In this document: one piece after another, positions 1 to 64,000 of the stretch
Position numbering within the stretch: the first letter of the stretch is position 1
How the letters are laid out: each line of letters opens with the position of its first letter
From: Escherichia coli
GTDB lineage: Bacteria > Pseudomonadota > Gammaproteobacteria > Enterobacterales > Enterobacteriaceae
Assembly: GCF_050320075.1 (NCBI RefSeq)
Contig: NZ_CP190018.1
Reading direction: 5' to 3' (one strand)
Length of the DNA stretch: 64,000 nt
Position numbers and translations under genes: made by a program
The notes under the pieces: generated by a model
Told to the model about the DNA's origin: nothing
Database searches by the model: none
What the model saw: only the letters and a program-made list of their open reading frames with translations

Positions 1-19804: not shown

Positions 19805-19908
19805 GGTGAACAGTGGTGAACAGACGGTGAACAGTCATTACTGCGATTGTTCACCCTTTAACTTACTGTATTACTTATCTTTTTTCTTATGGTGAACAGA
19901 GGTGAACA
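19805..19908. other. ori-like iteron cluster: six copies of the TGTTCACC octamer (either strand) in about 105 bp
   Basis: GGTGAACA at 19805, 19815, 19826, 19891, 19901 and TGTTCACC at 19849; about 5 kb from the crr-like repeats. Confidence 0.65.
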
Positions 19909-19987
19909 GTAAAATATAAAAAAACAAACAGTAAGCCGGTTTTTCCTGCGACCTTTTCCTGGCTTGCCGGTCTGAGGATGAGTCTCC

Positions 19988-20005
19988 TGTGTCAGGACTG
20001 GCACA
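19988..20005 (+). promoter_or_regulatory. Candidate Ogr/Delta activator site (TGT-N12-ACA) of a P2/P4-type late promoter upstream of sid
   Basis: TGTgtcaggactggcACA centred about 80 bp upstream of the sid ATG. Confidence 0.5.
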
Positions 20006-20077
20006 TCTGCAATGCGTCGTGTTGTTGTCCGGTGTACGTCACAATTTTCTTAACCTGAAGTGACGAGGAGCCGGAAA

Positions 20078-20812
20078 ATGTCTGACAACACCATCCCTGA
20101 ATATCTGCAACCCGCACTGGCACAACTGGAAAAGGCCAGAGCCGCCCACCTTGAGAACGCCCGCCTGATGGATGAGACCGTCACGGCCATTGAACGGGCA
20201 GAGCAGGAAAAAAATGCGCTGGCGCAGGCCGACGGAAACGACGCTGACGACTGGCGCACGGCCTTTCGTGCAGCCGGTGGTGTCCTGAGCGATGAGCTGA
20301 AACAGCGCCACATTGAGCGCGTGGCACGCCGGGAGCTGGTACAGGAATATGACAATCTGGCCGTGGTGCTGAATTTTGAACGTGAACGCCTGAAAGGGGC
20401 GTGTGACAGCACGGCCACCGCCTACCGGAAGGCACATCATCACCTTCTGAGTCTGTATGCAGAGAATGAGCTGGAACACGCCCTGAATGAAACCTGTGAG
20501 GCGCTTGTCCGGGCAATGCATCTGAGTATCCTGGTACAGGAAAATCCGCTCGCCAACACCACCGGCCATCAGGGCTACGTCGCACCCGATAAAGCTGTCA
20601 TGCAGCAGGTGAAATCATCGCTGGAACAGAAAATTAAACAGATGCAAATCAGCCTCAGCGGTGAGCCGGTTCTCCGGCTGGCAGGACTGTCAGCGGCAAC
20701 ACTCCCGCACATGGATTATGAGGTGGCAGGCACACCGGCACAGCGCAAGGTGTGGCAGGACAAAATAGACCAGCAGGGAGCAGAGCTTAAGGCCAGAGGG
20801 CTGCTGTCATGA
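20078..20812 (+). CDS. sid: Sid-like capsid size determination (external scaffold) protein, 244 aa
   Basis: Starts MSDNTIPEYLQPALAQLEKARAAHLENARLMDE; 244 aa from the ATG at 20078 (RBS GAGGAG) equals P4 Sid as recalled; followed by delta and psu. The ORF-track start at 20060 is six codons too far upstream. Confidence 0.75.
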   Translation: MSDNTIPEYLQPALAQLEKARAAHLENARLMDETVTAIERAEQEKNALAQADGNDADDWRTAFRAAGGVLSDELKQRHIERVARRELVQEYDNLAVVLNFERERLKGACDSTATAYRKAHHHLLSLYAENELEHALNETCEALVRAMHLSILVQENPLANTTGHQGYVAPDKAVMQQVKSSLEQKIKQMQISLSGEPVLRLAGLSAATLPHMDYEVAGTPAQRKVWQDKIDQQGAELKARGLLS

Positions 20813-21054
20813 TGCGCTGCCCTTTCTGTCGTCATTCAGCGCATACCCGCACCAGCCGGTATGTGAGTGACAATGTCAAAGAAAGTTATCTGCAGTGCCA
20901 GAATATTTACTGTTCGGCGACATTTAAAACGCATGAGTCAATTTGTGCCGTGATTCGTTCTCCGGTCACGGAGGAAAAACCAGCACCGGCAAGCACAGCA
21001 CCGGCTGTTGTCCGAAAAGTTAAAGGCTGTTACAGCTCACCATTCAACCATTAA
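20809..21054 (+). CDS. Ogr/Delta-family zinc-finger late-gene transcription activator (81 aa, single domain)
   Basis: C-X2-C-X22-C-X4-C pattern (CPFC ... CQNIYC); start overlaps the sid stop (ATGA). Confidence 0.75.
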   Translation: MMRCPFCRHSAHTRTSRYVSDNVKESYLQCQNIYCSATFKTHESICAVIRSPVTEEKPAPASTAPAVVRKVKGCYSSPFNH

Positions 21055-21068
21055 TCAGGAGACGGGGT

Positions 21069-21641
21069 GTGACCACAATGTCATTACAGCAGGCTTTTGA
21101 GGTCTGCCAGAATAACAAAGCGGCATGGCTGCAACGCAAAAATGAGCTGGCTGCAGCCGAACAGGAATATCTGCGGCTTCTGTCCGGGGAAGGCAGAAAC
21201 GTCAGCCGCCTGGACGAATTACGCAATATTATCGAAGTCAGAAAATGGCAGGTGAATCAGGCCGCCGGTCGTTATATTCGTTCGCATGAAGCCGTTCAGC
21301 ACATCAGCATCCGCGAGCGGCTGAATGATTTTATGCAGCAGCACGGCACAGCACTGGCGGCCGCACTGGCACCGGAGCTGATGGGCTACAGTGAGCTGAC
21401 GGCCATTGCCCGAAACTGTGCCATACAGCGTGCCACAGATGCCCTGCGTGAAGCCCTTCTGTCCTGGCTTGCGAAGGGGGAAAAAATTAATTATTCCGCG
21501 CAGGATAGCGACATTTTAACGACCATCGGATTCAGGCCTGACGCGGCTTCGGTGGATGACAACCGTGAAAAATTCACCCCTGCGCAGAACATGATTTTTT
21601 CGCGTAAAAGTGCGCAACTGGCATCACGTCAGTCTGTGTAA
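21069..21641 (+). CDS. psu: Psu-like protein (polarity suppression / capsid decoration), 190 aa
   Basis: 190 aa as for P4 Psu; sequence (QQAFEVCQNNKAAWLQRKNELAAAEQEYLRLLSGEGRNVSRLDELRN) matches my recollection of Psu; last gene of the sid-delta-psu block. Confidence 0.75.
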   Translation: MTTMSLQQAFEVCQNNKAAWLQRKNELAAAEQEYLRLLSGEGRNVSRLDELRNIIEVRKWQVNQAAGRYIRSHEAVQHISIRERLNDFMQQHGTALAAALAPELMGYSELTAIARNCAIQRATDALREALLSWLAKGEKINYSAQDSDILTTIGFRPDAASVDDNREKFTPAQNMIFSRKSAQLASRQSV

Positions 21642-21805
21642 AATTCCCCGAAAATCCGCCCGTTTTTACTGAAAAAAGCCATGCATCGATAAGGTGCATG
21701 GCTTTGCATGCGTTTTCCTGCCTCATTTTCTGCAGACCGCGCCATTCCCGGCGCGGTCTGAGCGTGTCAGTGCAACTGCATTAAAACCGCCCCGCAAAGC
21801 GGGCG

Positions 21806-21824
21806 GGCGAGGCGGGGAAAGCAC
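21806..21824. other. P2/P4-type cos site (19-nt cohesive-end sequence GGCGAGGCGGGGAAAGCAC)
   Basis: Exact match to the P2-type cohesive end as recalled, immediately downstream of psu and preceded by GC-rich hairpins. Confidence 0.7.
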
Positions 21825-21842
21825 TGCGCGCTAGGAACGAAA

Positions 21843-24563
21843 TTATTTGTAATTATTTATTATCTCTTCAATCTTCAAAAGTGCTTGTGAGAAATCACTT
21901 AATTTCCGTGTGTTGACTATATAGCGTAATAAACCTCTGATTGTCTCTGCTTCTGAGTTAAATCTAAATCCTTTATAGTTTTCAACAAGCTTGGATACTT
22001 TCTCAGGAAGATTGTCATAGCTGTCTGAAATCTCTGATGCTAATAAAAATAATTCAAATTTAATCTTTCTTTCTTCATTGAAATCAGTTGTGGAAATATT
22101 TTTGATAAATGATTTTATTTTATCTCTATTCTTTTCTGTTGATATTCTGTACAGATCATATAGTATTGTTTCAGCAGCTCTTGCTTTATCTGTATTCGGA
22201 TAAGAACTAATTTCATGAAGTAATTTATCGACCTTGCTGTCGTCTTCTATATTAACGCCCAGTTTTTTGGCTACTGAAAAAATATTAGCAAGGCCTCTAT
22301 TGACTATAGCTATCACCTCATACCTACCAAGGTTTCTACTTATTAACTTATCGAGAATCGTGTATATTAAAGTTTTTATGCTGTCAGTGGATAAAGTTTC
22401 ACTGTGGGTGTTGTACCTTATAACGACATATTCGGAAATAGCATCATAGAATGCTAGGTTGTGGTATGAGGACTTTAAAGTGTCGTTTAATGTTTTTAAT
22501 ACTACCGCGTCTTGCTCTGTGGTTATTTTCATTAAAGATAGTAGTTTTAATGCGTTGATTAACTTTCCTTCTATAGGGTTGAGAAACGTAGCGAACTTGC
22601 TATATGACTTCGCTAGGTTTTGCAGTACAGTATTTATTAACCAATCTAATTCTTTGGGTTGAACAGACAGCGATAATAGTTTTTTATCTTCTTTCCTTAG
22701 TATAAGAGATAGGGTTTTATTATCAATGTATTTAATGCATGAATATAATTCTAATCTTGTTAGAGAAATCTCGTCTTTATCAGAATCCTTGATTATTTTT
22801 ATTTCAATGAATTTGCGAATCACATCCTTGAATTCTTTATAAACATCAATTAAACATCCATTTTTTACAACAAAAATTATAAGGTTTTCGAAAAGAAATT
22901 CCGTTTTATGAAGATCCCCGTCAACTAATAACTTTGTATTTCTTTTTCTTATATCGCTATACTTTGTTAATAATGAGCTAACGGTGTAGTGAAGATTTAA
23001 TAAATAATTAAAGGTTACTAAATCATAGATTACGGAGACGGTTTTTTTTATATTTCTCGGTAAGTTATCATATAATTCATGAATTTTATTCTCCTCAAGA
23101 GTTGAGTATCTTTCTCTATTAATTGAAAAATCATACTTCAATCTATTCAAAATAATATTTTGATTGAAAAGCGATATGAGAATATTTGCATAGTCCTTTT
23201 GTCTGATCTCTTCTGATAATTCCTCCTCTATAATACTGTAAGCCTCATCGTATTTATTTAACTGGAAGCAATTATATTTCTTAGTCTTGTCTATACTATT
23301 TGCAACCTTATGGGGGCGTGTATAGGTAACTATTTCGTTATAGTTGAAATTAATTTCCTTATCTATTTTAATTAATGAATCATTTGGTAGCACTTCAGTA
23401 ATCAGTAGCACTTCATCATGTTTATCGTTTAAAACAATACCATATATACTTGCTTTTTTTAATATAAAAAATAATTTTTGGAGATGCGGCTTATAGTCTT
23501 TAACTTTTTTATCATTACTGAGTATACTCAAAAACTTCTTATAAAATCCTCTTAGCTCTATATTATTATCATTAGAGGTTACTTCGGTGTCATAAAATTG
23601 CAATAAAGCTTTTGGTCCATTGTCATCAATATACATTAAACCGCAATTAGTGAAACATCTGGTAACTTGTTCAGCAAGTATTGCATTTAACGATTGAAGA
23701 GATCTCACTCTTGAATAAATAGCATTAATTATTTCGATATCATCTAAGTCTGCACATAGTTCTAGGCTATTTAGGCTATGCAGGAAAGTATATAACTTGT
23801 TTGAATATGAATTGTTATTGAAAGGTTTGATTGTTTCATCGGTTAAAATAATAGTGGTTATACCATGACTTTCAAGATATTTTCTTTGAGCAGGAATATC
23901 TTCGAATACTACTAAATACATAGGGGGTCTAACAGATGAATGATTCTGAGTCCATTTAATTATTTGCTTTAGATCTATATCATTATATGAATACCCCAAA
24001 AATAGCACAGTATGGGTGGAAATAACACTTTTAACATAATTTTCAATTAAGGGAAAATTGAAGCTATAATTTAAGTAATCATCTTCTTTAAAGACGATGT
24101 TGTGATTTTTAAAATCACCATGCATTTTTATCAATTTTTTGCCAAGGTAAGATTTCATCAAATCTTTGTCACTGCTTATTATATTATAAAAGTAAGATTT
24201 GGCATTTATAGCTGCTTCAAGCAAAGTGTCCCAATTCGTTGTGATAACAGAGTGAGGATTCAGTTTAAATATTAGATCGTGAATCTTTGAATGGGGAACA
24301 TTTTCAGGAAAGAAATCTTTGATTCTTTTGTAGTAAAGATGCTCACCAAATGTGAGGTAATAAAGCTGTGCTATTTTTAAATAATCTGATTCATCTTTGA
24401 TATTGAGATCTGAAATGAGAGTGTCAATTAAGTCCCCCCATGAAGGCATTTTGATAGTTTTTGTTTCAGAGGATTTTGAAACACCAGCCCCTACAAAAAT
24501 AGCTAAAGACTCCTCATCTTTTGCTCTTAAAATACTAGCTATATGTTTGTTTAGCAAATCCAT
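21843..24563 (-). CDS. Cargo gene in the satellite cos-int slot: 906-aa protein with N-terminal SIR2-like domain and long helical C-terminal region; candidate antiphage NAD+-depleting defence protein (DSR-like)
   Basis: N-terminal motifs FVGAGVS, VITTNWD, KMHGDF, LFLGYSYNDIDL resemble SIR2_2-type domains; the remaining ~650 aa are low-complexity helical repeats. Strongly AT-rich relative to the prophage backbone. Sits between cos and int. Confidence 0.55.
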   Translation of the reverse strand: MDLLNKHIASILRAKDEESLAIFVGAGVSKSSETKTIKMPSWGDLIDTLISDLNIKDESDYLKIAQLYYLTFGEHLYYKRIKDFFPENVPHSKIHDLIFKLNPHSVITTNWDTLLEAAINAKSYFYNIISSDKDLMKSYLGKKLIKMHGDFKNHNIVFKEDDYLNYSFNFPLIENYVKSVISTHTVLFLGYSYNDIDLKQIIKWTQNHSSVRPPMYLVVFEDIPAQRKYLESHGITTIILTDETIKPFNNNSYSNKLYTFLHSLNSLELCADLDDIEIINAIYSRVRSLQSLNAILAEQVTRCFTNCGLMYIDDNGPKALLQFYDTEVTSNDNNIELRGFYKKFLSILSNDKKVKDYKPHLQKLFFILKKASIYGIVLNDKHDEVLLITEVLPNDSLIKIDKEINFNYNEIVTYTRPHKVANSIDKTKKYNCFQLNKYDEAYSIIEEELSEEIRQKDYANILISLFNQNIILNRLKYDFSINRERYSTLEENKIHELYDNLPRNIKKTVSVIYDLVTFNYLLNLHYTVSSLLTKYSDIRKRNTKLLVDGDLHKTEFLFENLIIFVVKNGCLIDVYKEFKDVIRKFIEIKIIKDSDKDEISLTRLELYSCIKYIDNKTLSLILRKEDKKLLSLSVQPKELDWLINTVLQNLAKSYSKFATFLNPIEGKLINALKLLSLMKITTEQDAVVLKTLNDTLKSSYHNLAFYDAISEYVVIRYNTHSETLSTDSIKTLIYTILDKLISRNLGRYEVIAIVNRGLANIFSVAKKLGVNIEDDSKVDKLLHEISSYPNTDKARAAETILYDLYRISTEKNRDKIKSFIKNISTTDFNEERKIKFELFLLASEISDSYDNLPEKVSKLVENYKGFRFNSEAETIRGLLRYIVNTRKLSDFSQALLKIEEIINNYK

Positions 24564-24575
24564 TGTATATACCTC

Positions 24576-25739
24576 TCAATATAATTTATCTGAATACCAT
24601 TGCATCATTTTTTTTCTATGTTCAAGATATTGAGCATGATTGTAAGTCCCTCGGATTCTGTTTTTATCAACATGTGCCAATTGTATTTCAATCCATGCGC
24701 TATCAAACCCTTGTTCGTGCAATATTGTCGACATGGTATGCCGAAAACCGTGACCTGTAGCACGGCCTTTGTAGCCAATTAACTCAATCACTTGTGAAAC
24801 ACTTTCTTTTGAGATTGGCTTGCTGCGGTTGTTCCTGCCAATAAAGATGTAAGGGTAATGGCCGGTAATAGGTTTGAGCTGTTTGAAAAGGTCAACTACC
24901 TGAGTAGATAAAGGAACAATGTGAGGTCTACGCATTTTCATACGTTCCGCTGGTATCTCCCATATACCTTTTTCGAGGTCTACTTCTTCCCACGTAGCAA
25001 AGCGCATCTCCTGCGTTCTTACACCAGTCAGCATGACTATCTTCGTAGCATTTTTGGTGATGATGCTACCGGTATACGCTTCAAGATCTCGAATAAAATG
25101 AGGCAACTCTTCAGCGGATAAAAATGGATGGTGTTTTTGCTTGGGAACGGCCAGAGCGATAGCTAAATCAGGTGCAGGATTGTACTCAGCACGGCCAGTT
25201 ATGATTGCATAGCGATAAACCTCACCGCATCTTTGACGCACCTTGCGTGTTTTCTCTAGTGCTCCACGTTTTTCGATTCGTCGTAATACTTCAAGCAGTT
25301 CTAATGGTTTGATTTCACTGATAGGACGTTTACCAATGAACGGGAAGACATCTTGCTCGAATGTCTTAATGATTTCTTCTCGATAGGCCACAGTCCAGCG
25401 GTCAGCTTTGTTGGTATGCCATTCTCGACATATTGCTTCGAAAGAATTTTCTGTTGATAGCTTTTGGGCGAGTCTTAAAGCTTTGCGTTCCTCTACCGGG
25501 TCAATGCCATTAGCAACCTGCTTACGGGCGATATCACGCTTCTCACGTGCTTCTGCGAGGCTTACTAAATCGTAGCTGCCAAATGACATTAACCGCGCTT
25601 TCCCTGCAAACCGGAAACGGAAACGCCAGCCTTTCGAGCCATCGGGATTGATAAGCAATGACAGACCTTGTCCATCGTTCAATGTGTATGGCTTGTCTTG
25701 TGGTTTTGCACGTTTGATCTGTATATCGGTGAGAGCCAT
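24576..25739 (-). CDS. int: P4-family tyrosine integrase (387 aa)
   Basis: N-terminal MALTDIQIKRAKP...GKARLMSFGSYDLVSLAEAREKR and C-terminal catalytic region (HGFRHTMSTILHEQG ... RGTYNH); adjacent to the tRNA target. Confidence 0.9.
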   Translation of the reverse strand: MALTDIQIKRAKPQDKPYTLNDGQGLSLLINPDGSKGWRFRFRFAGKARLMSFGSYDLVSLAEAREKRDIARKQVANGIDPVEERKALRLAQKLSTENSFEAICREWHTNKADRWTVAYREEIIKTFEQDVFPFIGKRPISEIKPLELLEVLRRIEKRGALEKTRKVRQRCGEVYRYAIITGRAEYNPAPDLAIALAVPKQKHHPFLSAEELPHFIRDLEAYTGSIITKNATKIVMLTGVRTQEMRFATWEEVDLEKGIWEIPAERMKMRRPHIVPLSTQVVDLFKQLKPITGHYPYIFIGRNNRSKPISKESVSQVIELIGYKGRATGHGFRHTMSTILHEQGFDSAWIEIQLAHVDKNRIRGTYNHAQYLEHRKKMMQWYSDKLY

Positions 25740-25901
25740 GTGTATAACTGAAAACTACTTATAAAAAATCTATACACATTACTATACATATTTTTCGCGG
25801 ATTTAGGGAGACGATCTCGGACTGTTACGGATAAGATGATTATTCATCATATTGAATATAAAGGGTTTTATGGATCATCTCGGAACTGGCTGGATGAAGT
25901 T

Positions 25902-25996
25902 TGGCGGAAGATCACAGGAGTCGAACCTGCCCGGGACCGCTGGCGGCCCCAACTGGATTTGAAGTCCAGCCGCCTCACCGGAGACGACGATCTTCC
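25902..25996 (-). tRNA. selC: tRNA-Sec (selenocysteine tRNA), intact, 95 nt
   Basis: Reverse complement matches my recollection of E. coli selC from GGAAGATCGTCGTCTCC... to ...GATCTTCCGCCA. Confidence 0.95.
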
Positions 25997-26288
25997 GCGC
26001 CTCGATTGCTACATGGAGGCGGGGCGCATTATAGCTACTTCCTTGAGTTTCTACATCCCCCAGATCAGTTTTTTCCGCCTAATACACGCAGCGTATTATC
26101 ACGGAAGCATTATAATTCATATAAAACCCATATTTTACAATGATATATGAGCGGAATTAACGCTACCACGATCACATAAAACAAGAATCATAAATTAATA
26201 ACCAGATATCGGAATATTCGCTCTCACAGGGATGGTTTACAAAATGCGTTATCGGTCTCAGCACCCCTATAGCATCAAGGAAAAGCAG

Positions 26289-27671
26289 ATGAAGAGTGAA
26301 GTGTTGTCCGTTAAAGAGAAAATTGGTTATGGCATGGGAGACGCCGCCAGCCACATTATTTTCGATAACGTAATGTTATATATGATGTTCTTTTATACCG
26401 ATATTTTTGGCATTCCTGCCGGATTTGTCGGAACTATGTTTTTGGTCGCTCGTGCACTGGATGCGATTTCCGATCCTTGCATGGGGTTGTTGGCCGATCG
26501 AACGCGCTCTCGCTGGGGTAAATTTCGTCCGTGGGTACTGTTTGGCGCACTGCCATTTGGGATCGTCTGTGTACTGGCCTATAGCACGCCAGATCTCAGT
26601 ATGAACGGAAAAATGATTTATGCAGCAATTACTTACACCCTACTTACCTTACTTTATACCATCGTTAATATCCCTTACTGCGCATTGGGTGGTGTAATCA
26701 CCAATGACCCGACTCAGCGTATCTCGCTGCAATCCTGGCGTTTTGTGCTGGCGACCGCGGGAGGCATGCTCTCTACTGTGCTGATGATGCCGCTGGTTAA
26801 TTTAATTGGTGGTGATAATAAACCACTCGGTTTCCAGGGCGGTATCGCGGTCCTTTCCGTGGTGGCATTCATGATGCTGGCATTTTGTTTCTTTACCACT
26901 AAAGAACGCGTTGAAGCACCACCTACAACGACGTCTATGCGGGAAGATTTACGTGATATCTGGCAAAACGATCAGTGGCGGATTGTCGGTTTACTGACCA
27001 TTTTCAATATTCTGGCGGTGTGCGTACGCGGCGGGGCGATGATGTATTACGTCACATGGATTTTGGGTACGCCGGAAGTGTTTGTCGCTTTTCTTACCAC
27101 TTATTGCGTGGGTAACCTGATTGGTTCCGCACTGGCGAAACCGCTGACCGACTGGAAATGTAAAGTCACTATCTTCTGGTGGACGAACGCCCTGCTGGCA
27201 GTGATTAGCCTCGCGATGTTCTTTGTTCCTATGCAGGCCAGCATCACTATGTTTGTCTTCATCTTCGTGATTGGTGTGTTGCATCAACTGGTGACACCTA
27301 TCCAGTGGGTAATGATGTCCGATACCGTCGACTACGGCGAGTGGTGCAATGGTAAACGCCTGACCGGGATCAGTTTTGCTGGCACGCTGTTTGTGCTCAA
27401 GCTGGGGTTGGCCTTCGGCGGCGCTCTTATCGGCTGGATGCTGGCTTATGGCGGATATGATGCGGCAGAAAAAGCGCAGAACAGCGCCACGATTAGCATC
27501 ATTATCGCGCTATTCACGATTGTTCCGGCGATCTGTTATTTGCTGAGCGCGATTATCGCTAAACGCTACTACTCACTCACGACGCACAATCTGAAAACCG
27601 TTATGGAACAGCTGGCTCAGGGCAAACGCCGTTGCCAGCAACAATTCACCTCTCAAAATGTGCAGAACTAA
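26289..27671 (+). CDS. yicJ: GPH-family (glycoside-pentoside-hexuronide:cation) symporter
   Basis: 460 aa from MKSEVLSVKEKIGYGMGDAASH; 12-TM profile; followed by yicI. ORF-track start at 26232 trimmed by 19 codons. Confidence 0.85.
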   Translation: MKSEVLSVKEKIGYGMGDAASHIIFDNVMLYMMFFYTDIFGIPAGFVGTMFLVARALDAISDPCMGLLADRTRSRWGKFRPWVLFGALPFGIVCVLAYSTPDLSMNGKMIYAAITYTLLTLLYTIVNIPYCALGGVITNDPTQRISLQSWRFVLATAGGMLSTVLMMPLVNLIGGDNKPLGFQGGIAVLSVVAFMMLAFCFFTTKERVEAPPTTTSMREDLRDIWQNDQWRIVGLLTIFNILAVCVRGGAMMYYVTWILGTPEVFVAFLTTYCVGNLIGSALAKPLTDWKCKVTIFWWTNALLAVISLAMFFVPMQASITMFVFIFVIGVLHQLVTPIQWVMMSDTVDYGEWCNGKRLTGISFAGTLFVLKLGLAFGGALIGWMLAYGGYDAAEKAQNSATISIIIALFTIVPAICYLLSAIIAKRYYSLTTHNLKTVMEQLAQGKRRCQQQFTSQNVQN

Positions 27672-27680
27672 GGAACGGCA

Positions 27681-29999
27681 ATGAAAATTAGCGACGGAAA
27701 CTGGTTGATTCAACCTGGCCTCAATTTGATTCACCCGCTTCAGGTGTTCGAGGTTGAACAGCAGGGTAATGAAATGGTGGTCTATGCTGCCCCTCGTGAT
27801 GTGCGTGAACGTACCTGGCAGCTTGATACGCCTTTATTTACGCTGCGCTTTTTCTCCCCACAGGAAGGTATTGTCGGTGTACGGATTGAGCATTTTCAGG
27901 GGGCGCTGAATAACGGTCCTCATTACCCGCTCAATATTTTGCAGGACGTGAAGGTCACAATCGAAAACACAGAACGTTACGCTGAGTTTAAAAGTGGCAA
28001 CTTAAGTGCGCGTGTCAGCAAAGGTGAGTTCTGGTCACTGGATTTTCTGCGTAACGGCGAACGTATTACCGGTAGTCAGGTGAAAAATAATGGCTACGTG
28101 CAGGACACGAATAATCAACGAAATTATATGTTTGAGCGGCTGGATCTTGGCGTTGGCGAAACAGTTTACGGTCTGGGAGAGCGCTTTACTGCGCTGGTGC
28201 GCAATGGCCAGACGGTAGAGACCTGGAACCGGGACGGCGGCACAAGTACTGAACAGGCGTATAAAAATATCCCGTTCTATATGACTAACCGTGGCTATGG
28301 GGTACTGGTCAATCATCCTCAATGCGTCTCTTTTGAAGTGGGATCGGAGAAAGTCTCCAAAGTGCAGTTCAGCGTTGAGAGTGAATATCTCGAATACTTT
28401 GTTATCGACGGCCCGACGCCGAAAGCGGTACTTGATCGTTATACCCGTTTTACTGGTCGTCCGGCGCTGCCGCCCGCGTGGTCCTTCGGCCTGTGGCTAA
28501 CCACTTCATTTACCACCAACTACGACGAAGCGACGGTAAACAGTTTTATCGATGGTATGGCGGAACGCAATCTGCCACTGCATGTTTTCCACTTTGACTG
28601 TTTCTGGATGAAAGCCTTCCAGTGGTGCGATTTTGAGTGGGACCCGCTGACTTTCCCGGACCCGGAAGGGATGATCCGCCGCCTGAAAGCGAAAGGGCTA
28701 AAAATCTGCGTCTGGATTAACCCCTATATCGGGCAAAAATCCCCTGTCTTTAAAGAGTTACAAGAGAAAGGCTATTTACTCAAACGCCCGGACGGTTCGT
28801 TATGGCAGTGGGATAAATGGCAGCCAGGTCTGGCGATTTATGACTTTACCAATCCGGATGCCTGCAAATGGTACGCCGACAAACTGAAAGGTCTGGTCGC
28901 GATGGGCGTTGATTGCTTTAAGACCGACTTTGGCGAACGTATTCCAACCGATGTTCAGTGGTTTGACGGTTCCGATCCGCAGAAAATGCATAACCATTAT
29001 GCGTACATCTACAACGAACTGGTGTGGAAAGTGCTCAAGGAAACCGTTGGCGAGGAAGAAGCCGTCTTGTTTGCTCGCTCGGCCTCCGTTGGTGCGCAGA
29101 AATTCCCGGTACACTGGGGTGGTGACTGTTACGCTAACTACGAATCAATGGCGGAAAGCCTGCGCGGTGGTTTGTCTATTGGCCTTTCAGGTTTTGGTTT
29201 CTGGAGCCACGATATCGGCGGCTTTGAGAATACCGCGCCGGCGCACGTTTACAAACGCTGGTGCGCGTTTGGTTTGCTCTCCAGCCATAGCCGTTTACAC
29301 GGCAGCAAATCTTATCGTGTGCCGTGGGCCTACGATGATGAGTCCTGTGATGTGGTGCGCTTCTTCACGCAACTGAAATGCCGCATGATGCCGTATCTGT
29401 ATCGTGAAGCTGCTCGTGCGAACGCGCGGGGTACGCCGATGATGCGGGCCATGATGATGGAGTTTCCGGACGATCCGGCTTGTGATTACCTTGACCGTCA
29501 ATACATGTTAGGCGACAACGTGATGGTTGCGCCTGTGTTCACTGAATCGGGCGATGTGCAGTTCTACTTGCCTGAAGGTCGCTGGACACACCTGTGGCAC
29601 AACGATGAACTCGATGGTAGTCGCTGGCATAAACAGCAGCACAGCTTCCTGAGTCTGCCCGTTTATGTGCGTGATAACACCCTACTGGCGCTGGGCAACA
29701 ACGAGCAACGTCCCGATTACGCGTGGCACGAAGGCACGGCATTCCAGCTCTTTAATCTACAAGACGGGCATGAAGCCATCTGTGAAGTGCCCGCTGCTGA
29801 CGGTTCCGTTCTTTTCACCCTGAAAGCGGCGCGTACTGGCAACACGATTACTGTGACTGGTGCGGGCGAGGCGAAGAACTGGACACTGTGCTTGCGCAAT
29901 ATTGTGAAAGTAAATGGTCTGCAAGGCGGTTCGCAGGCTGAAAGTGAGCAGGGACTGGTGGTGACTCCTCAAGGGAATGCGCTGACAATTACGTTGTAA
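27681..29999 (+). CDS. yicI: Family 31 glycoside hydrolase, alpha-xylosidase
   Basis: 772 aa; GH31 catalytic region (WINPY ... KTDFGERIP ... HWGGD). Confidence 0.9.
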
Positions 30000-30013
30000 T
30001 CTATTGAAGAATG

Positions 30014-30044
30014 CCGGATACGAATGGTTTTGTGTCGTATCCGG
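30014..30044. terminator. Stem-loop (10-bp arms CCGGATACGA / TCGTATCCGG) just after yicI; possible terminator
   Basis: Inverted repeat read directly; not followed by a clear T-run. Confidence 0.35.
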
Positions 30045-30293
30045 TAAATAATCTCACATCTGGTAATAAATATTTCTTCCATCGTATTTGCGAGCATGAT
30101 CACGATTATTCATCACGAAAATGTGATCTGTGCCGAAAAATATCTATTAACCGCCCCGTTTTGTTTTATACATGTCCGGACTACGGACAGATTTTAGTAT
30201 TGTTGTGAAATTATTCTGCTTTATATTTACCCTCAGAGATGGCAACTGAAGCTCTTCCACATGGGGCTTCTTAATCTGTGATAAGGGTAAAAA

Positions 30294-31847
30294 ATGCAAA
30301 TGATTACCTCGCGACAAAACAGATTATTACGATTCCTTTTACCACGAAGGGAATATACGACTATTGTTACGATTGCCGGCTATTTAAATGTTTCGGAAAA
30401 AACCATTCAACGTGATTTACGTTTACTTGAGCAATGGCTGGAACAATGGCGAATAACCGTTGAGAAGCGTGCTGGCGCGGGTGTGATGTTAGACTCGAAG
30501 AATATTACTGATTTGCTGCATCTTGATCATTTGTTGGGAGCAGAATGTGAAGAGATTGATGGTGTAATGAATAATGCCAGGCGCGTTAAAATAGCGTCGC
30601 AGTTATTAAGTGAAACACCGAATGAAACGTCGATCAGTAAATTGTCAGAGCGCTATTTTATCAGTGGAGCCTCTATTGTTAATGACCTGAGAGTGATTGA
30701 GTCCTGGCTTGCGCCGTTGGGGTTATCATTGATCCGCAGCCCAAGTGGTACGCATATTGAAGGTAGTGAAGGGCAAGTCCGACAGGCAATGGCATTACTG
30801 ATTAACGGCATTATTAACCATAATGAGCCGCAAGGTGTCGTGTATTCACGTCTGGATCCCGGAAGTTATAAAGCATTAGTCCATTATTTTGGAGAAGAAG
30901 AGGTGTTATTTGTCCAGTCATTGTTACTGGATATGGAAAATGAATTAAGTTGGTCTTTGGGAGAGCCTTATTACGTTAACATTTTTACTCACATCCTTAT
31001 TATGATGTATCGCAACACGCACGGGAATGCGTTATCCAGAGAAGAAGATCAAACCAGGCAATATGATGAAAATATCTTTAATGTTGCCAGTCAGATGATT
31101 CATAAGATAGAACAACGAATTGCACATACATTGCCCGATGATGAAGTCTGGTTTATTTATCAATATATCATTTCATCAGGTGTGGCGATTGATGGACAAA
31201 AAGATGTGAGCATTATTTCACATATGCAGGCCAGCAATGAAGCGCGTCTGATTACCTGGCGTTTAATTACGGTATTCAGTGACATCGTGGACTGCGATTT
31301 TAGTGAAGACAGCGCATTATATGATGGCTTGTTGGTTCATATTAAGCCGCTGATTAACCGACTAAATTATCGCATTCATATCCGTAATCCATTGCTGGAA
31401 GATATTAAAGCAGAATTAGCGGATGTCTGGCGGTTGACGCAATATGTGGTGAATCAGGTATTTAAAACCTGGGGTGAGAATGCAGTGAGCGAGGATGAAG
31501 TAGGTTACCTGACCGTTCATTTTCAGGCTGCGATGGAGCGGCAAATTGCCCGTAAACGTGTATTACTGGTCTGTTCAACCGGAATCGGAACTTCGCATCT
31601 ACTGAAAAGCCGTATTCTGCGAGCATTTCCTGAATGGACGATTGTTGATGTTATTTCAGCAGCGAATTTATCACAGGTTTTGCCTGACAATATCGAACTG
31701 ATTATTTCGACCATTAATTTGCCTACAGTCACTATGCCGGTCGCTTATGTTACCGCTTTTTTTAATGATGCCGATATTAAGCGGGTCACTGAAATGGTGA
31801 TTACGGAAAAATTACATCATGCGACATCTCGGGTCGTTGAAATTTAA
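30294..31847 (+). CDS. PRD-domain transcriptional regulator (BglG/LicR/MtlR-like: N-terminal HTH, PRD region, C-terminal EIIB-like domain)
   Basis: 517 aa; HTH (TIVTIAGYLNVSEKTIQRDLRLLEQ) and C-terminal KRVLLVCSTGIGTSHLL EIIB-like motif. Confidence 0.75.
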   Translation: MQMITSRQNRLLRFLLPRREYTTIVTIAGYLNVSEKTIQRDLRLLEQWLEQWRITVEKRAGAGVMLDSKNITDLLHLDHLLGAECEEIDGVMNNARRVKIASQLLSETPNETSISKLSERYFISGASIVNDLRVIESWLAPLGLSLIRSPSGTHIEGSEGQVRQAMALLINGIINHNEPQGVVYSRLDPGSYKALVHYFGEEEVLFVQSLLLDMENELSWSLGEPYYVNIFTHILIMMYRNTHGNALSREEDQTRQYDENIFNVASQMIHKIEQRIAHTLPDDEVWFIYQYIISSGVAIDGQKDVSIISHMQASNEARLITWRLITVFSDIVDCDFSEDSALYDGLLVHIKPLINRLNYRIHIRNPLLEDIKAELADVWRLTQYVVNQVFKTWGENAVSEDEVGYLTVHFQAAMERQIARKRVLLVCSTGIGTSHLLKSRILRAFPEWTIVDVISAANLSQVLPDNIELIISTINLPTVTMPVAYVTAFFNDADIKRVTEMVITEKLHHATSRVVEI

Positions 31848-31873
31848 TGTCAGAATTTTATGAGGTATGACGA

Positions 31874-32344
31874 ATGGACATAACAAAAATCCTGAATACG
31901 AATCGCGTTATTTTAGATATGCAAGCGACGAATAAAGCGGAGGCGATTGAAGAATTAACTAATCTTCTCAAAAAAGATGGTGCGATCGATTGTCGGGAAA
32001 CCTTTATTAAAGATGTCTGGCAGCGCGAAGCGGAAGGCTCGACTGGTTTTGAAAATCATATTGCGATCCCGCATGGTAAATCTTCTGCGGTAATTAATAC
32101 CACGCTGGCTATCGGGCGTACCCGGCAGGATATTCCCTGGGAAACACTGGATGGCAGTAGCGTACGCTGTATTATTTTATTTGCGGTACGTCTTGAAGAT
32201 CAAAATACCACTCATATCCGTTTACTTTCCCAGGTCGCGGGCGCGCTTGCAGATGATGACATCATAGCGCAATTGCTGGTTGAGACGAGCCCGCAAAAAA
32301 TCATTGATCTCTTTAGTCAGTATGCACAATCCGATGTCTACTAA
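31874..32344 (+). CDS. PTS EIIA component, fructose/mannitol (EIIA-2) family
   Basis: 156 aa; conserved HIAIPHGK histidine motif. Confidence 0.8.
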   Translation: MDITKILNTNRVILDMQATNKAEAIEELTNLLKKDGAIDCRETFIKDVWQREAEGSTGFENHIAIPHGKSSAVINTTLAIGRTRQDIPWETLDGSSVRCIILFAVRLEDQNTTHIRLLSQVAGALADDDIIAQLLVETSPQKIIDLFSQYAQSDVY

Positions 32345-32361
32345 ATAACAGGGAGTATATC

Positions 32362-32676
32362 ATGAATATTGTCTGTGTTGCCGCCTGCACGGCGGGTATT
32401 GCTCACACCTATATTGCTCGTGAAAAGTTAATTAAAGGGGCAAAAGCACTGGGCCACACCATTAAAGTTGAAACCCAGGGAACCATTGGTACAGAAAACG
32501 AATTACAGGCGGCAGAGATCTCTGCTGCTGACGTCGTGATTCTTGCTGTGGATGTGAAAATAAAAGGAGAAGAACGTTTTACCAATAAACGCATTGTGCG
32601 AGTAAAGACAGAGATCGTCATTAAATCGCCCGTTCAATTTCTTGAAAAGGTCGAAAAATCACTGGGAAATAAATGA
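32362..32676 (+). CDS. PTS EIIB component, fructose type
   Basis: 104 aa; active-site cysteine context VAACTAGIAHTYIA. Confidence 0.8.
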   Translation: MNIVCVAACTAGIAHTYIAREKLIKGAKALGHTIKVETQGTIGTENELQAAEISAADVVILAVDVKIKGEERFTNKRIVRVKTEIVIKSPVQFLEKVEKSLGNK

Positions 32677-32700
32677 TCCTTATACTGGAGGGATCTTAAT

Positions 32701-33792
32701 ATGAAAGAAAATAAAATTCCGGTTTCACAGGAAATTAAAAAACATTTATTAACCGGCATCTCGTGGATGATACCCCTTATTGTGGCCGCCGGGATATGTA
32801 TTGCGTTGGGGCAAGTTCTTGGCGGTACAGATGTTGGTGAAAAAACAGGAACAATCCCGTGGATGCTTAATCAGATTGGCGGCTGGGGAATGGGGCTGAT
32901 TGTGCCGCTGATTAGCGCGGCAATTGCCTATTCTATTGCCGATCGTCCCGGATTTGCCCCGGGCCTGATTGTCGGCTTTCTCTGTGGGCAAATCCATACC
33001 GGATTTATTGGCGGTATGTTGGGTGGTTTCCTGGTGGGCTACACCATTTTGCTACTTAAACGCTATATTCGCCTGCCGCAGTCGATGCAAGGACTCATGC
33101 CAATCATGGTGTTACCGGTATTGAGCACCATTATTGGTGGTCTGTTAATGATGACGCTGATTGGTAAACCCATCGCCTGGTTACAAGAAGCACTGATTCA
33201 TTTGCTCGAGTCGATGCAGGGCGGATCGCGCTTCCTGATGGGGGCCATACTTGGCGCGATGGCAACCTTCGATTTCGGTGGTCCGGTCAACAAAACCATG
33301 TCGCTGTTTTCCGATGGCTTGCTGGTCAGTGGCGTCTACGGACCAGAAGCCGTGAAATTTGTCGGCTCAATCATCCCTCCGTTTGGCATCACACTTTCGT
33401 TCTTACTGACACGCCATAAATACACCCGTGCGGAGCGCGAGGCGCTGAAAGCCGCGTTTCCGATGGGGATCTGCATGATCACTGAAGGAGTCATTCCGAT
33501 CGCCGCGCGTGACCTGTTGCGAGTAGTGGGATCTTGTGTGGTGGCATCGGCGGTCGCGGGCGGCTTAATCATGGTGTGGGGCGTGGAGAGTCCGGTTCCA
33601 CATGGCGGCATGTTTGTTGTGCCTCTGTTCACCCATCCTCTGCTGTTTTGCCTGGCGCTGGGTATAGGCACGGTGATTTGTGGCGTGATGCTTTCACTCT
33701 GGAAGAAACCGGTAACGGAACGCGACGAAGAGTTTGACGAACTGAGCGATCAAAAGCTGAAAGATGAAGAGATCACTTTCACCCTCGAATAA
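32701..33792 (+). CDS. PTS EIIC permease, fructose-like family
   Basis: 363 aa polytopic membrane protein directly after EIIA/EIIB. Confidence 0.8.
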   Translation: MKENKIPVSQEIKKHLLTGISWMIPLIVAAGICIALGQVLGGTDVGEKTGTIPWMLNQIGGWGMGLIVPLISAAIAYSIADRPGFAPGLIVGFLCGQIHTGFIGGMLGGFLVGYTILLLKRYIRLPQSMQGLMPIMVLPVLSTIIGGLLMMTLIGKPIAWLQEALIHLLESMQGGSRFLMGAILGAMATFDFGGPVNKTMSLFSDGLLVSGVYGPEAVKFVGSIIPPFGITLSFLLTRHKYTRAEREALKAAFPMGICMITEGVIPIAARDLLRVVGSCVVASAVAGGLIMVWGVESPVPHGGMFVVPLFTHPLLFCLALGIGTVICGVMLSLWKKPVTERDEEFDELSDQKLKDEEITFTLE

Positions 33793-33803
33793 CCGGAGGC
33801 CCT

Positions 33804-34655
33804 ATGTTTGCCGATATGAAAAGTATGGTGATGAAAGCCTGGCATGAACATTACGCCTTGCTGGCGATCAACTGTATGAATCTGGAAAGTGCTCACGCAG
33901 CTATCCGCGTGGCGGAGAAGAATCGCGCTCCGATCATTCTCAATCTCTATCAGGGGCATCTGGCGCATTTTCCTGCACCCGTCGCGGCGGCAGTGGTTAA
34001 AACGCTCGCGGAATCTGCCTCAGTACCGGTCGCTCTGGCGCTTGATCATGGCAAAAATCCGGACTGTATTCGTCAGGCGTTTCGTGCTGGTTTCAGCGGA
34101 TTAATGATTGATGCTTCTGCTTTTCCCCTGGAGGAAAACGTGCGCCAGACCAGGGCGGTGGTGGAACTCGCCGCCAGCGCGCAGCTCTGCGTGGAAGGCG
34201 AACTGGGCCATCTGGCAGATGCGCCGCGTTACGACCAGGCCGCCAATGCAGACCTGATGACGCAACCCACTGATGTGGAACCGTTTATCGCGCAGACAGG
34301 CATTGATCTACTGGCCGTCTCGGTAGGCACGGCGCACGGCATGTACGCGCCTGGTGTTGTACCTGCTATTGATTTTCAGCGTCTGGCGGAGATTTTCCAC
34401 TGCTCGAGCGTGCCTCTGGCATTACATGGCGGTAGCGGTACGCCGTTCGATCAGCTCCAGCTCTGTACGACGCTGGGGGTAGCAAAAATCAACGTGGGGG
34501 CGGCCATTTTTGAACGGGGGAAATCCGCGCTCCTGCATACCCTCTGTCACGATATATCCATTGAACTGGTGGACGCGCTGAAAGCTATGGAACTGGCCTT
34601 CGAAGAAGCGATTACACCGTATTTACAGGCGAGCGGCTCTATAGGCAAAGCCTGA
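33804..34655 (+). CDS. Class II (metal-dependent) ketose-bisphosphate aldolase family protein, paralogue 1
   Basis: 283 aa; LALDHGK and LHGGSG blocks typical of FbaA/GatY/KbaY-type aldolases. Confidence 0.75.
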   Translation: MFADMKSMVMKAWHEHYALLAINCMNLESAHAAIRVAEKNRAPIILNLYQGHLAHFPAPVAAAVVKTLAESASVPVALALDHGKNPDCIRQAFRAGFSGLMIDASAFPLEENVRQTRAVVELAASAQLCVEGELGHLADAPRYDQAANADLMTQPTDVEPFIAQTGIDLLAVSVGTAHGMYAPGVVPAIDFQRLAEIFHCSSVPLALHGGSGTPFDQLQLCTTLGVAKINVGAAIFERGKSALLHTLCHDISIELVDALKAMELAFEEAITPYLQASGSIGKA

Positions 34656-34735
34656 TTCATTTTCTGTCATGGCCTTTATGCCAGTGCAATAACGCACCGG
34701 CAGGGCGGACTACACGCTGAAACTGGAGATTTAAC

Positions 34736-35596
34736 ATGTTAGTTTCGATGAAAGAATTACTGCAACCTACCCGCCAGCACGGCTTTGCCATTGGCGCATT
34801 TAATGTGGCGGATAACTGTTTCCTTCGCGCAGTCGTGGATGAAGCAGAAGCGACAAATACTCCGACGATTATTGCCATCCATCCCAGCGAACATGATTTT
34901 GTGGGCGATGCCTTTTTCGCTCACGTTCGCGAAATTACCCAGCGTAGTCCGGTCCCGTTTGTACTGCACCTCGATCATGGTGCCTCTGTAGAGCATGTTT
35001 TGCGTGCGATTCGCTGCGGATTTACCTCAGTAATGATCGACGGTTCGCTGCTGCCGTATGAAGAAAACGTGGCGCTGACCGCAGAAGTGGTTCGCCTCGC
35101 TCACGCGGTTGGAGTGTCGGTTGAGGGTGAACTGGGAACCATCGGACAAACAGGAACGTCGGTAGAAGGTGGTGTTTCACAAGTGACCTACACAGATCCG
35201 GCGCAGGCCGCCGATTTTATTGCTCGTACAGGTGCCGACACACTGGCTGTGGCGATTGGTACAGCGCATGGCATCTATCCAAAAGGGATGCAGCCGAAGC
35301 TGCAAATGGACATTTTGCGCGACATTGCCGGGCGCATTGATATTCCATTGGTGTTGCACGGTGGTTCGGCAAATCCGGACGCGGAGATTGCTGAATCAGT
35401 TACGCTCGGCGTTGGCAAAATCAATATCTCCAGCGATATGAAATACGCCTATTTCCAGAAAGTGCGTGAAATTCTCGCCAAAGAGAGCTGGTGGGATCCG
35501 AACGTCATCTATCCGGATGCGATTAACGCGGCGCGGGAAGTCATTCGCCACAAAATGAAACTGTTCGGTTCGCTCGGTAAAGCATCACTGTACTAA
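34736..35596 (+). CDS. Class II (metal-dependent) ketose-bisphosphate aldolase family protein, paralogue 2
   Basis: 286 aa; LHLDHGAS, GELG, AIGTAHG, LVLHGGSA blocks. Confidence 0.8.
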   Translation: MLVSMKELLQPTRQHGFAIGAFNVADNCFLRAVVDEAEATNTPTIIAIHPSEHDFVGDAFFAHVREITQRSPVPFVLHLDHGASVEHVLRAIRCGFTSVMIDGSLLPYEENVALTAEVVRLAHAVGVSVEGELGTIGQTGTSVEGGVSQVTYTDPAQAADFIARTGADTLAVAIGTAHGIYPKGMQPKLQMDILRDIAGRIDIPLVLHGGSANPDAEIAESVTLGVGKINISSDMKYAYFQKVREILAKESWWDPNVIYPDAINAAREVIRHKMKLFGSLGKASLY

Positions 35597-35643
35597 GCCA
35601 GAAGGGCGGGATGACCCGCCTTTTACGCAACAAGGAACGAGAT

Positions 35644-36576
35644 ATGCACTATCTGGGGTTGGATATTGGTGGGACCAAAATCGCCGCCGTCGTCATGGAT
35701 GCGCATGGCTGGGAGATTCGCCGTTACCGCTGCCCGACGCAAAAGTCGACATATCAACAATTTGTCTCATGCGTTGTGGCGCTTATCGAGCAGATTAGGC
35801 GGGACGTTCAACGACCGATGCTGACAGGGGTCGCCTTACCCGGCAGTATCTCGCCACTCACTGGCCTGATTAAAAACGCGAATATTCAGGTGATTAACGG
35901 TCATGCGTTACAGGCTGATTTGCAGCAATTGCTTGGGCAACCGGTGGTGATAGCCAATGATGGTAACTGTTTCGCGCTATCAGAAGCTTGCGACGGTGCC
36001 GGGCAAGATTATGACGTAGTATTTGGTATTACGCTTGGTACAGGCTGCGGCGGTGGCATTGCCATCAAGCAACGACCGTTTATAGGGGCCTGGGGAAATG
36101 CTGCCGAATGCGGTCATATCACGTTGCCAGGCTATATGGAGCAGGAAGATGGTCCATCAGTCAGTTGCTATTGCGGCAAACACAACTGCGTGGAGTCGTT
36201 TGTTTCCGGCAGCGGTTTTAGTGAACGCTATCAACAGATGACTGGTAACTTGCTCACTCCTGCGGCGATTGTCACCCTGGCACAACGTGGTGATGCTTGT
36301 GCCATGCAGCAGGTGGCACGTTTTCGCCAACAGCTTGCCCGCACGCTGGCAACCATCGTTAACGTTGTTGACCCTGGCGTGATTGTCATCGGCGGCGGGC
36401 TTTCGAATGTGGAACTGCTTATCACCGATCTGAACGCAGAAGTCGCTCCACTGGTTTTCACCGATCAATTCACCACTCCCATTGTAAAAGCACAGCACGG
36501 CGACAGTAGCGGAATGCGTGGCGCTGCCTGGCTTGCTATGCGCAACGGAGAAGCCAATGAAACGTTCACAAATTAA
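35644..36576 (+). CDS. ROK-family sugar kinase
   Basis: LGLDIGGTKIA N-terminal ATP motif and ROK zinc motif CYCGKHNCVESFVSG. Start placed at MHYLGLDIGG; the ORF track starts 11 codons earlier at 35611. Confidence 0.75.
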   Translation: MHYLGLDIGGTKIAAVVMDAHGWEIRRYRCPTQKSTYQQFVSCVVALIEQIRRDVQRPMLTGVALPGSISPLTGLIKNANIQVINGHALQADLQQLLGQPVVIANDGNCFALSEACDGAGQDYDVVFGITLGTGCGGGIAIKQRPFIGAWGNAAECGHITLPGYMEQEDGPSVSCYCGKHNCVESFVSGSGFSERYQQMTGNLLTPAAIVTLAQRGDACAMQQVARFRQQLARTLATIVNVVDPGVIVIGGGLSNVELLITDLNAEVAPLVFTDQFTTPIVKAQHGDSSGMRGAAWLAMRNGEANETFTN

Positions 36577-37237
36577 TTATGTTATTGATAAAGCACATGC
36601 CATTGCGCAGACCTTCCGCGTTTGTTTGCCAGAGTTCGCCTATTTTACGGTGGATGACTGGCTGCAGCGGGAACGGGATAACTGGCAAGAAGTGGTCGAC
36701 TTACAGCTCGGTTGGGATATCACCGATTTTGGTCGTGGTGATTTCAACCAAACGGGACTAACACTGCTAACGATGCGCAACGGCGCGCTGGGGGCGGCGG
36801 CATATCCAAAACCGTATGCTGAGAAAATGTTGCAGATCCAACAAGATCAGCAGACTCCCTGGCATTTTCACACCCACAAAATGGAAGATATCCTCAATCG
36901 GGGCGGTGGAGACTTATGCATGCAGTTGGCCTGGGCCAACGAAGCCAATCTCTGTGATGATCAGCGGGTTATTACCGTGAGTGTTGATGGTCAGCGGCGT
37001 GCCGTGAAACCTGGTGAAACGCTGGTGCTAAAGCCGGGGCAGGGCATTTGCCTGCCGCCGCGTCTGTATCATCGCTTCTGGGCGGAAAAAGCGTTTGTTC
37101 TCGGCTGGGAAATTTCGATGGTAAATGATGACCAACATGATAACCATTTTCTTGAGCCGGGAGGACGTTTTCCGGCGATAGAAGAAGATGAACCGGTGAA
37201 ATGGTTATTGTGTAGTGAGTATGCTGTTTTGCGGTAA
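36557..37237 (+). CDS. Cupin-type sugar isomerase-like protein (D-lyxose/mannose ketol-isomerase-like), tentative
   Basis: About 226 aa from MKRSQINYV; His-rich WHFHTHKMEDI metal-site-like motif. Start overlaps the ROK kinase 3' end by 20 nt. Family call is tentative. Confidence 0.45.
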   Translation: MKRSQINYVIDKAHAIAQTFRVCLPEFAYFTVDDWLQRERDNWQEVVDLQLGWDITDFGRGDFNQTGLTLLTMRNGALGAAAYPKPYAEKMLQIQQDQQTPWHFHTHKMEDILNRGGGDLCMQLAWANEANLCDDQRVITVSVDGQRRAVKPGETLVLKPGQGICLPPRLYHRFWAEKAFVLGWEISMVNDDQHDNHFLEPGGRFPAIEEDEPVKWLLCSEYAVLR

Positions 37238-37279
37238 TAGCGGGGACGCTAACGTTGATATCCGTTAGCGCCCGCGTAT

Positions 37280-38989
37280 TTACTGCACCGGCTCCGTCGA
37301 TGTAACTTCGCCACTGGAAACGACGCCTGCATTCATGGTTTGAGTCACTTGCTGCTTTGTGGCGTTCACGGCATGCAATTGCCCGCTAACCGTAGGTTTC
37401 AGCGGGATATTGGCCTGAATATCGCCGCTGGCGGTAAGCTGAATATTGCCGTCGCCAGTCAACGGTAATTCAGGCCATCCCCACTGTTGCAAAATATTCA
37501 CCGGCACACCGCGTCCATTCAGGCTGATATGGGTCTGACGTTGTGGCGTTTGTGAAACACTGGCGGTGGCTTCCAGAATGCCTTTTTCAGTAAATGCACT
37601 CAGTTCGCTGATATTCACCGTGCTGCTGTTGGCGGTCAGCGCCAGCGATGGGCGACGAACATCAACACGATTAAATGTCGCGGCGGCGGCATTCAGATTC
37701 GCCGAACCACTCCAGACGCCCCATTTATGATCGGTAACCAGCGTCAGGTTGGCACCGTAACCATCGAGCGCGGTGAGCTGCCACGGGAAGTCAGGGTCGA
37801 TATCAATGATCAGATTGCGGCTGGCGCTAAATCTCTTCAGTTGCAGGCTGTTTAACCAACCGGGTGTTGTTTCCATCCACAACTGTTGCCAGTTTTTTGG
37901 CAAGGTATATTCCAGTCCGGCAATTGCCGCATCATCGAGGATCAGCGTTTTCCCGTCGCGTTGCCAGTTTCCTGACGTTCTGACCATACCCCCTTCCCAG
38001 CGGCTGGTGAACTGGCGCAGCGCTACGCCCTGCGGGGAAAATTCCGCGTTTATAATCGGGTCAAATAAATGCAGCGAACCATAAATGAACTCGCTGGCGT
38101 TCATCGACAGTTTGCCTTCCTGTGTCTGCCAGCCATCTTTACTGAAGGTCATGTTGCGCAAGCTGAGATCGAGGTCGGTCACCGCCCAGTCCGGACCTTG
38201 CAAACGAGCATCGATCACTTCCAGGCGACCAATCTGCAACGACGGGACAGAGCGTAATGGCGCAAAGAAGTCGGTTAGCGATTTTTCGCTTTGTAGACGG
38301 ATATCCGCCATGCGCAGATTTTCCACTTGCCAGCTGCCGTCGGCGTTACGCTGCGCGTTTCCGGTTAATGTCCCGCGGGCGATGTCGGCACCCAGGTTAG
38401 TCAGCGTAACGCGATCGTTATCAATACTGCCTTCAATCAGTACATTGGTGGCAGGAACATCATTGAGCGAAAGCGATCCGGCACTAAACTGAATCTGCGC
38501 CTTCGTACCCAGCACTTTACCGGCTTCTGGTGACCACGGAACCACGCCGCCATTTACCCGCTGCGCGCTCAGTTTCCATTCGCTATTCGGGCTATTAAAC
38601 GCCATATCACGCAGTTGCAGACGATCGGCTTTGAACGGTAGCGGCGCGGTCTGGTCGGTGAGATTCAGCGTCCCGTTTTCCAGCAGGATGGTATCGACAT
38701 GGCGTGGTTCGGTCAGTTGCCGACTGCTTAGCGCAATGTCGACACTTTTTGCCACCAGGGTCGCGGGCTGGCCATCACGGCCGAACGTGACGTTCTCCAG
38801 CACGATATGAGATGGCGCGGAAAAACGGTGATCCATCGCCCCGAAGGCCAGATGATAGTCGCTATTCTCGGAAACCCATGCGCTGATATGTTCTGCTCCC
38901 CAGCGGGTTTGCAGAAGAAAATAGAGGCCAGCGATCACCACTAACAGAGCGATGAAAATGTAGAGAAGCAGCTTCCCAATAAATTTCAT
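37280..38989 (-). CDS. yicH: AsmA-family protein YicH
   Basis: 569 aa from MKFIGKLLLYIFIALLVVIAGLYFL (N-terminal membrane anchor); conserved position next to xanP. Confidence 0.85.
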   Translation of the reverse strand: MKFIGKLLLYIFIALLVVIAGLYFLLQTRWGAEHISAWVSENSDYHLAFGAMDHRFSAPSHIVLENVTFGRDGQPATLVAKSVDIALSSRQLTEPRHVDTILLENGTLNLTDQTAPLPFKADRLQLRDMAFNSPNSEWKLSAQRVNGGVVPWSPEAGKVLGTKAQIQFSAGSLSLNDVPATNVLIEGSIDNDRVTLTNLGADIARGTLTGNAQRNADGSWQVENLRMADIRLQSEKSLTDFFAPLRSVPSLQIGRLEVIDARLQGPDWAVTDLDLSLRNMTFSKDGWQTQEGKLSMNASEFIYGSLHLFDPIINAEFSPQGVALRQFTSRWEGGMVRTSGNWQRDGKTLILDDAAIAGLEYTLPKNWQQLWMETTPGWLNSLQLKRFSASRNLIIDIDPDFPWQLTALDGYGANLTLVTDHKWGVWSGSANLNAAAATFNRVDVRRPSLALTANSSTVNISELSAFTEKGILEATASVSQTPQRQTHISLNGRGVPVNILQQWGWPELPLTGDGNIQLTASGDIQANIPLKPTVSGQLHAVNATKQQVTQTMNAGVVSSGEVTSTEPVQ

Positions 38990-39109
38990 GGTCTTCCATC
39001 CCGTGAAATGCACATAAGGGAGTTATGCACGATTTACGCGCAATCCTCAAGGCGGGAATGGTGAAAGAGGTGAGACTGCGGCGGTAATTATCTTACCGCC
39101 GCCAGTGAA

Positions 39110-40501
39110 TTACTGTTTTTCTGGTGGGAAAATCAGATTCAGCACGATGGCAGTAATACCGCCCGCGGCGATCCCGGAGGAGAGCAGGTTTTTCAGCCAC
39201 TCAGGGGCAAACTGCAAAATCAGCGGCTGCTGAGAGACGCCCAGACCAACCGCCAGCGACAGCGCGATAATCAGAATCGCCCGACGGTTCAGCGGCTCAC
39301 GAGACACAATGCGCACACCGGAGGCGGCGATGGTGCCAAACATTACAAGTGTTGCGCCGCCCAGAACCGGTTCTGGAATATGTTGTACAAAACCGCTCAC
39401 TGCCGGGAACAGACCCAGCACGATCAACATCAGCGCGACGACAAAACCGACATAGCGGCTGGCAACCCCGGTCAACTGGATCACTCCGTTGTTCTGCCCG
39501 AAGCAGGAGTTCGGGAAGGTGTTAAACACCGCCGAAACAAACGAGTTCAGGCCGTTTGCCAGCACGCCGCCTTTCAGGCGTTTCATGTACAGTGGACCGG
39601 ACACTGGCTGTTCGGAAACGTCAGAGGTCGCCGTGATATCGCCAATGGTTTCCAGTGAAGTGATCATAAAGACCAGCATCAGCGGCAGCAGCAGACTCCA
39701 TTCAATGCCAAGACCGTAATAGAGCGGCGTTGGCACCATAATCAGTTCTTGCGTCATCGGTTCGTTGCTTTCTGGCAACATGCCCATAAACCACGCCAGC
39801 GCATATCCGGCCGCCATCGCAATCACCAGTGAGGCCACGCGTAAGTAAGGGTTACGTTGACGGTTAAGCAGGATAATTAAGGCTAAGACCACGCCTGCCA
39901 GCAGCAGATTTTTCGGTGCGCCGAAGGTGTTATCGCTCATGGCTGCGTAACCGCCGCCAATGGAAGTCAGCCCAACCTGAATTAGCGACAGGCCGATAAT
40001 CATCACCACAACGCCAGAAACCAGCGGCGTAATAATGCGGCGCGCCAGATGCAGAACGCGGGAGATCACCATCTCGGTGCAACTTGCCAGCATCAACGTG
40101 CCGAACAAAGCCGCCATCATGGTAGGAACATCAGCACCACCGGTCTTCAGCGCTGTGCCGCCCATAATCAGCGGGGCAACAAAGTTGAAGCTGGTGCCCT
40201 GAATAGACAACAACCCGGAGCCAACCGGACCCCAGGCCTTAATTTGAATAATCGATGCCACACCGGAGGCAAACAGCGACATACTAATAATGTGTTGCGT
40301 GTCTTGTGCCGGTAAACCCAGCGCCTGGCAGATTAATAGCGCTGGCGTGATCACCGCAACGAACATCGCCAGCAGATGCTGACAGGCGGCAAACAGAGTT
40401 TGAGGAAGCGGCGGACGATCTTCAAGACGGTAAATCAGTTCGCTGTTTTGAGTCTGCGCAACCGGTTGCGCATTTTCTGACTCGAGGGTGGAAACAGACA
40501 T
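39110..40501 (-). CDS. xanP: Xanthine permease (NCS2 family)
   Basis: 463 aa from [47 protein letters not shown]. Confidence 0.9.
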
Positions 40502-40780
40502 CGAAAACAATCCCGTGGTAGCAAAGCGGGCATTTTAGCTGACCGAAAGAGAAAAGCAAACGTTTGCCACATCCTCATCTAAATATTTAAATGAGATAAA
40601 TGCACTTTTTTATATAACTTTTGGTATTTTTCTGCTTAAAATCCATGCCATTTGTTCATTAACAGCTGAGAATTTGACCCAGGAAAGCATAACTCGATAC
40701 CCGTCATAGTTCATGAAGTTGCCACTGCGCGATGAAGTATGACGAGTATGAAAGAGTGATGCGGATACAAAGGAGTAACT

Positions 40781-41986
40781 ATGTTTCATCTCGATACTTT
40801 AGCAACGCTTGTTGCCGCAACGCTGACGTTGCTGCTCGGGCGTAAGTTGGTCCATTCCGTCTCCTTTTTGAAGAAATACACCATACCGGAACCTGTTGCG
40901 GGTGGTTTGTTGGTGGCGCTGGCGCTACTAGTACTGAAAAAAAGCATGGGCTGGGAAGTCAACTTTGATATGTCCCTGCGCGATCCGTTAATGCTGGCTT
41001 TCTTCGCCACCATTGGCCTGAACGCCAACATTGCCAGTTTGCGTGCCGGTGGGCGTGTGGTTGGCATCTTCTTGATTGTGGTTGTTGGTCTGTTGGTGAT
41101 GCAAAATGCCATTGGCATTGGTATGGCTAGCCTGTTAGGGCTTGATCCGCTGATGGGGCTGTTGGCCGGTTCTATTACGCTTTCCGGCGGTCACGGTACG
41201 GGCGCTGCGTGGAGTAAATTGTTCATTGAACGTTATGGCTTCACCAATGCGACGGAAGTGGCGATGGCCTGTGCAACGTTCGGTCTGGTGCTGGGCGGCT
41301 TGATTGGCGGTCCGGTGGCGCGCTATCTGGTGAAACACTCCACCACGCCGAACGGTATTCCGGATGACCAGGAAGTCCCGACGGCGTTTGAAAAGCCGGA
41401 TGTGGGACGCATGATCACCTCGTTGGTGCTGATTGAAACTATCGCGCTGATTGCTATCTGCCTGACGGTGGGGAAAATTGTTGCGCAACTTTTGGCTGGC
41501 ACTGCTTTTGAACTGCCGACCTTCGTCTGTGTCCTGTTTGTTGGCGTGATTCTGAGCAACGGTCTGTCAATGATGGGCTTTTACCGCGTCTTTGAGCGTG
41601 CGGTATCCGTGCTGGGTAACGTAAGCCTGTCGTTGTTCCTGGCGATGGCGCTGATGGGGCTGAAACTGTGGGAGCTGGCTTCGCTGGCGCTGCCGATGCT
41701 GGCGATTCTGGTGGTACAGACCATCTTCATGGCGTTGTATGCCATCTTCGTTACCTGGCGCATGATGGGCAAAAACTACGATGCGGCAGTGCTGGCTGCG
41801 GGTCATTGTGGTTTTGGCCTCGGTGCAACGCCAACGGCAATCGCCAACATGCAGGCGATCACTGAACGTTTTGGCCCGTCGCACATGGCGTTCCTGGTAG
41901 TGCCGATGGTCGGTGCGTTCTTTATTGATATCGTTAACGCGCTGGTGATTAAGCTGTATTTAATGTTGCCGATTTTTGCGGGCTAA
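40781..41986 (+). CDS. gltS: Sodium/glutamate symporter
   Basis: 401 aa polytopic transporter, recognisable GltS sequence. Confidence 0.9.
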   Translation: MFHLDTLATLVAATLTLLLGRKLVHSVSFLKKYTIPEPVAGGLLVALALLVLKKSMGWEVNFDMSLRDPLMLAFFATIGLNANIASLRAGGRVVGIFLIVVVGLLVMQNAIGIGMASLLGLDPLMGLLAGSITLSGGHGTGAAWSKLFIERYGFTNATEVAMACATFGLVLGGLIGGPVARYLVKHSTTPNGIPDDQEVPTAFEKPDVGRMITSLVLIETIALIAICLTVGKIVAQLLAGTAFELPTFVCVLFVGVILSNGLSMMGFYRVFERAVSVLGNVSLSLFLAMALMGLKLWELASLALPMLAILVVQTIFMALYAIFVTWRMMGKNYDAAVLAAGHCGFGLGATPTAIANMQAITERFGPSHMAFLVVPMVGAFFIDIVNALVIKLYLMLPIFAG

Positions 41987-41991
41987 CCGAT

Positions 41992-42021
41992 GAAGCGGCG
42001 GTCTTCTCACCGCCGCCTTTT
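41992..42021. terminator. Bidirectional rho-independent terminator between gltS and recG (stem GCGGCGG ... CCGCCGC followed by CTTTT)
   Basis: Hairpin plus T-run read directly; overlaps the recG stop codon. Confidence 0.7.
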
Positions 42022-44101
42022 ACGCATTCGAGTAACGTTCCGTCTCCGGCATCCAGCGTTCTATCAGGGCTTTTGCTTGTTGTGGGTAACGTTCGTGAAT
42101 ATGTCGCGCCAGGCGCTGAACTTCCGGGATCATCGCCTGATCGCGCAGTAAATCCGCCACTTTAAACTCAGCATTACCCGTCTGACGCGTACCTAACAGT
42201 TCACCCGGTCCGCGAATCTCTAAGTCTTTCTGTGCAATCACAAAACCGTCGTTGCTGTCGCGCAGCACTTGCAGCCGAATTTGCGCGGTTTTGGAGAGCG
42301 GCGTTTTGTAGAGCAGCACGCAGTGAGAAGCCACCGCACCACGACCTACACGCCCGCGAAGCTGGTGCAACTGCGCCAGACCCAGACGCTCCGGGTTTTC
42401 GATAATCATCAGGCTGGCGTTAGGCACATCAACGCCGACTTCAATAACGGTAGTGGCAACCAGCAGGTGTAACTCGCCTTGTTTAAATGATGCCATGACG
42501 GCCTGCTTCTCGGCTGGTTTCATCCGTCCGTGTACCAGACCAACATTCAACTCTGGTAGCGCCAGTTTCAACTCTTCCCAGGTAGCTTCCGCCGCCTGCG
42601 CTTCCAGTAACTCTGACTCTTCAATGAGTGTGCACACCCAGTACGCCTGACGCCCTTCAGTCATACAGGCGTGGCGCACGCGGTCGATAATGTCGTTACG
42701 ACGCGTATCCGGGATTGCCACTGTCGTCACTGGCGTGCGGCCTGGCGGCAGCTCATCTATCACCGAGGTATCGAGATCGGCATACGCGGTCATCGCCAGC
42801 GTGCGGGGGATCGGCGTCGCGGTCATGATCAACTGATGCGGATGGAAGCCCTGCTGCTGGCCTTTCTCCCATAACGCCAGACGCTGATGCACGCCAAAAC
42901 GATGCTGTTCGTCGATAATCACCAGCGCCAGACCGTTAAACTGCACCTGTTCCTGGAAGATGGCGTGTGTACCGACAATCATCTGCACCTGACCGCTGGC
43001 GATGGCTTCCTGCTGTGCCAGTCGCGCTTTACCTTTCTGCTTACCGGCGAGCCAGCCCACTTCGATACCGAGCGGTGCAAACCAGTTGCGGAAGTTATTC
43101 GCGTGCTGCTCGGCGAGTAATTCGGTTGGTGCCATCAATGCCACCTGTTTGCCGTGGGCAATCGCACGCAACGCGGCGAGGGCGGCGACCAGCGTTTTAC
43201 CGGAACCTACATCGCCCTGCACCAGGCGCATCATCGGCGCATCCAGCGCCATATCGCGCTCGATCTCCGCCACCACGCGTGCCTGTGCGCCCGTTGGCTT
43301 GAACGGTAAGGCTGCGAGGAGTTTATTTTTCAGCGCGTCATTGGCGCTAAGCGGCTGGGCATGGAAACGTTGTGCACCAGCGCGTAACGCCAACATGCTG
43401 AGGTTGTGCGCAAGCAGTTCTTCCAGAATCAGACGGCGTTGTGCTGGATGCTGCCCGGTTTCGAGATCGCTAAGCTGTAGCGTCGGCGGCGGGCGGTGCA
43501 AAGTGCGCAACGCTTCCGGTAGCGTCATCATTCCTTGTGACAGTTCCGGCGGCAGGAGTTCTTCAATGGCGCAGGTGTCGAGCAGATCCAGCGCCTGGTC
43601 GGTTAATTTACGCAGCGTGGCCTGCTTTACGCCTTCGGTTGTTGGGTAAACCGGCGTAAGCGTTTCCTGCAACTCTGGCGTACTGAGATCGCCCTGCACG
43701 CGGTATTCCGGGTGGATCATCTCCGCGCCATATTTACCGCGCTTTGCTTCTCCATAGGCCAGCACGCGGCGGCCCGTCGCCAGGCTATTTTTCATTGCCG
43801 CGTTGAAGTTGAAAAAGCGCATGGTGAGAATGCCGGAACCGTCGCTGATCTGGCAGGTCATCATCCGCCGACCGCCGAAGGAGATATTGCAGTTCAGCAC
43901 TTCGCCTTCCACCGTGGCATAAACGCCCGGTAGTAGTTCTCCGATGGGGTAGAGATGGGTGCGATCTTCGTAGCGCAGGGGAAGGTGTAAGAGTAGATCC
44001 TGCACGGTATGCAGGTTGATTTTCGCCAGCTTGTTACTAAGCGCTGCACCAACGCCCGTTAGGGAACTGAGCGGGACAGCATCTAACAGGCGACCTTTCA
44101 T
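42020..44101 (-). CDS. recG: ATP-dependent DNA helicase RecG
   Basis: 693 aa from MKGRLLDAVPLSSLTGVGAALSNKLAKI; Walker A GDVGSGKT; DEQHRFG; QLRGRVGRG. Confidence 0.95.
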   Translation of the reverse strand: MKGRLLDAVPLSSLTGVGAALSNKLAKINLHTVQDLLLHLPLRYEDRTHLYPIGELLPGVYATVEGEVLNCNISFGGRRMMTCQISDGSGILTMRFFNFNAAMKNSLATGRRVLAYGEAKRGKYGAEMIHPEYRVQGDLSTPELQETLTPVYPTTEGVKQATLRKLTDQALDLLDTCAIEELLPPELSQGMMTLPEALRTLHRPPPTLQLSDLETGQHPAQRRLILEELLAHNLSMLALRAGAQRFHAQPLSANDALKNKLLAALPFKPTGAQARVVAEIERDMALDAPMMRLVQGDVGSGKTLVAALAALRAIAHGKQVALMAPTELLAEQHANNFRNWFAPLGIEVGWLAGKQKGKARLAQQEAIASGQVQMIVGTHAIFQEQVQFNGLALVIIDEQHRFGVHQRLALWEKGQQQGFHPHQLIMTATPIPRTLAMTAYADLDTSVIDELPPGRTPVTTVAIPDTRRNDIIDRVRHACMTEGRQAYWVCTLIEESELLEAQAAEATWEELKLALPELNVGLVHGRMKPAEKQAVMASFKQGELHLLVATTVIEVGVDVPNASLMIIENPERLGLAQLHQLRGRVGRGAVASHCVLLYKTPLSKTAQIRLQVLRDSNDGFVIAQKDLEIRGPGELLGTRQTGNAEFKVADLLRDQAMIPEVQRLARHIHERYPQQAKALIERWMPETERYSNA

Positions 44102-44106
44102 GGTAC

Positions 44107-44796
44107 TTACCCTGCAGCTTGCATAGTGGCCCACCAGTCGGCATCGGCTTCAATTTCGCCCTGCTGATTGACGTGGGGGTAAGGCAGGCCTTTGCGTTTT
44201 GCGACTTTCGCCAGCACCGGATAGCCGCCTTCAAACAGCAGGCGTTGTTGCTCTGCTTCCGGCAACATGCTGTTTTCACGCAGGTACATGCCCGCATTTT
44301 GCCGCTGGCGCTGGGCTTCGTAAAGAATGAGGGCTGAGGCAACGGAAACATTCAGCGATTGCACCATGCCAATCATCGGAATGATGATGTCCCGATCCGC
44401 CAGGGCCAACGCTTCCTGCGTGATGCCTGTTTTCTCCTGTCCCATCAAAATACAGGTCGGGCGAGTGTAATCAATTTCGCGGAAATCGACAGCGTTATCA
44501 GAAAGATGGGTTGCCAGAATCTGCATGCCCTGGCCTTTCAGATGAGCGACGGCATCGCCAATGGTGCGGTGCGTTTTCACCTGTACCCAGCTGTTACTAC
44601 CCGCAGCTGCCGAAGCCATGGTGCGCATCCGGCTACCAGGCCAGACAGCATGAACTTCATGTACACCAACGGCATCTGCGGTACGAATAATCGCAGAAAC
44701 GTTATGAGGTTTGTGGACCTGCTCCATGCAGACGGTCAGATCAGGCTGCCGCCTGGCGAGCATTTCGCAGATACGTGCATAACGTGTTGGGTTCAT
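44107..44796 (-). CDS. trmH: tRNA (Gm18) 2'-O-methyltransferase
   Basis: 229 aa SpoU-family methyltransferase; position between spoT and recG. Confidence 0.9.
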   Translation of the reverse strand: MNPTRYARICEMLARRQPDLTVCMEQVHKPHNVSAIIRTADAVGVHEVHAVWPGSRMRTMASAAAGSNSWVQVKTHRTIGDAVAHLKGQGMQILATHLSDNAVDFREIDYTRPTCILMGQEKTGITQEALALADRDIIIPMIGMVQSLNVSVASALILYEAQRQRQNAGMYLRENSMLPEAEQQRLLFEGGYPVLAKVAKRKGLPYPHVNQQGEIEADADWWATMQAAG

Positions 44797-44802
44797 AAAA
44801 CA

Positions 44803-46911
44803 TTAATTTCGGTTTCGGGTGACTTTAATCACGTCTGGCATCACGCGGATTTTGCGCATGATATTCGCCAGATGCACACGGTCACGGGCGGTCAGACGAA
44901 TAAAGGCGCTGTAGACGCGACCATCTTTCTCTTCCGTATTCAAACTTTGAATATTCGAGGTGGTGGTGTTAATTGCCGCTGTCAGGTTTGCCAGCGCGCC
45001 CTGATGATTGAACATCTCCACCTTGATTTCGGTGATGAACTCCTGCGCCGTCTCTTTATCCCATTCCACAGCCATAAACTTCTCTGGCTCTTTCTGGTAG
45101 CCACGGATGTTACGGCAGGATTCATGGTGGATCACCAGACCTTTACCGGGGCTGACGTGGGCGATAATCGGGTCGCCAGGAATAGGGCGGCAGCATTTCG
45201 CAAAGGTGATCAGCACGCCATCGGCACCTTTAATGGGCAGATGTCCGTGACTTTGGGTTGCCGGTGGAATGGAGGCGTCCCCATGTTGCAGATTTTTCGC
45301 GACCACCACGCTCATTGCGTTACCAAGGCCGATTTCAGCCAGCAGATCGTCAAGCGTTGCCAGCTTCATGCGGTCCAGCTCGCGCTGAATATTTTCCTGC
45401 GGGATTTCATTGAGCTTGCGGCTGCCACCCAACGCATGGTTGAGCAGACGACGGCCCAGGCTTACAGAATCATCACGCTTGAGGTTTTTCAGCAATTGAC
45501 GAATTTTGGCGCGCGCTTTCGAGCTAACGACAAAGTTCAGCCACGCGGCATTCGGGCGAGCGCCCGGTGCGGTAATAATTTTAACGGTTTGACCGCTGGT
45601 CAGCGGCTGCGACAGCGGGTAAGGCTGGCGGTCGACACGCGCGCCCACGCAGGCATGACCGATATCGGTATGCACCGCATAAGCGAAGTCGACGGGCGTT
45701 GCACCGGCAGGCAGCTCTACAATGCGCCCTTCCGGTGTGAAAACGTAAATTTCATCCGGGAAGAGATCGGATTTAACGCTCTCGATAAATTCAAACGAGC
45801 TACCGGCACTCTGTTGCAGCTCCAGCAGGCTTTGCATCCAGCGCTGGGCGCGGATTTGTGCGGTAGTACTGGTTTCGCCGTGCTCTTTATAAGCCCAGTG
45901 CGCGGCAACACCCATCTCTGCCATCTGATCCATATCTTCGGTACGGATCTGGACCTCAACCGGCACGCCGTGCGGGCCAATCATCGAGGTGTGCAAAGAC
46001 TGATAGCCGTTCGCTTTTGGAATGGCGATGTAGTCTTTCACGCGACCCGGACGCGGCTTGTACAGGCTATGCATTTGCCCGAGCACGCGATAACAGGTGT
46101 CGGAATCATTGACGATCACGCGGAAGGCGTAGATGTCCATGATTGAGTGAAAACGCTGCTCTTTGAGCACCATTTTGCAGTAGATCGAATAAAGATGCTT
46201 TTCGCGACCACTGACGCGGCACGGTATTCCCGCTTCCTGCAAACGCCCTTCGATTTCAGAAAGAATCTTCTGGATCATCTCTTTACGGTTGCCGCGCGCG
46301 GCTTTCACCACTTCTTTGATTACGCGATAACGGTTGGGATACAGCGCCTCAAAACCCAGCTCTTCGAGTTCGGTTTTAATGTGGTGGATACCTAAACGGT
46401 GCGCCAGCGGGCTGTAAATTTCGAGTGTTTCACGGGCGATGCGGCGACGTTTGTCCGGGCGAAGTGAGCCCAGCGTGCGCATGTTGTGGGTACGGTCGGC
46501 AAGTTTGATGAGAATGACGCGGATATCCTGCACCATCGCCATAATCATCTTGCGAAAGTTTTCGGCCTGCGCCTCTTTCTTATCGCGGAACTTGAGCTTA
46601 TCAAGTTTCGACACCCCCTCTACCAGCTCGGCGACGCTTTTACCAAAAAGCTGTTCCATATCCTGATAGGTGGCGGGTGTATCTTCAATCACGTCATGCA
46701 GCAGCGCCGCCATTAGCGTTTCATAGTCGAGTTTCATCTCGGCCAGAATGCAGGCAACCGCTACCGGGTGCGTGATATAGGGTTCACCGCTTGAACGTGT
46801 TTGCCCCTCGTGAGCATCACGTGCAACGAGATACGCCTGCCGCAGACGCTTGATTTGGTCTTCCGGCAGGTAGGTTTGAATCAGTTGATTCAGGCTTTCA
46901 AACAGATACAA
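44803..46911 (-). CDS. spoT: Bifunctional (p)ppGpp synthetase/hydrolase SpoT
   Basis: 702 aa; HD-domain motifs (HPVAVACILAE, LHDVIEDT) and conserved synteny with rpoZ. Confidence 0.95.
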   Translation of the reverse strand: MYLFESLNQLIQTYLPEDQIKRLRQAYLVARDAHEGQTRSSGEPYITHPVAVACILAEMKLDYETLMAALLHDVIEDTPATYQDMEQLFGKSVAELVEGVSKLDKLKFRDKKEAQAENFRKMIMAMVQDIRVILIKLADRTHNMRTLGSLRPDKRRRIARETLEIYSPLAHRLGIHHIKTELEELGFEALYPNRYRVIKEVVKAARGNRKEMIQKILSEIEGRLQEAGIPCRVSGREKHLYSIYCKMVLKEQRFHSIMDIYAFRVIVNDSDTCYRVLGQMHSLYKPRPGRVKDYIAIPKANGYQSLHTSMIGPHGVPVEVQIRTEDMDQMAEMGVAAHWAYKEHGETSTTAQIRAQRWMQSLLELQQSAGSSFEFIESVKSDLFPDEIYVFTPEGRIVELPAGATPVDFAYAVHTDIGHACVGARVDRQPYPLSQPLTSGQTVKIITAPGARPNAAWLNFVVSSKARAKIRQLLKNLKRDDSVSLGRRLLNHALGGSRKLNEIPQENIQRELDRMKLATLDDLLAEIGLGNAMSVVVAKNLQHGDASIPPATQSHGHLPIKGADGVLITFAKCCRPIPGDPIIAHVSPGKGLVIHHESCRNIRGYQKEPEKFMAVEWDKETAQEFITEIKVEMFNHQGALANLTAAINTTTSNIQSLNTEEKDGRVYSAFIRLTARDRVHLANIMRKIRVMPDVIKVTRNRN

Positions 46912-46929
46912 GGGCGACCCGCTTTGTGA

Positions 46930-47205
46930 TTAACGACGACCTTCAGCAATAGCGGTAACGGCTTGTAATTCAGCGGCTTCCTGCTCTTGCTGTTCCTGGC
47001 GTTCGCGAACGTCGAGGATCTGGTTGTTGATCAGACCTTCTTCGATTTCGCGCAGCGCGATTACAGTGGTTTTATCGTTTTCTTCCGGTACCAGCGGATC
47101 CTTTCCGCCTACCTGCATCTGACGAGCGCGACGCGCGGCGACCAGTACCAGGTCAAAACGGTTACCAATTTTCTCTACAGCGTCCTGAACAGTTACGCGT
47201 GCCAT
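46930..47205 (-). CDS. rpoZ: RNA polymerase omega subunit
   Basis: 91 aa, [31 protein letters not shown]. Confidence 0.95.
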
Positions 47206-47259
47206 ACTTAAAAAGCTCCACAGGTGAAGAAATGACTGGGCATGATACTGAAATCAGGT

Positions 47260-48047
<788 letters not shown>

Positions 48048-48048
48048 C

Positions 48049-50437
<2,389 letters not shown>

Positions 50438-50727
50438 GGTTATCTCCCTAAAAATCTGTCTGGCAGGGTAGCGATTTGTACGCATTGTCACGATTGAGAT
50501 TTTTTAAGGTGAGAGGAAATTGATAATTTTTAGTTATGTGAAATCGTTGTTTTCTGTAGCGTAGATGCATTCTTCTGACTTCTTGTCTGAGAAAATACAT
50601 AAGAAAAAGTAGGTTAAAACTGAGGGGTGGAAAAGAAAGGTGCAATGTTAGCCATTGTGTTCACCGCACATGGACTTTGGCTTACGCATCGGGTATCTCA
50701 ATCAACAAAAAGAGTTTTTAGTTTCGG

Positions 50728-51552
50728 CTATTTTTTCTCTGTAATTTTTACACTGTTTTCCAACTGCTTGATGCTGATCTGCGGGGTCGGCAACTCCTCA
50801 GGCATGGTTCCGCCAAGTTCCTGAATGGTTTGCCTCACCTTGCGACCCACGTCAAAGTGTGTGGTGTTAGCTTGCTGTTTTGAATTCACGCCATCCCGCT
50901 TGAGTTTTTCTTCTGTTTGGGTAGCTCGAAAGAGATTAGCCGCCAGTTCTGTTGAACCCATATGATCCAGGATCTTCTGACTCTTTTTCAGCCCCTTCCG
51001 CTGATGGATGGCTTTCTGATCTAATCCACCATACAGCCCCCGGTAACCATGATTCTGAAATATGGCGAAATCGATAGCTGTCGCTACCCCAGCTTGCTGC
51101 GCTGCCTCAACTAATTGTTTGTTATGTTCTTTCAACTCATTTCTCAGAAAAAGACGCTTTTCGTCTTCACGAAGTTGCCTGAAAGCTTCATCGTCAGCCA
51201 GCTCCTGTCGTCGGGTCTGGATAGCAAAATAAGTTTGCCCTGCCGCAATAACCGGTTTCGCAGGGTCGCCGTTTTGTACTACCAGGTAACAGGCATAGCG
51301 GGAGAGTACGATGTCTTTTAATGCTCTTTTGGCATTTGAGCCAATTTTGACCATATCGAGGATCTCCTCGAAATGGTCATCAATTGTGTGACCACTATTC
51401 AGACAAGCTTCTTTGGCGCGCGTTAATACAGGTATAAAGTGACGATACTCTGAATAACCCAGTAGTTTCCCAAGTTGTCTTGCTGACCATTGTTCTGCTC
51501 CGTTTGCATTAATCAGCTTTATCTCTTCAAAAGGTTGATGATGTTCGTTCAT
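50728..51552 (-). CDS. dinD: DNA damage-inducible protein D
   Basis: Recognisable DinD sequence; LexA box upstream. Start could be 51552 (MNEHH) or 51564 (MEWAM). Confidence 0.85.
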   Translation of the reverse strand: MNEHHQPFEEIKLINANGAEQWSARQLGKLLGYSEYRHFIPVLTRAKEACLNSGHTIDDHFEEILDMVKIGSNAKRALKDIVLSRYACYLVVQNGDPAKPVIAAGQTYFAIQTRRQELADDEAFRQLREDEKRLFLRNELKEHNKQLVEAAQQAGVATAIDFAIFQNHGYRGLYGGLDQKAIHQRKGLKKSQKILDHMGSTELAANLFRATQTEEKLKRDGVNSKQQANTTHFDVGRKVRQTIQELGGTMPEELPTPQISIKQLENSVKITEKK

Positions 51553-51597
51553 TGCCCACTCCATGTGATATCGATTGCAAGGAAAGTAAGTCTACAA

Positions 51598-51613
51598 CTG
51601 TGTTTATATACAG
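51598..51613. promoter_or_regulatory. LexA (SOS) operator CTGTGTTTATATACAG upstream of dinD
   Basis: CTG-N10-CAG with AT-rich core, about 35-45 bp upstream of the dinD start. Confidence 0.8.
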
Positions 51614-51772
51614 TTGTGAGTATCTCACGTTCTCACTGCGCTGGGCAAAAAAACATCGCAAAATCTGGAGCAGGCACGCAAAACAGAATTGAATGTTGCG
51701 GGGAAGAAAAATGCCGCTCTGTTTTAGTGGCGGCATTTGTGAAGGCGGAAAAGTAAGAATTGGCGTTACGAG

Positions 51773-64000: not shown

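What the first reader, a model, noticed from the sequence alone, without database searches (positions are those of the whole stretch)
19805..19908. ori-like array of six TGTTCACC iterons about 5 kb from crr
Six octamer iterons in both orientations lie within about 105 bp, between the vis/AlpA-like gene and the sid promoter. Together with crr and an apparently intact 777-aa alpha gene, this indicates the replication module is complete, so the element could replicate as a plasmid.
Basis: partly seen in the sequence, partly recalled or inferred. Interest (0 to 1): 0.45.

Follow-up and report, generated by a model that had tools for sequence, protein, structure and literature searches.

The report
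Known P4 satellite replication origin
The six-octamer cluster is the already well-characterised replication origin (ori1) of satellite phage P4, sitting in an intact P4-type prophage integrated at the selC tRNA gene of E. coli SMS-3-5, so the finding is correct but ordinary.

Summary
Six exact TGTTCACC octamers lie at 19805-19908, five on one strand and one on the other. The window has 14 in all, against 2.07 expected by chance, and five more lie in the crr 4.7 kb away. The cluster is the origin of replication of phage P4. The GenBank record X51522 annotates six "ori type 1 repeats" with the same strands and the same offsets (0, 10, 21, 43, 86, 96). The vis-sid intergenic region is 97% identical to P4, and none of the differences touches the iteron block.

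The rest of the oriI replicon is also present:
- a crr with two 120-bp repeats;
- an alpha gene 772/777 identical to P4, whose origin-binding domain is 100% identical to crystal structure 1KA8;
- a cnr gene 100% identical to P4.

The element is bounded by 23-bp att repeats at selC. It keeps the cos site, the CI immunity RNA and vis, and it carries its own integrase. In place of P4's gop/beta/cII region it carries a SIR2-family gene.

The same iteron layout is kept in eight other P4-type elements. The origin region occurs in 1006 of 5426 complete E. coli genomes and never on a plasmid. Plasmid replication is plausible but conditional and was not tested. Novelty: already known.

The parts
14641..14663 (.). 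att core copy at the crr end of the element, a duplicate of the 3' end of selC
   Evidence: A 23-bp exact direct repeat, TTTGGCGGAAGATCACAGGAGTC, matches 25900-25922.
14794..15094 (+). crr (cis replication region): two ~120-bp direct repeats carrying five exact and five one-mismatch type I iterons
   Evidence: It aligns base for base with P4 4291-4590, annotated 'crr (cis required region for replication)'. The repeats are and the iteron list.
15140..17473 (-). alpha gene: primase, SF3 helicase and origin-binding initiator, 777 aa
   Evidence: It is 772/777 identical to P4 alpha. Pfam finds Zn_Ribbon_Prim, Toprim_3, D5_N, DUF5906 and Pox_D5. Residues 671-770 are 100% identical to PDB 1KA8.
17488..17808 (-). 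cnr (ORF106), the copy-number regulator of the P4 replicon
   Evidence: It is 106/106 identical to P4 ORF106 and matches Pfam DUF5375. Its role is named in PMC8628076.
18924..19011 (-). CI immunity RNA (Rfam C4 family), with its target sites at 19148-19200
   Evidence: Rfam RF01695 scores 76.2 bits and RF03163 50.8 bits, both above their gathering scores.
19259..19525 (-). vis (ORF88), an AlpA-family excision regulator
   Evidence: It is 98.9% identical to P4 ORF88 and matches Pfam Phage_AlpA.
19628..19645 (-). TGT-N12-ACA dyad, the presumed Delta/Ogr site of the leftward late promoter PLL
   Evidence: The sequence TGTTCCGGCAGCCTTACA was read directly. Assigning it to PLL rests on my knowledge of P2/P4 late promoters and was not tested.
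19671..19700 (+). three 10-bp 'ori type 2 repeats' (CCACTTAAAG TCATTTAAAG CCACTTAAAG)
   Evidence: They are identical to P4 9176-9205, annotated 'ori type 2 repeat'. They are not conserved in other P4-type elements.
19805..19908 (.). ori1 core: six type I iterons (TGTTCACC), five on the - strand and one on the + strand, with a 35-bp 80% A+T tract at 19856-19890
   Evidence: The strands and offsets equal the six 'ori type 1 repeat' features of P4 at 9310-9413. The layout is conserved in eight other elements.
19990..20007 (+). TGT-N12-ACA dyad upstream of sid, the presumed Delta/Ogr site of Psid
   Evidence: The sequence TGTGTCAGGACTGGCACA was read directly. The assignment is from my knowledge and was not tested.
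20078..20812 (+). sid, the capsid size determination gene
   Evidence: It is 98% identical to P4 Sid over 244 aa.
20809..21054 (+). delta: an 81-aa protein with a single Ogr/Delta zinc-finger domain (P4 Delta is a 166-aa double domain)
   Evidence: Pfam Ogr_Delta. It is 51% identical to residues 1-45 of P4 Delta.
21069..21641 (+). psu, the polarity suppression and capsid decoration gene
   Evidence: It is 95.7% identical to P4 Psu.
21806..21824 (+). cos cohesive-end 19-mer GGCGAGGCGGGGAAAGCAC
   Evidence: It is identical to nt 1-19 of the linear P4 record. Homology to P4 ends about 26 nt after this point.
21843..24563 (-). 906-aa SIR2-family cargo gene in the psu-int hotspot, replacing P4 gop/beta/cII
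   Evidence: Pfam SIR2_2. PADLOC matches the ThsA SIR2 region over the N-terminal ~200 aa only. RefSeq names it 'SIR2 family protein'.
24576..25739 (-). tyrosine integrase, 387 aa
   Evidence: Pfam Arm-DNA-bind_3, Phage_int_M and Phage_integrase. It is 38% identical to P4 Int.
25902..25996 (-). tRNA-Sec (selC), the integration target, holding the second att core copy at 25900-25922
   Evidence: ARAGORN, Rfam RF01852 and the repeat.

Best explanation
The array is ori1, the replication origin of a P4-type satellite prophage. The element spans about 11.3 kb (window 14641-25922) and is integrated at selC in E. coli SMS-3-5.

Mechanism, taken from P4 (inferred here, not shown):
- The element's alpha protein binds the TGTTCACC type I iterons through its C-terminal winged-helix domain. 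It binds both at ori1 and at the crr 4.7 kb away, which is required in cis.
- The phased iterons assemble alpha on one face of the helix, on both sides of the 35-bp A+T-rich tract.
- The SF3 helicase part of alpha opens and unwinds the DNA, and its Toprim primase part makes the primers. Bidirectional theta replication then starts at ori1 without host DnaA or DnaG.
- Cnr binds alpha and restrains initiation, which sets copy number in the plasmid state.

Shown here: the cis sites are identical to those of P4, the DNA-binding domain of alpha is identical, every replicon part is intact, and the iteron layout is conserved across the family.

Inferred from P4 biochemistry and genetics: binding, the ori-crr interaction, the initiation steps and plasmid maintenance.
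For: - Window 14794-21800 is 97.6% identical to P4 X51522 4291-11619.
- The P4 record annotates 'origin of DNA replication' and six 'ori type 1 repeat' features at 9310, 9320 and 9331 (-), 9353 (+), and 9396 and 9406 (-). The offsets and strands equal those in the window.
- The vis-sid intergenic alignment shows all six octamers unchanged. Only two substitutions fall in the spacers, both in the A+T-rich tract.
- The crr is base-for-base equivalent to that of P4.
- Alpha is 772/777 identical to P4 alpha. Residues 671-770 are identical to PDB 1KA8. PMC2777425 cites that structure as the 'Phage P4 origin-binding domain'.
- Cnr is 100% identical to P4.
- Across eight other P4-type elements the layout 0, 10, 21, 43, 86, 96 is kept. 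This includes strain GF3-3, whose alpha is only 85% identical and whose flanking intergenic DNA cannot be aligned. That argues for selective constraint on the array itself.
- No DnaA box lies in ori or crr.
- PMC8628076 states that alpha is essential for P4 replication and that cnr controls plasmid copy number. It cites Ziegelin et al. 1993 for origin recognition by alpha.
Against: Nothing in the sequence argues against it. No binding or replication assay can be run with these tools. Five amino-acid differences from P4 alpha lie outside the origin-binding domain, and their effect is unknown. Free plasmid forms of this replicon are absent from complete E. coli genomes and from PLSDB. The plasmid mode, as opposed to lytic-cycle replication, may therefore be rare in nature.
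Confidence: 0.95

Rival explanations
1. The array is a fossil origin in a defective, permanently resident prophage. The sequence is retained only because it was acquired recently from a P4-type element, and it no longer fires.
For: P4-type elements are found only in chromosomes (PMC8628076). Delta is a single-domain variant and the integrase differs from P4.
Against: Every replicon component is full length and 99-100% identical to functional P4. The att repeats, cos, vis, int, sid, psu and the CI RNA are all intact. The iteron layout stays conserved where the flanks have diverged, which indicates ongoing selection.
Confidence: 0.03
2. The octamer cluster serves mainly as an operator. Alpha, or another protein, binds there to regulate the divergent late promoters PLL and Psid that flank it, and replication is secondary.
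For: The array lies between two TGT-N12-ACA dyads at 19628-19645 and 19990-20007. Iterons 3 and 4 form an 11-bp inverted repeat.
Against: The same octamers recur in the crr, downstream of alpha and far from any promoter. The P4 record annotates the site as the origin. The hairpin-like inverted repeat has no T-run and follows simply from two oppositely oriented iterons.
Confidence: 0.02
3. The octamers are clustered by chance in an A+T-rich intergenic region.
For: None.
Against: About 0.0034 copies are expected in 104 bp and six are seen, giving P of about 2e-18. The layout is conserved across the family.
Confidence: 0

Closest known systems
Bacteriophage P4 ori (ori1) of the oriI replicon (GenBank X51522 nt 9310-9413; with crr nt 4291-4590, alpha, cnr)
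   Same: It has six TGTTCACC type I iterons with the same strands and spacings, and a 35-bp A+T-rich tract. The type 2 repeats upstream are identical. The position between vis and sid, the crr architecture and the 4.7-kb ori-crr distance also match. Alpha is 99.4% identical, its origin-binding domain 100% and cnr 100%.
   Different: There are a few substitutions in spacer and flanking DNA: two in the A+T tract and several upstream. The host element differs from P4 outside the replicon. It has an 81-aa single-domain delta, a SIR2-family cargo gene instead of gop/beta/cII, and an integrase 38% identical to P4 Int that targets selC rather than the P4 site.
P4-like satellite family as defined by de Sousa & Rocha (PMC8628076)
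   Same: All seven core components (int, psu, delta, sid, alpA/vis, epsilon, alpha) are present in the canonical order. Cnr lies between epsilon and alpha, and variable cargo lies in the psu-int hotspot.
   Different: No difference affects membership. The cargo is particular to this element.
Iteron-type theta plasmid origins (for example pSC101, R6K, F, P1)
   Same: It has short, helically phased direct and inverted repeats bound by the element's own initiator, next to an A+T-rich tract. Copy number is restrained by a negative regulator.
   Different: The initiator is a primase-helicase fusion, not a Rep/winged-helix dimer that recruits DnaB. No DnaA box lies in ori or crr. A second, distant cis site (crr) is required.

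Membership tests
P4 oriI replicon (ori1 + crr + alpha + cnr) | Six type I iterons TGTTCACC in the arrangement annotated for P4 ori (three direct, one inverted, two direct; offsets 0, 10, 21, 43, 86, 96) | tested here: met
   the strands and offsets are identical to P4 9310-9413.
   19856-19890 is 35 bp and 80% A+T.
P4 oriI replicon (ori1 + crr + alpha + cnr) | crr: two ~120-bp direct repeats with type I iterons just downstream of alpha, about 4.5-5 kb from ori | tested here: met
   14794-15094 is colinear with P4 4291-4590 and carries five exact and five one-mismatch iterons, as in P4.
P4 oriI replicon (ori1 + crr + alpha + cnr) | Alpha initiator with a Zn-ribbon/Toprim primase, an SF3 helicase and a C-terminal winged-helix origin-binding domain | tested here: met
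   772/777 identical to P4 alpha, and residues 671-770 are identical to PDB 1KA8.
P4 oriI replicon (ori1 + crr + alpha + cnr) | cnr copy-number regulator upstream of alpha | tested here: met
   106/106 identical to P4 ORF106.
P4 oriI replicon (ori1 + crr + alpha + cnr) | Alpha binds the iterons, and ori plus crr supports alpha-dependent replication | not testable with these tools
   This needs footprinting and a replication assay. It is inferred from the identity of the cis sites and of the binding domain.
P4-like satellite (core set of PMC8628076) | [quoted passage not shown] | tested here: met
   The definition is given.
P4-like satellite (core set of PMC8628076) | Bounded by att repeats at a tRNA gene and carrying a cos site | tested here: met
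   (23-bp repeat at selC), and (cos 19-mer identical to P4).
DnaA-dependent iteron plasmid origins | DnaA box(es) adjacent to the iterons | tested here: not met
   no TTWTNCACA match within 19640-19960 or 14794-15094.

The most novel reading that the evidence does not exclude
In this element the ori1/crr pair might fire before or without excision when a P2-type helper infects. That would amplify in situ the adjacent SIR2-family defence gene, and perhaps flanking chromosome such as selC, as a dosage-based boost to defence. Nothing examined here supports this beyond the co-location of an intact replicon and a defence cargo gene.
Probability: 0.04. Interest if true: 0.4.

Novelty: already known. 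Interest (0 to 1): 0.08.

Why it matters
It matters little as a discovery, because the P4 origin, its type I iterons, the crr and alpha are long described and annotated in GenBank. There are two practical points. First, this SMS-3-5 prophage looks like a complete and probably mobilisable P4-type satellite that carries a SIR2-family cargo gene. Second, RefSeq annotation leaves the origin, crr, cos and promoters unmarked, and shows only a 'hypothetical protein' under the region. Mapping P4 features onto such elements would improve the annotation of roughly a fifth of complete E. coli genomes.

Tried and rejected
- I tried to retrieve the primary P4 replication literature: Ziegelin 1993 (PMC413647), Lindqvist 1993 (PMC372931), Christie & Dokland 2012 (PMC3518693) and Tocchetti 1999 (by DOI). 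None is held. Details attributed to them are from memory and are marked as such.
- Full-text searches for the octamer, 'type I iterons', 'ori1' and 'cis replication region' gave no paper describing the origin itself.
- The sigma-70 promoter scan of 19450-20150 found nothing. This is expected for activator-dependent late promoters, so it says nothing either way.
- The one terminator-like hit, 19826-19855, is just iterons 3 and 4 in inverted orientation with no T-run. I rejected it as a terminator.
- I searched PLSDB for plasmid-borne copies. The only long matches are 4.8- and 5.4-Mb records, which are evidently chromosomes. The other matches cover about 108 bp of the C4/CI RNA region.
- I tried to link the selC integrase to retronphage phiR73, a lead from memory. 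That phage is not in the phage collection, and the best integrase matches are about 48% identical, so the link remains untested.
- I did not run the large metagenome or genome-collection scans, because the identification was already unambiguous.

Full report
**Observation.** Reading 19500-20300 and searching for the octamer confirm six exact TGTTCACC copies. They start at 19805, 19815 and 19826 on the minus strand, 19848 on the plus strand, and 19891 and 19901 on the minus strand. The whole window has 14 exact copies against 2.07 expected from dinucleotide-preserving shuffles, and none of 100 shuffles reached 14. Six copies in 104 bp, where 0.0034 are expected, has a Poisson probability of about 2e-18. 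No extra one-mismatch copies lie within 19640-19960. Start-to-start spacings are 10, 11, 22, 43 and 10 bp, so all copies sit near whole helical turns. The 35 bp between the fourth and fifth copies are 80% A+T. Five more exact copies and five one-mismatch copies lie at 14817-15089 inside two ~120-bp direct repeats, 4.7 kb to the left.

**Identity.** Window 14794-21800 is 97.6% identical to bacteriophage P4 (X51522, nt 4291-11619). That record annotates an 'origin of DNA replication' and six 'ori type 1 repeat' features at 9310, 9320 and 9331 (-), 9353 (+), and 9396 and 9406 (-). Both the offsets (0, 10, 21, 43, 86, 96) and the strands equal those in the window. The vis-sid intergenic region aligns at 97% identity. 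All six octamers are unchanged, and only two substitutions fall within the iteron block, both in the A+T-rich spacer. The three 'ori type 2 repeats' of P4 are also present and identical, at 19671-19700. The repeats at 14794-15094 align base for base with the P4 'crr (cis required region for replication)', and P4 has the same five exact iterons there. The array is therefore the P4 origin (ori1), not merely something ori-like.

**The trans-acting parts.**
- The 777-aa ORF at 15140-17473 (-) is 772/777 identical to P4 alpha. Pfam finds Zn-ribbon primase, Toprim, D5_N, SF3 helicase-type and Pox_D5 domains.
- Residues 671-770 of alpha are 100% identical to PDB 1KA8. PMC2777425 cites that structure as the winged-helix 'Phage P4 origin-binding domain'. 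The protein domain that reads the iterons and the iterons themselves are thus both unchanged from P4.
- ORF106 (cnr) at 17488-17808 is 100% identical to P4. PMC8628076 names it the controller of copy number in the plasmid stage, and names alpha as essential for P4 replication. It cites Ziegelin et al. [quoted passage not shown]

**The element.** The window is the E. coli SMS-3-5 chromosome (NC_010498.1; 100% identity over the vis-sid region). A 23-bp direct repeat (14641-14663 and 25900-25922) overlaps the 3' end of tRNA-Sec. It bounds an element of about 11.3 kb. The order of parts, left to right in the window, is:
- att;
- crr;
- alpha;
- cnr;
- orf151;
- epsilon;
- the kil/CI region;
- vis;
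- ori;
- sid;
- delta;
- psu;
- cos;
- a SIR2-family gene;
- int;
- att within selC.

Several other features are intact:
- The cos 19-mer at 21806-21824 is identical to nt 1-19 of P4, and homology to P4 stops about 26 nt later.
- The CI immunity RNA (Rfam C4, 18924-19011) and its target sites are present.
- Two TGT-N12-ACA dyads, at 19628-19645 and 19990-20007, flank the origin. From my knowledge of P2/P4 late promoters they are the activator sites of PLL and Psid. I did not test this.

The differences from P4 all lie outside the replicon. Delta is an 81-aa single Ogr-type domain rather than P4's 166-aa double domain. A 906-aa SIR2_2-domain protein replaces gop/beta/cII. The integrase is only 38% identical to P4 Int.

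**Comparative evidence for constraint.** The vis-sid region occurs in 1006 of 5426 complete E. coli genomes, at 1210 places, all chromosomal. I aligned the origin from P4 and seven further elements spread down the identity ranking.
- All keep the iteron block and its spacing, while the upstream type 2 repeat region varies.
- In strain GF3-3, alpha is 85% identical and the rest of the intergenic DNA cannot be aligned. The six sites still keep offsets 0, 10, 21, 43, 86 and 96, with one mismatch in the last site.
- Strain 00-3076 has a seventh iteron from a 10-bp duplication at the left edge.

This pattern is what a functional protein-binding array would show.

**Mechanism.** Taken from P4, and marked as inference here. 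Alpha binds the phased type I iterons at ori1 and at the crr through its C-terminal winged helix, on both sides of the A+T-rich tract. Its helicase opens the DNA and its primase primes, so theta replication starts without DnaA. Consistent with that, no DnaA box lies in ori or crr. Cnr binds alpha and limits initiation.

From memory, and not retrievable here: Flensburg & Calendar 1987 defined the crr. Ziegelin et al. 1993 showed alpha binding to the type I iterons of ori and crr. Tocchetti et al. 1999 limited ori1 to about 123 bp containing the six iterons and a 35-bp A+T-rich region, and found that deleting iterons or inserting 6-10 bp abolished function.

It is supported. 'Could replicate as a plasmid' is a reasonable inference, but it is conditional on excision and on escape from CI-RNA immunity. 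Neither my searches nor PMC8628076 find P4-type replicons on plasmids in sequenced genomes.

**Rivals.** Three alternatives have little or no support: a fossil origin in a dead prophage, an operator for the flanking late promoters, and chance.

**Verdict.** The observation and the interpretation are both correct, and the feature is already known. Interest is low.

Noticed in passing
window 21843-24563 (-): A 906-aa SIR2_2-domain protein sits in the psu-int cargo hotspot of the satellite. Only its N-terminal ~200 aa match known defence models (ThsA SIR2 region, PADLOC E 4e-27). The remaining ~650 aa have no Pfam or PADLOC match. It may be a single-gene defence system that these libraries do not classify.
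   Followed up: partly
window 20809-21054 (+): Delta is an 81-aa single Ogr/Delta zinc-finger protein, 51% identical to the first half of P4's 166-aa double-domain Delta. Every neighbouring gene is 96-100% identical to P4, which suggests this one gene was replaced by recombination.
   Followed up: partly
window 14721-14742 and 25739-25790: TTATACACAT / TTATACATAT-type decamer repeats lie next to both att copies (14721-14730 and 14733-14742; CTATACACAT and CTATACATAT near 25770-25792). They are probably arm-type binding sites of the selC-specific integrase.
   Followed up: no
window 14398-14562: RefSeq annotates a fragment of a RhuM-family gene, missing both termini, just outside the att copy. 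It is probably a remnant of an earlier island at selC.
   Followed up: no
L005 (E. coli 00-3076, NZ_CP027584.1), origin region: This P4-type element has a seventh type I iteron, from a 10-bp duplication of GGTGAACAGT at the left edge of the array, and a G-to-A change in the fifth iteron. It is a natural variant that could test how strict the iteron count and layout are.
   Followed up: no
L012 3500-3600 (E. coli GF3-3, NZ_CP053259.1): This diverged P4-type element, which carries DRT3 cargo, seems to have only one crr repeat unit, with one exact and four one-mismatch iterons, rather than two 120-bp units.
   Followed up: partly
window 18900-19007: About 108 bp around the CI (C4-family) RNA are 82-83% identical to sequences on large Klebsiella, Raoultella and Enterobacter plasmids. 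No other part of the element matches true plasmids.
   Followed up: no

What the first reader, a model, noticed from the sequence alone, without database searches (positions are those of the whole stretch)
19988..20005. Ogr/Delta-type activator site upstream of sid
TGT-N12-ACA (TGTgtcaggactggcACA) lies about 80 bp upstream of the sid ATG, the dyad recognised by P2 Ogr / P4 Delta at late promoters. Helper-phage activators could therefore switch on sid-delta-psu here.
Basis: partly seen in the sequence, partly recalled or inferred. Interest (0 to 1): 0.35.

Follow-up and report, generated by a model that had tools for sequence, protein, structure and literature searches.

The report
Known P4 sid late-promoter activator site
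The 18-base dyad is the well-known docking site for helper-phage (Ogr) and satellite (Delta) activators in front of the sid-delta-psu operon of a P4-type satellite prophage in E. coli, so it is real but ordinary.

Summary
TGTGTCAGGACTGGCACA (TGT-N12-ACA) lies at 19988-20005, with its centre 81.5 nt upstream of the sid ATG (20078).

The bare motif is not enriched in the window (19 found, 14.7 expected). Its context is what decides the case. The window is the E. coli SMS-3-5 chromosome. It carries an 11.3-kb P4-type satellite integrated at selC (att repeats at 14634-14672 and 25893-25931). Window 14794-20931 is 96.9% identical to P4.

The sid-upstream region matches P4's Psid except for one central spacer base (A19997, G in P4).

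Sixteen diverged sid loci from six other genera are only about 67% identical upstream. All keep TGT-N12-ACA at -90/-91 from the sid ATG. The outer TGTG and CACA are invariant and the inner spacer varies freely.

P2's annotated activator sites have the same form, TGT-N12-(A/C)CA, centred about -55.5 to -57.5. The same geometry here predicts a start near A20052, downstream of a conserved CAnAAT -10. No sigma-70-like promoter (-35 plus -10) was found.

This is the already known Psid -55 site.

The parts
19988..20005 (.). Activator dyad TGTGTCAGGACTGGCACA (TGT-N12-ACA). It is the presumed -55 Ogr/Delta binding site of Psid.
   Evidence: 17/18 identical to P4 record positions 9493-9510. Present at -90/-91 from the sid ATG in all 16 diverged loci, with TGTG and CACA invariant.
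20026..20043 (.). Second perfect TGT-N12-ACA (TGTCCGGTGTACGTCACA), centred about -17.5 from the predicted start and overlapping the -10-like hexamer. Candidate second Delta site.
   Evidence: identical in P4. In diverged relatives it reads TGT-N12-AGA. That P4 late promoters carry a second Delta footprint is my recollection of Julien & Calendar 1995, which I could not retrieve.
20017..20028 (+). Conserved block TCGTGTTGTTGT, at about -35 to -24. Not a canonical -35; role unknown.
   Evidence: 10 of 12 columns invariant in 18 unique sequences.
20040..20045 (+). -10-like hexamer CACAAT (CAGAAT in diverged relatives).
   Evidence: 5 of 6 columns invariant. No sigma-70-type -35/-10 pair is found anywhere in 19400-20200.
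20052..20053 (+). Predicted Psid transcription start (A), inferred rather than mapped.
   Evidence: Dyad start plus 64 nt, as at P2 PO and PP where the starts are annotated. It lies 7 nt after the -10-like hexamer.
20065..20070 (+). Shine-Dalgarno GAGGAG of sid.
   Evidence: The GAGGA core is invariant in all relatives.
20078..20812 (+). sid, capsid size-determination scaffold, 244 aa.
   Evidence: Aligned with the P4 sid CDS. Homologs found.
20809..21054 (+). delta, an 81-aa single-domain Ogr/Delta zinc-finger activator with the CX2CX22CX4C motif.
   Evidence: Pfam PF04606, E 1.4e-18. 47% identical to P2 Ogr. 51% identical to the first domain of the 166-aa P4 Delta.
21069..21641 (+). psu, polarity suppression and capsid decoration protein.
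   Evidence: Pfam PF07455, E 1.7e-88. 97.5% identical to P4 DNA.
19628..19645 (-). Candidate activator dyad of the divergent late promoter PLL. On the minus strand it reads TGTAAGGCTGCCGGAACA, upstream of vis (19259-19525).
   Evidence: With the conserved CAAAAT at 19593-19588 as the -10, the dyad centre again falls near -55.5. In diverged relatives only the 5' TGT stays in register, and the spacing becomes N11 or N13.

Best explanation
The dyad at 19988-20005 is the upstream activator site of Psid. Psid is the late promoter of the sid-delta-psu operon of a P4-family satellite prophage integrated at selC in E. coli SMS-3-5. Psid has no usable -35 and only a weak -10 (CACAAT), so it should be silent on its own. 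A small zinc-finger activator of the Ogr/Delta family binds the TGT/ACA half-sites about 55 bp upstream of the start and recruits RNA polymerase; by established knowledge of P2 this occurs through the alpha subunit. The activator can come from a P2-like helper (Ogr) or from the satellite itself (the 81-aa Delta encoded in the same operon). Helper infection or induction would therefore switch the operon on, and Delta would then reinforce it and trans-activate the helper's late genes. Shown here: the sequence, its orthology to P4 Psid, its conservation and its geometry. Inferred: binding, the transcription start and activation.
For: Sequence and position. The region 19520-20100 is 98% identical to P4, the dyad is 17/18 identical, and over window 19900-20085 that spacer base is the only difference. 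The element as a whole is P4-like: window 14794-20931 equals P4 4291-10436 at 96.9%, and window 21084-21805 equals P4 10903-11624 at 97.5%. It is bounded by att repeats at the 3' end of tRNA-Sec. The P2 record annotates activator binding sites and late starts. Within them, TGT-N12-(A/C)CA, or TGT-N11-ACA at PV, is centred -55.5 to -57.5, and the PO half-site TGTGTCAG is identical to the one here. Sixteen sid loci from Mangrovibacter, Cedecea, Citrobacter, Enterobacter, Raoultella and Superficieibacter are 66-70% identical upstream. All keep TGT-N12-ACA at -90/-91 from the ATG. The outer TGTG and CACA are invariant in 8 of 8 columns, the inner spacer in 0 of 4, and the 200 upstream columns as a whole in 52%. 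No sigma-70-like promoter was found in 19400-20200. A cognate activator gene is present. Literature: TGT-N12-ACA with Ogr dependence of the P2 late promoters (PMC3931495), and Ogr trans-activation of P4 delta, psu and sid (PMC7552001).
Against: There are no transcript or binding data for this element. The start site and the -55 placement are inferred by analogy and from a conserved -10-like hexamer. The bare motif is not enriched in the window. The primary papers on Psid (Dale 1986, Van Bokkelen 1991, Julien & Calendar 1995/1996) are not in the library, so the statement that this exact P4 site was footprinted and mutated rests on my knowledge. The Delta here is a single-domain protein only about 51% identical to P4 Delta, so its affinity for this site is untested. 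The diverged sequences fall into about six lineages, so the conservation counts are fewer independent events than sequences.
Confidence: 0.9

Rival explanations
1. The motif is a chance occurrence with no function, and sid-delta-psu is driven from elsewhere.
For: TGT-N12-ACA occurs 19 times in the window against 14.7 expected, which is not significant.
Against: The half-sites are invariant at the same offset from sid in 16 loci whose flanks are only about 67% identical, while the inner spacer varies. The site is identical in position to P4's. Only 4 of 182 possible 18-nt frames in the upstream region show 8/8 invariant outer bases.
Confidence: 0.02
2. The dyad is conserved because another protein binds it (CRP, P4 Vis, or the alpha replication protein as part of ori), not an Ogr/Delta activator.
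For: TGTG...CACA resembles CRP half-sites. The P4 record's 'origin of DNA replication' span (9086-9809) formally covers this position. vis is encoded just upstream.
Against: The CRP consensus is TGTGA-N6-TCACA. Here TGTGN and NCACA are 8 nt apart, so the spacing fails (direct reading). The alpha-binding iterons GGTGAACAG end at 19910, about 80 bp upstream, and the dyad bears no resemblance to them. The same dyad form is annotated as the activator site at P2 late promoters, which have no ori or Vis.
Confidence: 0.05
3. The site is an intact relic in a defective prophage and is never used, because there is no compatible helper or the resident Delta does not recognise it.
For: No P2-like genes lie in this window (one search gives ORF context only). 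Delta differs strongly from P4 Delta.
Against: All core genes are full length: int, alpha, vis, sid, delta, psu. The att repeats, the cos-proximal end (P4 to position 11624) and ori/crr are intact. 81-aa deltas accompany the same dyad in diverged elements. About 19% of complete E. coli genomes carry this sid region at 95% identity or more, which suggests active spread.
Confidence: 0.03

Closest known systems
Bacteriophage P4 late promoter Psid (activator site at about -55)
   Same: Same gene context (vis - ori - Psid - sid - delta - psu). The dyad is 17/18 identical, and over window 19900-20085 that spacer base is the only difference. The second dyad at 20026-20043 is also identical.
   Different: One spacer base differs (A19997, G in P4), in the part of the spacer that varies freely among relatives. 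The operon's activator gene is an 81-aa single-domain delta instead of P4's 166-aa two-domain Delta. The element uses a selC integrase and carries a SIR2 gene in place of gop-beta-cII.
Bacteriophage P2 late promoters PP, PO, PV, PF (Ogr-dependent)
   Same: The dyad form is TGT-N12-(A/C)CA, centred -55.5 to -57.5 from the annotated starts. The PO half-site TGTGTCAG is identical. These promoters also lack a sigma-70 -35.
   Different: The P2 sites are imperfect (CCA or TGG in one half; N11 at PV), whereas this one is a perfect dyad. The sequence between the dyad and the -10 is unrelated. P2 promoters show no second dyad near -18.
Retronphage phiR73 (a P4-family satellite at selC with a single-domain Delta); from memory, not checked here
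   Same: Integration at selC and a short Ogr-sized delta are features I recall for phiR73. This element has both.
   Different: No phiR73 record was retrieved. This element carries a SIR2-domain gene, not a retron, in the variable region.

Membership tests
Ogr/Delta-dependent late promoter of P2/P4-type elements | Upstream element with the TGT-N12-ACA consensus | tested here: met
   Perfect match at 19988-20005. The consensus is as stated in PMC3931495 and as seen in the P2 annotated activator sites.
Ogr/Delta-dependent late promoter of P2/P4-type elements | Dyad centred about 55 bp upstream of the transcription start | tested here: inconclusive
   There are no transcript data. If the start is A20052, which is 7 nt after the conserved CACAAT, the centre is -55.5, the same as P2 PO and PP. 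This is inferred, not mapped.
Ogr/Delta-dependent late promoter of P2/P4-type elements | Poor match to sigma-70 -35/-10, so the promoter depends on an activator | tested here: met
   Zero sigma-70-like sites in 19400-20200 against 1.1 expected. Only a weak -10 (CACAAT) is present.
Ogr/Delta-dependent late promoter of P2/P4-type elements | Drives a late (morphogenetic or helper-exploitation) operon | tested here: met
   sid, delta and psu lie immediately downstream.
Ogr/Delta-dependent late promoter of P2/P4-type elements | A cognate C4 zinc-finger activator (CX2CX22CX4C) is available | tested here: met
   The 81-aa delta matches PF04606 at E 1.4e-18, has cysteines at positions 4, 7, 30 and 35, and is 47% identical to P2 Ogr. 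Whether a helper ogr is present in the genome was not checked.
Ogr/Delta-dependent late promoter of P2/P4-type elements | Activator binding to the dyad, and activator-dependent transcription | not testable with these tools
   This needs a footprint or EMSA, reporter assays and 5' RACE.
P4 Psid ortholog | Sequence orthology and synteny with P4 record positions 9493-9510 | tested here: met
   98% identity over 581 bp and the same gene order.
P4 Psid ortholog | Half-sites under purifying selection across P4-like satellites | tested here: met
   All 16 diverged loci keep the dyad at -90/-91. TGTG and CACA are 8/8 invariant and the inner spacer 0/4.
CRP binding site | TGTGA-N6-TCACA spacing | tested here: not met
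   The corresponding pentamers here are 8 nt apart (TGTGT-N8-GCACA), read directly.

The most novel reading that the evidence does not exclude
Psid in P4-like satellites may hold more than the textbook -55 dyad. Two further blocks are as conserved across genera as the dyad: 19942-19969 (TTTCCTGCGACCTTTTCCTGGC..., about -110 to -83) and 20009-20028 (about -43 to -24). The perfect second dyad at about -18 is confined to the P4 clade. These could mark an undescribed extra regulator site (for example Vis, or a replication-transcription coupling element at the edge of ori). They could also reflect a clade-specific difference in how single-domain and double-domain Deltas engage the promoter.
Probability: 0.15. 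Interest if true: 0.3.

Novelty: already known. Interest (0 to 1): 0.08.

Why it matters
It matters little beyond correct annotation. The site marks the switch by which a P2-type helper, or the satellite's own Delta, turns on capsid-size redirection (sid), trans-activation (delta) and psu in a P4-type satellite. That satellite type is present in about one fifth of complete E. coli genomes. The cross-genus footprint (TGTG-yCA-N4-TG-sCACA at a fixed offset from sid) gives a practical signature for annotating Psid in P4-like elements, and a defined target for reporter constructs. It does not change the known model.

Tried and rejected
1. Enrichment of the bare motif. It is not significant, so I did not use it as evidence.

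2. Retrieval of the primary papers on Psid and Delta binding, by PubMed or PMC id and by full-text search. None are held. Only secondary statements could be cited.

3. The early X02534 annotation of a 'consensus -10' at the position of the dyad. I rejected it as a 1980s guess that does not fit the conserved CAnAAT further downstream.

4. A CRP-site reading. Rejected on spacing.

5. A search for a second copy of the conserved block 19942-19963 elsewhere in the window, as would be expected for a Vis- or Int-type box. None was found.

6. A test of whether the PLL dyad is equally conserved. It is not: only the 5' TGT keeps register, and the spacing becomes N11 or N13 in diverged relatives.

7. My own first labelling of the GGTGAACAG iterons as crr was wrong. 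The P4 record shows they are ori type-1 repeats, and crr is the 120-nt repeat pair after alpha.

Full report
**Observation.** The sequence at 19988-20005 is TGTGTCAGGACTGGCACA: TGT, twelve bases, ACA. The sid ATG is at 20078, so the site spans -90 to -73 from the ATG and its centre lies 81.5 nt upstream. The coordinates and description in the finding are correct. As a bare pattern the motif is not special. The window has 19 matches against 14.7 +/- 3.8 in shuffles. The motif alone would prove nothing.

**What the surroundings are.**
- The window is the E. coli SMS-3-5 chromosome (100% match).
- Between direct repeats at 14634-14672 and 25893-25931 lies an 11.3-kb P4-type satellite prophage. 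The second repeat overlaps the 3' end of tRNA-Sec at 25902-25996.
- Its genes are alpha primase-helicase (15140-17473, minus), DUF5375/ORF106 (17488-17808, minus), ORF151 (17944-18399, minus), the C4/isrK immunity RNAs (18924-19200, minus) and vis/AlpA (19259-19525, minus).
- These are followed by the P4 ori iterons GGTGAACAG (19805-19910), sid (20078-20812), delta (20809-21054), psu (21069-21641), a 906-aa SIR2-domain gene (21843-24563, minus) and a tyrosine integrase (24576-25739, minus).
- Window 14794-20931 aligns to P4 4291-10436 at 96.9%. Window 21084-21805 aligns to P4 10903-11624 (psu to the right cos end) at 97.5%.
- The 3' part of delta, the integrase and the gop-beta-cII segment are not P4-like.

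**Orthology of the site.** The 581 bp from the vis start to the first sid codons are 98% identical to P4. The dyad equals P4 record positions 9493-9510 except for one base in the centre of the spacer (A19997, G in P4). Over window 19900-20085 that is the only difference. The site is therefore the ortholog of the dyad in the P4 late promoter Psid. From my knowledge, not retrievable here, that P4 site was defined by mutation (Van Bokkelen et al. 1991) and by Delta footprinting (Julien & Calendar 1995). The library did not hold those papers.

**Comparison with annotated Ogr sites.**
- The P2 RefSeq record annotates activator binding sites and late transcription starts for PP, PO, PV and PF.
- Within those sites I find TGTGTCAGTGATAAGCCA (PO; read in reverse for PP) and TGTGCTGTCGATTAGCCA (PF), both TGT-N12-CCA. 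At PV I find TGTCTGGTAGTTCTACA (TGT-N11-ACA).
- Their centres lie -55.5 to -57.5 from the annotated starts.
- The left half-site of PO, TGTGTCAG, is identical to the one here.
- A published genome paper states that the four P2 late promoters possess the consensus TGT-N12-ACA and depend on Ogr, a CX2CX22CX4C zinc-finger protein (PMC3931495).
- Another states that P2 Ogr trans-activates P4 expression of delta, psu and sid (PMC7552001).
- Applying the PO/PP geometry (dyad start plus 64) predicts a start at A20052. That is 7 nt after a -10-like CACAAT (20040-20045) and 26 nt before the ATG.
- A consensus scan finds no sigma-70-type -35/-10 pair anywhere in 19400-20200, as expected for an activator-dependent promoter.

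**Independent evidence from conservation.**
- A Sid profile recovered 17 loci in one-genome-per-species contigs. Sixteen are diverged (Sid 58-64% identical). They come from Mangrovibacter, Cedecea, Citrobacter, Enterobacter, Raoultella and Superficieibacter. One further diverged E. coli locus came, and its upstream sequence is identical to one of these.
- Their 200 nt upstream of sid are only 66-70% identical to the window.
- Every one has TGT-N12-ACA starting at -90 or -91 from its sid ATG.
- In the alignment of 18 unique sequences, the outer TGTG and CACA are invariant in 8 of 8 columns. The four central spacer columns are all variable. Overall, 52% of upstream columns are invariant. Only 4 of 182 possible 18-nt frames show the 8/8 pattern.
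- The family consensus is TGTG-yCA-N4-TG-sCACA. That extended form occurs once without mismatch in the 64-kb window.
- The sequences represent roughly six lineages, so the number of independent events is modest, but the pattern is what a protein-binding dyad predicts.
- The base that differs from P4 lies in the freely varying centre.

**Mechanism.** The best-supported reading is the textbook one. Psid is weak on its own. An Ogr-family zinc-finger activator binds the half-sites near -55 and recruits RNA polymerase. The activator can be the helper's Ogr or the satellite's own Delta. Because delta sits inside the operon, activation is self-reinforcing. Delta here is an 81-aa single-domain protein (PF04606; cysteines at 4, 7, 30 and 35). 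It is 47% identical to P2 Ogr and 51% identical to the first domain of P4's 166-aa Delta. Diverged elements also encode 81-aa deltas. Sequence, orthology, conservation and geometry are shown. Binding, the start site and activation are inferred.

**Rivals.**
- Pure chance is excluded by conservation and orthology.
- A CRP site is excluded by spacing: TGTGN and NCACA are 8 nt apart here, not 6.
- Belonging to ori is unlikely. The alpha-binding iterons end about 80 bp upstream and look nothing like the dyad, although the P4 record's broad 'origin' span formally covers it.
- A silent relic in a dead element is unlikely. All core genes, the att repeats, ori/crr and the cos-proximal end are intact. 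In addition, 1027 of 5426 complete E. coli genomes match this sid region, 979 of them at 95% identity or more.

- A second perfect TGT-N12-ACA lies at 20026-20043, 38 bp downstream, centred about -17.5 and overlapping the -10. It is identical in P4 but reads TGT-N12-AGA in all diverged relatives. I recall that Delta footprints a second site in the P4 late promoters, but I could not verify this.
- A dyad at 19628-19645 lies upstream of vis on the minus strand. With the conserved CAAAAT (19593-19588) as the -10, its centre again falls near -55.5, which fits the divergent late promoter PLL. In diverged relatives only the 5' TGT keeps register.
- Two other blocks are as conserved as the dyad and are unexplained: 19942-19969 (22 of 28 columns invariant, no second copy in the window) and 20017-20028 (10 of 12 columns).

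**Verdict.** This is the already known Psid activator site in a P4-family satellite at selC. Interest is low. The only mildly open points are the extra conserved blocks and the clade-restricted second dyad.

Noticed in passing
window 20026-20043: A second perfect TGT-N12-ACA (TGTCCGGTGTACGTCACA) lies 38 bp downstream of the reported one and overlaps the -10-like hexamer. It is identical in P4 but reads TGT-N12-AGA in all diverged P4-like elements.
   Followed up: partly
window 19628-19645 (minus strand): TGT-N12-ACA upstream of vis, the candidate activator site of the divergent late promoter PLL, with a conserved CAAAAT -10 at 19593-19588. It has three spacer differences from P4. In diverged relatives the spacing is N11 or N13.
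   Followed up: partly
window 19942-19969: Block TTTCCTGCGACCTTTTCCTGGCTTGCCG between the ori iterons and the dyad is 22/28 invariant across six genera. It contains an imperfect direct repeat TTTTCCTG / TTTTCCTG 15 nt apart. There is no second copy in the window and its function is unknown.
   Followed up: partly
window 20009-20028: GCAA...TCGTGTTGTTGT, at about -43 to -24 of Psid, is nearly invariant across relatives but is not a canonical -35. Its role is unknown.
   Followed up: no
window 20809-21054, with breakpoints near 20931 and 21084: delta is an 81-aa single Ogr-like domain, not the 166-aa tandem-domain Delta of P4. Similarity to P4 DNA stops 122 nt into delta and resumes at psu, so the activator gene is a mosaic replacement inside an otherwise 97% P4-like late operon.
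   Followed up: partly
window 21843-24563 (minus): A 906-aa protein with an N-terminal SIR2_2 domain (Pfam E 4e-24; PADLOC ThsA-like STALD, E 4e-27) sits between cos and int, where P4 has gop-beta-cII. It is a likely anti-phage defence cargo in the satellite's variable hotspot. The C-terminal ~650 aa have no match.
   Followed up: partly
window 14634-14672 and 25893-25931; tRNA-Sec 25902-25996 (minus): Direct repeats (85% over 39 nt, core TTTGGCGGAAGATCACAGGAGTC) bound the 11.3-kb element. Integration is at selC rather than P4's leuX, with a 387-aa integrase that has no P4 DNA similarity.
   Followed up: partly
window 18924-19200 (minus): Rfam hits C4 antisense RNA (76 bits), isrK (71 bits) and c4-a1b1 (51 bits). 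This is the P4 CI RNA immunity system with its target sites, and it is intact.
   Followed up: no
window 19805-19910 and 14792-15094: P4 ori type-1 iterons (GGTGAACAG, six copies, one inverted) lie just upstream of Psid. The crr 120-nt direct repeat pair lies after alpha. Both match the P4 annotation.
   Followed up: partly
L006 (URND01000141.1) and annotation names: A contig labelled 'uncultured Clostridiales bacterium' carries a sid region 99% identical to the E. coli/P4 one, which probably reflects mis-binning or contamination. Sid homologs are widely mis-named 'glycoprotein 3', and the P4 RefSeq record labels Sid as 'polarity suppression Psu-like'.
   Followed up: no
window about 14420-14585 (L005 993-1154): RefSeq annotates a truncated rhuM pseudogene between setC and the satellite's att repeat. 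It is possibly a remnant of an earlier island at selC.
   Followed up: no

What the first reader, a model, noticed from the sequence alone, without database searches (positions are those of the whole stretch)
20809..21054. Single-domain (81 aa) Ogr-like activator instead of the fused two-domain P4 Delta
P4 Delta, as I recall, is about twice this size and resembles a covalent tandem of two Ogr-like units. This element encodes a single zinc-finger unit (C-X2-C-X22-C-X4-C), P2 Ogr-like. That places it in a different lineage of P4-like satellites or represents the ancestral unfused form.
Basis: partly seen in the sequence, partly recalled or inferred. Interest (0 to 1): 0.3.

Follow-up and report, generated by a model that had tools for sequence, protein, structure and literature searches.

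The report
Ordinary single-domain satellite late-gene activator
The 81-residue gene is a real, intact, single zinc-finger Ogr/Delta late-gene activator in a P4-like satellite prophage of E. coli; this short form is already known and very common, and the double-length Delta of phage P4 is the unusual one.

Summary
Window 20809-21054 (+) encodes an 81-aa protein with one Ogr/Delta zinc-finger domain (Pfam PF04606, E=1.4e-18) and an exact C4-X2-C7-X22-C30-X4-C35 motif. It lies between sid and psu of an 11.3-kb P4-like satellite inserted at the tRNA-Sec gene (selC), where the known satellite phiR73 also integrates. P4 Delta really is 166 aa with two such motifs.

No second domain is hidden. The stop lies 14 nt before psu, and six-frame searches find only one domain.

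The reading "different lineage" is only partly right. The rest of the element is about 97% identical to P4. Identity breaks exactly at the delta start codon and resumes in the first codons of psu. So delta is a swapped cassette, not the mark of a separate satellite lineage.

The zinc-finger core resembles helper activators (58% to P2 Ogr and 186 B) more than P4 Delta domains (44% and 35%). The short form is the norm across the family. The exact protein occurs in more than 12,000 blocks of the assembly index. The gene type is in 198 of 5,426 complete E. coli genomes; the P4 two-domain type is in 924.

A functional single-domain satellite Delta is, from my own knowledge of the 1990s literature, already described for phiR73. 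Verdict: real but already known; low interest.

The parts
20809..21054 (+). delta gene: 81-aa single-domain Ogr/Delta zinc-finger late activator (coordinates include the TAA stop). The start ATG overlaps the sid stop (ATGA).
   Evidence: dN/dS is 0.19 against a 76%-identical E. coli allele.
20818..20913 (+). The four-cysteine zinc-binding motif, C4-X2-C7-X22-C30-X4-C35. It lies inside the confidently modelled three-stranded zinc-ribbon core (residues 1-52).
   Evidence: Regex; AlphaFold2 pLDDT 94-97 for residues 1-50; C4, C7, C30 and C35 are invariant or nearly invariant in 86 homologues.
20965..21051 (+). C-terminal tail (residues 53-81), predicted disordered. It ends in the motif KGCYSSPF (residues 72-79, nt 21022-21045). 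That motif is shared, exactly or with one substitution, by the closest satellite single-domain Deltas and is absent from Ogr, 186 B and more distant satellite Deltas.
   Evidence: pLDDT 51-73; alignment; tail dN/dS 0.28. Its function is unknown.
20814..21083 (.). The divergent 'delta cassette': the only stretch of the sid-delta-psu operon that is not near-identical to P4. The left break is right after the delta ATGAT; the right break is in the first codons of psu. The first ~120 nt still align to P4 at reduced identity; the remainder has no detectable match.
20078..20812 (+). sid (capsid size determination), 244 aa, first gene of the late operon.
   Evidence: About 95-100% identical to P4 sid DNA; RefSeq CDS.
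21069..21641 (+). psu (polarity suppression / capsid decoration), 190 aa from the GTG start (187 aa from the ATG at 21078).
   Evidence: Pfam Psu E=1.7e-88; 97.5% identical to P4.
19988..20043 (+). Psid region with two TGT-N12-ACA dyads (19988-20005 and 20026-20043), 38 bp apart. These are the presumed binding sites of Delta/Ogr-type activators upstream of sid.
   Evidence: Pattern search; one base different from P4 in this stretch, in the spacer of the first dyad; consensus taken from PMC3931495. Binding was not tested. The pattern is not enriched in the window as a whole (19 found, 14.7 expected).
19628..19645 (.). TGT-N12-ACA dyad in the leftward late promoter (PLL) region, upstream of alpA/orf88.
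   Evidence: The P4 counterpart keeps the TGT and ACA arms and differs at three spacer bases. Assigning this dyad to PLL is my inference from P4 knowledge.
21806..21824 (+). cos site: a 19-nt sequence identical to the P4 cohesive end, GGCGAGGCGGGGAAAGCAC.
14641..14663 (+). Distal att repeat (23 bp) that bounds the satellite.
   Evidence: Exact repeat of 25900-25922.
25900..25922 (+). Proximal att repeat, overlapping the 3' end of the tRNA-SeC gene (25902-25996, minus strand).
24576..25739 (-). Tyrosine integrase (387 aa) next to tRNA-SeC. It has no DNA similarity to P4 int.

Best explanation
The gene encodes the late transcriptional activator (Delta) of an integrated P4-like satellite of the phiR73 type.

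Shown: it is a single, intact Ogr/Delta C4 zinc-ribbon protein under purifying selection. It is the second gene of a sid-delta-psu operon that is otherwise near-identical to P4's. P4-type late-promoter dyads (TGT-N12-ACA) are conserved upstream.

Inferred from the established biology of P2 Ogr, 186 B, P4 Delta and phiR73 Delta: after infection by, or induction of, a P2-like helper, the protein binds one Zn through its four cysteines. It probably binds as a non-covalent dimer to the two-fold symmetric TGT-N12-ACA sites about 55 bp upstream of late transcription starts. There it contacts the RNA polymerase alpha subunit and switches on both the satellite's own late promoters (Psid, PLL) and the helper's four late operons. 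The helper then supplies capsids, tails and lysis for the satellite.

P4's 166-aa Delta does the same job with two domains joined in one chain. The 81-aa form is the common, unfused version and circulates among P4-like satellites as an exchangeable gene cassette.
For: Domain and motif:
- One Pfam Ogr_Delta match, E=1.4e-18.
- Exact CX2CX22CX4C spacing, the published Ogr zinc motif.
- The cysteines are invariant or nearly invariant in 86 homologues.
- The AF2 model has a confident zinc-ribbon core, residues 1-52.

Context:
- sid-delta-psu operon, alpha, DUF5375, alpA and integrase are present; cos is identical to P4; att repeats flank the element at tRNA-SeC.
- The ori/PLL/Psid region is 97% identical to P4 and keeps three TGT-N12-ACA dyads.

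Intactness:
- dN/dS is 0.19 against a 76%-identical allele of the same length.
- Homologues of 79-88 aa occur in Salmonella, Klebsiella, Citrobacter, Raoultella, Tatumella and Mangrovibacter.
- Divergent satellites also carry a single-domain delta between sid and psu.

Abundance:
- The exact protein is listed in 12,302 blocks of the assembly index.
- This gene type is in 198 of 5,426 complete E. coli genomes.

Cassette swap.

Literature reached with the tools:
- phiR73 is a P2-dependent, P4-like satellite at the selenocystyl-tRNA locus.
- phiR73 delta activates the P2 PF promoter strongly in E. coli.
- delta is the most conserved core component of P4-like satellites.
Against: - No experiment here shows Zn binding, DNA binding, dimerisation or activation.
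- Identity to phiR73 Delta itself could not be checked, because the phiR73 record is not in any collection I could reach.
- TGT-N12-ACA is a loose pattern and is not enriched in the window overall. Its significance rests on conservation with P4 promoters.
- The conserved tail motif KGCYSSPF has no known role.
- No solved structure of the family exists to confirm the fold.
Confidence: 0.9

Rival explanations
1. It is a truncated remnant of a two-domain P4-type Delta, left by a deletion or frameshift that removed domain 2, and so is a decaying gene in a cryptic prophage.
For: Frameshifted P4 Delta variants do exist in databases (P0133, 154 aa). The element is a resident prophage whose activity is untested.
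Against: - The retained domain is only 44-51% identical to P4 domain 1, while the flanks are 97-100% identical. A recent deletion would leave a P4-identical domain 1.
- No trace of domain 2 appears in any frame.
- The 79-88-aa length is conserved in several enterobacterial genera.
- dN/dS is 0.19.
- The exact sequence is present in thousands of assemblies.
Confidence: 0.02
2. It is a helper-phage activator gene (ogr/B type) recently captured by the satellite in place of its own delta. On this reading the satellite now carries a helper gene rather than a satellite-lineage Delta.
For: Core identity is higher to P2 Ogr and 186 B (58%) than to P4 Delta domain 1 (44%). The best phage-database hits are P2-like phage activators at 54-57%. 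The replacement boundaries are sharp.
Against: - 58% protein identity is far from a recent capture.
- The closest relatives (63-99%) are all satellite proteins sitting between sid and psu.
- The closest of them share a tail motif, KGCYSSPF, that is absent from Ogr and B.
- No phage record exceeds 60-80% identity.
Confidence: 0.05
3. The one-domain and two-domain alleles are functionally different. They would be kept side by side in E. coli satellites because they tune promoter or helper specificity, or activation strength. The swap would then be adaptive rather than neutral.
For: - Both alleles are frequent in otherwise near-identical satellites: 198 against 924 of 5,426 genomes.
- The exchange is confined to the gene.
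- phiR73 Delta, Pag and Ogr drive the same promoter at different strengths.
Against: There is no direct evidence of different specificity here. The target promoters of this element are nearly identical to P4's. Modular shuffling is general in P4-like satellites.
Confidence: 0.25

Closest known systems
phiR73 Delta (late activator of retronphage phiR73, a P4-like satellite at selC)
   Same: - Host element: P4-like, P2-dependent, integrated at the selenocystyl-tRNA gene.
- A satellite Delta used as a stand-alone activator of P2 late promoters.
- From my own knowledge (Sun, Inouye and Inouye 1991; Julien and Calendar 1996), it is a single Ogr-sized domain.
   Different: - The element here carries a 906-aa SIR2-domain gene instead of retron Ec73 between cos and int, and it is 11.3 kb rather than 12.7 kb.
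- Residue-level identity to phiR73 Delta could not be measured, because the record is not available.
P4 Delta (NP_042043, 166 aa)
   Same: - Same position, between sid and psu, with the same ATGA overlap with sid.
- Same family (PF04606) and same cysteine spacing.
- Near-identical target promoters.
   Different: - P4 Delta has two zinc-finger domains (motifs at residues 4-35 and 87-118); this protein has one.
- Core identity is only 44% to domain 1 and 35% to domain 2.
- After the first ~120 nt the gene has no detectable DNA similarity to P4 delta.
P2 Ogr and 186 B (helper-phage late activators, 72 aa)
   Same: - Single domain with CX2CX22CX4C.
- 58% identical over the 52-residue core.
- Same presumed target, TGT-N12-ACA.
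   Different: - They are encoded by the helper, next to the tail gene D and att, not in a sid-psu operon.
- They are shorter and lack the satellite tail with KGCYSSPF.

Membership tests
Ogr/Delta zinc-finger late activators (Pfam PF04606) | Profile match above the curated cut-off | tested here: met
   67 bits against a 26.3-bit cut-off, E=1.4e-18, residues 3-45.
Ogr/Delta zinc-finger late activators (Pfam PF04606) | Four cysteines spaced C-X2-C-X22-C-X4-C | tested here: met
   C4, C7, C30, C35; the motif definition comes from PMC3931495.
Ogr/Delta zinc-finger late activators (Pfam PF04606) | Cognate late promoters carrying a TGT-N12-ACA dyad | tested here: met
   Dyads at 19628, 19988 and 20026, conserved with P4 PLL/Psid. 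This is at sequence level only.
Ogr/Delta zinc-finger late activators (Pfam PF04606) | Zn binding, DNA binding, and activation through the RNA polymerase alpha subunit | not testable with these tools
   Needs biochemistry or genetics, for example an rpoA109 host.
P4-type two-domain Delta | Two Ogr-like domains in one polypeptide of about 166 aa | tested here: not met
   One domain, 81 aa; no second domain in any frame.
phiR73-type single-domain satellite Delta | Single Ogr-like domain encoded between sid and psu of a P4-like satellite | tested here: met
phiR73-type single-domain satellite Delta | High sequence identity to phiR73 Delta (GenBank M64113) | not testable with these tools
   The record is absent from the phage collection, and the primary papers are not held. 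The only hint is that a UniRef cluster of the exact protein has 'Tax=root' as common taxon, which fits a viral member.
P4-like satellite (Moura de Sousa and Rocha core set) | [quoted passage not shown] | tested here: met
   Pfam hits and RefSeq annotation. The epsilon-type 95-aa ORF is annotated at window 18392-18679 and carries PF25738 in identical relatives. The core definition is from PMC8628076.

The most novel reading that the evidence does not exclude
One-domain and two-domain delta alleles are exchanged as precise gene cassettes between otherwise about 97%-identical P4-like satellites. Both are kept at high frequency in E. coli (roughly 1:5) because they confer different helper-phage or promoter specificities or different activation strengths.
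Probability: 0.2. Interest if true: 0.35.

Novelty: already known. Interest (0 to 1): 0.1.

Why it matters
It matters little as a discovery. A single-domain satellite Delta has been known since phiR73 was described, the exact protein is annotated in thousands of genomes, and the mechanism is that of Ogr.

Two points are useful for annotation. First, P4's own Delta is the atypical, derived member of the family, so it should not be taken as the reference architecture for satellites. Second, delta is a cleanly exchangeable cassette in a P4 backbone, which gives a natural isogenic pair for testing why P4 fused two domains.

Tried and rejected
- **phiR73 comparison.** I tried to fetch the phiR73 record (M64113), but it is not in the phage collection. 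The primary papers are not held: Julien and Calendar 1995/1996, Sun et al. 1991, the Lindqvist 1993 review and the Christie and Calendar review. A full-text search for the gene or protein sequence found nothing. The sequence tables of a synthetic-biology preprint that uses phiR73 delta are images. Direct identity to phiR73 Delta therefore remains untested.
- **Solved structures.** The sequence search gave only NrdR at E=0.13. Foldseek of the AF2 model gave nothing below E=0.4. No structural homologue is informative.
- **Promoter scan.** The sigma-70 consensus scan found no promoter at Psid. This is expected for an activator-dependent promoter and is uninformative.
- **Retron-bearing relative.** I looked for a satellite that carries a retron together with the identical delta. 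None of the 10 neighbourhoods shown had a reverse transcriptase. A 65%-identical delta (P0033) does sit beside an RVT_1 gene.
- **Rejected readings.** I rejected the truncated P4 Delta pseudogene and the recent capture of a helper ogr; the reasons are given under the rival explanations.

Full report
**1. What is in the sequence**

Window 20809-21054 (+) is an ATG-to-TAA ORF of 81 codons. Its product gives a single, strong match to Pfam PF04606 (Ogr/Delta-like zinc finger): E=1.4e-18, 67 bits against a 26.3-bit cut-off, residues 3-45. The cysteines are C4, C7, C30 and C35, which is exactly C-X2-C-X22-C-X4-C. That is the zinc motif published for P2 Ogr (PMC3931495).

**2. Context**

The window is E. 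coli chromosome, 100% identical to strain SMS-3-5 over the tested 1.7 kb. The gene lies in a P4-like satellite prophage bounded by a 23-bp direct repeat at 14641-14663 and 25900-25922. The second copy overlaps the 3' end of the tRNA-SeC gene at 25902-25996. The element is about 11.3 kb and contains:
- alpha primase-helicase (15140-17473, minus strand);
- a DUF5375 gene, orf151, an epsilon-type 95-aa ORF and an Icd-like gene;
- alpA (19259-19525, minus strand);
- the ori/PLL/Psid region;
- sid (20078-20812), delta, and psu (21069-21641);
- a cos site identical to P4's 19-nt cohesive end (21806-21824);
- a 906-aa SIR2-domain gene (21843-24563, minus strand, 30% G+C);
- a 387-aa tyrosine integrase (24576-25739, minus strand).

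The satellite phiR73 integrates at the same selenocystyl-tRNA locus and is also P4-like and P2-dependent (PMC6868368 and PMC3820453).

**3. Comparison with P4 Delta**

P4 Delta (NC_001609, 10314-10814) is 166 aa. It carries two copies of the motif, at residues 4-35 and 87-118. BLASTP aligns the window protein to both halves: 51% over 45 residues and 38% over 56 residues.

**4. Is a second domain hidden?**

It is not. The delta stop is 14 nt upstream of the psu GTG. From about codon 5, psu is 97.5% identical to P4 psu. tblastn of P4 Delta domain 2 against the whole window hits only the single domain already found. A six-frame regex finds no other copy of the motif in the element.

**5. Is it a decaying fragment?**

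It is not.
- A second E. coli allele of the same length is 76% identical in DNA, and the pair gives dN/dS = 0.19 (core 0.14, tail 0.28).
- Homologues of 79-88 aa occur in Salmonella, Klebsiella, Citrobacter, Raoultella, Tatumella and Mangrovibacter.
- Divergent satellites also place a single-domain delta between sid and psu.
- The exact 81-aa protein is listed in 12,302 blocks of the assembly index and on at least 1,000 contigs.

**6. Lineage or cassette?**

Against P4, window 14794-20931 is 96.9% identical and 21084-21805 is 97.5% identical. The alignment across delta is striking. The 114 nt that end in the delta ATGAT are 100% identical to P4. Identity then falls to roughly 55-60% for about 120 nt and disappears. 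It returns within the first codons of psu. Apart from the cargo gene and the integrase/att module, delta is therefore the only replaced part of a P4 backbone.

The identical delta is also found with integrases of 387-421 aa. It occurs next to yicJ/yicI, as in this window at selC, and next to ahr. In the CUVM53 satellite, which carries the second allele, ahr lies beside a tRNA-Leu gene; I believe this is leuX, P4's own site. It is also found with many cargo systems, including Hachiman-like, Kiwa, restriction-modification and AAA ATPases. This fits the published picture of modular P4-like satellites, in which the integrase evolves independently of the psu-delta-sid block (PMC8628076). 'A different lineage of satellites' is thus not the right description. 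'A different delta allele in a P4-type satellite' is.

**7. Which form is typical?**

In complete E. coli genomes, the P4 two-domain gene is in 924 of 5,426 and this single-domain type is in 198 (153 at 99% or more, 45 at 60-80%).

Across sequence diversity the picture reverses. An exhaustive HMMER scan of 1.84 billion cluster representatives found 161 relatives. Nearly all of the 150 listed are 45-115 aa with one matched stretch. Among the longer hits whose sequences I inspected, true two-domain proteins are the P4 Delta cluster, represented by a frameshifted member, and one unrelated 194-aa protein.

Over the 52-residue core, the window protein is 58% identical to P2 Ogr and 186 B, 63-83% to other satellite Deltas, 44% to P4 domain 1 and 35% to P4 domain 2. 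P4's two domains are only 13% identical to each other. The simplest reading is that the single domain is the conserved state and P4 Delta is a fast-evolving fusion. This is an inference; no rooted phylogeny was built.

**8. Structure**

An AlphaFold2 model built from 86 homologues gives a confident three-stranded zinc ribbon for residues 1-52 (pLDDT 94-97) and a low-confidence tail for residues 53-81. No solved structure is similar, either by sequence (NrdR, E=0.13) or by fold (best Foldseek E=0.44). The tail ends in KGCYSSPF (residues 72-79). The closest satellite single-domain Deltas share this motif, exactly or with one substitution; Ogr, 186 B and more distant satellite Deltas lack it. Its role is unknown.

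**9. How it most likely works**

Shown: the family, the motif, the operon position, and conserved TGT-N12-ACA dyads at 19628-19645 (PLL side) and at 19988-20005 and 20026-20043 (Psid). The Psid dyads differ from P4 at one spacer base; the PLL dyad differs at three spacer bases but keeps both arms. The two Psid dyads are 38 bp apart. As I recall from Julien and Calendar 1995, which I could not consult, this fits Delta footprints centred at -55 and -18 of Psid.

Inferred from established knowledge of Ogr, B and Delta: the protein binds Zn and binds the dyad, probably as a dimer, where P4 Delta supplies two domains in one chain. It contacts the RNA polymerase alpha subunit and activates both the satellite and the helper late operons. 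A preprint that uses phiR73 Delta, PSP3 Pag and P2 Ogr to drive the P2 PF promoter confirms that a single satellite Delta works on its own, and strongly.

**10. Novelty**

A single-domain satellite Delta is already described for phiR73. From my own knowledge, the relevant papers are Sun, Inouye and Inouye 1991, J Bacteriol 173:4171; Julien and Calendar 1996, J Bacteriol 178:5668; and Julien, Lefevre and Calendar 1997, Virology 230:292, on the two Ogr-like domains of P4 Delta. The gene is routinely annotated. I could not align to phiR73 Delta itself because the record is unavailable, so exact identity is untested. The clean cassette boundary and the 1:5 allele ratio in E. coli are tidy observations but not surprising for this mosaic family.

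Noticed in passing
window 21843-24563 (-): A 906-aa protein with an N-terminal SIR2-like domain (Pfam SIR2_2 E=4e-24; PADLOC ThsA-type SIR2 E=4e-27) and a long unannotated C-terminal region. It has 30% G+C and sits in the cos-int 'hotspot' of the satellite, where P4 has gop/beta/cII and phiR73 has its retron. It is probably an anti-phage defence cargo.
   Followed up: partly
window 14422-14583 (-), just outside the att repeat at 14641: RefSeq annotates a partial rhuM pseudogene here. It may be a remnant of an earlier island at selC, next to which the satellite now sits.
   Followed up: no
window 14786-14913 and 14975-15094: Two copies of the P4 crr-like 120-bp repeat (80-82% identical to each other's P4 counterparts) lie downstream of alpha, as in P4's cis-required replication region.
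   Followed up: no
L020 507-1091 (protein P0157, 194 aa): A two-domain Ogr/Delta protein unrelated to P4 Delta. Its domains are 21-25% identical to the P4 domains. It sits on a small metagenomic contig next to a Toprim primase, which suggests the tandem architecture arose more than once.
   Followed up: partly
L017 5023-6522 (-): A divergent P4-like satellite from a metagenome. Its delta is 86 aa and 65% identical to this one. It carries a 499-aa reverse transcriptase (RVT_1) in the hotspot next to a 388-aa integrase, an arrangement reminiscent of phiR73.
   Followed up: no
window 49948-50043 (-): A second C-X2-C-X22-C-X4-C string appears in a six-frame translation far outside the satellite. 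It has no similarity to Ogr/Delta in tblastn and is probably chance.
   Followed up: no
window 20809-21054 compared with its neighbours: delta is 48% G+C, while sid is 58% and psu 53%. This fits a different origin for the cassette.
   Followed up: no

Follow-up and report, generated by a model that had tools for sequence, protein, structure and literature searches.

Introduction

Satellite phage P4 and phage P2 have in common a 55-bp core at their cohesive-end (cos) sites, which PMC5694545 and PMC2231350 credit to Ziermann and Calendar (1990). P4 circles are cut at this 55-bp cos and cosmids of 5–10 kb have been packaged (PMC2231350), a cos site together with the sid operon was enough for a P2 lysogen to package ~11.6 kb of heterologous DNA in small capsids (PMC9942202), and one study found that the efficiency of cosmid transduction was higher with longer cos flanks (PMC9594776). 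The capacity of the small capsid is ~12 kb (PMC9122126). P4-like elements also carry a hotspot for defence genes that directly adjoins cos (Rousset et al. 2022, PMC9122126), and the swapping of cargo at this hotspot is rapid (PMC9122126; bioRxiv 10.64898/2026.02.27.708500). A further member of the group, the retronphage phiR73, is a P4-like satellite whose integration site is the selenocysteine tRNA gene (Sun, Inouye and Inouye 1991, cited in PMC6174562).

The present study examined a 64,000-nt stretch of Escherichia coli DNA, hereafter the window, in which an initial annotation had placed a P2-type cos site with GC-rich hairpins downstream of psu. Judged from its sequence, this region is very probably the cos packaging site of a complete 11,259-bp P4-like satellite prophage that sits at the 3′ end of selC and would be mobilisable by a P2-type helper.

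Methods

To survey cos sites in other hosts, one genome per species was scanned for exact matches to the 19-nt cohesive-end sequence of the window (the 19-mer). The cos alignment comprised 29 sites, drawn from the 22 survey loci with enough flank, P2, P4, three E. coli variants, and the window. P4 proteins were searched against the window with tblastn.

Results

A P4-like satellite at selC

Two exact copies of a 23-bp att core bound the element, the right-hand copy lying at a tRNA gene, and the 11,259 bp between them amount to 97% of the size of P4 (11,624 bp) and fall within the ~10–12 kb range of the small capsid. The chromosomal neighbours are setC on the left and yicJ and yicI on the right. 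The borders and the P4-like backbone comprise the following features, given by position in the window:

14641–14663, no strand: attL core, 23-bp exact repeat TTTGGCGGAAGATCACAGGAGTC, in direct repeat with 25900–25922 at a spacing of 11,259 bp
25900–25922, no strand: attR core, exact repeat of TTTGGCGGAAGATCACAGGAGTC, overlapping the 3′ end of tRNA-Sec
25902–25996, minus strand: tRNA-Sec (selC), the integration target (ARAGORN; Rfam RF01852, 83.8 bits)
14792–15094, plus strand: crr, two ~120-bp direct repeats, the replication region required in cis (aligns to P4 crr 4291–4590)
15140–17473, minus strand: alpha primase-helicase, 777 aa (99.4% identical to P4 alpha over 777/777 aa; NCBIfam P4-family primase)
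17488–17808, minus strand: ORF106 (DUF5375), 100% identical to P4 ORF106
17944–18399, minus strand: ORF151, 98.7% identical to P4 ORF151
18392–18679, minus strand: epsilon, helper derepression protein, 95 aa, 98.9% identical to P4 epsilon
18924–19011, minus strand: CI immunity RNA (Rfam C4 antisense RNA family, RF01695, 76.2 bits, E 8e-14)
19110–19200, minus strand: target sequences of the immunity RNA (isrK, RF01394, 71.2 bits; c4-a1b1, RF03163, 50.8 bits)
19259–19525, minus strand: vis / ORF88, excisionase-type regulator, 98.9% identical to P4 ORF88
19988–20005, plus strand: TGT-N12-ACA dyad upstream of sid, read from the sequence, in a block 96.9% identical to P4
20078–20812, plus strand: sid, capsid size determination scaffold, 244 aa (98.0% identical to P4 Sid over 244/244 aa)
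20809–21054, plus strand: delta, a short (81 aa) Ogr/Delta zinc-finger activator (NCBIfam PRK09678, E 1e-22; 51% identical to the N-terminal half of P4 delta)
21069–21641, plus strand: psu, polarity suppression and capsid decoration (95.7% identical to P4 Psu over 188 aa)

The DNA was 97–97.5% identical to that of P4 between crr and the beginning of delta and again from psu to cos. The tblastn search recovered the P4 genes at full length and 85–100% identity, none being truncated or frameshifted relative to P4, and all seven core genes of P4 satellites (int, psu, delta, sid, alpA/vis, epsilon, and alpha) were found full length, delta in its short form. NCBIfam matched only alpha, delta, and int among these core genes and gave no match for sid or psu, which had been called intact in the initial annotation and which are so, at 98% and 96% identity to P4 over their full lengths. 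The C4, isrK, and c4-a1b1 matches all exceeded the Rfam gathering scores, and we take the TGT-N12-ACA dyad to be the pattern of the Ogr/Delta activator site of P2 and P4 late promoters.

A 394-aa open reading frame at 12824–14008 was considered as the integrase of the element and rejected, being the chromosomal sugar efflux gene setC. Between setC and attL lies a fragment of a rhuM pseudogene (~14420–14585, as annotated by RefSeq in strains whose flanks match), which is probably a relic of an earlier selC island. Elsewhere in the window, a low-GC block occupies ~4000–10200 (GC 0.37 over 4001–8000), and in strain Ec-U3, whose flanks are 100% identical, ~8600–10160 is annotated with type III secretion genes (a YopB/SseC-family translocon and a SycD/LcrH chaperone). 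On the other side of the element, an insertion carrying a BglG-family antiterminator and PTS genes (30294–37280) separates yicI from yicH; annotation shows its beginning in SMS-3-5 and Ec-U3, it is absent in 200112, Tig228, MB56, and 042, and the yicI–yicH neighbourhood is thus variable among strains.

Integrase and SIR2 cargo

The modules unlike those of P4 are the short delta, the integrase, and a SIR2 gene in place of gop/beta/cII, the latter two being as follows:

21843–24563, minus strand: cargo gene for a 906-aa SIR2 protein with a DSR2-like N-terminal NADase domain (Pfam SIR2_2, E 2e-23; PADLOC ThsA SIR2, E 4e-27)
24576–25739, minus strand: tyrosine integrase of the selC-specific type, 387 aa, adjoining tRNA-Sec (NCBIfam PRK09692, E 2e-86; 38% identical to P4 Int)

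Residues 12–295 of the SIR2 protein matched DSR2 (PDB 8k98, E 9e-38), and the C-terminal ~600 aa beyond residue 295 returned no sequence match in PDB, Pfam, PADLOC, or NCBIfam. The GC content of the gene is 29.9%, compared with 55% in the backbone, and the exact protein is recorded on 646 contigs.

The cos site

Two nested features define the site itself:

21806–21824, plus strand: 19-nt cohesive-end sequence, exact and unique, with nicks expected at staggered positions, on the top strand 5′ of 21806 and on the bottom strand after 21824
21777–21831, plus strand: 55-bp cos core common to P2 and P4 (54/55 positions against P4, 53/55 against P2)

The cohesive-end sequence, GGCGAGGCGGGGAAAGCAC, forms the first 19 nt of both the P4 and the P2 record, is exact on the plus strand of the window, and had no second match anywhere in the 64 kb when up to three mismatches were allowed; as a measure of chance expectation, it matched in 0 of 100 shuffles. 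The initial annotation had reported an exact P2-type end at these positions and had named alignment with the P2 and P4 cos regions as a check. The end is confirmed with zero mismatches, and that alignment yielded the core identities listed above, every position of the core carrying the base of P4 or of P2, which agree with each other at 52/55. To the left of the 19-mer, 165 of 166 bp were identical to the right end of P4. The psu gene ends 165 bp upstream of the 19-mer, and the SIR2 stop codon lies 18 bp beyond the cohesive end.

Matches to 2,250 E. coli genomes ended at 21830–21834, and conservation was lost 7–10 bp beyond the cohesive end in all comparisons. The conserved block runs from ~21682, where the first of a series of TGCAT motifs lies, to 21831, the end of a TGCGCGC (7 bases) that follows the 19-mer; the span first assigned to the site, 21690–21824, was rightly placed and slightly too narrow.

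An AT-rich run resembling TATTTATTT was seen 15–25 nt after the cohesive end at many P4-like loci with different cargo (21841–21868 in the window; loci L009–L030). The run is out of register between elements (+17 in the window and +25 in P4), in the window it falls inside the last SIR2 codons, in AT-rich coding sequence, and AT-rich cargo alone may be its source.

Conservation of cos across genera

The survey yielded 25 loci with the 19-mer, one of them a chance match and 24 of them true cos sites, from Escherichia albertii, another Escherichia, Citrobacter, Kosakonia, Raoultella, Phytobacter, Dickeya, Enterobacter, and some MAGs. Four MAGs labelled Clostridiales, Collinsella, Lachnospiraceae, and Bacillota (L007, L015, L023, and L025) had perfect enterobacterial P2/P4 cos regions, and L007 also had a P4-like psu 96% identical to that of the window; mis-binning of E. 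coli phage or satellite contigs is the likeliest explanation for these four.

The P2-like and P4-like sites aligned over 181 columns with zero gaps, and the window matched all invariant and nearly invariant columns, including the left arm GCATTAAAACC...AAGCGGGC at fixed spacing. Within the TGCAT motif at 21705, GCAT was invariant in 29/29 sites and TGCAT at 21695 was nearly so, while the copy at 21682 was kept in most of the aligned sequences (<90%). The other invariant or nearly invariant features were TGCAnCTGCAT at 21771–21781, AAACC, AAGCGGGC, the 19-mer, and the TGCGCGC after it, which was present in 27/29 sites, the window among them, the exceptions being the P4 reference and the element of E. 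coli 042. The distal motifs form one feature:

21682–21709, plus strand: distal TGCAT cluster (starts at 21682, 21695, and 21705), candidate terminase recognition elements

Four TGCAT motifs in 100 bp form the densest such cluster of the 64-kb window (Poisson P ~3e-6 per 100 bp), and the offsets from the nick are −124, −111, −101, −35 (as TGCAA), and −29. Conservation of cos is thus one-sided, extending over ~125 bp on the psu side and over 7 bp (TGCGCGC) on the cargo side, and because the information in the site is asymmetric, unrelated cargo can abut it.

Exchange of modules and cos as a possible breakpoint

Comparison with related elements shows recombination among satellite modules. In strain Tig228 (L033, 13075–13255 against 21656–21836 of the window), identity was 93% in the left cos flank, 95% from ori to sid, and 100% in SIR2 and int; the last difference falls 14 bp short of the 19-mer, and the two sequences are fully identical from there through SIR2 and int. 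Strain MB56 carries the same cargo with a long, P4-type delta, and at selC E. coli 042 joins the window's type of backbone to a PARIS-type cargo (AAA ATPase and DUF4435) that begins directly after cos.

The cos core may accordingly act, in addition to packaging, chiefly as an anchor or breakpoint at which cargo cassettes are swapped between satellites. The switch to complete identity in Tig228, the different cargo flush against cos on a shared type of backbone in 042, and the rapid swapping described for the hotspot in the studies cited above are all consistent with such a role, although the comparison covered a single clear breakpoint, that on the cos side. We hold this view tentatively, giving it real weight without expecting it to prove correct.

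Hairpins around cos

The initial annotation stressed GC-rich inverted repeats ahead of the cohesive end. Three stems can be drawn in or beside the conserved block:

21733–21760, plus strand: distal hairpin, GC-rich and perfect, 11-bp stem and 6-nt loop (arms 21733–21743 and 21750–21760), typical of P4-like elements
21787–21806, minus strand: proximal, terminator-like hairpin followed by TTTTAAT, 37 nt downstream of the SIR2 stop, the only such site in 21500–22000, with a stability that does not exceed that of shuffles
21675–21705, plus strand: hairpin downstream of psu with arms of 11 bp (13 bp in the RNA fold) and then TTTGCATGCGTTTT (−22 kcal/mol, z −3.3)

The two annotated repeats fared differently. 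GACCGCGCC (21735–21743) and GGCGCGGTC (21750–21758) are part of the distal 11-bp perfect inverted repeat, which as RNA folds at −24.4 kcal/mol (z = −4.5 against shuffles); position 21735 is G in the window and A in P4, the single difference in the 166 bp left of cos, and through it the stem reaches 11 perfect pairs. The proximal repeat, CCGCCCCGC (21787–21795) and GCGGGCGG (21799–21806), is present and imperfect, with 9 nt against 8 nt and one bulged C. A gap-free repeat finder did not report it, and its segment had no folding advantage over composition-matched shuffles (z = −0.2 on the plus strand and +0.1 on the minus strand).

The proposal that the stems are conserved structures was rejected, the distal one being strong and conserved only in part. 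In the 29-site alignment, 0 of the 8 proximal pairs were altered on both sides, departures from the stem appearing as unpaired cells, and the distal hairpin was paired in 63.6% of cells, its right arm GGCGCGG being conserved in sequence while the left arm decays. The three stems together were paired in 71% of cells as against 33–40% in slid controls, a comparison that is inflated because the structure was derived from the window itself. What is conserved across the 29 sites, and what characterizes cos, is sequence at fixed spacing and not the hairpins emphasized at first.

Alternatively, the hairpins may chiefly terminate or insulate transcription between the psu operon and the cargo gene, which converge, and not act as packaging signals. 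The proximal stem follows the SIR2 stop at 37 nt, with its T-rich tail on the minus strand and no other terminator-like site in 21500–22000, and the distal hairpin is very stable and yet absent from P2 and from most P2-like cos sites, which means that the helper terminase cannot require it. Against this, the stability of the proximal segment does not exceed that of shuffles, its pairs lack compensatory changes, and it sits inside the 55-bp core common to P2 and P4 whatever the neighbouring genes, while the distal hairpin is followed by a U-run on neither strand; on balance we think this function somewhat unlikely for the GC-rich pair. The hairpin at 21675–21705, which has a T-rich tail and overlaps the distal TGCAT motifs, is probably the terminator of the sid–delta–psu operon.

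Distribution among hosts

The element was covered to at least 80% in 31 of 5,426 complete E. coli genomes, 30 of these 31 having 97–100% coverage at 98.2–99.9% identity, and the carrier strains came from humans, poultry, dogs, a pangolin, a fox, and water. Relative to strains 200112 and SMS-3-5, the flanks were 97.7–98.4% and the left intergenic region 93–96% identical, and the segment from ORF106 to int was 99.9–100% identical. Some E. coli copies are insertion-sequence variants (H87 and H93); the copy in the window contains no insertion sequence. Two Salmonella enterica contigs (L036 and L037; 7825–10425) carried selC, an int 99.8% identical, and a visible part of SIR2 99.4% identical, amid flanks 79–81% identical; both contigs end inside SIR2, so that cos lies outside the view. 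A near-identical element amid divergent E. coli and Salmonella flanks has therefore moved horizontally, and the same int and SIR2 in Salmonella indicate a recent transfer between genera.

That the element is instead a cryptic prophage, no longer mobilisable and with a cos left intact by recent acquisition and not by function, is highly improbable: many P4-like elements in genomes are thought defective, a P2-like helper is absent from the 64-kb window (in which the 19-mer occurs once only), and the exact cos–SIR2 junction had 0 matches in the IMG/VR viral contigs, but the genes show neither truncation nor frameshift relative to P4, both att cores are exact, near-identical copies in divergent E. 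coli and Salmonella require recent transfer, and the window copy is free of the insertion sequences that other copies have taken up.

Discussion

Packaging of the element, SIR2 cargo included, into P2-helper capsids is a prediction that is supported by the locus, because the requirements that can be checked at the level of sequence (cos core, genes, att, and size) are all present. By analogy with P4 and P2 (PMC9122126, PMC2231350, PMC9942202), a P2-type helper would supply the capsid, the tail, and the terminase. With such a helper present, Int and Vis would carry out excision at the 23-bp att core, alpha would replicate the circle from ori/crr, and Ogr or Delta would activate the sid promoter; Sid would then drive the helper capsid protein into small capsids, which Psu would stabilise. 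The helper terminase would recognise cos on the circle and nick it at the two staggered positions listed above (5′ of 21806 and after 21824). The product, a linear genome of 11.26 kb bearing 19-nt 5′ cohesive ends, would be packaged in a small capsid. The mature order would be cos–SIR2–int–att–crr–alpha...sid–delta–psu–cos, as in P4, with SIR2 replacing gop/beta/cII.

Two features count against this packaging scheme. The right flank beyond +7 is wholly unlike that of P4, and delta is 81 aa long, compared with 166 aa in P4. A short delta works in the retronphage phiR73, which has a delta of half length and carries its cargo between cos and int.

The one-sided conservation of the site prompts a more speculative proposal. 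The cos of the P2/P4 family would be strongly asymmetric, with the TGCAT array, held at invariant distances from the nick without indels across genera, as a candidate recognition site for the small terminase subunit, comparable to cosB of lambda; a mere 7 bp would be needed on the opposite side, and cos would also be a recombination breakpoint. Taken as a whole we consider this proposal unlikely, although were it true, the asymmetry and the breakpoint would explain why defence hotspots sit flush on one side of cos in satellites and helpers alike. The phasing of the TGCAT motifs, the one-sidedness of cos, and its possible role as a breakpoint offer only a mildly new angle, and older literature may already describe them.

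The wider picture is that of a SIR2 defence gene riding on a satellite that looks mobilisable and that has spread recently between E. coli lineages and into Salmonella, which is consistent with the published view of P4-like satellites as shuttles of anti-phage systems and introduces no new principle. Its practical value lies in annotation, namely the borders of the element, the extent of cos (21682–21831 and not the 19-mer alone), and the reading of the GC-rich hairpins as something other than a conserved signal.

Among the described systems, P4 (NC_001609 / X51522) resembles the window in the identical 19-nt end, the left flank, the core, the position of cos downstream of psu, and the predicted mature gene order. 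It differs in the base after the cohesive end, which is C in P4 and T in the window, P2, and nearly all other sites, and it is unrelated from 8 bp beyond the end, where the window has SIR2 and P4 has gop/beta/cII. P2 (NC_001895) likewise has the identical 19-nt end, a closely matching core, and TGCAT motifs at equal distances from the nick, but it has no equivalent of the GC-rich hairpin at 21733–21760 and its flanking genes are old and Q. The selC element of E. coli 042 agrees with the window in its integration site, its type of backbone (~97% identity), and its short delta, and differs in its PARIS-type cargo and in a cos core with two substitutions after the 19-mer (CGCCCGC).

A search of a phage collection with the int/att region, made for phiR73, gave no relevant match. 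By description, phiR73 is the closest named relative in integration site and type of delta; its cargo is a retron where the window has SIR2.

The arrangement at the hotspot described by Rousset et al. (2022) recurs here, the cargo of the window likewise lying between cos and int. The SIR2 system which those authors cloned and tested (pFR88, strain M605) is a different protein from the one in the window. Their supplementary table also lists 'NC_010498 SIR2_2 WP_000365012' (PMC9122126). This entry denotes the SIR2 protein of the window, encoded at the matching locus of E. coli SMS-3-5, and the cos regions of that strain and of the window are 100% identical. Both the locus and the protein are thus already known from the literature, and the arrangement is the standard one of P4-like satellites.

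What the first reader, a model, noticed from the sequence alone, without database searches (positions are those of the whole stretch)
21843..24563. Candidate single-gene antiphage system: 906-aa SIR2-domain protein in the satellite cos-int hotspot
The only gene between cos and int (where P4 itself carries non-essential genes and where P4-like satellites are known to hold variable defence cargo) encodes a 906-aa protein. Its first ~250 aa carry SIR2-like motifs (FVGAGVS, VITTNWD, KMHGDF, LFLGYSYNDIDL) with the Asn/His pair expected for NAD+ hydrolysis. The remaining ~650 aa are helical repeats with no motif I recognise, plausibly a sensor domain. This architecture resembles defence-associated sirtuins (DSR-type) that abort infection by NAD+ depletion, but the protein is shorter than the DSR2 I recall and the C-terminal region may define a new specificity or subfamily.
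Basis: partly seen in the sequence, partly recalled or inferred. Interest (0 to 1): 0.85.

Follow-up and report, generated by a model that had tools for sequence, protein, structure and literature searches.

The report
DSR2-like antiphage sirtuin on P4 satellite
The single gene between the cos site and the integrase of a P4-like phage satellite encodes a full-length relative of DSR2, a bacterial defence enzyme that destroys NAD+ when it detects a phage protein. The call is correct, but the slot, the gene and the protein family were already catalogued.

Summary
Window 21843-24563 (-) is an intact 906-aa ORF with 29.9% GC in a ~50-57% GC background. It is the only gene between the exact P4/P2 cos 19-mer (21806-21824) and a tyrosine integrase (24576-25739). 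The ~11.3-kb P4-like satellite that carries it is integrated at tRNA-Sec.

The N-terminus is a SIR2_2 domain. It keeps the four B. subtilis DSR2 catalytic residues: S29, N110, D112 and H148. N110 and H148 are invariant in 78 homologues.

The "unrecognisable" C-terminus is recognisable. A family profile aligns in one stretch to DSR2 residues 24-866 (E 4e-88). An AlphaFold model (pLDDT 90.5) matches DSR2 cryo-EM chains over the full length (TM 0.71-0.72). So this is a DSR2-type single-protein system, and most likely an abortive-infection NADase triggered through its C-terminal sensor.

It is about 100 aa shorter than B. subtilis DSR2 and only 18-19% identical overall. Its trigger is unknown.

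It is not new as a candidate. Rousset et al. 2022 list this protein (WP_000365012) as P4-hotspot system #9, "SIR2_2, likely a NADase", with 115 loci. They did not test it.

Verdict: a real, correctly interpreted and untested member of a known kind. Interest is modest.

The parts
21843..24563 (-). DSR2-like gene, 906 aa plus stop; identical to E. coli SMS-3-5 WP_000365012.1
   Evidence: ORF. 100% nt identity to NC_010498.1, annotated 'SIR2 family protein', and present in 31 of 5426 complete E. coli genomes. Full-length fold match to DSR2.
23694..24563 (-). SIR2 NADase effector domain, about aa 1-290; catalytic S29, N110, D112, H148
   Evidence: Pfam SIR2_2 E 1.6e-23. phmmer to DSR2 aa 34-325 at E 8.7e-38. 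Residue mapping and conservation.
23010..23693 (-). MID region, about aa 291-518: mixed alpha/beta linker plus helical bundle. Boundaries are approximate, taken from the profile alignment to DSR2 299-547.
   Evidence: Profile alignment. A C-terminal-only profile still finds DSR2 363-741. Secondary structure of the model.
21846..23009 (-). C-terminal alpha-solenoid (HEAT-like) putative sensor domain, about aa 519-906; about 70 aa shorter than DSR2 CTD 548-1005
   Evidence: AF2 model helices 519-905. Foldseek full-length match. Lowest conservation, 19-25%. dN/dS 0.10 against 0.04 in SIR2.
21806..21824 (+). cos cohesive-end 19-mer of P2/P4
   Evidence: One exact match in the window, 0 of 100 shuffles.
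21787..21806 (-). Terminator-like GC hairpin followed by a T-run, downstream of the gene and next to cos
   Evidence: Consensus scan only.
24576..25739 (-). Tyrosine integrase, 387 aa. Its stop codon lies 12 nt before the DSR2-like ATG and overlaps that gene's GAGAGG ribosome-binding site.
   Evidence: The junction is conserved in relatives.
25902..25996 (-). tRNA-Sec (selC), the integration site; att core repeat at 25900-25922
   Evidence: ARAGORN, Rfam, direct repeat.
14641..14663 (.). Distal att core repeat TTTGGCGGAAGATCACAGGAGTC; it sets the element length at about 11.26 kb
   Evidence: Direct repeat family D2.
20060..21641 (+). sid (20060-20812), delta (20809-21054) and psu (21069-21641): P4 late genes on the other side of cos
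18924..19011 (-). C4 antisense (P4 CI-type immunity) RNA
   Evidence: Rfam RF01695, 76 bits.
15140..17473 (-). alpha primase-helicase of the satellite, 777 aa

Best explanation
The gene encodes a DSR2-type defence-associated sirtuin. It is one polypeptide with three parts: an N-terminal SIR2 NAD+ hydrolase (aa ~1-290), a middle adaptor (aa ~291-518) and a C-terminal alpha-solenoid sensor (aa ~519-906). It is carried as the sole cargo of the psu/cos-int hotspot of a P4-like satellite integrated at selC.

By analogy with B. subtilis DSR2, the protein would sit in the cell as an inactive oligomer. Binding of a newly made phage structural protein to the sensor would then change the conformation passed through the middle domain and switch on the SIR2 site. 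DSR2 senses monomeric tail tube protein. NAD+ would be hydrolysed to ADP-ribose and nicotinamide, NAD+ would collapse, and the infection would abort. This would protect the clonal population and the resident satellite.

Shown here: the fold, the domain order, the catalytic residues, the single-gene layout, the mobile-element location and purifying selection.

Inferred: NADase activity, oligomeric state, abortive infection, the identity of the trigger, and co-transcription with int.
For: 1. SIR2 domain. Pfam SIR2_2 matches at E 1.6e-23. The best solved relatives are DSR2 chains at E 8.7e-38.

2. Catalytic residues. DSR2 S51, N133, D135 and H171 (PMC11850899) map to S29, N110, D112 and H148. N110 and H148 are invariant in 78 homologues of 23-49% identity, and S29 and D112 are kept in at least 76 of 78.

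3. C-terminal homology. The family profile aligns to DSR2 24-866 in one stretch at E 4.3e-88. A profile of aa 300-906 alone, built without the ~1000-aa sequences, still hits DSR2 363-741 at E 8.8e-7. None of 200 shuffled decoys scored.

4. Fold. The AF2 model has pLDDT 90.5 and pTM 0.85. The top 46 Foldseek PDB hits are all DSR2 chains, the best at E 6.5e-26 with TM 0.71-0.72 over about 1000 columns.

5. Effector conserved, sensor variable. Mean identity is 46% in SIR2 against 19-25% elsewhere. dN/dS is 0.04 in SIR2 and 0.10 in the CTD, so both parts are under purifying selection.

6. No partner gene here or in relatives.

7. Location. The gene lies in the P4 psu-int hotspot, where 7 of 19 tested cassettes protected against phage (PMC9122126). 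Relatives lie on satellite-sized and prophage-sized IMG/VR contigs.

8. The DSR2 mechanism comes from Garb et al. and the cryo-EM papers.
Against: No experiment exists for this protein or its ~900-aa clade.

Overall identity to DSR2 is only 18-19%, and the CTD is about 70 aa shorter.

One of the two residues needed for DSR2 tetramerisation is not conserved: Y71 aligns to N54, while D188 aligns to D161.

The PADLOC Dsr2 model does not match the protein. That model does not match B. subtilis DSR2 either.

Another single-gene SIR2 from the same hotspot (system #39, plasmid pFR88) was cloned by Rousset et al. It is not among the seven cassettes reported to protect against their eight phages. A SIR2 cargo gene therefore does not guarantee a visible phenotype.

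Nothing here identifies the trigger.
Confidence: 0.8

Rival explanations
1. It is a DSR2-fold NADase defence protein, but it senses something other than a tail tube protein, for example a capsid, portal or non-structural phage protein. It may also be tuned not to fire on the helper phage P2 that the satellite needs.
For: The sensor region is the least conserved part of the family at 19-25% identity. It is shorter than in DSR2. Next to integrases that are 95% and 87% identical to this one, the DSR2-like alleles are only 82% and 49% identical, which is consistent with changing specificity. In the related DSR1 family the sensor recognises major capsid protein (PMC12803255), so SIR2 effectors are coupled to different triggers.
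Against: The only characterised protein with this fold senses tail tube protein. The model keeps short beta strands in the MID and CTD, and DSR2 uses strands of this kind to pair with the tube protein. No direct evidence favours either trigger.
Confidence: 0.4
2. It is a satellite-serving factor rather than host defence. In this reading the NADase manipulates the helper P2 or host metabolism during satellite induction, or it stabilises the satellite as an addiction module.
For: The gene abuts int with no room for a promoter of its own. Its expression may therefore follow the satellite's integration and excision programme. The same int-gene junction is kept in three satellite lineages.
Against: Homologues occur as stand-alone chromosomal genes without any satellite. 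In one Salmonella genome the gene sits in a satellite lacking psu, delta and sid (L010). The fold family is a proven anti-phage system. No antitoxin-like partner is present.
Confidence: 0.07
3. It is a protein-modifying sirtuin (a deacylase or ADP-ribosyltransferase acting on a phage or host target) rather than a bulk NAD+ depleter.
For: The SIR2 superfamily includes deacylases and ADP-ribosyltransferases. Catalytic Asn and His are shared by all of these chemistries.
Against: Only SIR2_2 (PF13289) matches, not the canonical SIR2 family. The first 269 residues contain no cysteine, so there is no Zn-binding Cys4 module. The nearest solved relatives (DSR2, KomC, ThsA) are all NADases.
Confidence: 0.05

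Closest known systems
B. subtilis 29R DSR2 (Garb et al. 2022; PDB 8WKT, 8K98, 8WY8, 8YG1 and others)
   Same: Same three-part architecture on one polypeptide: SIR2, MID and HEAT-like CTD. Same catalytic Ser/Asn/Asp/His. A full-length fold match at TM ~0.7, and profile homology over DSR2 24-866. Single-gene system.
   Different: 906 aa against 1005 aa: about 21 aa fewer at the N-terminus, several loops missing and about 70 aa less CTD. Identity is 18-19% overall and ~35% in SIR2. Tetramer-interface residue Y71 is not kept. The host is a Gram-negative enterobacterium and the carrier is a P4-like satellite. Trigger, inhibitor sensitivity (DSAD1) and activity are all untested.
P4 hotspot system #9, 'SIR2_2, likely a NADase' (Rousset et al. 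2022, Table S1; Domainator 2024, Table 2, cluster 12)
   Same: It is the same protein. Accession WP_000365012 is listed in Table S1, and the system #9 representative has a near-identical sequence. It lies in the same psu-int locus.
   Different: Those papers give only the Pfam domain and a guessed activity. They report no assignment to the DSR2 fold and no experiment on this system.
Thoeris ThsA (PDB 6LHX, 7UXT, 8BTO)
   Same: Closely related SIR2_2 NADase domain. The best PADLOC hits are ThsA models.
   Different: Only the SIR2 half of the ThsA profiles matches (positions 9-213 of 478). There is no SLOG domain and no ThsB/TIR neighbour.
DSR1 (E. coli WP_029488749.1; Gao 2020; PMC12803255)
   Same: [quoted passage not shown] It defends by acting on NAD+.
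   Different: The DSR1 sensor is a bilobed TPR domain shared with Avs7, and it recognises major capsid protein. The PADLOC Dsr1 models do not match this protein, and its fold matches DSR2 instead.
Avs5 (SIR2-STAND) and SIR2-HerA
   Same: SIR2 NADase effector; both also occur in P4/P2 hotspots.
   Different: No NTPase domain or Walker A motif and no HerA partner gene.

Membership tests
DSR2 (B. subtilis type) | N-terminal SIR2 domain with catalytic S51/N133/D135/H171 equivalents | tested here: met
   S29, N110, D112 and H148. N110 and H148 are invariant in 78 homologues.
DSR2 (B. subtilis type) | MID adaptor plus alpha-solenoid/HEAT-like CTD following SIR2 on the same chain, homologous over the full length | tested here: met
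   Profile aligns to DSR2 24-866 at E 4e-88. The C-terminal-only control gives E 8.8e-7 with 0 of 200 shuffles scoring. AF2 plus Foldseek give TM 0.71-0.72.
DSR2 (B. subtilis type) | Stand-alone single-gene system | tested here: met
   There is no other ORF between cos and int. Relatives are single genes in satellites and in chromosomes.
DSR2 (B. subtilis type) | Head-to-head tetramer through SIR2-SIR2 contacts (Y71/D188 with T257/R233) | not testable with these tools
   No multimer prediction is available. D188 aligns to D161 (D in 56 of 78 homologues), but Y71 aligns to N54.
DSR2 (B. subtilis type) | NADase switched on by phage tail tube protein; abortive infection | not testable with these tools
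   Requires infection, NAD+ and co-expression assays.
DSR2 as modelled in PADLOC-DB v2 (PDLC02184, 1222 positions) | Match to the Dsr2 HMM | tested here: inconclusive
   No match at E<=1. B. subtilis DSR2 residues 24-866 do not match it either, while one family member (P0133) matches only in the SIR2 part. The model is therefore not diagnostic for this fold family.
DSR1 | Avs7-like TPR sensor; match to PADLOC Dsr1 models | tested here: not met
   No Dsr1 hit at E<=1. All top fold matches are DSR2.
Thoeris ThsA | C-terminal SLOG domain and an adjacent ThsB (TIR) gene | tested here: not met
   Only profile positions 9-213 of 478 match. The neighbours are int and psu.
Avs5 / SIR2-STAND | Central STAND NTPase domain (Walker A/B) | tested here: not met
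   No NTPase Pfam hit and no Walker A motif.
SIR2-HerA | Adjacent HerA-like ATPase gene | tested here: not met
   No such neighbour.
Canonical sirtuin deacylases | Pfam SIR2 (PF02146) match and a Zn-binding Cys4 module | tested here: not met
   Only SIR2_2 matches. The first cysteine is residue 270.
Cargo of the P4-like satellite psu-int (cos-proximal) hotspot | Lies between psu/cos and int of a P4-like element bounded by att repeats | tested here: met
   cos; psu, delta and sid; int; att repeats; C4 RNA. The protein is listed in Rousset Table S1.

The most novel reading that the evidence does not exclude
The ~900-aa enterobacterial clade carried next to the selC-type integrase may be a distinct DSR2 subtype. 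Its shortened, fast-diverging sensor would recognise a different phage protein than the Bacillus tail tube, and would be selected to spare the P2-type helper while blocking competing phages. Its expression would be coupled to the integrase transcript. That would make it a tractable E. coli model for how satellites tune a helper-compatible abortive-infection sensor.
Probability: 0.3. Interest if true: 0.5.

Novelty: new member of a known kind. Interest (0 to 1): 0.3.

Why it matters
If the gene is active, E. coli and Salmonella would gain a native DSR2-type system. The 82%-identical Salmonella orthologue is indexed in more than 5000 blocks of the collection. Trigger recognition, escape and anti-defence could then be studied with the coliphage toolbox. 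It would also fill in one of the ten most common, still untested cargo types of the P4 hotspot.

As it stands, the finding mainly confirms existing catalogues. It adds a firm structural assignment: a protein annotated only as "SIR2 family protein" has the DSR2 fold.

Tried and rejected
- PADLOC gave only ThsA, PDC-S25 and PDC-S65 hits on the SIR2 part and no Dsr model. I checked whether that argues against DSR2. It does not, because B. subtilis DSR2 itself misses the PADLOC Dsr2 model.
- NCBIfam gave only a spurious sub-threshold hit: ActJ, 14.9 bits against a cut-off of 150.
- PHROGs gave only a SIR2-domain family of unknown function.
- Single-sequence phmmer against the PDB stopped at residue 295. 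A family profile was needed to reach the MID and CTD.
- A literature search for the accession found nothing in main texts. It was found only in a supplementary table.
- Searches for an E. coli or satellite DSR2 homologue that had been tested found none.
- I considered that the SIR2 tested by Rousset (pFR88) might be this protein. It is a different sequence, system #39.
- I assumed the window was strain SMS-3-5. It is not: the gene is 100% identical and the satellite 99.7%, but the backbone is only 97-98.6% identical.
- The Thoeris, Avs5, SIR2-HerA, DSR1 and canonical-sirtuin readings were rejected on defining features (see the membership tests).
Full report
**Observation.** Window 21843-24563 (- strand) is a single ATG-initiated ORF of 906 codons. 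Its GC content is 29.9%, and the local profile falls to 28-31% against 50-57% in the flanks. At that composition about 8% of random codons are stops, so an open frame of this length has a chance of roughly 1e-33 (my arithmetic).

The gene is 100% identical to E. coli SMS-3-5 WP_000365012.1, annotated "SIR2 family protein". It occurs at 99% identity or more, and at full length, in 31 of 5426 complete E. coli genomes, always on the chromosome. The window itself comes from another strain. It is colinear with SMS-3-5 at 97-98.6% identity in most of the backbone and 99.7% in the satellite.

**Context.** The P2/P4 cohesive-end 19-mer occurs once in the window, at 21806-21824, which is 18 nt past the stop codon.
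- On the far side of cos lie psu, delta and sid.
- Further on are a C4 antisense immunity RNA with isrK and the alpha primase at 15140-17473.
- Upstream of the ORF, a tyrosine integrase ends 12 nt before the ATG. Its TGA overlaps a GAGAGG ribosome-binding site.
- tRNA-Sec follows at 25902-25996.
- A 23-nt direct repeat of the tRNA 3' end, at 14641-14663 and 25900-25922, bounds an element of about 11.26 kb, which is P4-sized.

The gene is therefore the only cargo between cos and int of a P4-like satellite at selC. This is the hotspot defined by Rousset et al. (PMC9122126).

**What the protein is.** Pfam finds SIR2_2 at aa 105-238 (E 1.6e-23) and nothing else. Against solved structures, the single sequence matches B. 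subtilis DSR2 over aa 12-295 (E 8.7e-38). The NADases KomC and ThsA score lower.

The DSR2 catalytic residues S51, N133, D135 and H171 (PMC11850899) correspond to S29, N110, D112 and H148.

An exhaustive search of 1.84 billion cluster representatives returned 4405 relatives at E 1e-3 or better. Dozens are full-length proteins of about 870-980 aa at 28-49% identity, and proteins of about 990-1020 aa appear lower in the list. In a 78-sequence alignment N110 and H148 are invariant, and S29 and D112 are nearly so.

The profile of that alignment aligns to DSR2 residues 24-866 in one stretch (E 4.3e-88). As a control I rebuilt a profile from aa 300-906 only, leaving out the five ~1000-aa sequences. 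It still finds DSR2 363-741 at E 8.8e-7 for a PDB-sized search, and none of 200 shuffled decoys scored.

An AlphaFold2 model built from the alignment is confident (pLDDT 90.5, pTM 0.85). Its top 46 Foldseek hits in the PDB are all DSR2 chains. The best have E 6.5e-26 and TM 0.71-0.72 over about 1000 aligned columns at 18-19% identity.

**Rejected alternatives.**
- No Walker A motif or NTPase domain, so it is not Avs5.
- No SLOG domain or TIR neighbour, so it is not Thoeris.
- No HerA neighbour.
- No Dsr1 model hit.
- No Zn-binding cysteines in the SIR2 part, so it is not a canonical deacylase.

**Selection and evolution.** Against the 82%-identical Salmonella orthologue, dN/dS is 0.06 overall, 0.04 in SIR2 and 0.10 in the CTD. 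Mean identity across the family is 46% in SIR2 and 19-25% in the rest. This is the usual pattern of a conserved effector with a variable sensor.

The Salmonella orthologue sits in the same yicJ-selC-int-gene-psu arrangement and is very common. A 49%-identical homologue follows an 87%-identical integrase in another P4-like satellite. A 43%-identical homologue lies at the yicJ locus without any satellite, and a 32%-identical one is a lone chromosomal gene.

Relatives are also found on satellite-sized (10.8-13 kb) and prophage-sized (40-62 kb) IMG/VR contigs.

In all three satellite lineages the gene starts at or inside the end of int. No promoter-like site was found in between. Co-transcription with int is likely but is an inference.

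**Mechanism.** By homology with DSR2 (Garb et al.; cryo-EM work), the most likely mechanism runs as follows. An inactive oligomer carries a C-terminal sensor that binds a newly synthesised phage structural protein. The MID relays the resulting change to the SIR2 site. NAD+ is then hydrolysed until the infected cell can no longer support phage growth.

The fold, the residues and the layout are shown here. The activity, the oligomeric state and the trigger are inferred.

Cautions:
- Overall identity to DSR2 is low.
- The CTD is about 70 aa shorter.
- One tetramer-interface residue (DSR2 Y71) is not conserved.
- A different single-gene SIR2 from the same hotspot (system #39, pFR88) is not among the seven cassettes that protected in Rousset's eight-phage assay.

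**Novelty.** The identical protein is listed in Rousset et al. Table S1 as SIR2_2. Domainator lists the same system as "Sir2-like (Likely a NADase)". Neither paper tested it or assigned it to DSR2, and I found no paper that does.

PADLOC would not call it, but its Dsr2 model also misses B. subtilis DSR2.

The finding is therefore a correct reading of a known candidate: an untested, divergent member of the DSR2 kind on a known defence hotspot.

Noticed in passing
window 14792-14913 and 14973-15094: Two 122-nt direct repeats, 81% identical and 181 nt apart start to start, lie just inside the distal att site downstream of the alpha primase gene. TGTTCACC/GGTGAACA octamers occur within them. From memory this resembles the P4 crr (cis replication region); it was not compared with P4 itself.
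   Followed up: partly
window 18924-19200 (- strand): Rfam finds a C4 antisense RNA (the P4 CI-type immunity RNA), its a1/b1 target and isrK. The satellite's immunity region therefore looks intact.
   Followed up: no
L002 16743-18266, L004 10109-11632, L008 from 16345, L010 13004-14611: Related selC-type satellites carry a second cargo gene after the primase. One lineage has another SIR2_2 protein of 507 aa, and Salmonella has a 535-aa reverse-transcriptase/TIR fusion. In this window the same position holds only a rhuM fragment, by annotation transfer from SMS-3-5 (about 14422-14583).
   Followed up: no
window 24576-25739 compared with L008 and L002: The integrase is 95% and 87% identical between lineages in which the adjacent DSR2-like protein is only 82% and 49% identical. 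Sid is 26-28% identical. Either the cargo and late genes diverge much faster than int, or they are exchanged by recombination.
   Followed up: partly
PADLOC-DB v2 model PDLC02184 (Dsr2): Residues 24-866 of the structurally characterised B. subtilis DSR2 do not match the PADLOC Dsr2 HMM at E<=0.001. The name 'DSR2' therefore covers sequence families that this library does not unite.
   Followed up: partly
window about 1-10300: A low-GC (38-41%) island next to the selC region encodes type III secretion translocon, tip and chaperone proteins, the regulator EilA and the adhesin Air/EaeX, by colinearity with SMS-3-5. Part of it (7564-10318) is only 90% identical to SMS-3-5, against 97-98% elsewhere.
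   Followed up: no
window about 30290-37240: Between yicI and yicH lies a sugar-utilisation cluster: a BglG-type antiterminator, PTS IIA/IIB/IIC, two aldolases, a ROK kinase and a lyxose/mannose isomerase. It is annotated in SMS-3-5 and is probably strain-variable. It was not examined.
   Followed up: no

What the first reader, a model, noticed from the sequence alone, without database searches (positions are those of the whole stretch)
21843..24576. Cargo gene is strongly AT-rich and sits 12 bp downstream of int
The 2.7-kb cargo ORF is conspicuously AT-rich (long runs such as aaatttat, frequent Lys/Asn/Ile codons), whereas the flanking satellite genes (alpha, sid, psu) are GC-rich. This points to recent acquisition from a low-GC donor by cassette exchange in the hotspot. 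The int stop (24576) is only 12 bp from the cargo start (24563) on the same strand, so the cargo may be co-transcribed with int or use a promoter embedded in the int 3' end.
Basis: seen in the sequence. Interest (0 to 1): 0.4.

Follow-up and report, generated by a model that had tools for sequence, protein, structure and literature searches.

The report
DSR2-like sirtuin defence gene in P4 satellite
The AT-rich gene next to the integrase is a phage-defence enzyme of the DSR2 sirtuin family, sitting in the already described swap-slot of a P4-like satellite; its low GC is a long-standing trait of this gene family, not a sign of recent arrival.

Summary
ORF 21843-24563 (-) has 29.9% GC (GC3 27.6%), against 56.3% for the satellite backbone, and is the lowest-GC 2.7-kb stretch in the window. 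It starts 12 nt after the int stop codon.

The setting is an 11.3-kb P4-like satellite at selC in E. coli SMS-3-5. The gene fills the known int-cos/psu defence hotspot. Rousset et al. 2022 already list this exact protein (WP_000365012) there.

The protein is a full-length homologue of Bacillus DSR2, a phage-triggered NADase. A family profile matches DSR2 at E 1e-88 over residues 28-911, an AlphaFold2 model matches at TM 0.58-0.73, and the catalytic Asn and His are invariant. An 82%-identical orthologue, labelled "ThsA", protected E. coli in a 2026 preprint.

Cassette exchange is supported: 450 E. coli genomes share this int type and only 31 carry this cargo. Homology breaks just past cos and inside the int 3' tail.

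"Recent acquisition from a low-GC donor" is not supported. Orthologues down to 40% identity keep 27.5-30.5% GC, almost all beside P4-type integrases, and every cargo examined in this slot is AT-rich.

Co-transcription with int is plausible but untested. Overall this is ordinary: a new member of a known kind.

The parts
25902..25996 (-). tRNA-SeC (selC), the integration target
   Evidence: ARAGORN; RefSeq annotation
25900..25922 (.). attL core: 23-bp repeat TTTGGCGGAAGATCACAGGAGTC overlapping the 3' end of selC
   Evidence: Exact repeat search
14641..14663 (.). attR core: second copy of the 23-bp repeat. The element spans 14641-25922 (11.28 kb).
24576..25739 (-). P4-type tyrosine integrase, 387 aa. 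It is a mosaic: the 5' part tracks the selC site and host, and the last ~100 nt tracks the cargo.
   Evidence: Pfam Arm-DNA-bind_3, Phage_int_M and Phage_integrase; binned identities
24564..24575 (-). 12-nt int-cargo spacer. The Shine-Dalgarno sequence GAGAGG overlaps the int TGA, 7-8 nt before the ATG.
   Evidence: Sequence
23679..24563 (-). Cargo N-terminal SIR2 NADase domain (residues 1-295), with catalytic N110 and H148
   Evidence: Pfam SIR2_2; match to DSR2 residues 34-325, E 9e-38; N110 and H148 invariant in 76 homologues
21843..23678 (-). Cargo middle and C-terminal helical (alpha-solenoid-like) domains, residues 296-906, plus the stop codon. Presumed sensor part.
   Evidence: Profile match continues to DSR2 residue 911; AF2 model pLDDT 87.8; full-length Foldseek matches to DSR2
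21808..21826 (.). cos core GGCGAGGCGGGGAAAGCAC. It marks the left edge of the variable slot; homology to other P4-like elements ends at ~21831-21835.
   Evidence: Sequence, identified as the P2/P4 cos core from my own knowledge; alignment end-points
21787..21806 (-). G+C-rich hairpin followed by TTTT, next to cos. Candidate terminator for leftward int-cargo transcription.
   Evidence: Terminator-like scan. Consensus match only.
21078..21641 (+). psu
   Evidence: RefSeq annotation
20809..21054 (+). delta (Ogr/Delta zinc finger)
20078..20812 (+). sid-like gene
   Evidence: Position, and comparison with the P4 gene map
15140..17473 (-). alpha primase-helicase, 777 aa

Best explanation
The 906-aa cargo is a single-gene anti-phage system of the DSR2 (defence-associated sirtuin 2) family. 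It sits in the int-cos/psu defence hotspot of an 11.3-kb P4-like satellite integrated at selC.

By homology, it should behave as follows. It stays inactive in the lysogen. When its C-terminal helical domain binds a phage structural protein (the tail tube protein of a siphovirus, in Bacillus DSR2), the N-terminal SIR2 domain hydrolyses NAD+ and aborts the infection.

Its AT-richness and rare-codon load are stable traits of this gene family and of cargo in this slot generally. They are not a mark of recent import.

The cassette is exchanged between satellites by recombination. One edge lies immediately beside cos. The other lies inside the last ~60-200 nt of int, so the integrase C-terminal codons and stop codon travel with the cargo.

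The gene is most likely transcribed with int as a two-gene operon and terminated at the conserved hairpin next to cos.

Shown here: domain homology, predicted fold, catalytic residues, genomic anatomy, composition and breakpoints. Inferred: NADase activation, the nature of the trigger, and the transcription unit.
For: Identity of the protein:
- A single-sequence search hits DSR2 at E 9e-38 over the SIR2 domain.
- A profile of 76 family members hits DSR2 at E 1e-88, in one stretch from profile 6-876 to DSR2 28-911.
- The AF2 model (pLDDT 87.8, pTM 0.81) has DSR2 chains as all 50 of its best PDB matches. For the 46 long chains TM is 0.54-0.73 over ~700-1050 aligned columns; ranks 47-50 are ~270-residue SIR2-only chains.
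- N110 and H148 align with DSR2 N133 and H171 and are invariant.
- No partner gene lies between cos and int.

Defence function:
- An orthologue 82.1% identical to the cargo (and 99.8% identical to Salmonella P0010) was cloned as pFD414. It gave plating efficiencies of 1.4e-5 and 3.3e-5 on Bas18.
- It gave 0.03-0.12 on Drexlerviridae Bas01, Bas11 and Bas13, and had no consistent effect on P2-like phages (bioRxiv 10.64898/2026.02.27.708500, File S4).
- Identity to that orthologue falls from 90% in the SIR2 domain to 75% in the C-terminal domain, as expected for a sensor under an arms race.

Hotspot:
- Rousset 2022 Table S1A lists NC_010498 / SIR2_2 / WP_000365012.
- Six sibling elements carry six different cargos.
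- The breakpoints are at cos and in the int tail.
- In L015 and L016 the orthologue moved together with a ~250-nt remnant of the int 3' end.

Composition.

Operon.
Against: - This exact protein has not been tested.
- The PADLOC Dsr2 model does not score it; PADLOC calls only a ThsA-type SIR2 domain.
- Overall identity to Bacillus DSR2 is only 17-19%, and the protein is ~100 aa shorter, so the trigger could be a different phage protein.
- Bas18 was equally blocked by an unrelated construct, pFD415, with identical counts. That phenotype may therefore not be specific.
- Orthologues with no intact int upstream (L015, L019) keep intact ORFs. Expression therefore cannot depend on int transcription everywhere.
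- Neither an int promoter nor an internal promoter reached the consensus threshold.
Confidence: 0.75

Rival explanations
1. One reading: the gene was recently imported into this satellite from a low-GC organism and has not yet drifted towards host composition.
For: - GC is 0.299 against 0.563 for the backbone, with extreme rare-codon use.
- Within E. coli the cargo is nearly clonal: 31 genomes at 99.2-100% identity.
- Some distant relatives (29-35% identical) lie in low-GC contigs. In L025 the gene is 0.232 GC and its flanks 0.261. DSR2 itself comes from Bacillus.
Against: - Orthologues at 82 to 40% identity all keep GC 0.275-0.305. They sit in P4-like satellites, or beside selC or ssrA, in hosts with 0.44-0.57 GC flanks.
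- All named close homologues are from Enterobacterales.
- Every cargo examined in this slot, including that of canonical P4, is AT-rich. Composition therefore carries no timing information here.
Confidence: 0.1
2. The gene has its own promoter inside the int 3' end, which travels with the cassette, and is not co-transcribed with int. This could also hold in addition to co-transcription.
For: - The last ~100 nt of int co-vary with the cargo rather than with the body of int.
- In L015 and L016 an intact orthologue sits behind only a decayed ~250-nt int remnant. That remnant carries TTGAAT-17-TATAGT about 100 nt upstream of the ATG.
- The block ATGGTATTCNGATAAA, 20-25 nt before the ATG, is unchanged even in that remnant.
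Against: - No site reaches 9 of 12 consensus matches in the window's int 3' end.
- The L015 site is no more than chance would give: 2 found against 1.5 expected.
- The conserved block also encodes the int QWY motif.
- Only one independent remnant is available.
Confidence: 0.3
3. It is an orphan or minimised Thoeris ThsA effector, activated by a cyclic-ADPR-type signal. This is how the 2026 preprint and PADLOC label it.
For: The best PADLOC hits are ThsA models, E 4e-27. The preprint names the orthologue 'ThsA::Thoeris'.
Against: - The ThsA hits cover only the SIR2 part, profile positions 9-213 of 478.
- No SLOG/STALD domain is detected.
- No ThsB/TIR gene is present in the element.
- The rest of the protein matches the DSR2 middle and C-terminal domains by profile and by fold.
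Confidence: 0.05
4. It is a SIR2 protein with a non-defence role, such as protein deacylation for satellite or host regulation.
For: RefSeq calls it only 'SIR2 family protein'. One homologue is named 'NAD-dependent protein deacylase'.
Against: - It has the DSR2 architecture.
- It sits in a defence hotspot.
- The orthologue has an anti-phage phenotype.
Confidence: 0.03

Closest known systems
DSR2 of Bacillus subtilis 29R (Garb et al., bioRxiv 10.1101/2021.12.14.472415; structures such as PDB 8k98 and 8wyb, PMC10981675, PMC11850899)
   Same: - It is a single large protein with an N-terminal SIR2 NADase domain and the same catalytic Asn and His.
- Its helical middle and C-terminal domains are alignable over ~870 positions (E 1e-88).
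- The predicted fold is the same (TM up to 0.73).
- The orthologue protects against siphoviruses.
   Different: - Overall identity is only 17-19%, and the protein is ~100 aa shorter.
- It is not recognised by the PADLOC Dsr2 model.
- It is carried by a P4-like satellite in Enterobacterales, not in a Bacillus genome.
- Its trigger, oligomeric state and any phage inhibitor are unknown.
P4-like satellite int-psu/cos defence hotspot (Rousset et al. 2022, PMC9122126; bioRxiv 10.64898/2026.02.27.708500)
   Same: The slot is the same, between int and cos/psu. This very locus and protein are in their Table S1A. The rapid cassette swapping matches their description.
   Different: They record it only as 'SIR2_2', or as 'ThsA' for the orthologue. 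The breakpoints (within 10 nt of cos; inside the int 3' tail) and the stable ~30% GC across orthologues are worked out here.
Canonical P4 int-cII-beta-gop region (NC_001609)
   Same: The position is the same. It is also AT-rich (0.362 against 0.561 for the backbone). cII also lies downstream of int on the same strand.
   Different: The genes are unrelated, there are three of them on two strands, and the int-cII gap is 66 nt.
Thoeris ThsA
   Same: The SIR2 NADase domains are related (E 1e-13 to PDB 6lhx; PADLOC E 4e-27).
   Different: There is no SLOG/STALD sensor domain and no ThsB partner. The C-terminal two thirds match DSR2 instead.

Membership tests
DSR2 (defence-associated sirtuin 2) | N-terminal SIR2 domain with the catalytic Asn and His (DSR2 N133 and H171) | tested here: met
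   N110 and H148 align with N133 and H171. Both are invariant in 76 homologues. Pfam SIR2_2 scores 85.6 bits.
DSR2 (defence-associated sirtuin 2) | Full-length homology, including the middle domain and the alpha-solenoid C-terminal domain | tested here: met
   Profile against PDB: E 1e-88, one stretch, profile 6-876 to DSR2 28-911. Foldseek: all 50 best hits are DSR2 chains, TM 0.54-0.73 for the 46 long chains.
DSR2 (defence-associated sirtuin 2) | Single-gene system with no obligatory partner | tested here: met
   It is the only ORF between cos and int. The orthologue is active when cloned alone.
DSR2 (defence-associated sirtuin 2) | Anti-phage phenotype | tested here: inconclusive
   This protein has not been tested. 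The 82%-identical orthologue pFD414 protected against Bas18 and weakly against three Drexlerviridae, in two replicates of a preprint.
DSR2 (defence-associated sirtuin 2) | NAD+ depletion triggered by binding of a phage tail tube protein; tetrameric assembly | not testable with these tools
   Needs biochemistry or infection assays.
DSR2 (defence-associated sirtuin 2) | Recognition by curated DSR2 models | tested here: not met
   PADLOC Dsr2 model PDLC02184 does not hit the cargo at E<=0.01. It hits only the SIR2 part of some ~1000-aa relatives. This reflects a narrow model rather than a missing feature.
Thoeris ThsA | C-terminal SLOG/STALD signal-binding domain and a ThsB (TIR) partner gene | tested here: not met
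   ThsA profile matches cover only positions 9-213 of 478. Pfam finds no further domain. No TIR gene is present in the element.
P4-like satellite with int-cos/psu defence hotspot | int next to a tRNA att site; alpha, sid, delta and psu genes; a cos site; flanking att repeats; a variable cargo between int and cos | tested here: met
   Variable cargo shown in siblings L002-L007. The locus is listed in Rousset 2022 Table S1A.

The most novel reading that the evidence does not exclude
The mobile unit of this hotspot is not the defence gene alone. It is a module made of the last ~60-250 nt of int plus the defence gene.

Each swap would then rewrite the integrase C-terminus and supply the cargo's translation signals, and possibly its transcription signals. 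The int tail would serve at once as the recombination homology arm, as coding sequence and as expression leader.

The ~30% GC held across orthologues down to 40% identity would be actively maintained, for example to keep a toxic NADase under H-NS or rare-codon restraint, rather than being passive history.
Probability: 0.3. Interest if true: 0.45.

Novelty: new member of a known kind. Interest (0 to 1): 0.2.

Why it matters
The finding mainly serves as a calibration point. A striking GC drop next to an integrase in a P4-like satellite marks the known defence slot. It should not be read as evidence of recent transfer.

Three modest additions come out of the analysis:
- This catalogued 'SIR2_2' or 'ThsA-like' P4 cargo is a full-length DSR2 homologue that current PADLOC models miss. 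That suggests concrete experiments on tail-tube sensing and NAD+ depletion.
- The slot's recombination edges can be placed just past cos and inside the int 3' tail. This fits the cos-plus-homologous-recombination model that Rousset et al. proposed without breakpoints.
- The family has kept ~30% GC through deep divergence inside 45-57% GC hosts, which calls for an explanation other than recency.

Tried and rejected
- NCBIfam gave no family for the cargo.
- PADLOC gave only ThsA-type SIR2 hits. A control scan of eight relatives showed that the Dsr2 model exists but is narrow.
- The SIR2 system tested by Rousset et al. (pFR88, E. coli M605, no activity) turned out to be a different protein.
- The consensus promoter scan found nothing in the int 3' end or upstream of int in the window. 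It found one site in the L015 remnant, at chance level. The native promoter therefore remains unknown.
- Ghisotti et al. 1990, on transcription of the P4 non-essential region, is not held in the library.
- The pFD414 insert is not an exact substring of L009 or L010, but its protein is 99.8% identical to P0010.
- I considered a genome-contig scan for the taxonomy of distant relatives and replaced it with cheaper contig look-ups.
Full report
**Observation**

The ORF list shows a 906-aa ORF at 21843-24563 on the minus strand and a 387-aa ORF at 24576-25739 on the same strand. The sequence shows the int TGA, then the 12 nt GAGGTATATACA, then the cargo ATG. GAGAGG straddles the stop codon and is a good Shine-Dalgarno sequence.

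Sliding-window GC falls from 0.53-0.64 in the satellite backbone to 0.27-0.33 across the ORF. Per gene:
- Cargo 0.299 (GC3 0.276).
- alpha 0.608, sid 0.576, psu 0.534, delta 0.484, int 0.438.
- Backbone 0.563; whole window 0.486.

No non-overlapping 2.7-kb stretch of the window is as low. The next lowest is 0.358.

Rare codons (AGA, AGG, ATA, CTA, CGA) run at 98 per 1000 codons, against 6-7 in the host genes yicI and yicJ. Lys, Asn and Ile together make 28% of residues.

**Context**

The window is identical to E. coli SMS-3-5, NC_010498. The element has these parts:
- tRNA-SeC at 25902-25996 on the minus strand.
- A 23-bp direct repeat at 25900-25922 and 14641-14663, which delimits an 11.28-kb element.
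- int, the cargo, and the sequence GGCGAGGCGGGGAAAGCAC at 21808-21826, which I recognise as the P2/P4 cos core from my own knowledge.
- psu, delta, sid, an Icd-like gene, a DUF5375 gene and the 777-aa alpha primase.

This is the gene order of satellite phage P4. The cargo occupies the int-cos/psu slot that Rousset et al. 2022 described as a hotspot of anti-phage systems (PMC9122126). Their Table S1A lists this exact locus and protein: NC_010498, SIR2_2, WP_000365012. They did not test it. The SIR2 gene they did test (pFR88) is a different protein.

**What the protein is**

Domain and family searches gave a partial picture:
- Pfam finds only SIR2_2, at residues 105-238.
- PADLOC's best hits are ThsA models, over the SIR2 part only.
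- NCBIfam finds nothing.

Against solved structures, the single sequence hits Bacillus subtilis DSR2 at E 9e-38 over residues 12-295. Cargo N110 and H148 align with the DSR2 catalytic residues N133 and H171.

A search of 1.8 billion cluster representatives found 469 relatives at E<=1e-30. Many are ~900-1020 aa long and alignable end to end at 25-49% identity. In an alignment of 76 of them, N110 and H148 are invariant.

The profile of that alignment hits DSR2 at E 1e-88, in one stretch from profile 6-876 to DSR2 28-911 of 1005. The homology therefore extends through the middle and C-terminal domains.

An AlphaFold2 model (pLDDT 87.8, pTM 0.81) has DSR2 chains as all 50 of its best PDB matches. 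For the 46 long chains TM is 0.54-0.73 over ~700-1050 aligned columns (0.58-0.73 for the 44 near-full-length ones); ranks 47-50 are ~270-residue SIR2-only chains. Sequence identity over the long chains is 17-20%.

DSR2 is a single-protein abortive-infection system. Its SIR2 domain depletes NAD+ when its C-terminal domain binds a phage tail tube protein (abstracts: bioRxiv 10.1101/2021.12.14.472415, PMC10981675, PMC11850899).

The cargo is not a Thoeris ThsA. It has no SLOG/STALD domain and there is no ThsB gene. The PADLOC Dsr2 model exists but is narrow and misses this branch.

**Experimental support from a close relative**

[quoted passage not shown] It notes that the gene is conserved across many P4 elements and is larger than ThsA.
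- I translated their insert. It is 902 aa, 99.8% identical to the Salmonella protein P0010 and 82.1% identical to the window's cargo.
- Identity to the cargo by region is 90% in SIR2, 81.5% in the middle domain and 75% in the C-terminal domain.
- Their File S4 gives plating efficiencies of 1.4e-5 and 3.3e-5 on Bas18 (Siphoviridae).
- It gives 0.03-0.12 on Bas01, Bas11 and Bas13 (Drexlerviridae), and nothing consistent on myoviruses, podoviruses or P2-like phages.
- A caveat: an unrelated construct, pFD415, shows identical counts on Bas18.

**Cassette exchange**

The cargo occurs in 31 of 5426 complete E. coli genomes, at 99.2-100% identity. Parts of the psu-cos-int flanks occur in about 2250-2280 genomes. 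The selC-type int occurs in 450.

Six sibling elements at selC carry a P-loop NTPase, two hypothetical genes, a HEPN protein, a DEAD-box helicase plus a partner, an AIPR protein, or GapS4a plus a partner.

The two edges of the variable region are:
- On the psu side, alignments end at window 21831-21835, or up to 21848 in two of the listed hits. That is 5-9 nt past cos and 8-12 nt before the cargo stop codon.
- On the int side, alignments end 3-58 nt before the int stop codon and never cross it.

int is itself a mosaic:
- Against E. coli siblings with other cargos, identity is 93-99% in the first 300 nt for four of the five (82% for L004). It is only 70-77% in the last 100 nt.
- Against SIR2-linked ints in other genera, the pattern reverses. 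Yersinia is 66% in the 5' part and 84% in the tail; Salmonella is 83% in both.
- The int C-terminus length and its final residues differ with each cargo.
- In a metagenomic element (L015, L016), an intact 60%-identical orthologue sits in the opposite orientation relative to sid and delta. It lies behind a decayed ~250-nt remnant of the int 3' end.

The exchanged module therefore runs from just past cos into the int tail. This fits the model Rousset et al. proposed: one event at cos and one by homologous recombination.

**Is the low GC a sign of recent import?**

No.
- Orthologues at 82% (Salmonella), 76% (Yersinia), 69%, 60%, 49%, 43% and 40% identity have GC 0.299, 0.292, 0.295, 0.300, 0.305, 0.275 and 0.282.
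- Their GC3 is 0.246-0.309, while the surrounding DNA is 0.44-0.57 GC. In L017 the host genes reach 0.63.
- Five of the seven sit in P4-like satellites. Four of these (82%, 76%, 69%, 49%) lie directly after int, at -14, 11, 2 and -14 nt; the fifth (60%, L015) lies behind only an int remnant.
- The 43% orthologue sits 63 nt after tRNA-SeC with no satellite left. The 40% orthologue lies next to ssrA, and in a second contig (L022) behind a frame-shifted int.
- All named close homologues are from Enterobacterales.
- Every cargo examined in this slot is AT-rich: canonical P4 at 0.362 against 0.561 for its backbone, and the six siblings at 0.343-0.375.

Composition is therefore a stable property of the family and of the slot. 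It says nothing about timing.

A remote low-GC origin is possible. Relatives at 29-35% identity lie in 26-40% GC contigs. That origin would predate the divergence of the satellite-borne orthologues.

It is established knowledge that phage, plasmid and defence-island genes are generally AT-richer than their hosts. Whether this is maintained here by selection (H-NS silencing, or rare-codon throttling of a toxic NADase) is an inference I could not test.

**Expression**

Evidence for co-transcription with int:
- The two genes are on the same strand with a 12-nt gap and no terminator between them. The Shine-Dalgarno sequence sits at the int stop codon.
- Junctions are tight or overlapping in orthologues and in most same-strand siblings: 33, -11, 19 and 4 nt.
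- Canonical P4 has cII downstream of int on the same strand.
- A G+C-rich hairpin followed by TTTT on the minus strand at 21806-21787, beside cos, could end the transcript.

The consensus scan finds no sigma-70-like site in the int 3' end or upstream of int.

Against exclusivity, intact orthologues exist without an intact int (L015, L019). The L015 remnant carries TTGAAT-17-TATAGT, though at chance frequency. The preprint's construct used pTet with inducer, so it does not settle the native promoter.

I put co-transcription at about 0.6 and an additional or alternative internal promoter at about 0.3.

**Verdict**

The cassette-exchange reading is right and was already published for this very locus. 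The 'recent, low-GC donor' inference is not supported.

The gene is a DSR2-family sirtuin defence protein, so it is a new member of a known kind. Interest is low. The small new points are the DSR2 assignment, the breakpoint positions and the long-term stability of the ~30% GC.

Noticed in passing
window 14641-14663 and 25900-25922: A 23-bp direct repeat, TTTGGCGGAAGATCACAGGAGTC. One copy overlaps the 3' end of tRNA-SeC. Together they delimit the 11.28-kb satellite as attR and attL.
   Followed up: yes
window ~14422-14583 and 14000-15000: RefSeq annotates a rhuM pseudogene fragment just outside attR, in a low-GC stretch (0.36-0.39). It is probably the remnant of another island that once used selC.
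   Followed up: no
window 21787-21806 (minus strand): A G+C-rich hairpin, CCGCCCGCTTTGCGGGGCGG, followed by TTTT, directly beside cos. It lies in the segment conserved across P4-like elements. It could act as a built-in terminator for whatever gene is placed in the slot in the int orientation.
   Followed up: partly
window 24576-24780 (int 3' end): int is a mosaic. Its GC falls to 0.39 in the last quarter. Its last 100 nt are 70-77% identical to E. coli siblings, four of five of which are 93-99% identical in the first 300 nt. The same tail is 83-84% identical to the Salmonella and Yersinia ints that carry the same cargo.
   Followed up: yes
L015 5750-6000 and L016: A 60%-identical orthologue is intact behind a ~250-nt decayed remnant of the int 3' end, with in-frame stop codons. 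It lies on the same strand as sid and delta, and no intact int is visible. The block ATGGTATTCNGATAAA before the ATG is unchanged.
   Followed up: partly
L019 7843-10712: A 43%-identical orthologue (GC 0.275) starts 63 nt after tRNA-SeC, with no integrase and no P4 genes. A SymE toxin gene is nearby. This is a cargo-only remnant at selC.
   Followed up: partly
L017 16743-18266: The satellite carrying the 49%-identical orthologue also has a second, shorter SIR2_2 gene (507 aa, GC 0.34) after alpha. That is the second, minor hotspot between the primase and att.
   Followed up: no
window 14700-15130: Two long direct-repeat blocks rich in TGTTCACC-type motifs lie between attR and alpha. They resemble the P4 crr (cis replication region) repeats.
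   Followed up: no
window 30000-32700: A BglG-type antiterminator and PTS genes at GC 0.39-0.43, lower than the neighbouring host genes. This may be another acquired segment.
   Followed up: no

What the first reader, a model, noticed from the sequence alone, without database searches (positions are those of the whole stretch)
30294..37237. Strain-variable PTS/aldolase catabolic island between yicI and yicH
K-12 has yicI directly next to yicH as I recall. Here eight genes are inserted: a PRD-containing regulator, fructose-family EIIA/EIIB/EIIC, two class II aldolase paralogues, a ROK kinase and a cupin isomerase-like protein. The enzyme set (ketose-bisphosphate aldolase, kinase, isomerase) suggests uptake and catabolism of an uncommon ketose or sugar derivative whose identity is not evident from sequence.
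Basis: partly seen in the sequence, partly recalled or inferred. Interest (0 to 1): 0.55.

Follow-up and report, generated by a model that had tools for sequence, protein, structure and literature searches.

The report
Known frz PTS-aldolase operon
This eight-gene block between yicI and yicH is the already published "frz" sugar-uptake and sugar-splitting operon, carried by about 30% of complete E. coli genomes (including classic extraintestinal pathogens) and absent from K-12; the sugar it handles has not been identified in anything I could read.

Summary
Eight co-directional genes (30294-37237) lie between yicI and yicH. K-12 MG1655 has only a 52-bp spacer there. All eight family assignments hold: a PRD regulator, fructose-family EIIA/EIIB/EIIC, two class II aldolase paralogues, a ROK kinase and a D-lyxose/D-mannose-type cupin isomerase.

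It is not new. It is the frz operon of extraintestinal and avian pathogenic E. coli (Rouquet et al. 2009). The published frz PCR primers match the window exactly and give the published 843-bp amplicon. The 7,230-bp block matches the 7,227-bp frz region reported between yicH and yicI in strain BEN2908. The block is present in 1601 of 5426 complete genomes, including UTI89, JJ1886, NC101 and Nissle 1917.

- "Inserted" is probably the wrong polarity. The same cluster sits at the same yicI|yicH junction in Phytobacter, Superficieibacter, Mangrovibacter and Klebsiella aerogenes, and it diverges like its flanks. One E. coli genome carries a deletion scar.
- The conserved core is regulator + PTS + both aldolases. 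It is also found in Erwinia, Pantoea and Aerococcus, and Listeria lmo2133-2138 is a published homologue. The kinase and isomerase are dispensable add-ons.

No substrate is named in any paper I could search. Verdict: already known, low-to-moderate interest.

The parts
30047..37276 (+). Whole strain-variable block (frz operon with its promoter region and terminator), 7,230 bp
   Evidence: Borders come from alignment to the K-12-type empty site. The size matches the 7,227-bp frz region between yicH and yicI in BEN2908. The block is present in 1601 of 5426 genomes.
30089..30104 (+). CRP-like box TGCGA-N6-TCACG, conserved across genera
   Evidence: Invariant columns TTTG.GA.C....TCAC in a 10-sequence, 6-genus alignment of the upstream region. 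Binding was not tested.
30122..30128 (+). Invariant TGTGATC box
   Evidence: Invariant in alignment A3. Function is not known.
30173..30189 (+). Conserved palindrome TGTCCGGA-N-CGGACA just upstream of the putative -35; candidate activator (FrzR) operator
   Evidence: Nearly invariant across genera. The two variants (Buttiauxella, Izhakiella) break pairs without compensation, which favours a DNA-binding site over an RNA hairpin. The consensus scan flags it as terminator-like.
30200..30227 (+). Putative sigma-70 promoter (TTGTTG, 16 nt, TATATT)
   Evidence: Read directly from the sequence. The -10 columns are conserved. It was not called by the stricter scan, so this is an inference.
30294..31847 (+). 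frz ORF1: PRD-containing transcriptional activator (HTH_11/Mga, PRD1, PRD2, EIIB-Gat-like domain), 517 aa
   Evidence: Pfam domains. H233, H349 and C427 are invariant from E. coli to Aerococcus. The published frz primers match at 30699-30718 and 31522-31541.
31874..32344 (+). ORF2: fructose-family EIIA (156 aa; His67 in the AIPH motif)
   Evidence: TIGR00848 scores 126.9 bits, above its cutoff. Residue position.
32362..32676 (+). ORF3: fructose-family EIIB (104 aa; Cys9 in the CTAGIAHT motif)
   Evidence: TIGR00829 scores 99.4 bits, above its cutoff. Residue position.
32701..33792 (+). ORF4: fructose-family EIIC (363 aa), the most conserved protein of the cluster
   Evidence: TIGR01427 scores 311.5 bits, above its cutoff. 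It is 90-97% identical in other Enterobacteriaceae genera, and dN/dS is 0.00-0.016.
33804..34655 (+). ORF5 (ald1): divergent class II aldolase paralogue, 283 aa
   Evidence: PF01116 family, but below every NCBIfam cutoff. It keeps Asp81 and the predicted Zn ligands His82, His178 and His208, plus Asn230. The GG-x-ED catalytic loop is replaced by the invariant motif ELGH[IL]ADAPxY, and NVxT is replaced by NVGAA, in 92 orthologues.
34736..35596 (+). ORF6 (ald2): class II ketose-bisphosphate aldolase family, 286 aa
   Evidence: NF006042 scores 524.5 bits, above its 405-bit cutoff. It keeps Asp80, His81, His178, His208 and Asn230, and has the loop GQTGTSVEGG. It is 33% identical to ald1.
35644..36576 (+). 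ORF7: ROK sugar kinase (310 aa; no HTH domain), closest to Mak fructo/mannokinase
   Evidence: NF007108 scores 318 bits, below its 443-bit cutoff. It has the DIGGT motif and the zinc motif CYCGKHNCVE. It is missing or truncated in Superficieibacter, Buttiauxella warmboldiae, Izhakiella, Erwinia and Pantoea.
36557..37237 (+). ORF8: cupin D-lyxose/D-mannose-type aldose-ketose isomerase (226 aa); it overlaps ORF7 by 20 bp
   Evidence: NF051472 scores 271 bits, below its 350-bit cutoff. It matches PDB 3kmh (Z5688 D-lyxose isomerase) at E = 6e-65, and His103, His105, Glu110 and His172 align with residues that are conserved in Z5688. It is absent in Mangrovibacter, Erwinia and Pantoea.
37240..37275 (.). 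G+C-rich inverted repeat between the convergent ORF8 and yicH (likely bidirectional terminator)
   Evidence: Read directly from the sequence: GCGGGGACGCTAACG...CGTTAGCGCCCGC. It is absent from the empty site.

Best explanation
The block is the frz operon of E. coli (identity is essentially certain). It is a self-contained, self-regulated phosphotransferase (PTS) pathway for a fructose-like sugar that has not been identified.

Inferred working model:
- A promoter upstream of ORF1 carries conserved CRP-like boxes and a conserved palindrome.
- This promoter is activated by ORF1, an MtlR/LicR-type PRD activator, not an RNA antiterminator.
- By analogy with MtlR, HPr phosphorylates the invariant PRD2 His349 and switches the activator on. 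When no substrate is being transported, the Frz EIIA/EIIB phosphorylate the invariant Cys427 (and/or His233) and switch it off.
- EIIA (His67), EIIB (Cys9) and EIIC import and phosphorylate the sugar, probably a ketose at C1 as FruA does.
- The paired class II aldolases then split the ketose phosphate into dihydroxyacetone phosphate plus an aldehyde or triose phosphate.
- In Enterobacteriaceae two accessory enzymes were added. The lyxose/mannose-type isomerase would convert the matching free aldose into the ketose. The Mak-like ROK kinase would phosphorylate free sugar, or add the second phosphate.

The locus is most likely an old Enterobacteriaceae locus at the yicI|yicH junction that the K-12-type lineages lost by deletion, rather than a recent gain by pathogens.

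My confidence by step: identity as frz 0.97; PTS uptake followed by aldol cleavage under FrzR control 0.7; ancestral locus with loss 0.65; kinase-independent ketose-1-phosphate cleavage 0.35.
For: Identity:
- The published frz primers match exactly and give an 843-bp amplicon.
- The position between yicH and yicI and the size agree with the BEN2908 frz region: 7,230 bp here against 7,227 bp.
- The block is 98.2% identical to UTI89 and JJ1886, 98.3% to NC101 and 98.0% to Nissle 1917.

Functional parts:
- All family assignments hold.
- The expected PTS phosphorylation-site motifs (AIPH with His67, CTAGIAHT with Cys9) are present, and His233, His349 and Cys427 of the regulator are invariant as far out as Aerococcus.
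- Both aldolases keep the residues that align with the AgaY zinc ligands and the catalytic Asp.
- Residues aligning with the four remembered metal ligands of the isomerase are conserved.
- Genes are tightly spaced or overlapping, and there is one terminal inverted repeat.
- dN/dS is 0.006-0.12 in most comparisons, so the genes are under purifying selection.
- Upstream motifs are conserved across genera.

Core and accessory genes:
- Regulator-IIA-IIB-IIC-ald1-ald2 is conserved in Erwinia, Pantoea and Aerococcus without the kinase or isomerase.
- The literature treats Listeria lmo2133-2138 as a homologue of the E. coli operon.

Ancestral locus:
- The cluster has the same order and the same yicJ-yicI | yicH-xanP junction in Superficieibacter, Phytobacter, Mangrovibacter and Klebsiella aerogenes.
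- Its proteins are 62-97% identical to the E. coli ones, against 69-94% for the flanking genes.
- Between the window and UTI89, the block is 95.9-99.4% identical per gene and the flanks are 95.1-98.1%.
- Strain HS-02 keeps only the first 515 bp of the block, fused to yicH.
- There is no integrase, tRNA gene or direct repeat at the borders.

Published phenotypes: fitness under oxygen restriction and in late stationary phase, growth in serum and the gut, and the ON state of type 1 fimbriae.
Against: - No substrate is named in any paper I could search. The original paper is not held in the library.
- ROK kinases are not known to phosphorylate ketose-1-phosphates. This is my own knowledge.
- ald1 lacks the canonical catalytic-loop Glu and a phosphate-binding Thr. 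Its chemistry may therefore differ, or it may be an auxiliary subunit. In Aerococcus it has lost one zinc ligand.
- The regulator lacks the C-terminal EIIA-like domain of MtlR.
- Against the ancestral-locus reading:
  - The first three genes have low G+C, 0.41-0.44.
  - The genome scan found no hit in representatives of other named Escherichia species, although that scan depends on exact peptide patterns.
  - Kosakonia sacchari, Izhakiella and the Erwiniaceae carry the cluster at other sites.
  - Salmonella serovar Ituri has it upstream of yicI, not between yicI and yicH. The cluster has therefore moved at some time.
Confidence: 0.8

Rival explanations
1. A genomic islet gained by horizontal transfer in pathogenic lineages.
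For: The block is absent from K-12, BL21, O157:H7 and about 70% of complete genomes. The first three genes have low G+C, 0.41-0.44. The cluster sits at unrelated sites in Kosakonia sacchari, Izhakiella and the Erwiniaceae, and on the other side of yicI in Salmonella Ituri. No hit was found in representatives of other named Escherichia species.
Against: The same junction is occupied in at least four other genera, and the cluster proteins diverge about as much as the flanking genes do. Divergence within E. coli equals that of the flanks. There is no integrase, att site or direct repeat. A deletion scar is seen in HS-02. All listed empty sites share one junction length, which fits a single old deletion.
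Confidence: 0.25
2. Mainly a sensory or regulatory PTS. Frz would report the presence of a sugar or the PTS phosphorylation state, and would act on other genes (for example the fim switch) rather than feeding carbon into glycolysis.
For: The published phenotypes are fitness under stress and the orientation of the type 1 fimbrial switch, not growth on a sugar. No substrate is named in the searchable literature.
Against: Four metabolic enzymes are co-transcribed and under purifying selection. Their predicted metal-binding residues are intact. From my recollection of the abstract of Rouquet et al. 2009, which I could not verify here, both the regulator and the metabolic enzymes were required for the phenotypes. 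The PTS-plus-two-aldolase core is conserved in non-pathogens and plant-associated bacteria that may lack the fim switch.
Confidence: 0.2
3. A specific, already known route: D-tagatose/galactitol-type (GatYZ or KbaYZ-like) catabolism, or D-mannose/D-lyxose utilisation.
For: Both aldolases score against tagatose-bisphosphate aldolase models and AgaY. The isomerase resembles the characterised D-lyxose/D-mannose isomerase Z5688. The kinase is closest to Mak.
Against: Every equivalog-level score is below its cutoff. There is no GatZ/KbaZ-type subunit and no PfkB-type kinase. The isomerase and kinase are missing from many orthologous clusters, so they cannot define the core substrate.
Confidence: 0.12
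4. A cryptic, decaying locus, like the silent frv/frw/fry PTS clusters of K-12.
For: No growth phenotype is named in the papers I could read. The ROK gene is truncated in Izhakiella. A partial deletion is seen in HS-02.
Against: All eight ORFs are intact in the window. dN/dS is far below 1. Active-site residues are invariant in 92 ald1 orthologues. Mutant phenotypes have been published.
Confidence: 0.03

Closest known systems
frz operon of avian ExPEC strain BEN2908 (Rouquet et al. 2009, J Bacteriol 191:4427)
   Same: Same locus between yicH and yicI, same eight-gene content and same size. Published frz primers match exactly.
   Different: This is an allelic variant, about 1.8% diverged from the copies in UTI89, JJ1886 and NC101. 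The left part of the window best matches strain Ec-U3 and is 97.4% identical to SMS-3-5.
Listeria monocytogenes lmo2133-lmo2138
   Same: Two class II aldolase paralogues, fructose-type EIIA/B/C and a regulator. The literature treats it as a homologue of the ExPEC operon. The same core is seen in Aerococcus.
   Different: No ROK kinase or isomerase is listed in the published annotation. I did not compare the Listeria sequences directly.
D-tagatose PTS pathway (tagKTH-gatYZ of Klebsiella oxytoca and Bacillus licheniformis) and the E. coli gat/aga pathways (GatYZ, KbaYZ); named from my own knowledge
   Same: A PTS followed by a two-protein class II ketose-bisphosphate aldolase step. AgaY is one of the two best solved-structure matches of ald1.
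   Different: The partner of the catalytic aldolase here is a second PF01116 paralogue, not a GatZ/KbaZ-type protein. There is no PfkB-type kinase. All equivalog scores are below cutoff.
MtlR/LicR/ManR class of PRD-containing transcriptional activators; named from my own knowledge
   Same: HTH/Mga domains, two PRDs and an EIIB-Gat-like domain, with an invariant PRD2 His and an invariant EIIB-like Cys.
   Different: It ends after the EIIB-like domain and has no C-terminal EIIA-like domain. RefSeq labels it 'BglG family transcription antiterminator', but Pfam reported no CAT RNA-binding domain.
E. coli O157:H7 Z5688 D-lyxose/D-mannose isomerase (PDB 3kmh)
   Same: Same cupin family, E = 6e-65 over the full length, and the residues aligned with its remembered metal ligands are conserved.
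   Different: A paralogue: it scores below the NCBIfam equivalog cutoff, 271 against 350 bits, and its genomic context differs.

Membership tests
frz operon (ExPEC/APEC) | Located between yicH and yicI | tested here: met
frz operon (ExPEC/APEC) | Amplified by the published frz primers with an 843-bp product | tested here: met
   Exact matches at 30699-30718 (+) and 31522-31541 (-), spanning 843 bp. No such matches occurred in the shuffled controls.
frz operon (ExPEC/APEC) | Eight genes: activator, three fructose-type PTS subunits, two class II ketose-bisphosphate aldolases, ROK kinase, cupin protein (list from my recollection of the original abstract) | tested here: met
   The region size is 7,230 bp here against 7,227 bp in BEN2908.
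frz operon (ExPEC/APEC) | Direct sequence identity to the BEN2908 copy | not tested
   I did not find the BEN2908 accession. As a proxy, the block is 98.0-98.3% identical to UTI89, JJ1886, NC101, Nissle 1917 and an APEC O2:K1:H5 strain.
PRD-containing transcriptional activator (MtlR/LicR type) | N-terminal HTH/Mga DNA-binding domains plus two PRDs | tested here: met
   HTH_11, Mga and two PRD domains.
PRD-containing transcriptional activator (MtlR/LicR type) | EIIB-Gat-like domain with a conserved Cys, and a conserved His in PRD2 | tested here: met
   A PTS_IIB domain at residues 422-498. Cys427 and His349 are invariant in nine orthologues, including Aerococcus.
PRD-containing transcriptional activator (MtlR/LicR type) | C-terminal EIIA(Mtl/Fru)-like domain | tested here: not met
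   The protein ends at residue 517 with no EIIA domain. It is a shorter variant of the class.
BglG/SacY RNA antiterminators (the RefSeq product name) | N-terminal CAT RNA-binding domain acting on a RAT/terminator leader | tested here: not met
   Pfam finds HTH/Mga domains and no CAT_RBD. The conserved upstream hairpin-like element shows no compensatory changes.
Fructose-family PTS Enzyme II | EIIA, EIIB and EIIC domain models above their curated cutoffs, with the phospho-acceptor His and Cys motifs | tested here: met
   TIGR00848, TIGR00829 and TIGR01427 all score above cutoff. His67 and Cys9 sit in the expected motifs. No equivalog model (FruA, MngA, Frv, Frw) reaches its cutoff, so the specificity is undefined.
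Class II (zinc) ketose-bisphosphate aldolase, PF01116 | Three His zinc ligands and the catalytic Asp (AgaY Asp82, His83, His180, His208) | tested here: met
   Both paralogues keep them. They are invariant in 92 ald1 orthologues.
Class II (zinc) ketose-bisphosphate aldolase, PF01116 | Mobile catalytic loop GG-x-E/D-D, and Thr in the NVxT phosphate site | tested here: not met
   ald1 has ELGHLADAPRYD and NVGAA instead. ald2 has GQTGTSVEGG and NISSD, a variant form. ald1 is therefore a distinct subfamily, and its activity is unknown.
ROK sugar kinase | DxGxT ATP motif, CxCGxxxCxE zinc motif, and no N-terminal HTH domain | tested here: met
   LDIGGTK at residue 6 and CYCGKHNCVE at residue 175, in a 310-aa protein. 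The Mak equivalog cutoff is not reached, 318 against 443 bits.
D-lyxose/D-mannose isomerase (cupin, PF07385) | His/His/Glu/His metal site as in Z5688 (ligand numbering from my own knowledge) | tested here: met
   His103, His105, Glu110 and His172 align with conserved residues of 3kmh. The equivalog cutoff is not reached, 271 against 350 bits.
Integrative genomic island | Integrase, tRNA or att target, flanking direct repeats | tested here: not met
   None is present at the borders. The only tRNA gene is selC, 4 kb upstream.

The most novel reading that the evidence does not exclude
The frz cluster would be an ancient Enterobacterales locus rather than a virulence islet gained by ExPEC. It would sit at yicI|yicH in Enterobacteriaceae and next to parC in Erwiniaceae, and be kept mainly by plant-associated genera and some E. 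coli lineages. Its six-gene core would be a complete, kinase-independent route: a fructose-type PTS makes a ketose 1-phosphate, which is cleaved directly by a pair of class II aldolases. One of the pair (ald1) would define an uncharacterised subfamily with a replaced catalytic loop (ELGH[IL]ADAPxY). If so, the substrate would be a plant- or diet-derived rare ketose, and the virulence association would be a by-product of lineage history.
Probability: 0.3. Interest if true: 0.45.

Novelty: already known. Interest (0 to 1): 0.22.

Why it matters
The locus is used routinely as an APEC/ExPEC virulence marker (frz, frzorf4), and published work links it to fitness in serum and the gut and to type 1 fimbriae. 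Yet none of the papers I could read names its sugar. This analysis offers three concrete leads:
- The kinase and isomerase are accessory genes. Substrate hunting should focus on what a fructose-type PTS plus two aldolases can process alone.
- ald1 is a conserved, atypical class II aldolase and is worth characterising biochemically.
- The association with pathogenic strains may reflect differential loss of an old locus rather than acquisition. This bears on how the marker should be interpreted.

For the genome scan itself, the finding is correct but not a discovery.

Tried and rejected
- The original frz paper (PMC2698472) is not held in the library. Details of it rest on secondary papers and on my memory.
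- Literature searches for a substrate or a newer name found nothing. Papers on the Listeria homologue give no substrate either.
- Neighbouring genes of distant homologues are unrelated and give no hint of the substrate. They include CoA-ligase and beta-oxidation genes in Mediterraneibacter, shikimate dehydrogenases in Aerococcus, mltB and zinc ABC transporter genes in Kosakonia, and parC in Erwinia and Pantoea.
- I considered ald1 to be a decayed, non-catalytic partner. For Enterobacterales this is unlikely, because its residues aligning with the zinc ligands and its replacement loop are invariant in 92 orthologues. It remains possible for Aerococcus, where His180 (AgaY numbering) is replaced by Arg.
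- I considered the hairpin at 30173-30189 to be a leader terminator under antitermination. I rejected this because the regulator has no RNA-binding domain and the stem variants are not compensated.
- I first assumed the whole window was strain CFSAN061763. That is wrong upstream of selC, where the window matches strain Ec-U3 instead.
- Scans for sigma-70 promoters and intrinsic terminators found no more sites than in shuffled sequence.

Full report
**1. Observation**

The window holds eight + strand ORFs between 30294 and 37237. They are flanked by yicI (27681-29999, +) and the convergent yicH (37280-38989, -). An identical copy in strain CFSAN061763 is annotated by RefSeq with the same eight genes. 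There the ROK gene starts at window position 35644 and the isomerase gene at 36557. The alignment to PDB 3kmh begins at that methionine, which supports the 36557 start.

In K-12 MG1655, yicH and yicI are 52 bp apart. Alignment of the filled and empty sites puts the borders at about 30047 and 37276, a block of 7,230 bp. A hairpin downstream of yicI is retained on the left. There are no direct repeats.

Among 5426 complete E. coli genomes, 1601-1602 carry the whole block. The listed genomes without it, including BL21-type, O157:H7 and O145 strains, show the K-12-type junction at one constant length.

**2. What the genes are**

- **ORF1** has HTH_11/Mga domains, two PRD domains and a PTS_IIB-like domain.
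- **ORF2-4** exceed the curated cutoffs of the fructose-family EIIA, EIIB and EIIC domain models. They do not reach any substrate-specific equivalog, whether FruA, MngA or the Frv/Frw-type models.
- **ORF5 and ORF6** are PF01116 class II aldolases, 33% identical to each other. ORF6 (ald2) fits the uncharacterised subfamily NF006042. ORF5 (ald1) is below every cutoff.
- **ORF7** is a ROK kinase with no HTH domain. It is closest to Mak fructo/mannokinase but below that cutoff.
- **ORF8** is a cupin of the D-lyxose/D-mannose isomerase family. It matches the solved Z5688 enzyme at E = 6e-65, and the residues aligned with its metal ligands are conserved.

**3. Identity: the frz operon**

A 2026 genome paper on avian ExPEC strain BEN2908 lists genomic region "GR 27, yicH..yicI, 7227 bp, frz operon". 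It cites Rouquet et al. 2009.

The frz primers printed in a veterinary typing paper (product 843 bp) match the window with no mismatches at 30699-30718 (+) and 31522-31541 (-). The span between them is exactly 843 bp.

The block is 98.0-98.3% identical to the copies in UTI89, JJ1886 (ST131), NC101, Nissle 1917 and an APEC O2:K1:H5 strain. The name frzorf4 is a routine APEC marker.

Secondary sources summarise the published phenotypes:
- better survival under oxygen restriction and in late stationary phase;
- growth in serum and in the gut;
- adhesion and invasion through the ON orientation of the type 1 fimbrial switch.

The original paper is not in the library. The finding is therefore already known.

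**4. Insertion or loss?**

A scan of one genome per species with ald1, followed by tblastn with all eight proteins and the flanking proteins, gave the following picture.

The same cluster, in the same order, lies at the same yicJ-yicI | yicH-xanP junction in:
- Superficieibacter (two species);
- Phytobacter (two species);
- a "Kosakonia sp." whose frz proteins show almost the same identities to E. coli as those of Phytobacter;
- Mangrovibacter (left flank only);
- an unnamed Escherichia species.

Klebsiella aerogenes also has it there, together with an extra GH4/PTS cassette. The Frz proteins are 62-97% identical to the E. coli ones. The flanking proteins are 69-94% identical.

Within E. coli, per-gene identity between the window and UTI89 is 95.9-99.4% for the block and 95.1-98.1% for the flanks. 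The dS values overlap.

Strain HS-02 keeps only the first 515 bp of the block, including a truncated regulator gene, fused to yicH. This is a deletion scar. No mobility gene or att site is present.

Together these points favour an old resident locus that was lost by deletion in the lineages leading to K-12, B and O157.

There is also evidence the other way:
- The cluster is at other sites in Kosakonia sacchari, Izhakiella and the Erwiniaceae. In the Erwiniaceae the location next to parC is itself conserved between Erwinia and Pantoea.
- In Salmonella serovar Ituri it lies upstream of yicI, not between yicI and yicH.
- The first three genes are A+T-rich.
- Representatives of other named Escherichia species gave no hit in a scan that depends on exact peptide patterns.

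I put the ancestral-locus reading at about 0.65.

**5. Core and accessory genes**

The six genes regulator-IIA-IIB-IIC-ald1-ald2 are present in every related locus from Enterobacteriaceae, Erwiniaceae and Aerococcus. The Mediterraneibacter locus (L022), which begins at a contig end, has only EIIA, EIIB, EIIC and a single ald1-like gene. A published comparison treats Listeria lmo2133-2138 as the homologue of the ExPEC operon.

The other two genes are variable:
- The ROK gene is absent in Superficieibacter and Buttiauxella warmboldiae, and truncated to 158 codons in Izhakiella.
- The isomerase gene is absent in Mangrovibacter.
- Both are absent in Erwinia and Pantoea.

Named ald1 orthologues come mostly from plant- or insect-associated Enterobacterales. 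They include Pantoea, Brenneria, Erwinia, Gibbsiella, Sodalis, Kosakonia and Phytobacter, plus some Klebsiella, Leclercia, Enterobacter and rare Salmonella. The substrate must be something that the PTS and the two aldolases can handle on their own.

**6. The aldolase pair**

Both paralogues keep the residues that align with the AgaY catalytic Asp, the three zinc-ligand histidines and Asn230.

ald2 has a variant catalytic loop, GQTGTSVEGG.

ald1 replaces the canonical GG-x-ED loop with ELGH[IL]ADAPxY, and replaces NVxT with NVGAA. These replacements are invariant or nearly so in 92 Enterobacterales orthologues. dN/dS against Phytobacter is 0.06.

ald1 is thus a conserved, distinct subfamily and not a decaying copy. 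It could catalyse a different stereochemistry or act as an auxiliary partner, but which of these cannot be decided here. In Aerococcus it has lost one zinc ligand.

**7. Regulation (inferred)**

ORF1 has the architecture of the MtlR/LicR/ManR activators, minus their C-terminal EIIA-like domain. It has no CAT RNA-binding domain, so the RefSeq label "BglG family transcription antiterminator" is misleading.

His233 (PRD1), His349 (PRD2) and Cys427 (EIIB-like domain) are invariant from E. coli to Aerococcus. By analogy with Bacillus subtilis MtlR (from my own knowledge: His342 and Cys419), His349 would be the activating HPr site and Cys427 the inhibitory site that the cognate EIIA/B charges when no substrate is being transported.

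A phylogenetic footprint of the upstream region across six genera shows four conserved elements:
- a CRP-like box at 30089-30104;
- an invariant TGTGATC at 30122-30128;
- a palindrome TGTCCGGA-N-CGGACA at 30173-30189, next to a plausible -35;
- a -10-like TATATT at 30222-30227.

The palindrome's rare variants break pairing without compensation. This favours a protein-binding site over an RNA hairpin.

**8. Working model and its limits**

*Shown here:* the identity of the locus, its gene families, conserved active-site residues, purifying selection, the core/accessory structure, conserved synteny and conserved upstream motifs.

*Inferred:* a fructose-type PTS phosphorylates a ketose, probably at C1. 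The aldolase pair cleaves it, either directly as a 1-phosphate or after a second phosphorylation, to dihydroxyacetone phosphate plus an aldehyde or triose phosphate. In Enterobacteriaceae the isomerase converts the matching free aldose (2,3-cis configuration as in lyxose, mannose or talose; my own knowledge of this enzyme family). The ROK kinase phosphorylates free sugar or supplies the second phosphate.

The substrate is unknown. I found no paper that names it.

The main functional rival is that Frz acts chiefly as a sensor feeding into regulation. This would fit the published phenotypes, but it fits less well with four conserved enzymes.

**9. Verdict**

However, the feature is a published and widely typed operon. 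Its novelty class is "already known", and interest is low to moderate.

The residual value lies in three things: the unsolved substrate, the atypical ald1 subfamily, and the likely reversal of the "acquired islet" view.

**10. Other features of the window**

Upstream of selC the window is not colinear with CFSAN061763. It matches strain Ec-U3 at 99.9% and SMS-3-5 at 97.4%.

It carries a P4-like satellite prophage attached to tRNA-Sec, with a 906-aa SIR2-family cargo gene. It also carries an eilA/T3SS-translocon/iatC block between yicS and the window start. CFSAN061763 shows nepI beyond iatC, and in K-12 yicS and nepI are adjacent.

Noticed in passing
window 15140-25996: A P4-like satellite prophage is integrated at tRNA-Sec (selC, 25902-25996). 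It carries an alpha primase-helicase, epsilon/derepression and Icd-like genes, sid, delta, psu and an integrase. Positions 18600-19590 are 94.4% identical to phage P4.
   Followed up: partly
window 21843-24563 (-): A 906-aa SIR2-family protein lies between psu and the integrase of the P4-like element, the position where such satellites are known (my own knowledge) to carry anti-phage cargo. In PADLOC only its N-terminal ~200 residues match the ThsA SIR2 models (E = 4e-27). No ThsB gene is annotated next to it, so it is not a canonical Thoeris system.
   Followed up: partly
window 18924-19200 (-): Rfam hits to C4 antisense RNA, isrK and c4-a1b1. They fall in the immunity region of the P4-like element, so they are explained as its CI-type immunity RNA rather than free-standing sRNAs.
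   Followed up: yes
window 1-10163: A second strain-variable block holds the 3' part of iatC (inverse autotransporter), eilA (HilA-like regulator), and T3SS tip, translocon and chaperone genes. It lies between yicS and the window start. CFSAN061763 shows nepI beyond iatC, and in K-12 yicS and nepI are adjacent. In CFSAN061763 the translocon gene is interrupted by IS1.
   Followed up: partly
L046 4001-4525 (E. coli HS-02): A deletion scar at the frz locus. Only the first 515 bp of the block remain, including a truncated regulator pseudogene, directly followed by yicH. About five of the 1606 matching genomes have such partial forms.
   Followed up: partly
L051 13503-17671 (Klebsiella aerogenes): At the same yicI|yicH junction, K. 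aerogenes carries the frz cluster plus an extra cassette: an RpiR-type regulator, a GH4 glycosidase and a PTS EIICB. The junction therefore accumulates sugar-utilisation cassettes.
   Followed up: no
L050 6481-17868 (Salmonella enterica serovar Ituri): The full eight-gene frz cluster lies upstream of yicI, next to an autotransporter gene, rather than between yicI and yicH. The 2-kb gap where yicJ would be expected has no called gene.
   Followed up: no
L015 11844-12320 (Izhakiella australiensis): The ROK kinase gene of the cluster is truncated to 158 codons, keeping only the N-terminal half. This shows decay of an accessory gene.
   Followed up: partly
window 30294-31847: RefSeq names this gene 'BglG family transcription antiterminator'. 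The protein has HTH/Mga DNA-binding domains and no CAT RNA-binding domain, so the product name is misleading.
   Followed up: yes
window 61098-61136 (+): A JUMPstart RNA element (Rfam RF01707, 55 bits). I did not examine its surroundings.
   Followed up: no

Follow-up and report, generated by a model that had tools for sequence, protein, structure and literature searches.

Rouquet et al. are said to have listed, in 2009, the frz genes of the ExPEC strain BEN2908, including 'two type II ketose-1,6-bisphosphate aldolases'. The frz operon corresponds to GR27, a region of 7227 bp between yicH and yicI (PMC12928451), and its phenotypes concern late-stationary-phase fitness, type 1 fimbriae and invasion (PMC8777976, PMC12928451). 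In class II aldolases a glutamate on the mobile b6-a8 loop deprotonates DHAP (Glu182 in FbaA, Glu142 in KbaY). SqiA and YdjI are PF01116 aldolases for ketoses that carry a single phosphate, at C1. The functions of the core residues of FbaA have been described (PMC11194214). In HpFBA the ligands of the 6-phosphate are Ser49, Arg259 and, from the partner subunit, Arg280; the sulfofructose-1-P aldolase SqiA has Ala257 instead of Arg280 (PMC10665668). GatZ and KbaZ form a separate family, with His, His and Glu as metal ligands and other active-site substitutions, and are F6P/T6P 4-epimerases (PMC11907403).

Gene content of the locus

The DNA analysed, referred to here as the window, is a stretch of 64,000 nucleotides from Escherichia coli. 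Its ORF listing contains two adjoining genes, Ald1 at 33804–34655 (+; 283 aa) and Ald2 at 34736–35596 (+; 286 aa), and RefSeq annotates the same two coding sequences at an identical E. coli locus under the names 'class II fructose-bisphosphate aldolase' and 'ketose-bisphosphate aldolase'. Both genes belong to the already-described ExPEC frz operon. They lie in an accessory block of ~7.2 kb between yicI, which ends at 29999, and yicH (37280–39013, −), together with a regulator, fructose-type PTS EIIA, EIIB and EIIC genes, a ROK kinase and a cupin. About 30% of the complete E. coli genomes (1601–1604 of 5426) carry this 8-gene yicI–yicH block, and a frameshifted Ald1 allele occurs in some E. coli strains.

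The frzR-type regulator (30294–31847, +) consists of HTH_11, Mga, two PRD and EIIB-like domains in Pfam. Its RefSeq name is 'BglG family transcription antiterminator', and the Pfam search detected no CAT RNA-binding domain in it. The PTS genes that follow encode an EIIA of the fructose/mannitol family (31874–32344, +; PF00359, TIGR00848 above cutoff), a fructose-type EIIB (32362–32676, +; PF02302, TIGR00829 above cutoff) and a fructose-type EIIC (32701–33792, +; TIGR01427, 311 bits against a cutoff of 157). Downstream of Ald2 are two optional tail genes. One encodes a ROK-family sugar kinase (35644–36576, +, with the start codon taken from RefSeq; PF00480) whose top NCBIfam match, fructokinase PRK09557, scores 318 bits, below the 443 cutoff; this gene is missing from many orthologous loci. 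The other encodes a cupin of the D-lyxose/D-mannose isomerase family (36557–37237, +; PF07385, 289.6 bits), which scores 270.8 bits against NF051472, below the 350 cutoff, and appears again 3' of Ald2 in Marinilactibacillus, Sebaldella and one metagenome contig.

Family membership and divergence

Both aldolases are members of PF01116, matching profile positions 1–277 above the 25.5-bit cutoff (Ald1, 253.6 bits, E 3e-75; Ald2, 304.3 bits, E 1e-90). The open reading frames, the RefSeq coding sequences and the Pfam matches thus agree on the two neighbouring class II aldolases of 283 and 286 aa proposed in the initial annotation. The signature blocks given there, LALDHGK and LHLDHGAS, are present in the respective proteins as 'ALALDHGKN' in Ald1 and 'VLHLDHGAS' in Ald2. 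At the subfamily level Ald2, a class II (Zn) aldolase, belongs to NF006042 (PRK08185 subfamily; 524.5 bits against a cutoff of 405). Ald1 scores 172 bits against this model, is not a member, and as a divergent class II (Zn) aldolase falls below every NCBIfam cutoff. Neither protein reaches the NCBIfam equivalog cutoffs for FBP or TBP aldolases: the top equivalog score of Ald1 is with TIGR01859 (210 against a cutoff of 343), and those of Ald2 are with PRK12857 (279 against 423) and TIGR01858 (229 against 444).

Aligned from end to end, Ald1 and Ald2 share 33% identity (BLASTP E 3e-44). The similarity is far above chance, and its level is the same as that of their identity to GatY, KbaY or YdjI. 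Divergence is greatest in the C-terminal ~50 residues, in agreement with the earlier claim of substantial divergence that includes the C-terminal regions. The two proteins form two deep clades whose tree topologies mirror each other. The description 'tandem paralogous' therefore holds in that they are adjoining, diverged paralogues, but not in the sense of a local tandem duplication. A recent event of this kind is ruled out by the 33% identity, no closer than that to GatY, KbaY or YdjI, and by the two deep clades. By these comparisons the arrangement brings together two deep lineages whose association is ancient.

Conservation of the catalytic core

Conservation was assessed in 75 non-redundant Ald1–Ald2 orthologue pairs. 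The equivalents of FbaA N35, D109, H110, D144, E172, E174, H226, G227, H264, G265, S267, K284 and N286 are kept in all 75 members of both lineages. These include the Zn site (FbaA H110, H226, H264 and Glu174), formed by H82, H178, H208 and E133 in Ald1 and by H81, H178, H208 and E132 in Ald2, as well as the catalytic Asp109, Asn35 and the DHAP phosphate site (G227, G265, S267, K284 and N286). Alignment of the metal-binding histidines and the catalytic aspartate, suggested earlier as a check, thus finds all of them in both proteins of every pair. By dN/dS, with values of 0.03–0.10 for Ald1 and 0.002–0.04 for Ald2, both genes are under strong purifying selection. Ald1 evolves 2–5 times faster than Ald2 and has 47 invariant columns against 96.

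The AF2 model of Ald1 (pLDDT 94.7, pTM 0.93) is a (b/a)8 barrel with a C-terminal a8/a8a arm (helices 233–249 and 255–277). Its TM-scores against solved class II aldolases are 0.85–0.93. The top Foldseek matches are SqiA structures (TM 0.91), a ranking that is non-discriminating as all class IIb aldolases fall at 0.85–0.93. The possibility that Ald1 is a degenerate, inactive accessory subunit is rejected on the grounds of the 75/75 core residues, the dN/dS of 0.03–0.10 and the confident model. With a full catalytic core and strong purifying selection in both lineages, neither Ald1 nor Ald2 is likely to be a dead accessory subunit, and the suggestion of a catalytic/accessory pair, in the sense of an inactive GatZ/KbaZ-like partner, is not supported.

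The mobile b6-a8 loop is less uniform. Ald2 has Gly in the column of FbaA Glu182 and a conserved Glu (E144) about 4 residues later, within the motif 'TG[TN][ST][VI]EGG' of a flexible loop. The Ald1 loop, also flexible and compared by alignment only, has no acid common to all phyla; Asp139 is present in Enterobacterales, and Firmicutes have none. Lacking a conserved loop acid, Ald1 may be a poor lyase by itself.

Distal substrate pocket

The two lineages differ in the residues of the distal pocket. Ald1 carries Y49, F236, G232 and A, V, P or S at position 256, forming a pocket that is uncharged and aromatic; Ald2 carries H49, K236, S232 and N256, and its H49, K236 and N256 are invariant (75/75). 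Sixteen positions, including several in the acceptor pocket, are fixed differently between the lineages, and Y49 and H52 are lineage-specific to Ald1. In the C-terminal arm of Ald2 the motif W253-D-P-N256-x-x-Y-P260 is essentially invariant.

Ald2 K236 occupies the column of HpFBA Arg259, and the equivalence of KbaY R257 and SqiA A257 was confirmed by a direct check; the b2-loop position (HpFBA Ser49) is equivalent by alignment to within about one residue. The partner-subunit Arg for the 6-phosphate is absent from all 75 Ald1 and all 75 Ald2 sequences. Of the three C6-phosphate ligands (b2-loop Ser/Thr, KbaY-236 Arg/Lys and KbaY-257 Arg), Ald1 has none and Ald2 has His, Lys and Asn at the respective positions. 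Lys236 and His49 of Ald2 could be able to bind a distal anion. These lineage-invariant differences in the acceptor pocket, together with those in the mobile loop, favour the alternative in the initial annotation that the two proteins have distinct substrate or stereo-specificities.

Intercistronic hairpin

The spacer between Ald1 and Ald2 is 80 nt long in the window (34656–34735). A conserved RNA hairpin lies between the two genes, in Enterobacterales only. This intercistronic stem-loop, at 34672–34706 (+), is supported by both folding and covariation. Its predicted MFE is −18.4 kcal/mol (z −3.7). Across 32 distinct spacers the paired fraction of cells is 86%, compared with 23–49% in slid controls, and compensatory changes are found at six of the nine pairs; none of 500 shuffles matches the observed values. 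No match to Rfam was found for the stem-loop or the rest of 29900–37400, and promoter and terminator scans between Ald1 and Ald2 gave nothing above chance. Because the spacer measures 80–96 nt and contains the hairpin in Enterobacterales, the two genes are not regarded as translationally coupled.

Gene order and co-inheritance

The order regulator–IIA–IIB–IIC–Ald1–Ald2 is found in 78 loci, plus one more (L010) with a split Ald2. It extends over about 18 enterobacterial genera, several Firmicutes genera and Sebaldella, and both aldolases are kept in every lineage sampled, across three phyla. Clear Ald1-type genes have Ald2 as the next gene in every locus with downstream sequence. An apparent presence of Ald2 without Ald1 in Pectobacterium and Erwinia proved wrong, as Ald1 is present in both, outside the best 120 matches. 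The only locus that has downstream sequence yet no Ald2 is L081, a borderline relative from an Erysipelotrichaceae MAG. It is not an exception to the pairing but a different system, scoring 200 and 182 bits against Ald1 and Ald2, respectively, and lying beside a transaldolase/FSA and a dehydrogenase.

No kinase was found in the conserved six-gene core, and the loci of Pantoea, Erwinia, Pectobacterium and most Firmicutes are kinase-free. Nor was a kinase of the PfkB, 1-PFK or TagK type found in the gene cluster, where the sole kinase is the optional ROK gene after the core. Some clusters contain an Ald2-like enzyme (49–54% identity) as the sole aldolase, alongside a PTS or sugar kinases. In these solo clusters a PfkB-type 1-phosphofructokinase is never present, and position 256 is never Arg.

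Possible functions of the aldolase pair

The explanation that accounts best for these observations, held with slightly less than even confidence, is that Ald1 and Ald2 are two active, non-redundant aldolases of different specificities that cleave one or more PTS-derived ketose 1-phosphates. The Frz PTS would import a ketose and phosphorylate it at C1, and the monophosphate would be split directly, without a second phosphorylation, to DHAP and an unphosphorylated aldehyde. Both proteins would be Zn-dependent, DHAP-forming class II aldolases, each active independently, with a division of labour between their unlike acceptor pockets. Ald2 would be the main lyase, because it is twice as conserved, keeps a Glu in the loop and acts without a partner in related clusters. 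Ald1, with its uncharged aromatic pocket, would act on a different stereoisomer or substrate variant. The optional tail genes (Lyx/Man isomerase, ROK kinase and PMI) could feed in the matching free aldose, or salvage the free sugar product. Several observations do not sit easily with this explanation. Ald1 is without a conserved acid in the loop region of FbaA Glu182; parallel specificities are a less usual cause of strict co-occurrence than sequential steps or a complex; and Lys236 and His49 of Ald2 could bind a distal anion. The usual activity of ROK kinases, C6 phosphorylation of free hexoses, is not an obvious match for a C1-phosphate route. In addition, the ketose 1-phosphate could be turned into a bisphosphate by host kinases such as FruK, which plays a part when evolved E. 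coli uses tagatose (PMC10101011).

The fixed gene order and co-occurrence across phyla are also consistent with an obligate Ald1–Ald2 hetero-oligomer (e.g. an a2b2 dimer of dimers) in which each subunit contributes its C-terminal arm to the lining of the other's active site and both products are required, as for GatY/KbaY with GatZ/KbaZ. The faster evolution of Ald1 (2–5 times, with 47 against 96 invariant columns) is often seen in partner subunits, helices a8/a8a form the dimerisation arm through which partner residue 257 reaches the active site (PMC10665668), and the full activity of GatY/KbaY reportedly depends on GatZ/KbaZ (PMC10101011). The nearly invariant arm motif of Ald2 and the arm helices of Ald1, which are predicted to fold with confidence, would suit such an interface. 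However, the active site of Ald1 is complete in all 75 sequences, unlike GatZ/KbaZ with their altered metal ligands (PMC11907403), related clusters have Ald2-like enzymes without an Ald1-like partner, and the genes are not translationally coupled; the hetero-oligomer thus appears rather improbable. Strict co-inheritance would likewise follow from a sequential pair in which Ald1 is not a lyase but a retro-aldol/aldol C4 epimerase, turning the PTS product into the stereoisomer that Ald2 can cleave. There are precedents in the class II aldolase fold in GatZ/KbaZ (PMC11907403), FbaA (PMC5434028) and UxaE (PMC11194214), and Ald1 keeps the Zn and DHAP-site residues, is without a conserved loop acid and has the lineage-specific Y49 and H52. 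However, epimerisation by FbaA requires Asp288, Tyr328 and Glu182 (PMC5434028), none of which is present in Ald1, where Gly takes the place of Asp288 and a loop acid is missing, so that the epimerase signature gains no specific support. The metal-ligand changes of the GatZ type are also not present, and one lyase of the right stereospecificity would be a more economical solution than an epimerase and a lyase together, making a C4 epimerase quite unlikely.

The absence of the partner Arg in both lineages (75/75 each), with none of the three 6-phosphate ligands in Ald1, bears on the reading closest to the RefSeq names, in which a host or operon kinase adds a second phosphate and the two proteins are genuine ketose-1,6-bisphosphate aldolases, e.g. 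one FBP-type (4R) and the other TBP-type (4S). Both proteins score well against the FBP/TBP models, the known tagatose route runs from the PTS through a Tag-1-P kinase to GatY (PMC10101011), Ald2 keeps K236 (equivalent to HpFBA Arg259), and E. coli has FruK. However, no FBP/TBP equivalog cutoff is reached, the core is kinase-free and the optional kinase is of the ROK type rather than the PfkB/1-PFK type, so a bisphosphate substrate seems unlikely. Simple redundancy, with the paralogues kept by chance or for dosage, might be suggested by their common family and operon and by the frameshifted Ald1 allele in some E. coli strains. This is very improbable given the retention of both genes in all lineages sampled from three phyla, with dN/dS of at most 0.10, and the 16 differently fixed positions, several of them in the acceptor pocket.

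A bolder proposal, which is possible although doubtful, is that Ald1 and Ald2 constitute an obligate two-enzyme module, either sequential or hetero-oligomeric with active sites of two kinds. Such a module would define a new kinase-free PTS-then-aldolase route, in which a rare ketose C1-phosphorylated at uptake is converted to DHAP and a free aldehyde or aldose. It would have been kept from Firmicutes and Fusobacteriota to Enterobacterales and would be the basis of the ExPEC frz fitness and virulence phenotypes. If so, both proteins are mis-annotated as fructose/ketose-bisphosphate aldolases; if they are plain FBP/TBP aldolases, the finding is routine. The name 'fructose-bisphosphate aldolase', which has spread over many enterobacterial and Firmicutes genomes, is probably over-specific. 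[quoted passage not shown]

Comparison with known aldolase systems

The window and the frz operon of BEN2908 represent the same locus, with no difference at the gene level. The arrangement also resembles GatY–GatZ and KbaY–KbaZ, in which the gene next to the class II aldolase, in a PTS sugar operon, encodes a homologous TIM-barrel partner and is co-inherited with it. However, Ald1 differs from GatZ and KbaZ in being an ordinary PF01116 member, its only match, and in keeping the three His, Asn35 and Asp109, while GatY and KbaY have the 6-phosphate Arg257 that both Ald1 and Ald2 are without.

With the class IIa and IIb FBAs (E. coli FbaA, H. pylori and T. aquaticus) the pair has in common the Zn ligands, Asp109, Asn35, Glu174 and the DHAP phosphate site. 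Identity to FbaA is 25%, the 6-phosphate ligands are not conserved, and the aligned position of Glu182 has no Glu, with a Glu lying ~4 residues further on in Ald2 and no conserved acid there in Ald1. SqiA (PDB 8Q57–8Q5A) and YdjI (PDB 6OFU) differ from the pair in sequence, with only about 30% identity, and in context, as Ald1 and Ald2 occur with a PTS, SqiA in sulfoglycolysis and YdjI in the ydj cluster. The fold and catalytic core are nevertheless common to all of them, the Ald1 loop 'ELGH...Y' is similar to that of YdjI, and the position of the partner Arg is non-cationic throughout (Ala257 in SqiA, Leu in YdjI, A/V/P/S in Ald1 and Asn in Ald2).

Gene identity and the frz locus

The window is a segment of the E. 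coli chromosome in which two class II aldolase genes, Ald1 (33804-34655, plus strand, 283 aa) and Ald2 (34736-35596, plus strand, 286 aa), are arranged head to tail. Both ORFs cover the whole PF01116 profile (253.6 and 304.3 bits, respectively) and are matched exactly by RefSeq coding sequences at a locus that is 100% identical, where they are named 'class II fructose-bisphosphate aldolase' (Ald1) and 'ketose-bisphosphate aldolase' (Ald2). The two proteins share 33% identity (E 3e-44). The adjacent, diverged class II aldolases described in the initial annotation are thus borne out by the ORFs, profile matches and identity, and the signature motifs quoted there are found in Ald1 and Ald2. Both are ordinary PF01116 members on all sequence and fold criteria tested. 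Neither reaches any cutoff of the NCBIfam equivalog models for FBP/TBP aldolases; Ald2 falls in subfamily NF006042, which has no function assigned, and Ald1 falls in none. No biochemical work on either protein was found in the literature.

The pair lies in an eight-gene block inserted between yicI and yicH and carried by 1601-1604 of 5426 complete E. coli genomes. A PRD/Mga-type regulator (30294-31847) is followed by fructose-family PTS components EIIA, EIIB and EIIC (31874-33792), the two aldolases, a ROK kinase (35644-36576) and, last, a cupin of the D-lyxose/D-mannose isomerase family (36557-37237). The block, and with it the gene pair, is already known as the frz operon described in extraintestinal pathogenic E. 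coli. The original 2009 frz paper reportedly called the pair 'two type II ketose-1,6-bisphosphate aldolases'. The operon is listed as GR27 (yicH..yicI, 7227 bp; PMC12928451), and reviews associate it with late-stationary-phase fitness under oxygen restriction and with type 1 fimbriae expression, listing its function as not clearly known (PMC8777976, PMC8069529).

The RefSeq name of the regulator is 'BglG family transcription antiterminator'. Pfam identifies HTH_11, Mga, PRD and EIIB-like domains in it and no CAT RNA-binding domain, and it resembles a DNA-binding MtlR/LicR/Mga-type activator more than an RNA antiterminator. The annotated kinase and isomerase genes share 20 nt (36557-36576), and the kinase start codon is ambiguous (35611, 35644 or 35656). 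Some E. coli assemblies, including those behind the homologous loci L089:2661-3516 and L090:2661-3516 (equivalent to 33804-34655), lack one base at nucleotide 322 of Ald1, a deletion that shifts the frame after residue 107 and leaves Ald2 and the remaining operon intact. This allele is present in many short-read assemblies and may be a sequencing or assembly error; Ald1 is full-length in 29 of 29 complete genomes sampled.

Elsewhere in the window (21843-25996), genes for a P4-type integrase (24576-25739) and a 906-aa protein with a SIR2-like domain (21843-24563) come after the tRNA-Sec gene selC (25902-25996, minus strand), in DNA of just 30% GC. A primase-helicase is encoded at 15140-17473. 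The region has the look of an island associated with selC, and one of its genes may serve in defence. A further low-GC region (33-9418) encodes an invasin/Big_1 repeat protein (33-3149), an OmpR-type plus TPR (HilA-like) regulator (3201-4898), a T3SS tip-complex-like protein (5101-6450) and a SipB/IpaB-like translocator (7637-9418), and presumably resembles the eip/eil/air locus near selC.

Conservation of the pair

An Ald1-alignment scan of one genome per species (~100,000 species) returned 71 loci, which were combined with loci fetched by protein look-up. Seventy-eight loci have the order regulator-EIIA-EIIB-EIIC-Ald1-Ald2, and one more has a split Ald2. The ordered loci cover ~18 enterobacterial genera as well as Marinilactibacillus, Enterococcus, Pediococcus, Lactobacillus, Streptococcus and Sebaldella. 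Two other loci stop <300 bp past Ald1, and the only one with downstream sequence and no Ald2 (L081) encodes a borderline aldolase beside a transaldolase/FSA and a dehydrogenase. In a tree, Ald1 and Ald2 fall into two deep clades, and they are no more identical to each other than to GatY, KbaY and YdjI. The internal branching of each clade mirrors that of the other. Taken together, this indicates an old, co-transferred pair and not a local duplication.

The six-gene core lies between parC and parE in Pantoea and Erwinia (L007, L017), upstream of parE beside a TonB-dependent receptor gene in Pectobacterium (L015), inside the nif gene cluster in Brenneria (L009), and at the yicI/yicH site in Enterobacteriaceae. 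These differing sites indicate that the module has moved between chromosomal positions. No kinase was found in the conserved core, and only the six core genes are present in Pantoea, Erwinia, Pectobacterium and most Firmicutes loci. The ROK kinase and Lyx/Man isomerase recur as optional additions in different phyla, and one metagenome contig has a type I mannose-6-phosphate isomerase as a further optional gene.

The closest relatives of Ald2 that do not belong to such a pair, at 49-54% identity, are solo aldolases. One occurs in the order EIIA-aldolase-EIIB-EIIC-Lyx isomerase-FGGY kinase (L091:30-4880), a cluster resembling a fucose/rhamnose-type isomerase-kinase-aldolase pathway with a PTS. 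Another comes after a regulator and EIIA/B/C and has a four-carbon acid-sugar kinase downstream, a third accompanies a glucose-type PTS and Fe-ADH, and a fourth adjoins an FGGY kinase. Neither an adjacent PfkB-type 1-phosphofructokinase nor Arg at position 256 was found for these solo relatives. On one metagenome contig, a PRD regulator, Ald2-like aldolase and fused EIIABC (L011:1-3470) lie immediately 5' of a full frz-like cluster.

Active sites

Ald1 and Ald2 were aligned with E. coli KbaY, GatY, YdjI and FbaA, and a second alignment comprised 75 non-redundant Ald1/Ald2 pairs drawn from the 78 paired loci. N35, D109, H110, D144, E172, E174, H226, G227, H264, G265, S267, K284 and N286 (FbaA literature numbering) are kept in 75 of 75 sequences of each lineage. 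The set comprises the Zn ligands, the acid/base Asp and the DHAP phosphate site (PMC11194214, PMC10665668). Comparisons of close species give pairwise dN/dS values of 0.03-0.10 (Ald1) and 0.002-0.04 (Ald2), and an AlphaFold2 model of Ald1 (38-sequence alignment; pLDDT 94.7, pTM 0.93) shows a full (b/a)8 barrel whose C-terminal arm helices are confidently predicted. Both proteins appear CATALYTICALLY equipped, and neither is a decayed or purely structural subunit. The metal-binding His and catalytic Asp residues singled out in the initial annotation are therefore all retained in both lineages, and its suggestion of an accessory partner is not supported in the sense of an inactive subunit of the GatZ kind, given the intact core, low dN/dS and confident model.

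The two lineages differ in constraint. Between E. coli and Enterococcus or Sebaldella, Ald1 orthologues share 38-43% identity, compared with 60-69% for Ald2, and invariant columns number 47 of 283 and 96 of 286, respectively; 16 positions are fixed differently. The mobile-loop Glu that deprotonates DHAP is E182 in FbaA and E142 in KbaY. Ald2 has Gly in this column and a conserved Glu ~4 residues further on ('TG[TN][ST][VI]EGG'). The Ald1 loop of Enterobacterales reads 'ELGHx[AG]DAPxY' and that of Firmicutes 'xNMGAVxG'; no acidic residue in it is conserved between phyla. The FbaA D288 column is Gly in every Ald1 and Ser in every Ald2.

Class II FBP aldolases hold the 6-phosphate with Ser49 and Arg259 of one protomer and Arg280 of its partner, and SqiA, a class II sulfofructose-1-phosphate aldolase, has Ala257 in place of the partner Arg (PMC10665668). 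Direct alignment puts KbaY R257 and SqiA A257 in one column, and KbaY K236 aligns with the 'DLR' Arg of the Thermus enzyme. At the three distal-phosphate positions all 75 Ald2 sequences carry His, Lys and Asn, and Ald1 has Tyr (67/75), Phe (69/75) and then Ala, Val, Pro or Ser. The partner-Arg position is Leu in YdjI, an enzyme that cleaves a ketose 1-phosphate.

A hairpin in the spacer

The Ald1-Ald2 spacer measures 78-96 nt in most Enterobacterales loci and 15-37 nt in Firmicutes. In the window (34656-34735) it contains a predicted RNA stem-loop at 34672-34706 (-18.4 kcal/mol, z -3.7). Spacer sequence is poorly conserved among Enterobacterales and the stem-loop is kept; Firmicutes lack the stem-loop. 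In a set of 32 distinct spacers the 9-bp helix has 86% of its cells paired, compared with 23-49% for slid controls. The 86% is inflated by defining the helix on the same sequences; the compensatory changes, seen in six of the nine pairs, are unaffected. None of 500 shuffles matched the observed pairing or covariation. U-G pairs are frequent, indicating sense-strand RNA. There is no U-tract 3' of the stem-loop and no Rfam match. A role in mRNA processing or stability, setting expression of the upstream relative to the downstream cistron, is plausible.

Proposed function and alternatives

Ald1 and Ald2 are intact, non-redundant class II aldolase-fold enzymes, inherited with a fructose-type PTS and without the distal-phosphate Arg. 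Fructose-family EII enzymes phosphorylate ketoses at C1, as FruA does in forming fructose 1-phosphate. The tagatose PTS product requires a dedicated Tag-1-P kinase ahead of GatY (PMC10101011). Because the frz core has no kinase of that type and neither pocket is equipped to bind a second phosphate, the sugar probably leaves the PTS as a ketose 1-phosphate and is split directly to DHAP and a free aldehyde. Ald2 would be the principal lyase, since it is conserved, keeps the loop Glu and works without a partner in related clusters; Ald1, with its uncharged aromatic pocket, would take another stereoisomer or substrate variant. The optional isomerase and kinases act on unphosphorylated sugars, and would either admit the matching aldose, by fucose/rhamnose isomerase-kinase-aldolase logic, or salvage a free sugar product. 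This scheme of PTS uptake and two ketose 1-phosphate aldolases is offered tentatively, its chance as a whole being a little short of even.

In favour of an obligate Ald1-Ald2 hetero-oligomer are the strictness of the pairing, the higher evolutionary rate of Ald1 and an arm extending into the partner's active site. Against it, the active site of Ald1 is intact, Ald2-like enzymes occur solo and translational coupling is absent; such an assembly is unlikely. That both are true bisphosphate aldolases dependent on a host kinase such as FruK is more doubtful still: the database annotation and the presence of K236 in Ald2 agree with it, but the Arg is absent, family scores are sub-threshold and the core lacks a kinase. 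Ald1 might instead supply Ald2 as a retro-aldol C4 epimerase, for which GatZ/KbaZ and FbaA offer precedent; D288, Y328 and E182, which FbaA requires (PMC5434028), are missing from Ald1, and this role is quite improbable. Simple redundancy is scarcely credible with both genes universally retained under purifying selection.

Two aldolase paralogues in a sugar operon will not surprise a specialist. What is new here is the cross-phylum obligate pairing, the pocket differences, the probable mis-annotation and the spacer hairpin, and these results put the long-standing question of the Frz substrate in a more directly testable form.

Comparison with known aldolases

GatZ and KbaZ, the partners of GatY and KbaY, have changed metal ligands and other active-site substitutions (PMC11907403). 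Ald1 and Ald2 are not such a pair, as the core residues altered in GatZ/KbaZ are kept in Ald1. They also differ from FBP/TBP aldolases in equivalog scores, 6-phosphate ligands and the cluster kinase, and their bisphosphate-aldolase names are probably a mis-annotation. Sequence records of PDB 8Q57-8Q5A name sulfofructose-1-phosphate aldolase chains 'Tagatose-1,6-bisphosphate aldolase kbaY' and 'Ketose-bisphosphate aldolase', illustrating how such labels attach to PF01116 enzymes with other substrates. At one diagnostic position, Ald1 and Ald2 are instead like SqiA and YdjI, PF01116 members whose ketose substrates carry a phosphate at C1 only.

What the first reader, a model, noticed from the sequence alone, without database searches (positions are those of the whole stretch)
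51598..51613. LexA operator at dinD
CTGTGTTTATATACAG fits the CTG-N10-CAG SOS box just upstream of dinD, confirming SOS control of this gene in this strain.
Basis: partly seen in the sequence, partly recalled or inferred. Interest (0 to 1): 0.2.

Follow-up and report, generated by a model that had tools for sequence, protein, structure and literature searches.

The report
Known LexA operator upstream of dinD
This is the well-known binding site for the DNA-damage repressor LexA in front of the E. coli gene dinD, here in a common natural variant that differs by one base from the laboratory strain K-12, so it is ordinary.

Summary
The 16-mer CTGTGTTTATATACAG is at window 51598-51613 as described. 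It lies in the yicC-dinD intergenic region, 43 nt upstream of the ATG of an intact dinD gene on the minus strand. It is the positional orthologue of the K-12 dinD SOS box. In gene orientation the 20-mer is AACTGTATATAAACACAGTT, against K-12's AACTGTATATAAATACAGTT, one substitution. A weight matrix built from 17 published LexA boxes, with dinD left out, gives 22.5-22.8 bits. The next-best position in the window scores 11.2, and the best of 200 random 64-kb sequences scores 18.3. The T-to-C change costs about 2 bits, and the site still scores above 11-12 of the 17 matrix operators, depending on the strand scored. The variant is a common allele: it is exact in 1,049 of 4,704 complete E. coli genomes, and the K-12 form is exact in 3,608. 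LexA-dependent induction of dinD is published for K-12. For this allele it is a strong prediction, not a confirmation. Side result: only 4 of 80 dinD orthologues in other species have such a box, and syntenic yicC-dinD loci in Pseudocitrobacter, Providencia and Morganella have none. Novelty: already known. Interest is low.

The parts
51596..51615 (-). LexA operator (SOS box), 20-mer AACTGTATATAAACACAGTT in gene orientation. The 16-bp core CTGT-N8-ACAG is at 51598-51613.
   Evidence: 22.5-22.8 bits; unique in the window. (aligns with the K-12 dinD box, one substitution).
51594..51617 (.). Extended perfect palindrome ACAACTGT-N8-ACAGTTGT. The arms are 8 bp in this allele and 6 bp in K-12, because the 2 nt flanking the box on the gene side differ.
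   Evidence: (I3).
51619..51627 (-). Candidate extended -10 element TGaGATACT (inferred, not mapped). It lies immediately upstream of the box and would place the transcription start inside the box.
   Evidence: best relaxed sigma-70 match. Invariant between K-12 and the window. The strict scan found nothing.
51643..51648 (-). Candidate -35 element TTGCCC, with an 18-nt spacer to the candidate -10 (inferred).
   Evidence: invariant.
51559..51562 (-). Shine-Dalgarno-like GGAG, 6 nt before the dinD ATG.
   Evidence: Read from the sequence.
50728..51552 (-). dinD coding sequence (274 aa, intact), encoding DNA damage-inducible protein D with a Bro-N domain.
51704..51738 (-). Intrinsic-terminator-like hairpin (AAAUGCCGC / GCGGCAUUU) with a U-tract, just after yicC. 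It separates yicC transcription from dinD.
   Evidence: MFE -12.2 kcal/mol, z = -3.15; I2.
51773..52636 (-). yicC, the upstream neighbour in the same orientation (YicC/YloC family endoribonuclease).

Best explanation
The site is the LexA operator of the dinD promoter. In undamaged cells a LexA dimer binds the palindrome CTGT-N8-ACAG. The site sits next to or over the dinD core promoter and start site, so bound LexA blocks RNA polymerase. After DNA damage, RecA filaments on single-stranded DNA trigger LexA self-cleavage, the operator is vacated, and dinD is transcribed from its own promoter. A terminator after yicC insulates dinD from upstream transcription. DinD is reported to help remove RecA filaments. 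What is shown here: the sequence, its statistical uniqueness, its positional orthology to the K-12 box, an intact downstream gene, and how common the allele is. What is taken from the literature: LexA dependence and damage induction of K-12 dinD. What is inferred: that LexA binds this one-base variant with somewhat lower but still strong affinity (about 1.5- to 4.5-fold weaker if heterology-index units are read as ln K), and the exact promoter geometry.
For: The sequence is present. It scores 22.5-22.8 bits, against 11.2 for the next-best position in the window and 18.3 for the best of 200 random 64-kb sequences; the 17 proven operators range from 13.6 to 27.9 bits. It aligns with the K-12 dinD box with a single T-to-C change. 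C at position 14 occurs in 4 of the 17 training operators, and the identical CACAG end occurs in lexA, yebG and polB (sequence list). The gene is dinD and is intact, and synteny matches K-12. K-12 dinD is induced 9.8-fold by AZT with 12-fold lexA3 dependence and a heterology index of 2.2 (PMC11228462). LexA dependence was confirmed by RT-qPCR in lexA(Def) and lexA3 strains, and the box is listed in Tables 4 and 7 of PMC3009722. The variant box with its conserved flank is exact in 1,049 of 4,704 E. coli genomes, including type strain ATCC 11775, so it is a maintained allele. There is a terminator-like hairpin after yicC. The candidate -35 and extended -10 directly upstream of the box are invariant between the two alleles. 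DinD's role in RecA filament removal comes from PMC4849656, which cites Uranga et al. 2011.
Against: There are no binding or expression data for this allele. The substitution lowers the match by about 2 bits; the heterology index rises from 2.95 to 3.32 (oriented matrix) or from 3.73 to 5.24 (symmetrised matrix). The strict promoter scan found no sigma-70 promoter, and I could not retrieve a mapped dinD transcription start, so the operator-promoter overlap is inferred. LexA control is not a general property of dinD genes: only 4 of 80 orthologous loci in other species have a box, and syntenic yicC-dinD loci in Pseudocitrobacter, Providencia and Morganella have none. Conservation across species therefore does not back the assignment. 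lexA itself lies outside the window.
Confidence: 0.93

Rival explanations
1. The operator is functional but tuned differently. The T-to-C change, possibly with the altered flank, weakens LexA binding enough to raise basal dinD expression or make induction earlier than in K-12. That would be a natural regulatory polymorphism in SOS timing. This refines the main explanation and is not an alternative identity.
For: The PWM score drops by about 2 bits and the heterology index rises by 0.4-1.5 units. The mirror position (position 7, the A of CTGTA) is A in 14 of the 17 training sites (list), so the CTGTG half-site is the rarer form. The allele is frequent, 1,049 of 4,704 genomes.
Against: Position 14 is weakly constrained in proven operators (A7, T6, C4). 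The variant still scores above 11-12 of the 17 proven sites. Nothing was measured.
Confidence: 0.25
2. The palindrome is a chance AT-rich inverted repeat with no regulatory role in this strain.
For: CTG-N10-CAG occurs 29 times in the window and CTGT-N8-ACAG twice. Most dinD orthologues elsewhere have no box.
Against: The score is 11 bits above any other position in the window and above all 200 random sequences. The site is the positional orthologue of an experimentally supported operator. One of the two box variants is exact in 4,657 of the 4,704 E. coli genomes that carry the locus.
Confidence: 0.01
3. The 8-bp-arm palindrome acts mainly as an RNA hairpin in the dinD 5' leader, or as the site of another DNA-binding protein, and not as a LexA site.
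For: This allele has a perfect 8+8 inverted repeat with an 8-nt loop.
Against: The extra 2 bp of pairing are absent in the K-12 allele, carried by about 77% of genomes. The stem is AU-rich, with no U-tract after it. If the best promoter candidate is right, transcription starts inside the 5' arm. The sequence fits the LexA matrix specifically.
Confidence: 0.02

Closest known systems
E. coli K-12 dinD (pcsA) LexA box, AACTGTATATAAATACAGTT
   Same: Same locus, orientation and distance to the ATG, and 19 of 20 box positions. The downstream gene product is 98% identical. The upstream candidate promoter hexamers are identical.
   Different: There is a T-to-C change at position 14. The 2 nt next to the box on the gene side are GT instead of AC, which lengthens the palindrome to 8-bp arms, and there are several more substitutions in the leader. 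The score is about 2 bits lower.
Other E. coli SOS operators with a CTGTG half-site (lexA box 1, yebG, polB)
   Same: They have the same CACAG end and are LexA-regulated (PMC3009722 Table 4).
   Different: They are at different genes with different promoter geometry, and their overall scores are mostly lower than that of the dinD variant.
LexA boxes upstream of dinD homologues in Citrobacter werkmanii, Cupriavidus alkaliphilus, Paraburkholderia madseniana and Burkholderia sp.
   Same: Each has a strong CTGT-N8-ACAG-type box (18.7-25.2 bits) within 25-90 nt of a dinD-family gene.
   Different: The box sequences, spacings and genomic contexts differ. The Citrobacter copy follows ibpA/ibpB and appears split into two ORFs. 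These are not positional orthologues, which suggests independent acquisition.

Membership tests
Gammaproteobacterial LexA operator (SOS box) | 16-bp palindromic core CTGT-N8-ACAG (minimal form CTG-N10-CAG) | tested here: met
   CTGTGTTTATATACAG at 51598-51613.
Gammaproteobacterial LexA operator (SOS box) | Overall match to the 20-bp consensus TACTG(TA)5CAGTA at the level of proven operators | tested here: met
   22.5-22.8 bits, against 13.6-27.9 for 17 proven sites. Heterology index 3.3 (oriented matrix), within the stronger half. No random 64-kb sequence reached it.
Gammaproteobacterial LexA operator (SOS box) | Located in the promoter region, overlapping or adjoining the -35, -10 or transcription start of the regulated gene | tested here: inconclusive
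   The site is intergenic, 43 nt upstream of the dinD ATG. The best candidate extended -10 ends 3 nt upstream of the box. The strict scan found no promoter, and no mapped start site was retrievable.
Gammaproteobacterial LexA operator (SOS box) | Positional orthology to an experimentally supported operator | tested here: met
   Aligns with the K-12 dinD box, which is listed as an SOS box upstream of LexA-dependent dinD.
Gammaproteobacterial LexA operator (SOS box) | Physical binding by LexA | not testable with these tools
   Requires a gel-shift, SPR or ChIP experiment on this allele.
Gammaproteobacterial LexA operator (SOS box) | LexA- and RecA-dependent induction of the downstream gene by DNA damage | not testable with these tools
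   Published for the K-12 allele only (PMC11228462; PMC3009722).
Gammaproteobacterial LexA operator (SOS box) | The genome encodes LexA | not tested
   lexA lies outside the 64-kb window. The organism is E. coli, where lexA is core by established knowledge.
DinD (DNA damage-inducible protein D, NF008573) | Full-length match above the curated cutoff of the equivalog model | tested here: met
   485.7 bits against a cutoff of 242, covering residues 1-274. The Bro-N domain is present. 268/274 identical to K-12 DinD.
DinD (DNA damage-inducible protein D, NF008573) | Chromosomal context yicC-dinD-yicG, as in K-12 | tested here: met

The most novel reading that the evidence does not exclude
LexA control of dinD is a recent, lineage-specific acquisition and not a property of the gene family. 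Syntenic yicC-dinD loci in Pseudocitrobacter, Providencia and Morganella, and most other orthologues, lack any box. Within E. coli the operator exists as two major alleles (T or C at position 14, with different flanks) that could set different induction thresholds for a RecA-filament inhibitor in different lineages.
Probability: 0.3. Interest if true: 0.25.

Novelty: already known. Interest (0 to 1): 0.08.

Why it matters
It matters little. The dinD SOS box is a textbook operator, and dinD fusions are classic SOS reporters. The added value is practical. The CTG-N10-CAG criterion alone does not discriminate. The box in this strain is a common one-base variant of the K-12 sequence, so reporter constructs or affinity values taken from K-12 may not transfer exactly. 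The name 'DNA damage-inducible protein D', which automatic annotation applies across many phyla, does not imply LexA control outside a few lineages.

Tried and rejected
1. Simple consensus patterns were rejected as evidence. CTG-N10-CAG gives 29 hits and CTGT-N8-ACAG gives 2, with 11 of 100 shuffles matching that.
2. The strict sigma-70 promoter and terminator scan of 51400-51850 found nothing. A relaxed scan gave only candidates. The yicC terminator was missed by the scan because its loop is 12 nt, and it was recovered by folding.
3. Searches for a mapped dinD transcription start or LexA ChIP data led nowhere. Uranga et al. 2011 (PMC3190988) and PMC4288677 (the id I recalled for Thomason et al. 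2015) are not held. The tiling-array 'transcript start' for dinD in PMC3009722 coincides with the annotated gene start and is uninformative.
4. A -10 element inside the box (TATATA or TATAAA) was considered, but no acceptable -35 lies at 15-19 nt (read from the sequence).
5. Cross-species conservation was tried as support for function. It does not support it (4 of 80) and is reported as a caveat and a side finding. The gamma-type matrix applies only to Gamma- and Betaproteobacteria, so absence in other phyla says nothing.
6. Rfam found no RNA family in the yicC-dinD region.

Full report
**Observation.** The only sizeable ORF next to it is on the minus strand, at 50728..51564. In gene orientation the 20-mer is AACTGTATATAAACACAGTT, at 51615..51596.

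CTG-N10-CAG occurs 29 times in the window. The tighter CTGT-N8-ACAG occurs twice, and 11 of 100 shuffles give at least two matches.

I therefore built a symmetrised weight matrix from 17 published LexA boxes upstream of UV-induced E. coli genes (PMC3009722 Table 4), leaving dinD out to avoid circularity. Results:
- The site scores 22.5-22.8 bits.
- The next-best position in the 64-kb window scores 11.2 bits.
- The best score in 200 Markov-1 random 64-kb sequences had mean 12.1 and maximum 18.3.
- The 17 training operators range from 13.6 to 27.9 bits.

The site is real, is unique in the window, and scores above 11-12 of the 17 proven operators, depending on the strand scored.

**What is the gene?**
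- The 274-aa product of 50728..51552 matches the NCBIfam equivalog 'DNA damage-inducible protein D' at 486 bits, against a cutoff of 242.
- It has a Bro-N domain.
- It is 268/274 identical to K-12 DinD, with no gaps.
- RefSeq annotates it as dinD, with exactly these coordinates, in a genome whose sequence is identical to the window here.
- The gene order ligB, yicG, dinD, yicC, rph, pyrE is that of K-12, reversed.
- A GGAG lies 6 nt before the ATG at 51552. The in-frame ATG four codons upstream has no such element.

**Comparison with the reference operator.** The yicC-dinD intergenic regions of the window and of MG1655 are 97% identical. The box aligns column for column with the K-12 dinD box AACTGTATATAAATACAGTT, which PMC3009722 lists as an SOS box.

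There is one difference inside the box: T-to-C at position 14. On the plus strand this makes one half-site CTGTG instead of CTGTA. The two bases flanking the box on the gene side also differ (GT instead of AC), which extends the perfect palindrome to 8-bp arms.

The substitution costs about 2 bits. The heterology index rises from 2.95 to 3.32 with an oriented matrix, and from 3.73 to 5.24 with a symmetrised one. Position 14 is weakly constrained in the proven sites (A7, T6, C4), and lexA box 1, yebG and polB carry the same CACAG end (lists). If heterology-index units are read as ln K, following Berg and von Hippel, LexA affinity would fall 1.5- to 4.5-fold. That is an inference.

**How common is the variant?** A 39-mer made of the window's box plus its conserved upstream flank is exact in 1,049 of the 4,704 complete E. 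coli genomes that carry the locus. These include the type strain ATCC 11775. A 39-mer spanning the K-12 box, offset by 2 nt, is exact in 3,608. About 47 genomes have neither form. So this is one of two major alleles and not a private mutation. About 713 of 5,426 genomes show no match to the dinD region at all.

**Anatomy and mechanism.** Immediately after yicC there is a terminator-like hairpin, AAAUGCCGC / GCGGCAUUU followed by a U-tract (51738..51704, minus strand). Its predicted free energy is -12.2 kcal/mol, with z = -3.15. dinD should therefore have its own promoter.

The strict promoter scan found none. The best relaxed candidate is -35 TTGCCC (51648..51643), an 18-nt spacer, and an extended -10 TGaGATACT (51627..51619). 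Both elements are invariant between the two alleles, whereas the sequence just downstream of the box varies. This geometry would put the transcription start inside the box, so a bound LexA dimer would occlude RNA polymerase. That is the usual way SOS operators work, by established knowledge. I could not retrieve a mapped start site, so this step is inferred.

**Published evidence for the K-12 allele.**
- dinD is induced 9.8-fold by AZT, and that expression is 12-fold lower in lexA3; its box has a heterology index of 2.2 (PMC11228462 Table 1).
- LexA dependence was confirmed by RT-qPCR in lexA(Def) and lexA3 strains (PMC3009722).
- DinD is cited as one of the proteins that remove RecA filaments (PMC4849656, citing Uranga et al. 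2011).

**Related loci elsewhere.** A scan of one genome per species returned 80 loci encoding DinD relatives at 63-80% identity. They come from strikingly diverse phyla.

With the same matrix, only four loci have a strong box within 250 nt upstream: Cupriavidus alkaliphilus (25.2 bits), Citrobacter werkmanii (23.1), Paraburkholderia madseniana (20.3) and Burkholderia sp. (18.7). None of 240 control segments reaches 12 bits. Extending the scan to the whole 1.5-kb flanks added no box upstream of dinD; the only new hit was a marginal 14.1-bit match downstream of dinD in L062.

Loci that share yicC upstream of dinD have no box: Pseudocitrobacter (which also has yicG downstream), Providencia and Morganella. 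The Citrobacter copy lies after ibpA/ibpB, looks split into two ORFs, and has an unrelated box sequence.

LexA control therefore appears to be lineage-specific within the family. Cross-species conservation cannot be used to support function here. The matrix applies only to Gamma- and Betaproteobacteria, so absence in other phyla is uninformative.

**Verdict.** 'Confirming SOS control in this strain' overstates what sequence can show; it is a strong prediction (about 0.93). The feature is already known and interest is low. The only modest additions are the common T14C allele and the lineage-restricted presence of the box among dinD orthologues.

Noticed in passing
loci L002-L081 (dinD orthologues); window 50728-51552: DinD relatives at 63-80% amino-acid identity occur in very distant phyla (Chlamydiae, Bacteroidia, Chlorobi, Spirochaeta, Synergistaceae, Campylobacterales, Lentisphaerae), a patchy distribution that looks like horizontal transfer. 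Only 4 of 80 loci have a gamma-type LexA box upstream, so the family name 'DNA damage-inducible' does not generalise.
   Followed up: partly
L014 1360-1530; L029; L006: In Pseudocitrobacter, Providencia and Morganella, dinD sits directly after yicC as in E. coli but has no LexA box. In Pseudocitrobacter, yicC and yicG are 93% and 89% identical to E. coli's while DinD is only 74% identical, so dinD is much more diverged than its neighbours.
   Followed up: partly
window 50600-51800: About 713 of 5,426 complete E. coli genomes have no megablast match to the dinD region, so dinD is not universal in the species. I did not examine what occupies the site in those genomes.
   Followed up: no
window 50761-50776: The 16-nt stretch CAACTGCTTGATGCTG, reported as complementarity between tisAB RNA and the dinD 3' end (PMC2577331), is retained exactly in this allele even though the adjacent codon differs (Val to Ile).
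   Followed up: partly
window 1-25996: The tRNA-Sec gene selC is at 25906-25996 (minus strand), with an island to its left. RefSeq annotates matching genomes there with an inverse autotransporter adhesin (iatC / EaeX-Air), eilA, a type III translocon subunit, a SIR2 family protein and a primase-helicase. Only 27 E. coli genomes carry at least 80% of the first 25 kb; strain SMS-3-5 matches at 97%.
   Followed up: partly
window 18924-19200: Rfam finds a C4 antisense RNA (18924-19011), its a1/b1 target (19148-19200) and isrK (19110-19187), all on the minus strand. This is a P1/P7-type immunity module inside the selC island.
   Followed up: no
window 61098-61136: A JUMPstart (ops-containing) element lies on the plus strand. 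Its position relative to pyrE and dut fits the leader of the waa (rfa) LPS core operon.
   Followed up: no
window 79-94 and 661-676: The identical 16-mer CTGCCAGCATCAACAG occurs twice, 582 nt apart. This probably reflects tandem Ig-like repeats in the inverse autotransporter adhesin gene.
   Followed up: no
L012 1492-2265: The Citrobacter werkmanii dinD homologue, downstream of ibpA/ibpB and carrying a strong LexA box, is split into two ORFs of 104 and 141 aa. It may be a pseudogene or an assembly error.
   Followed up: no
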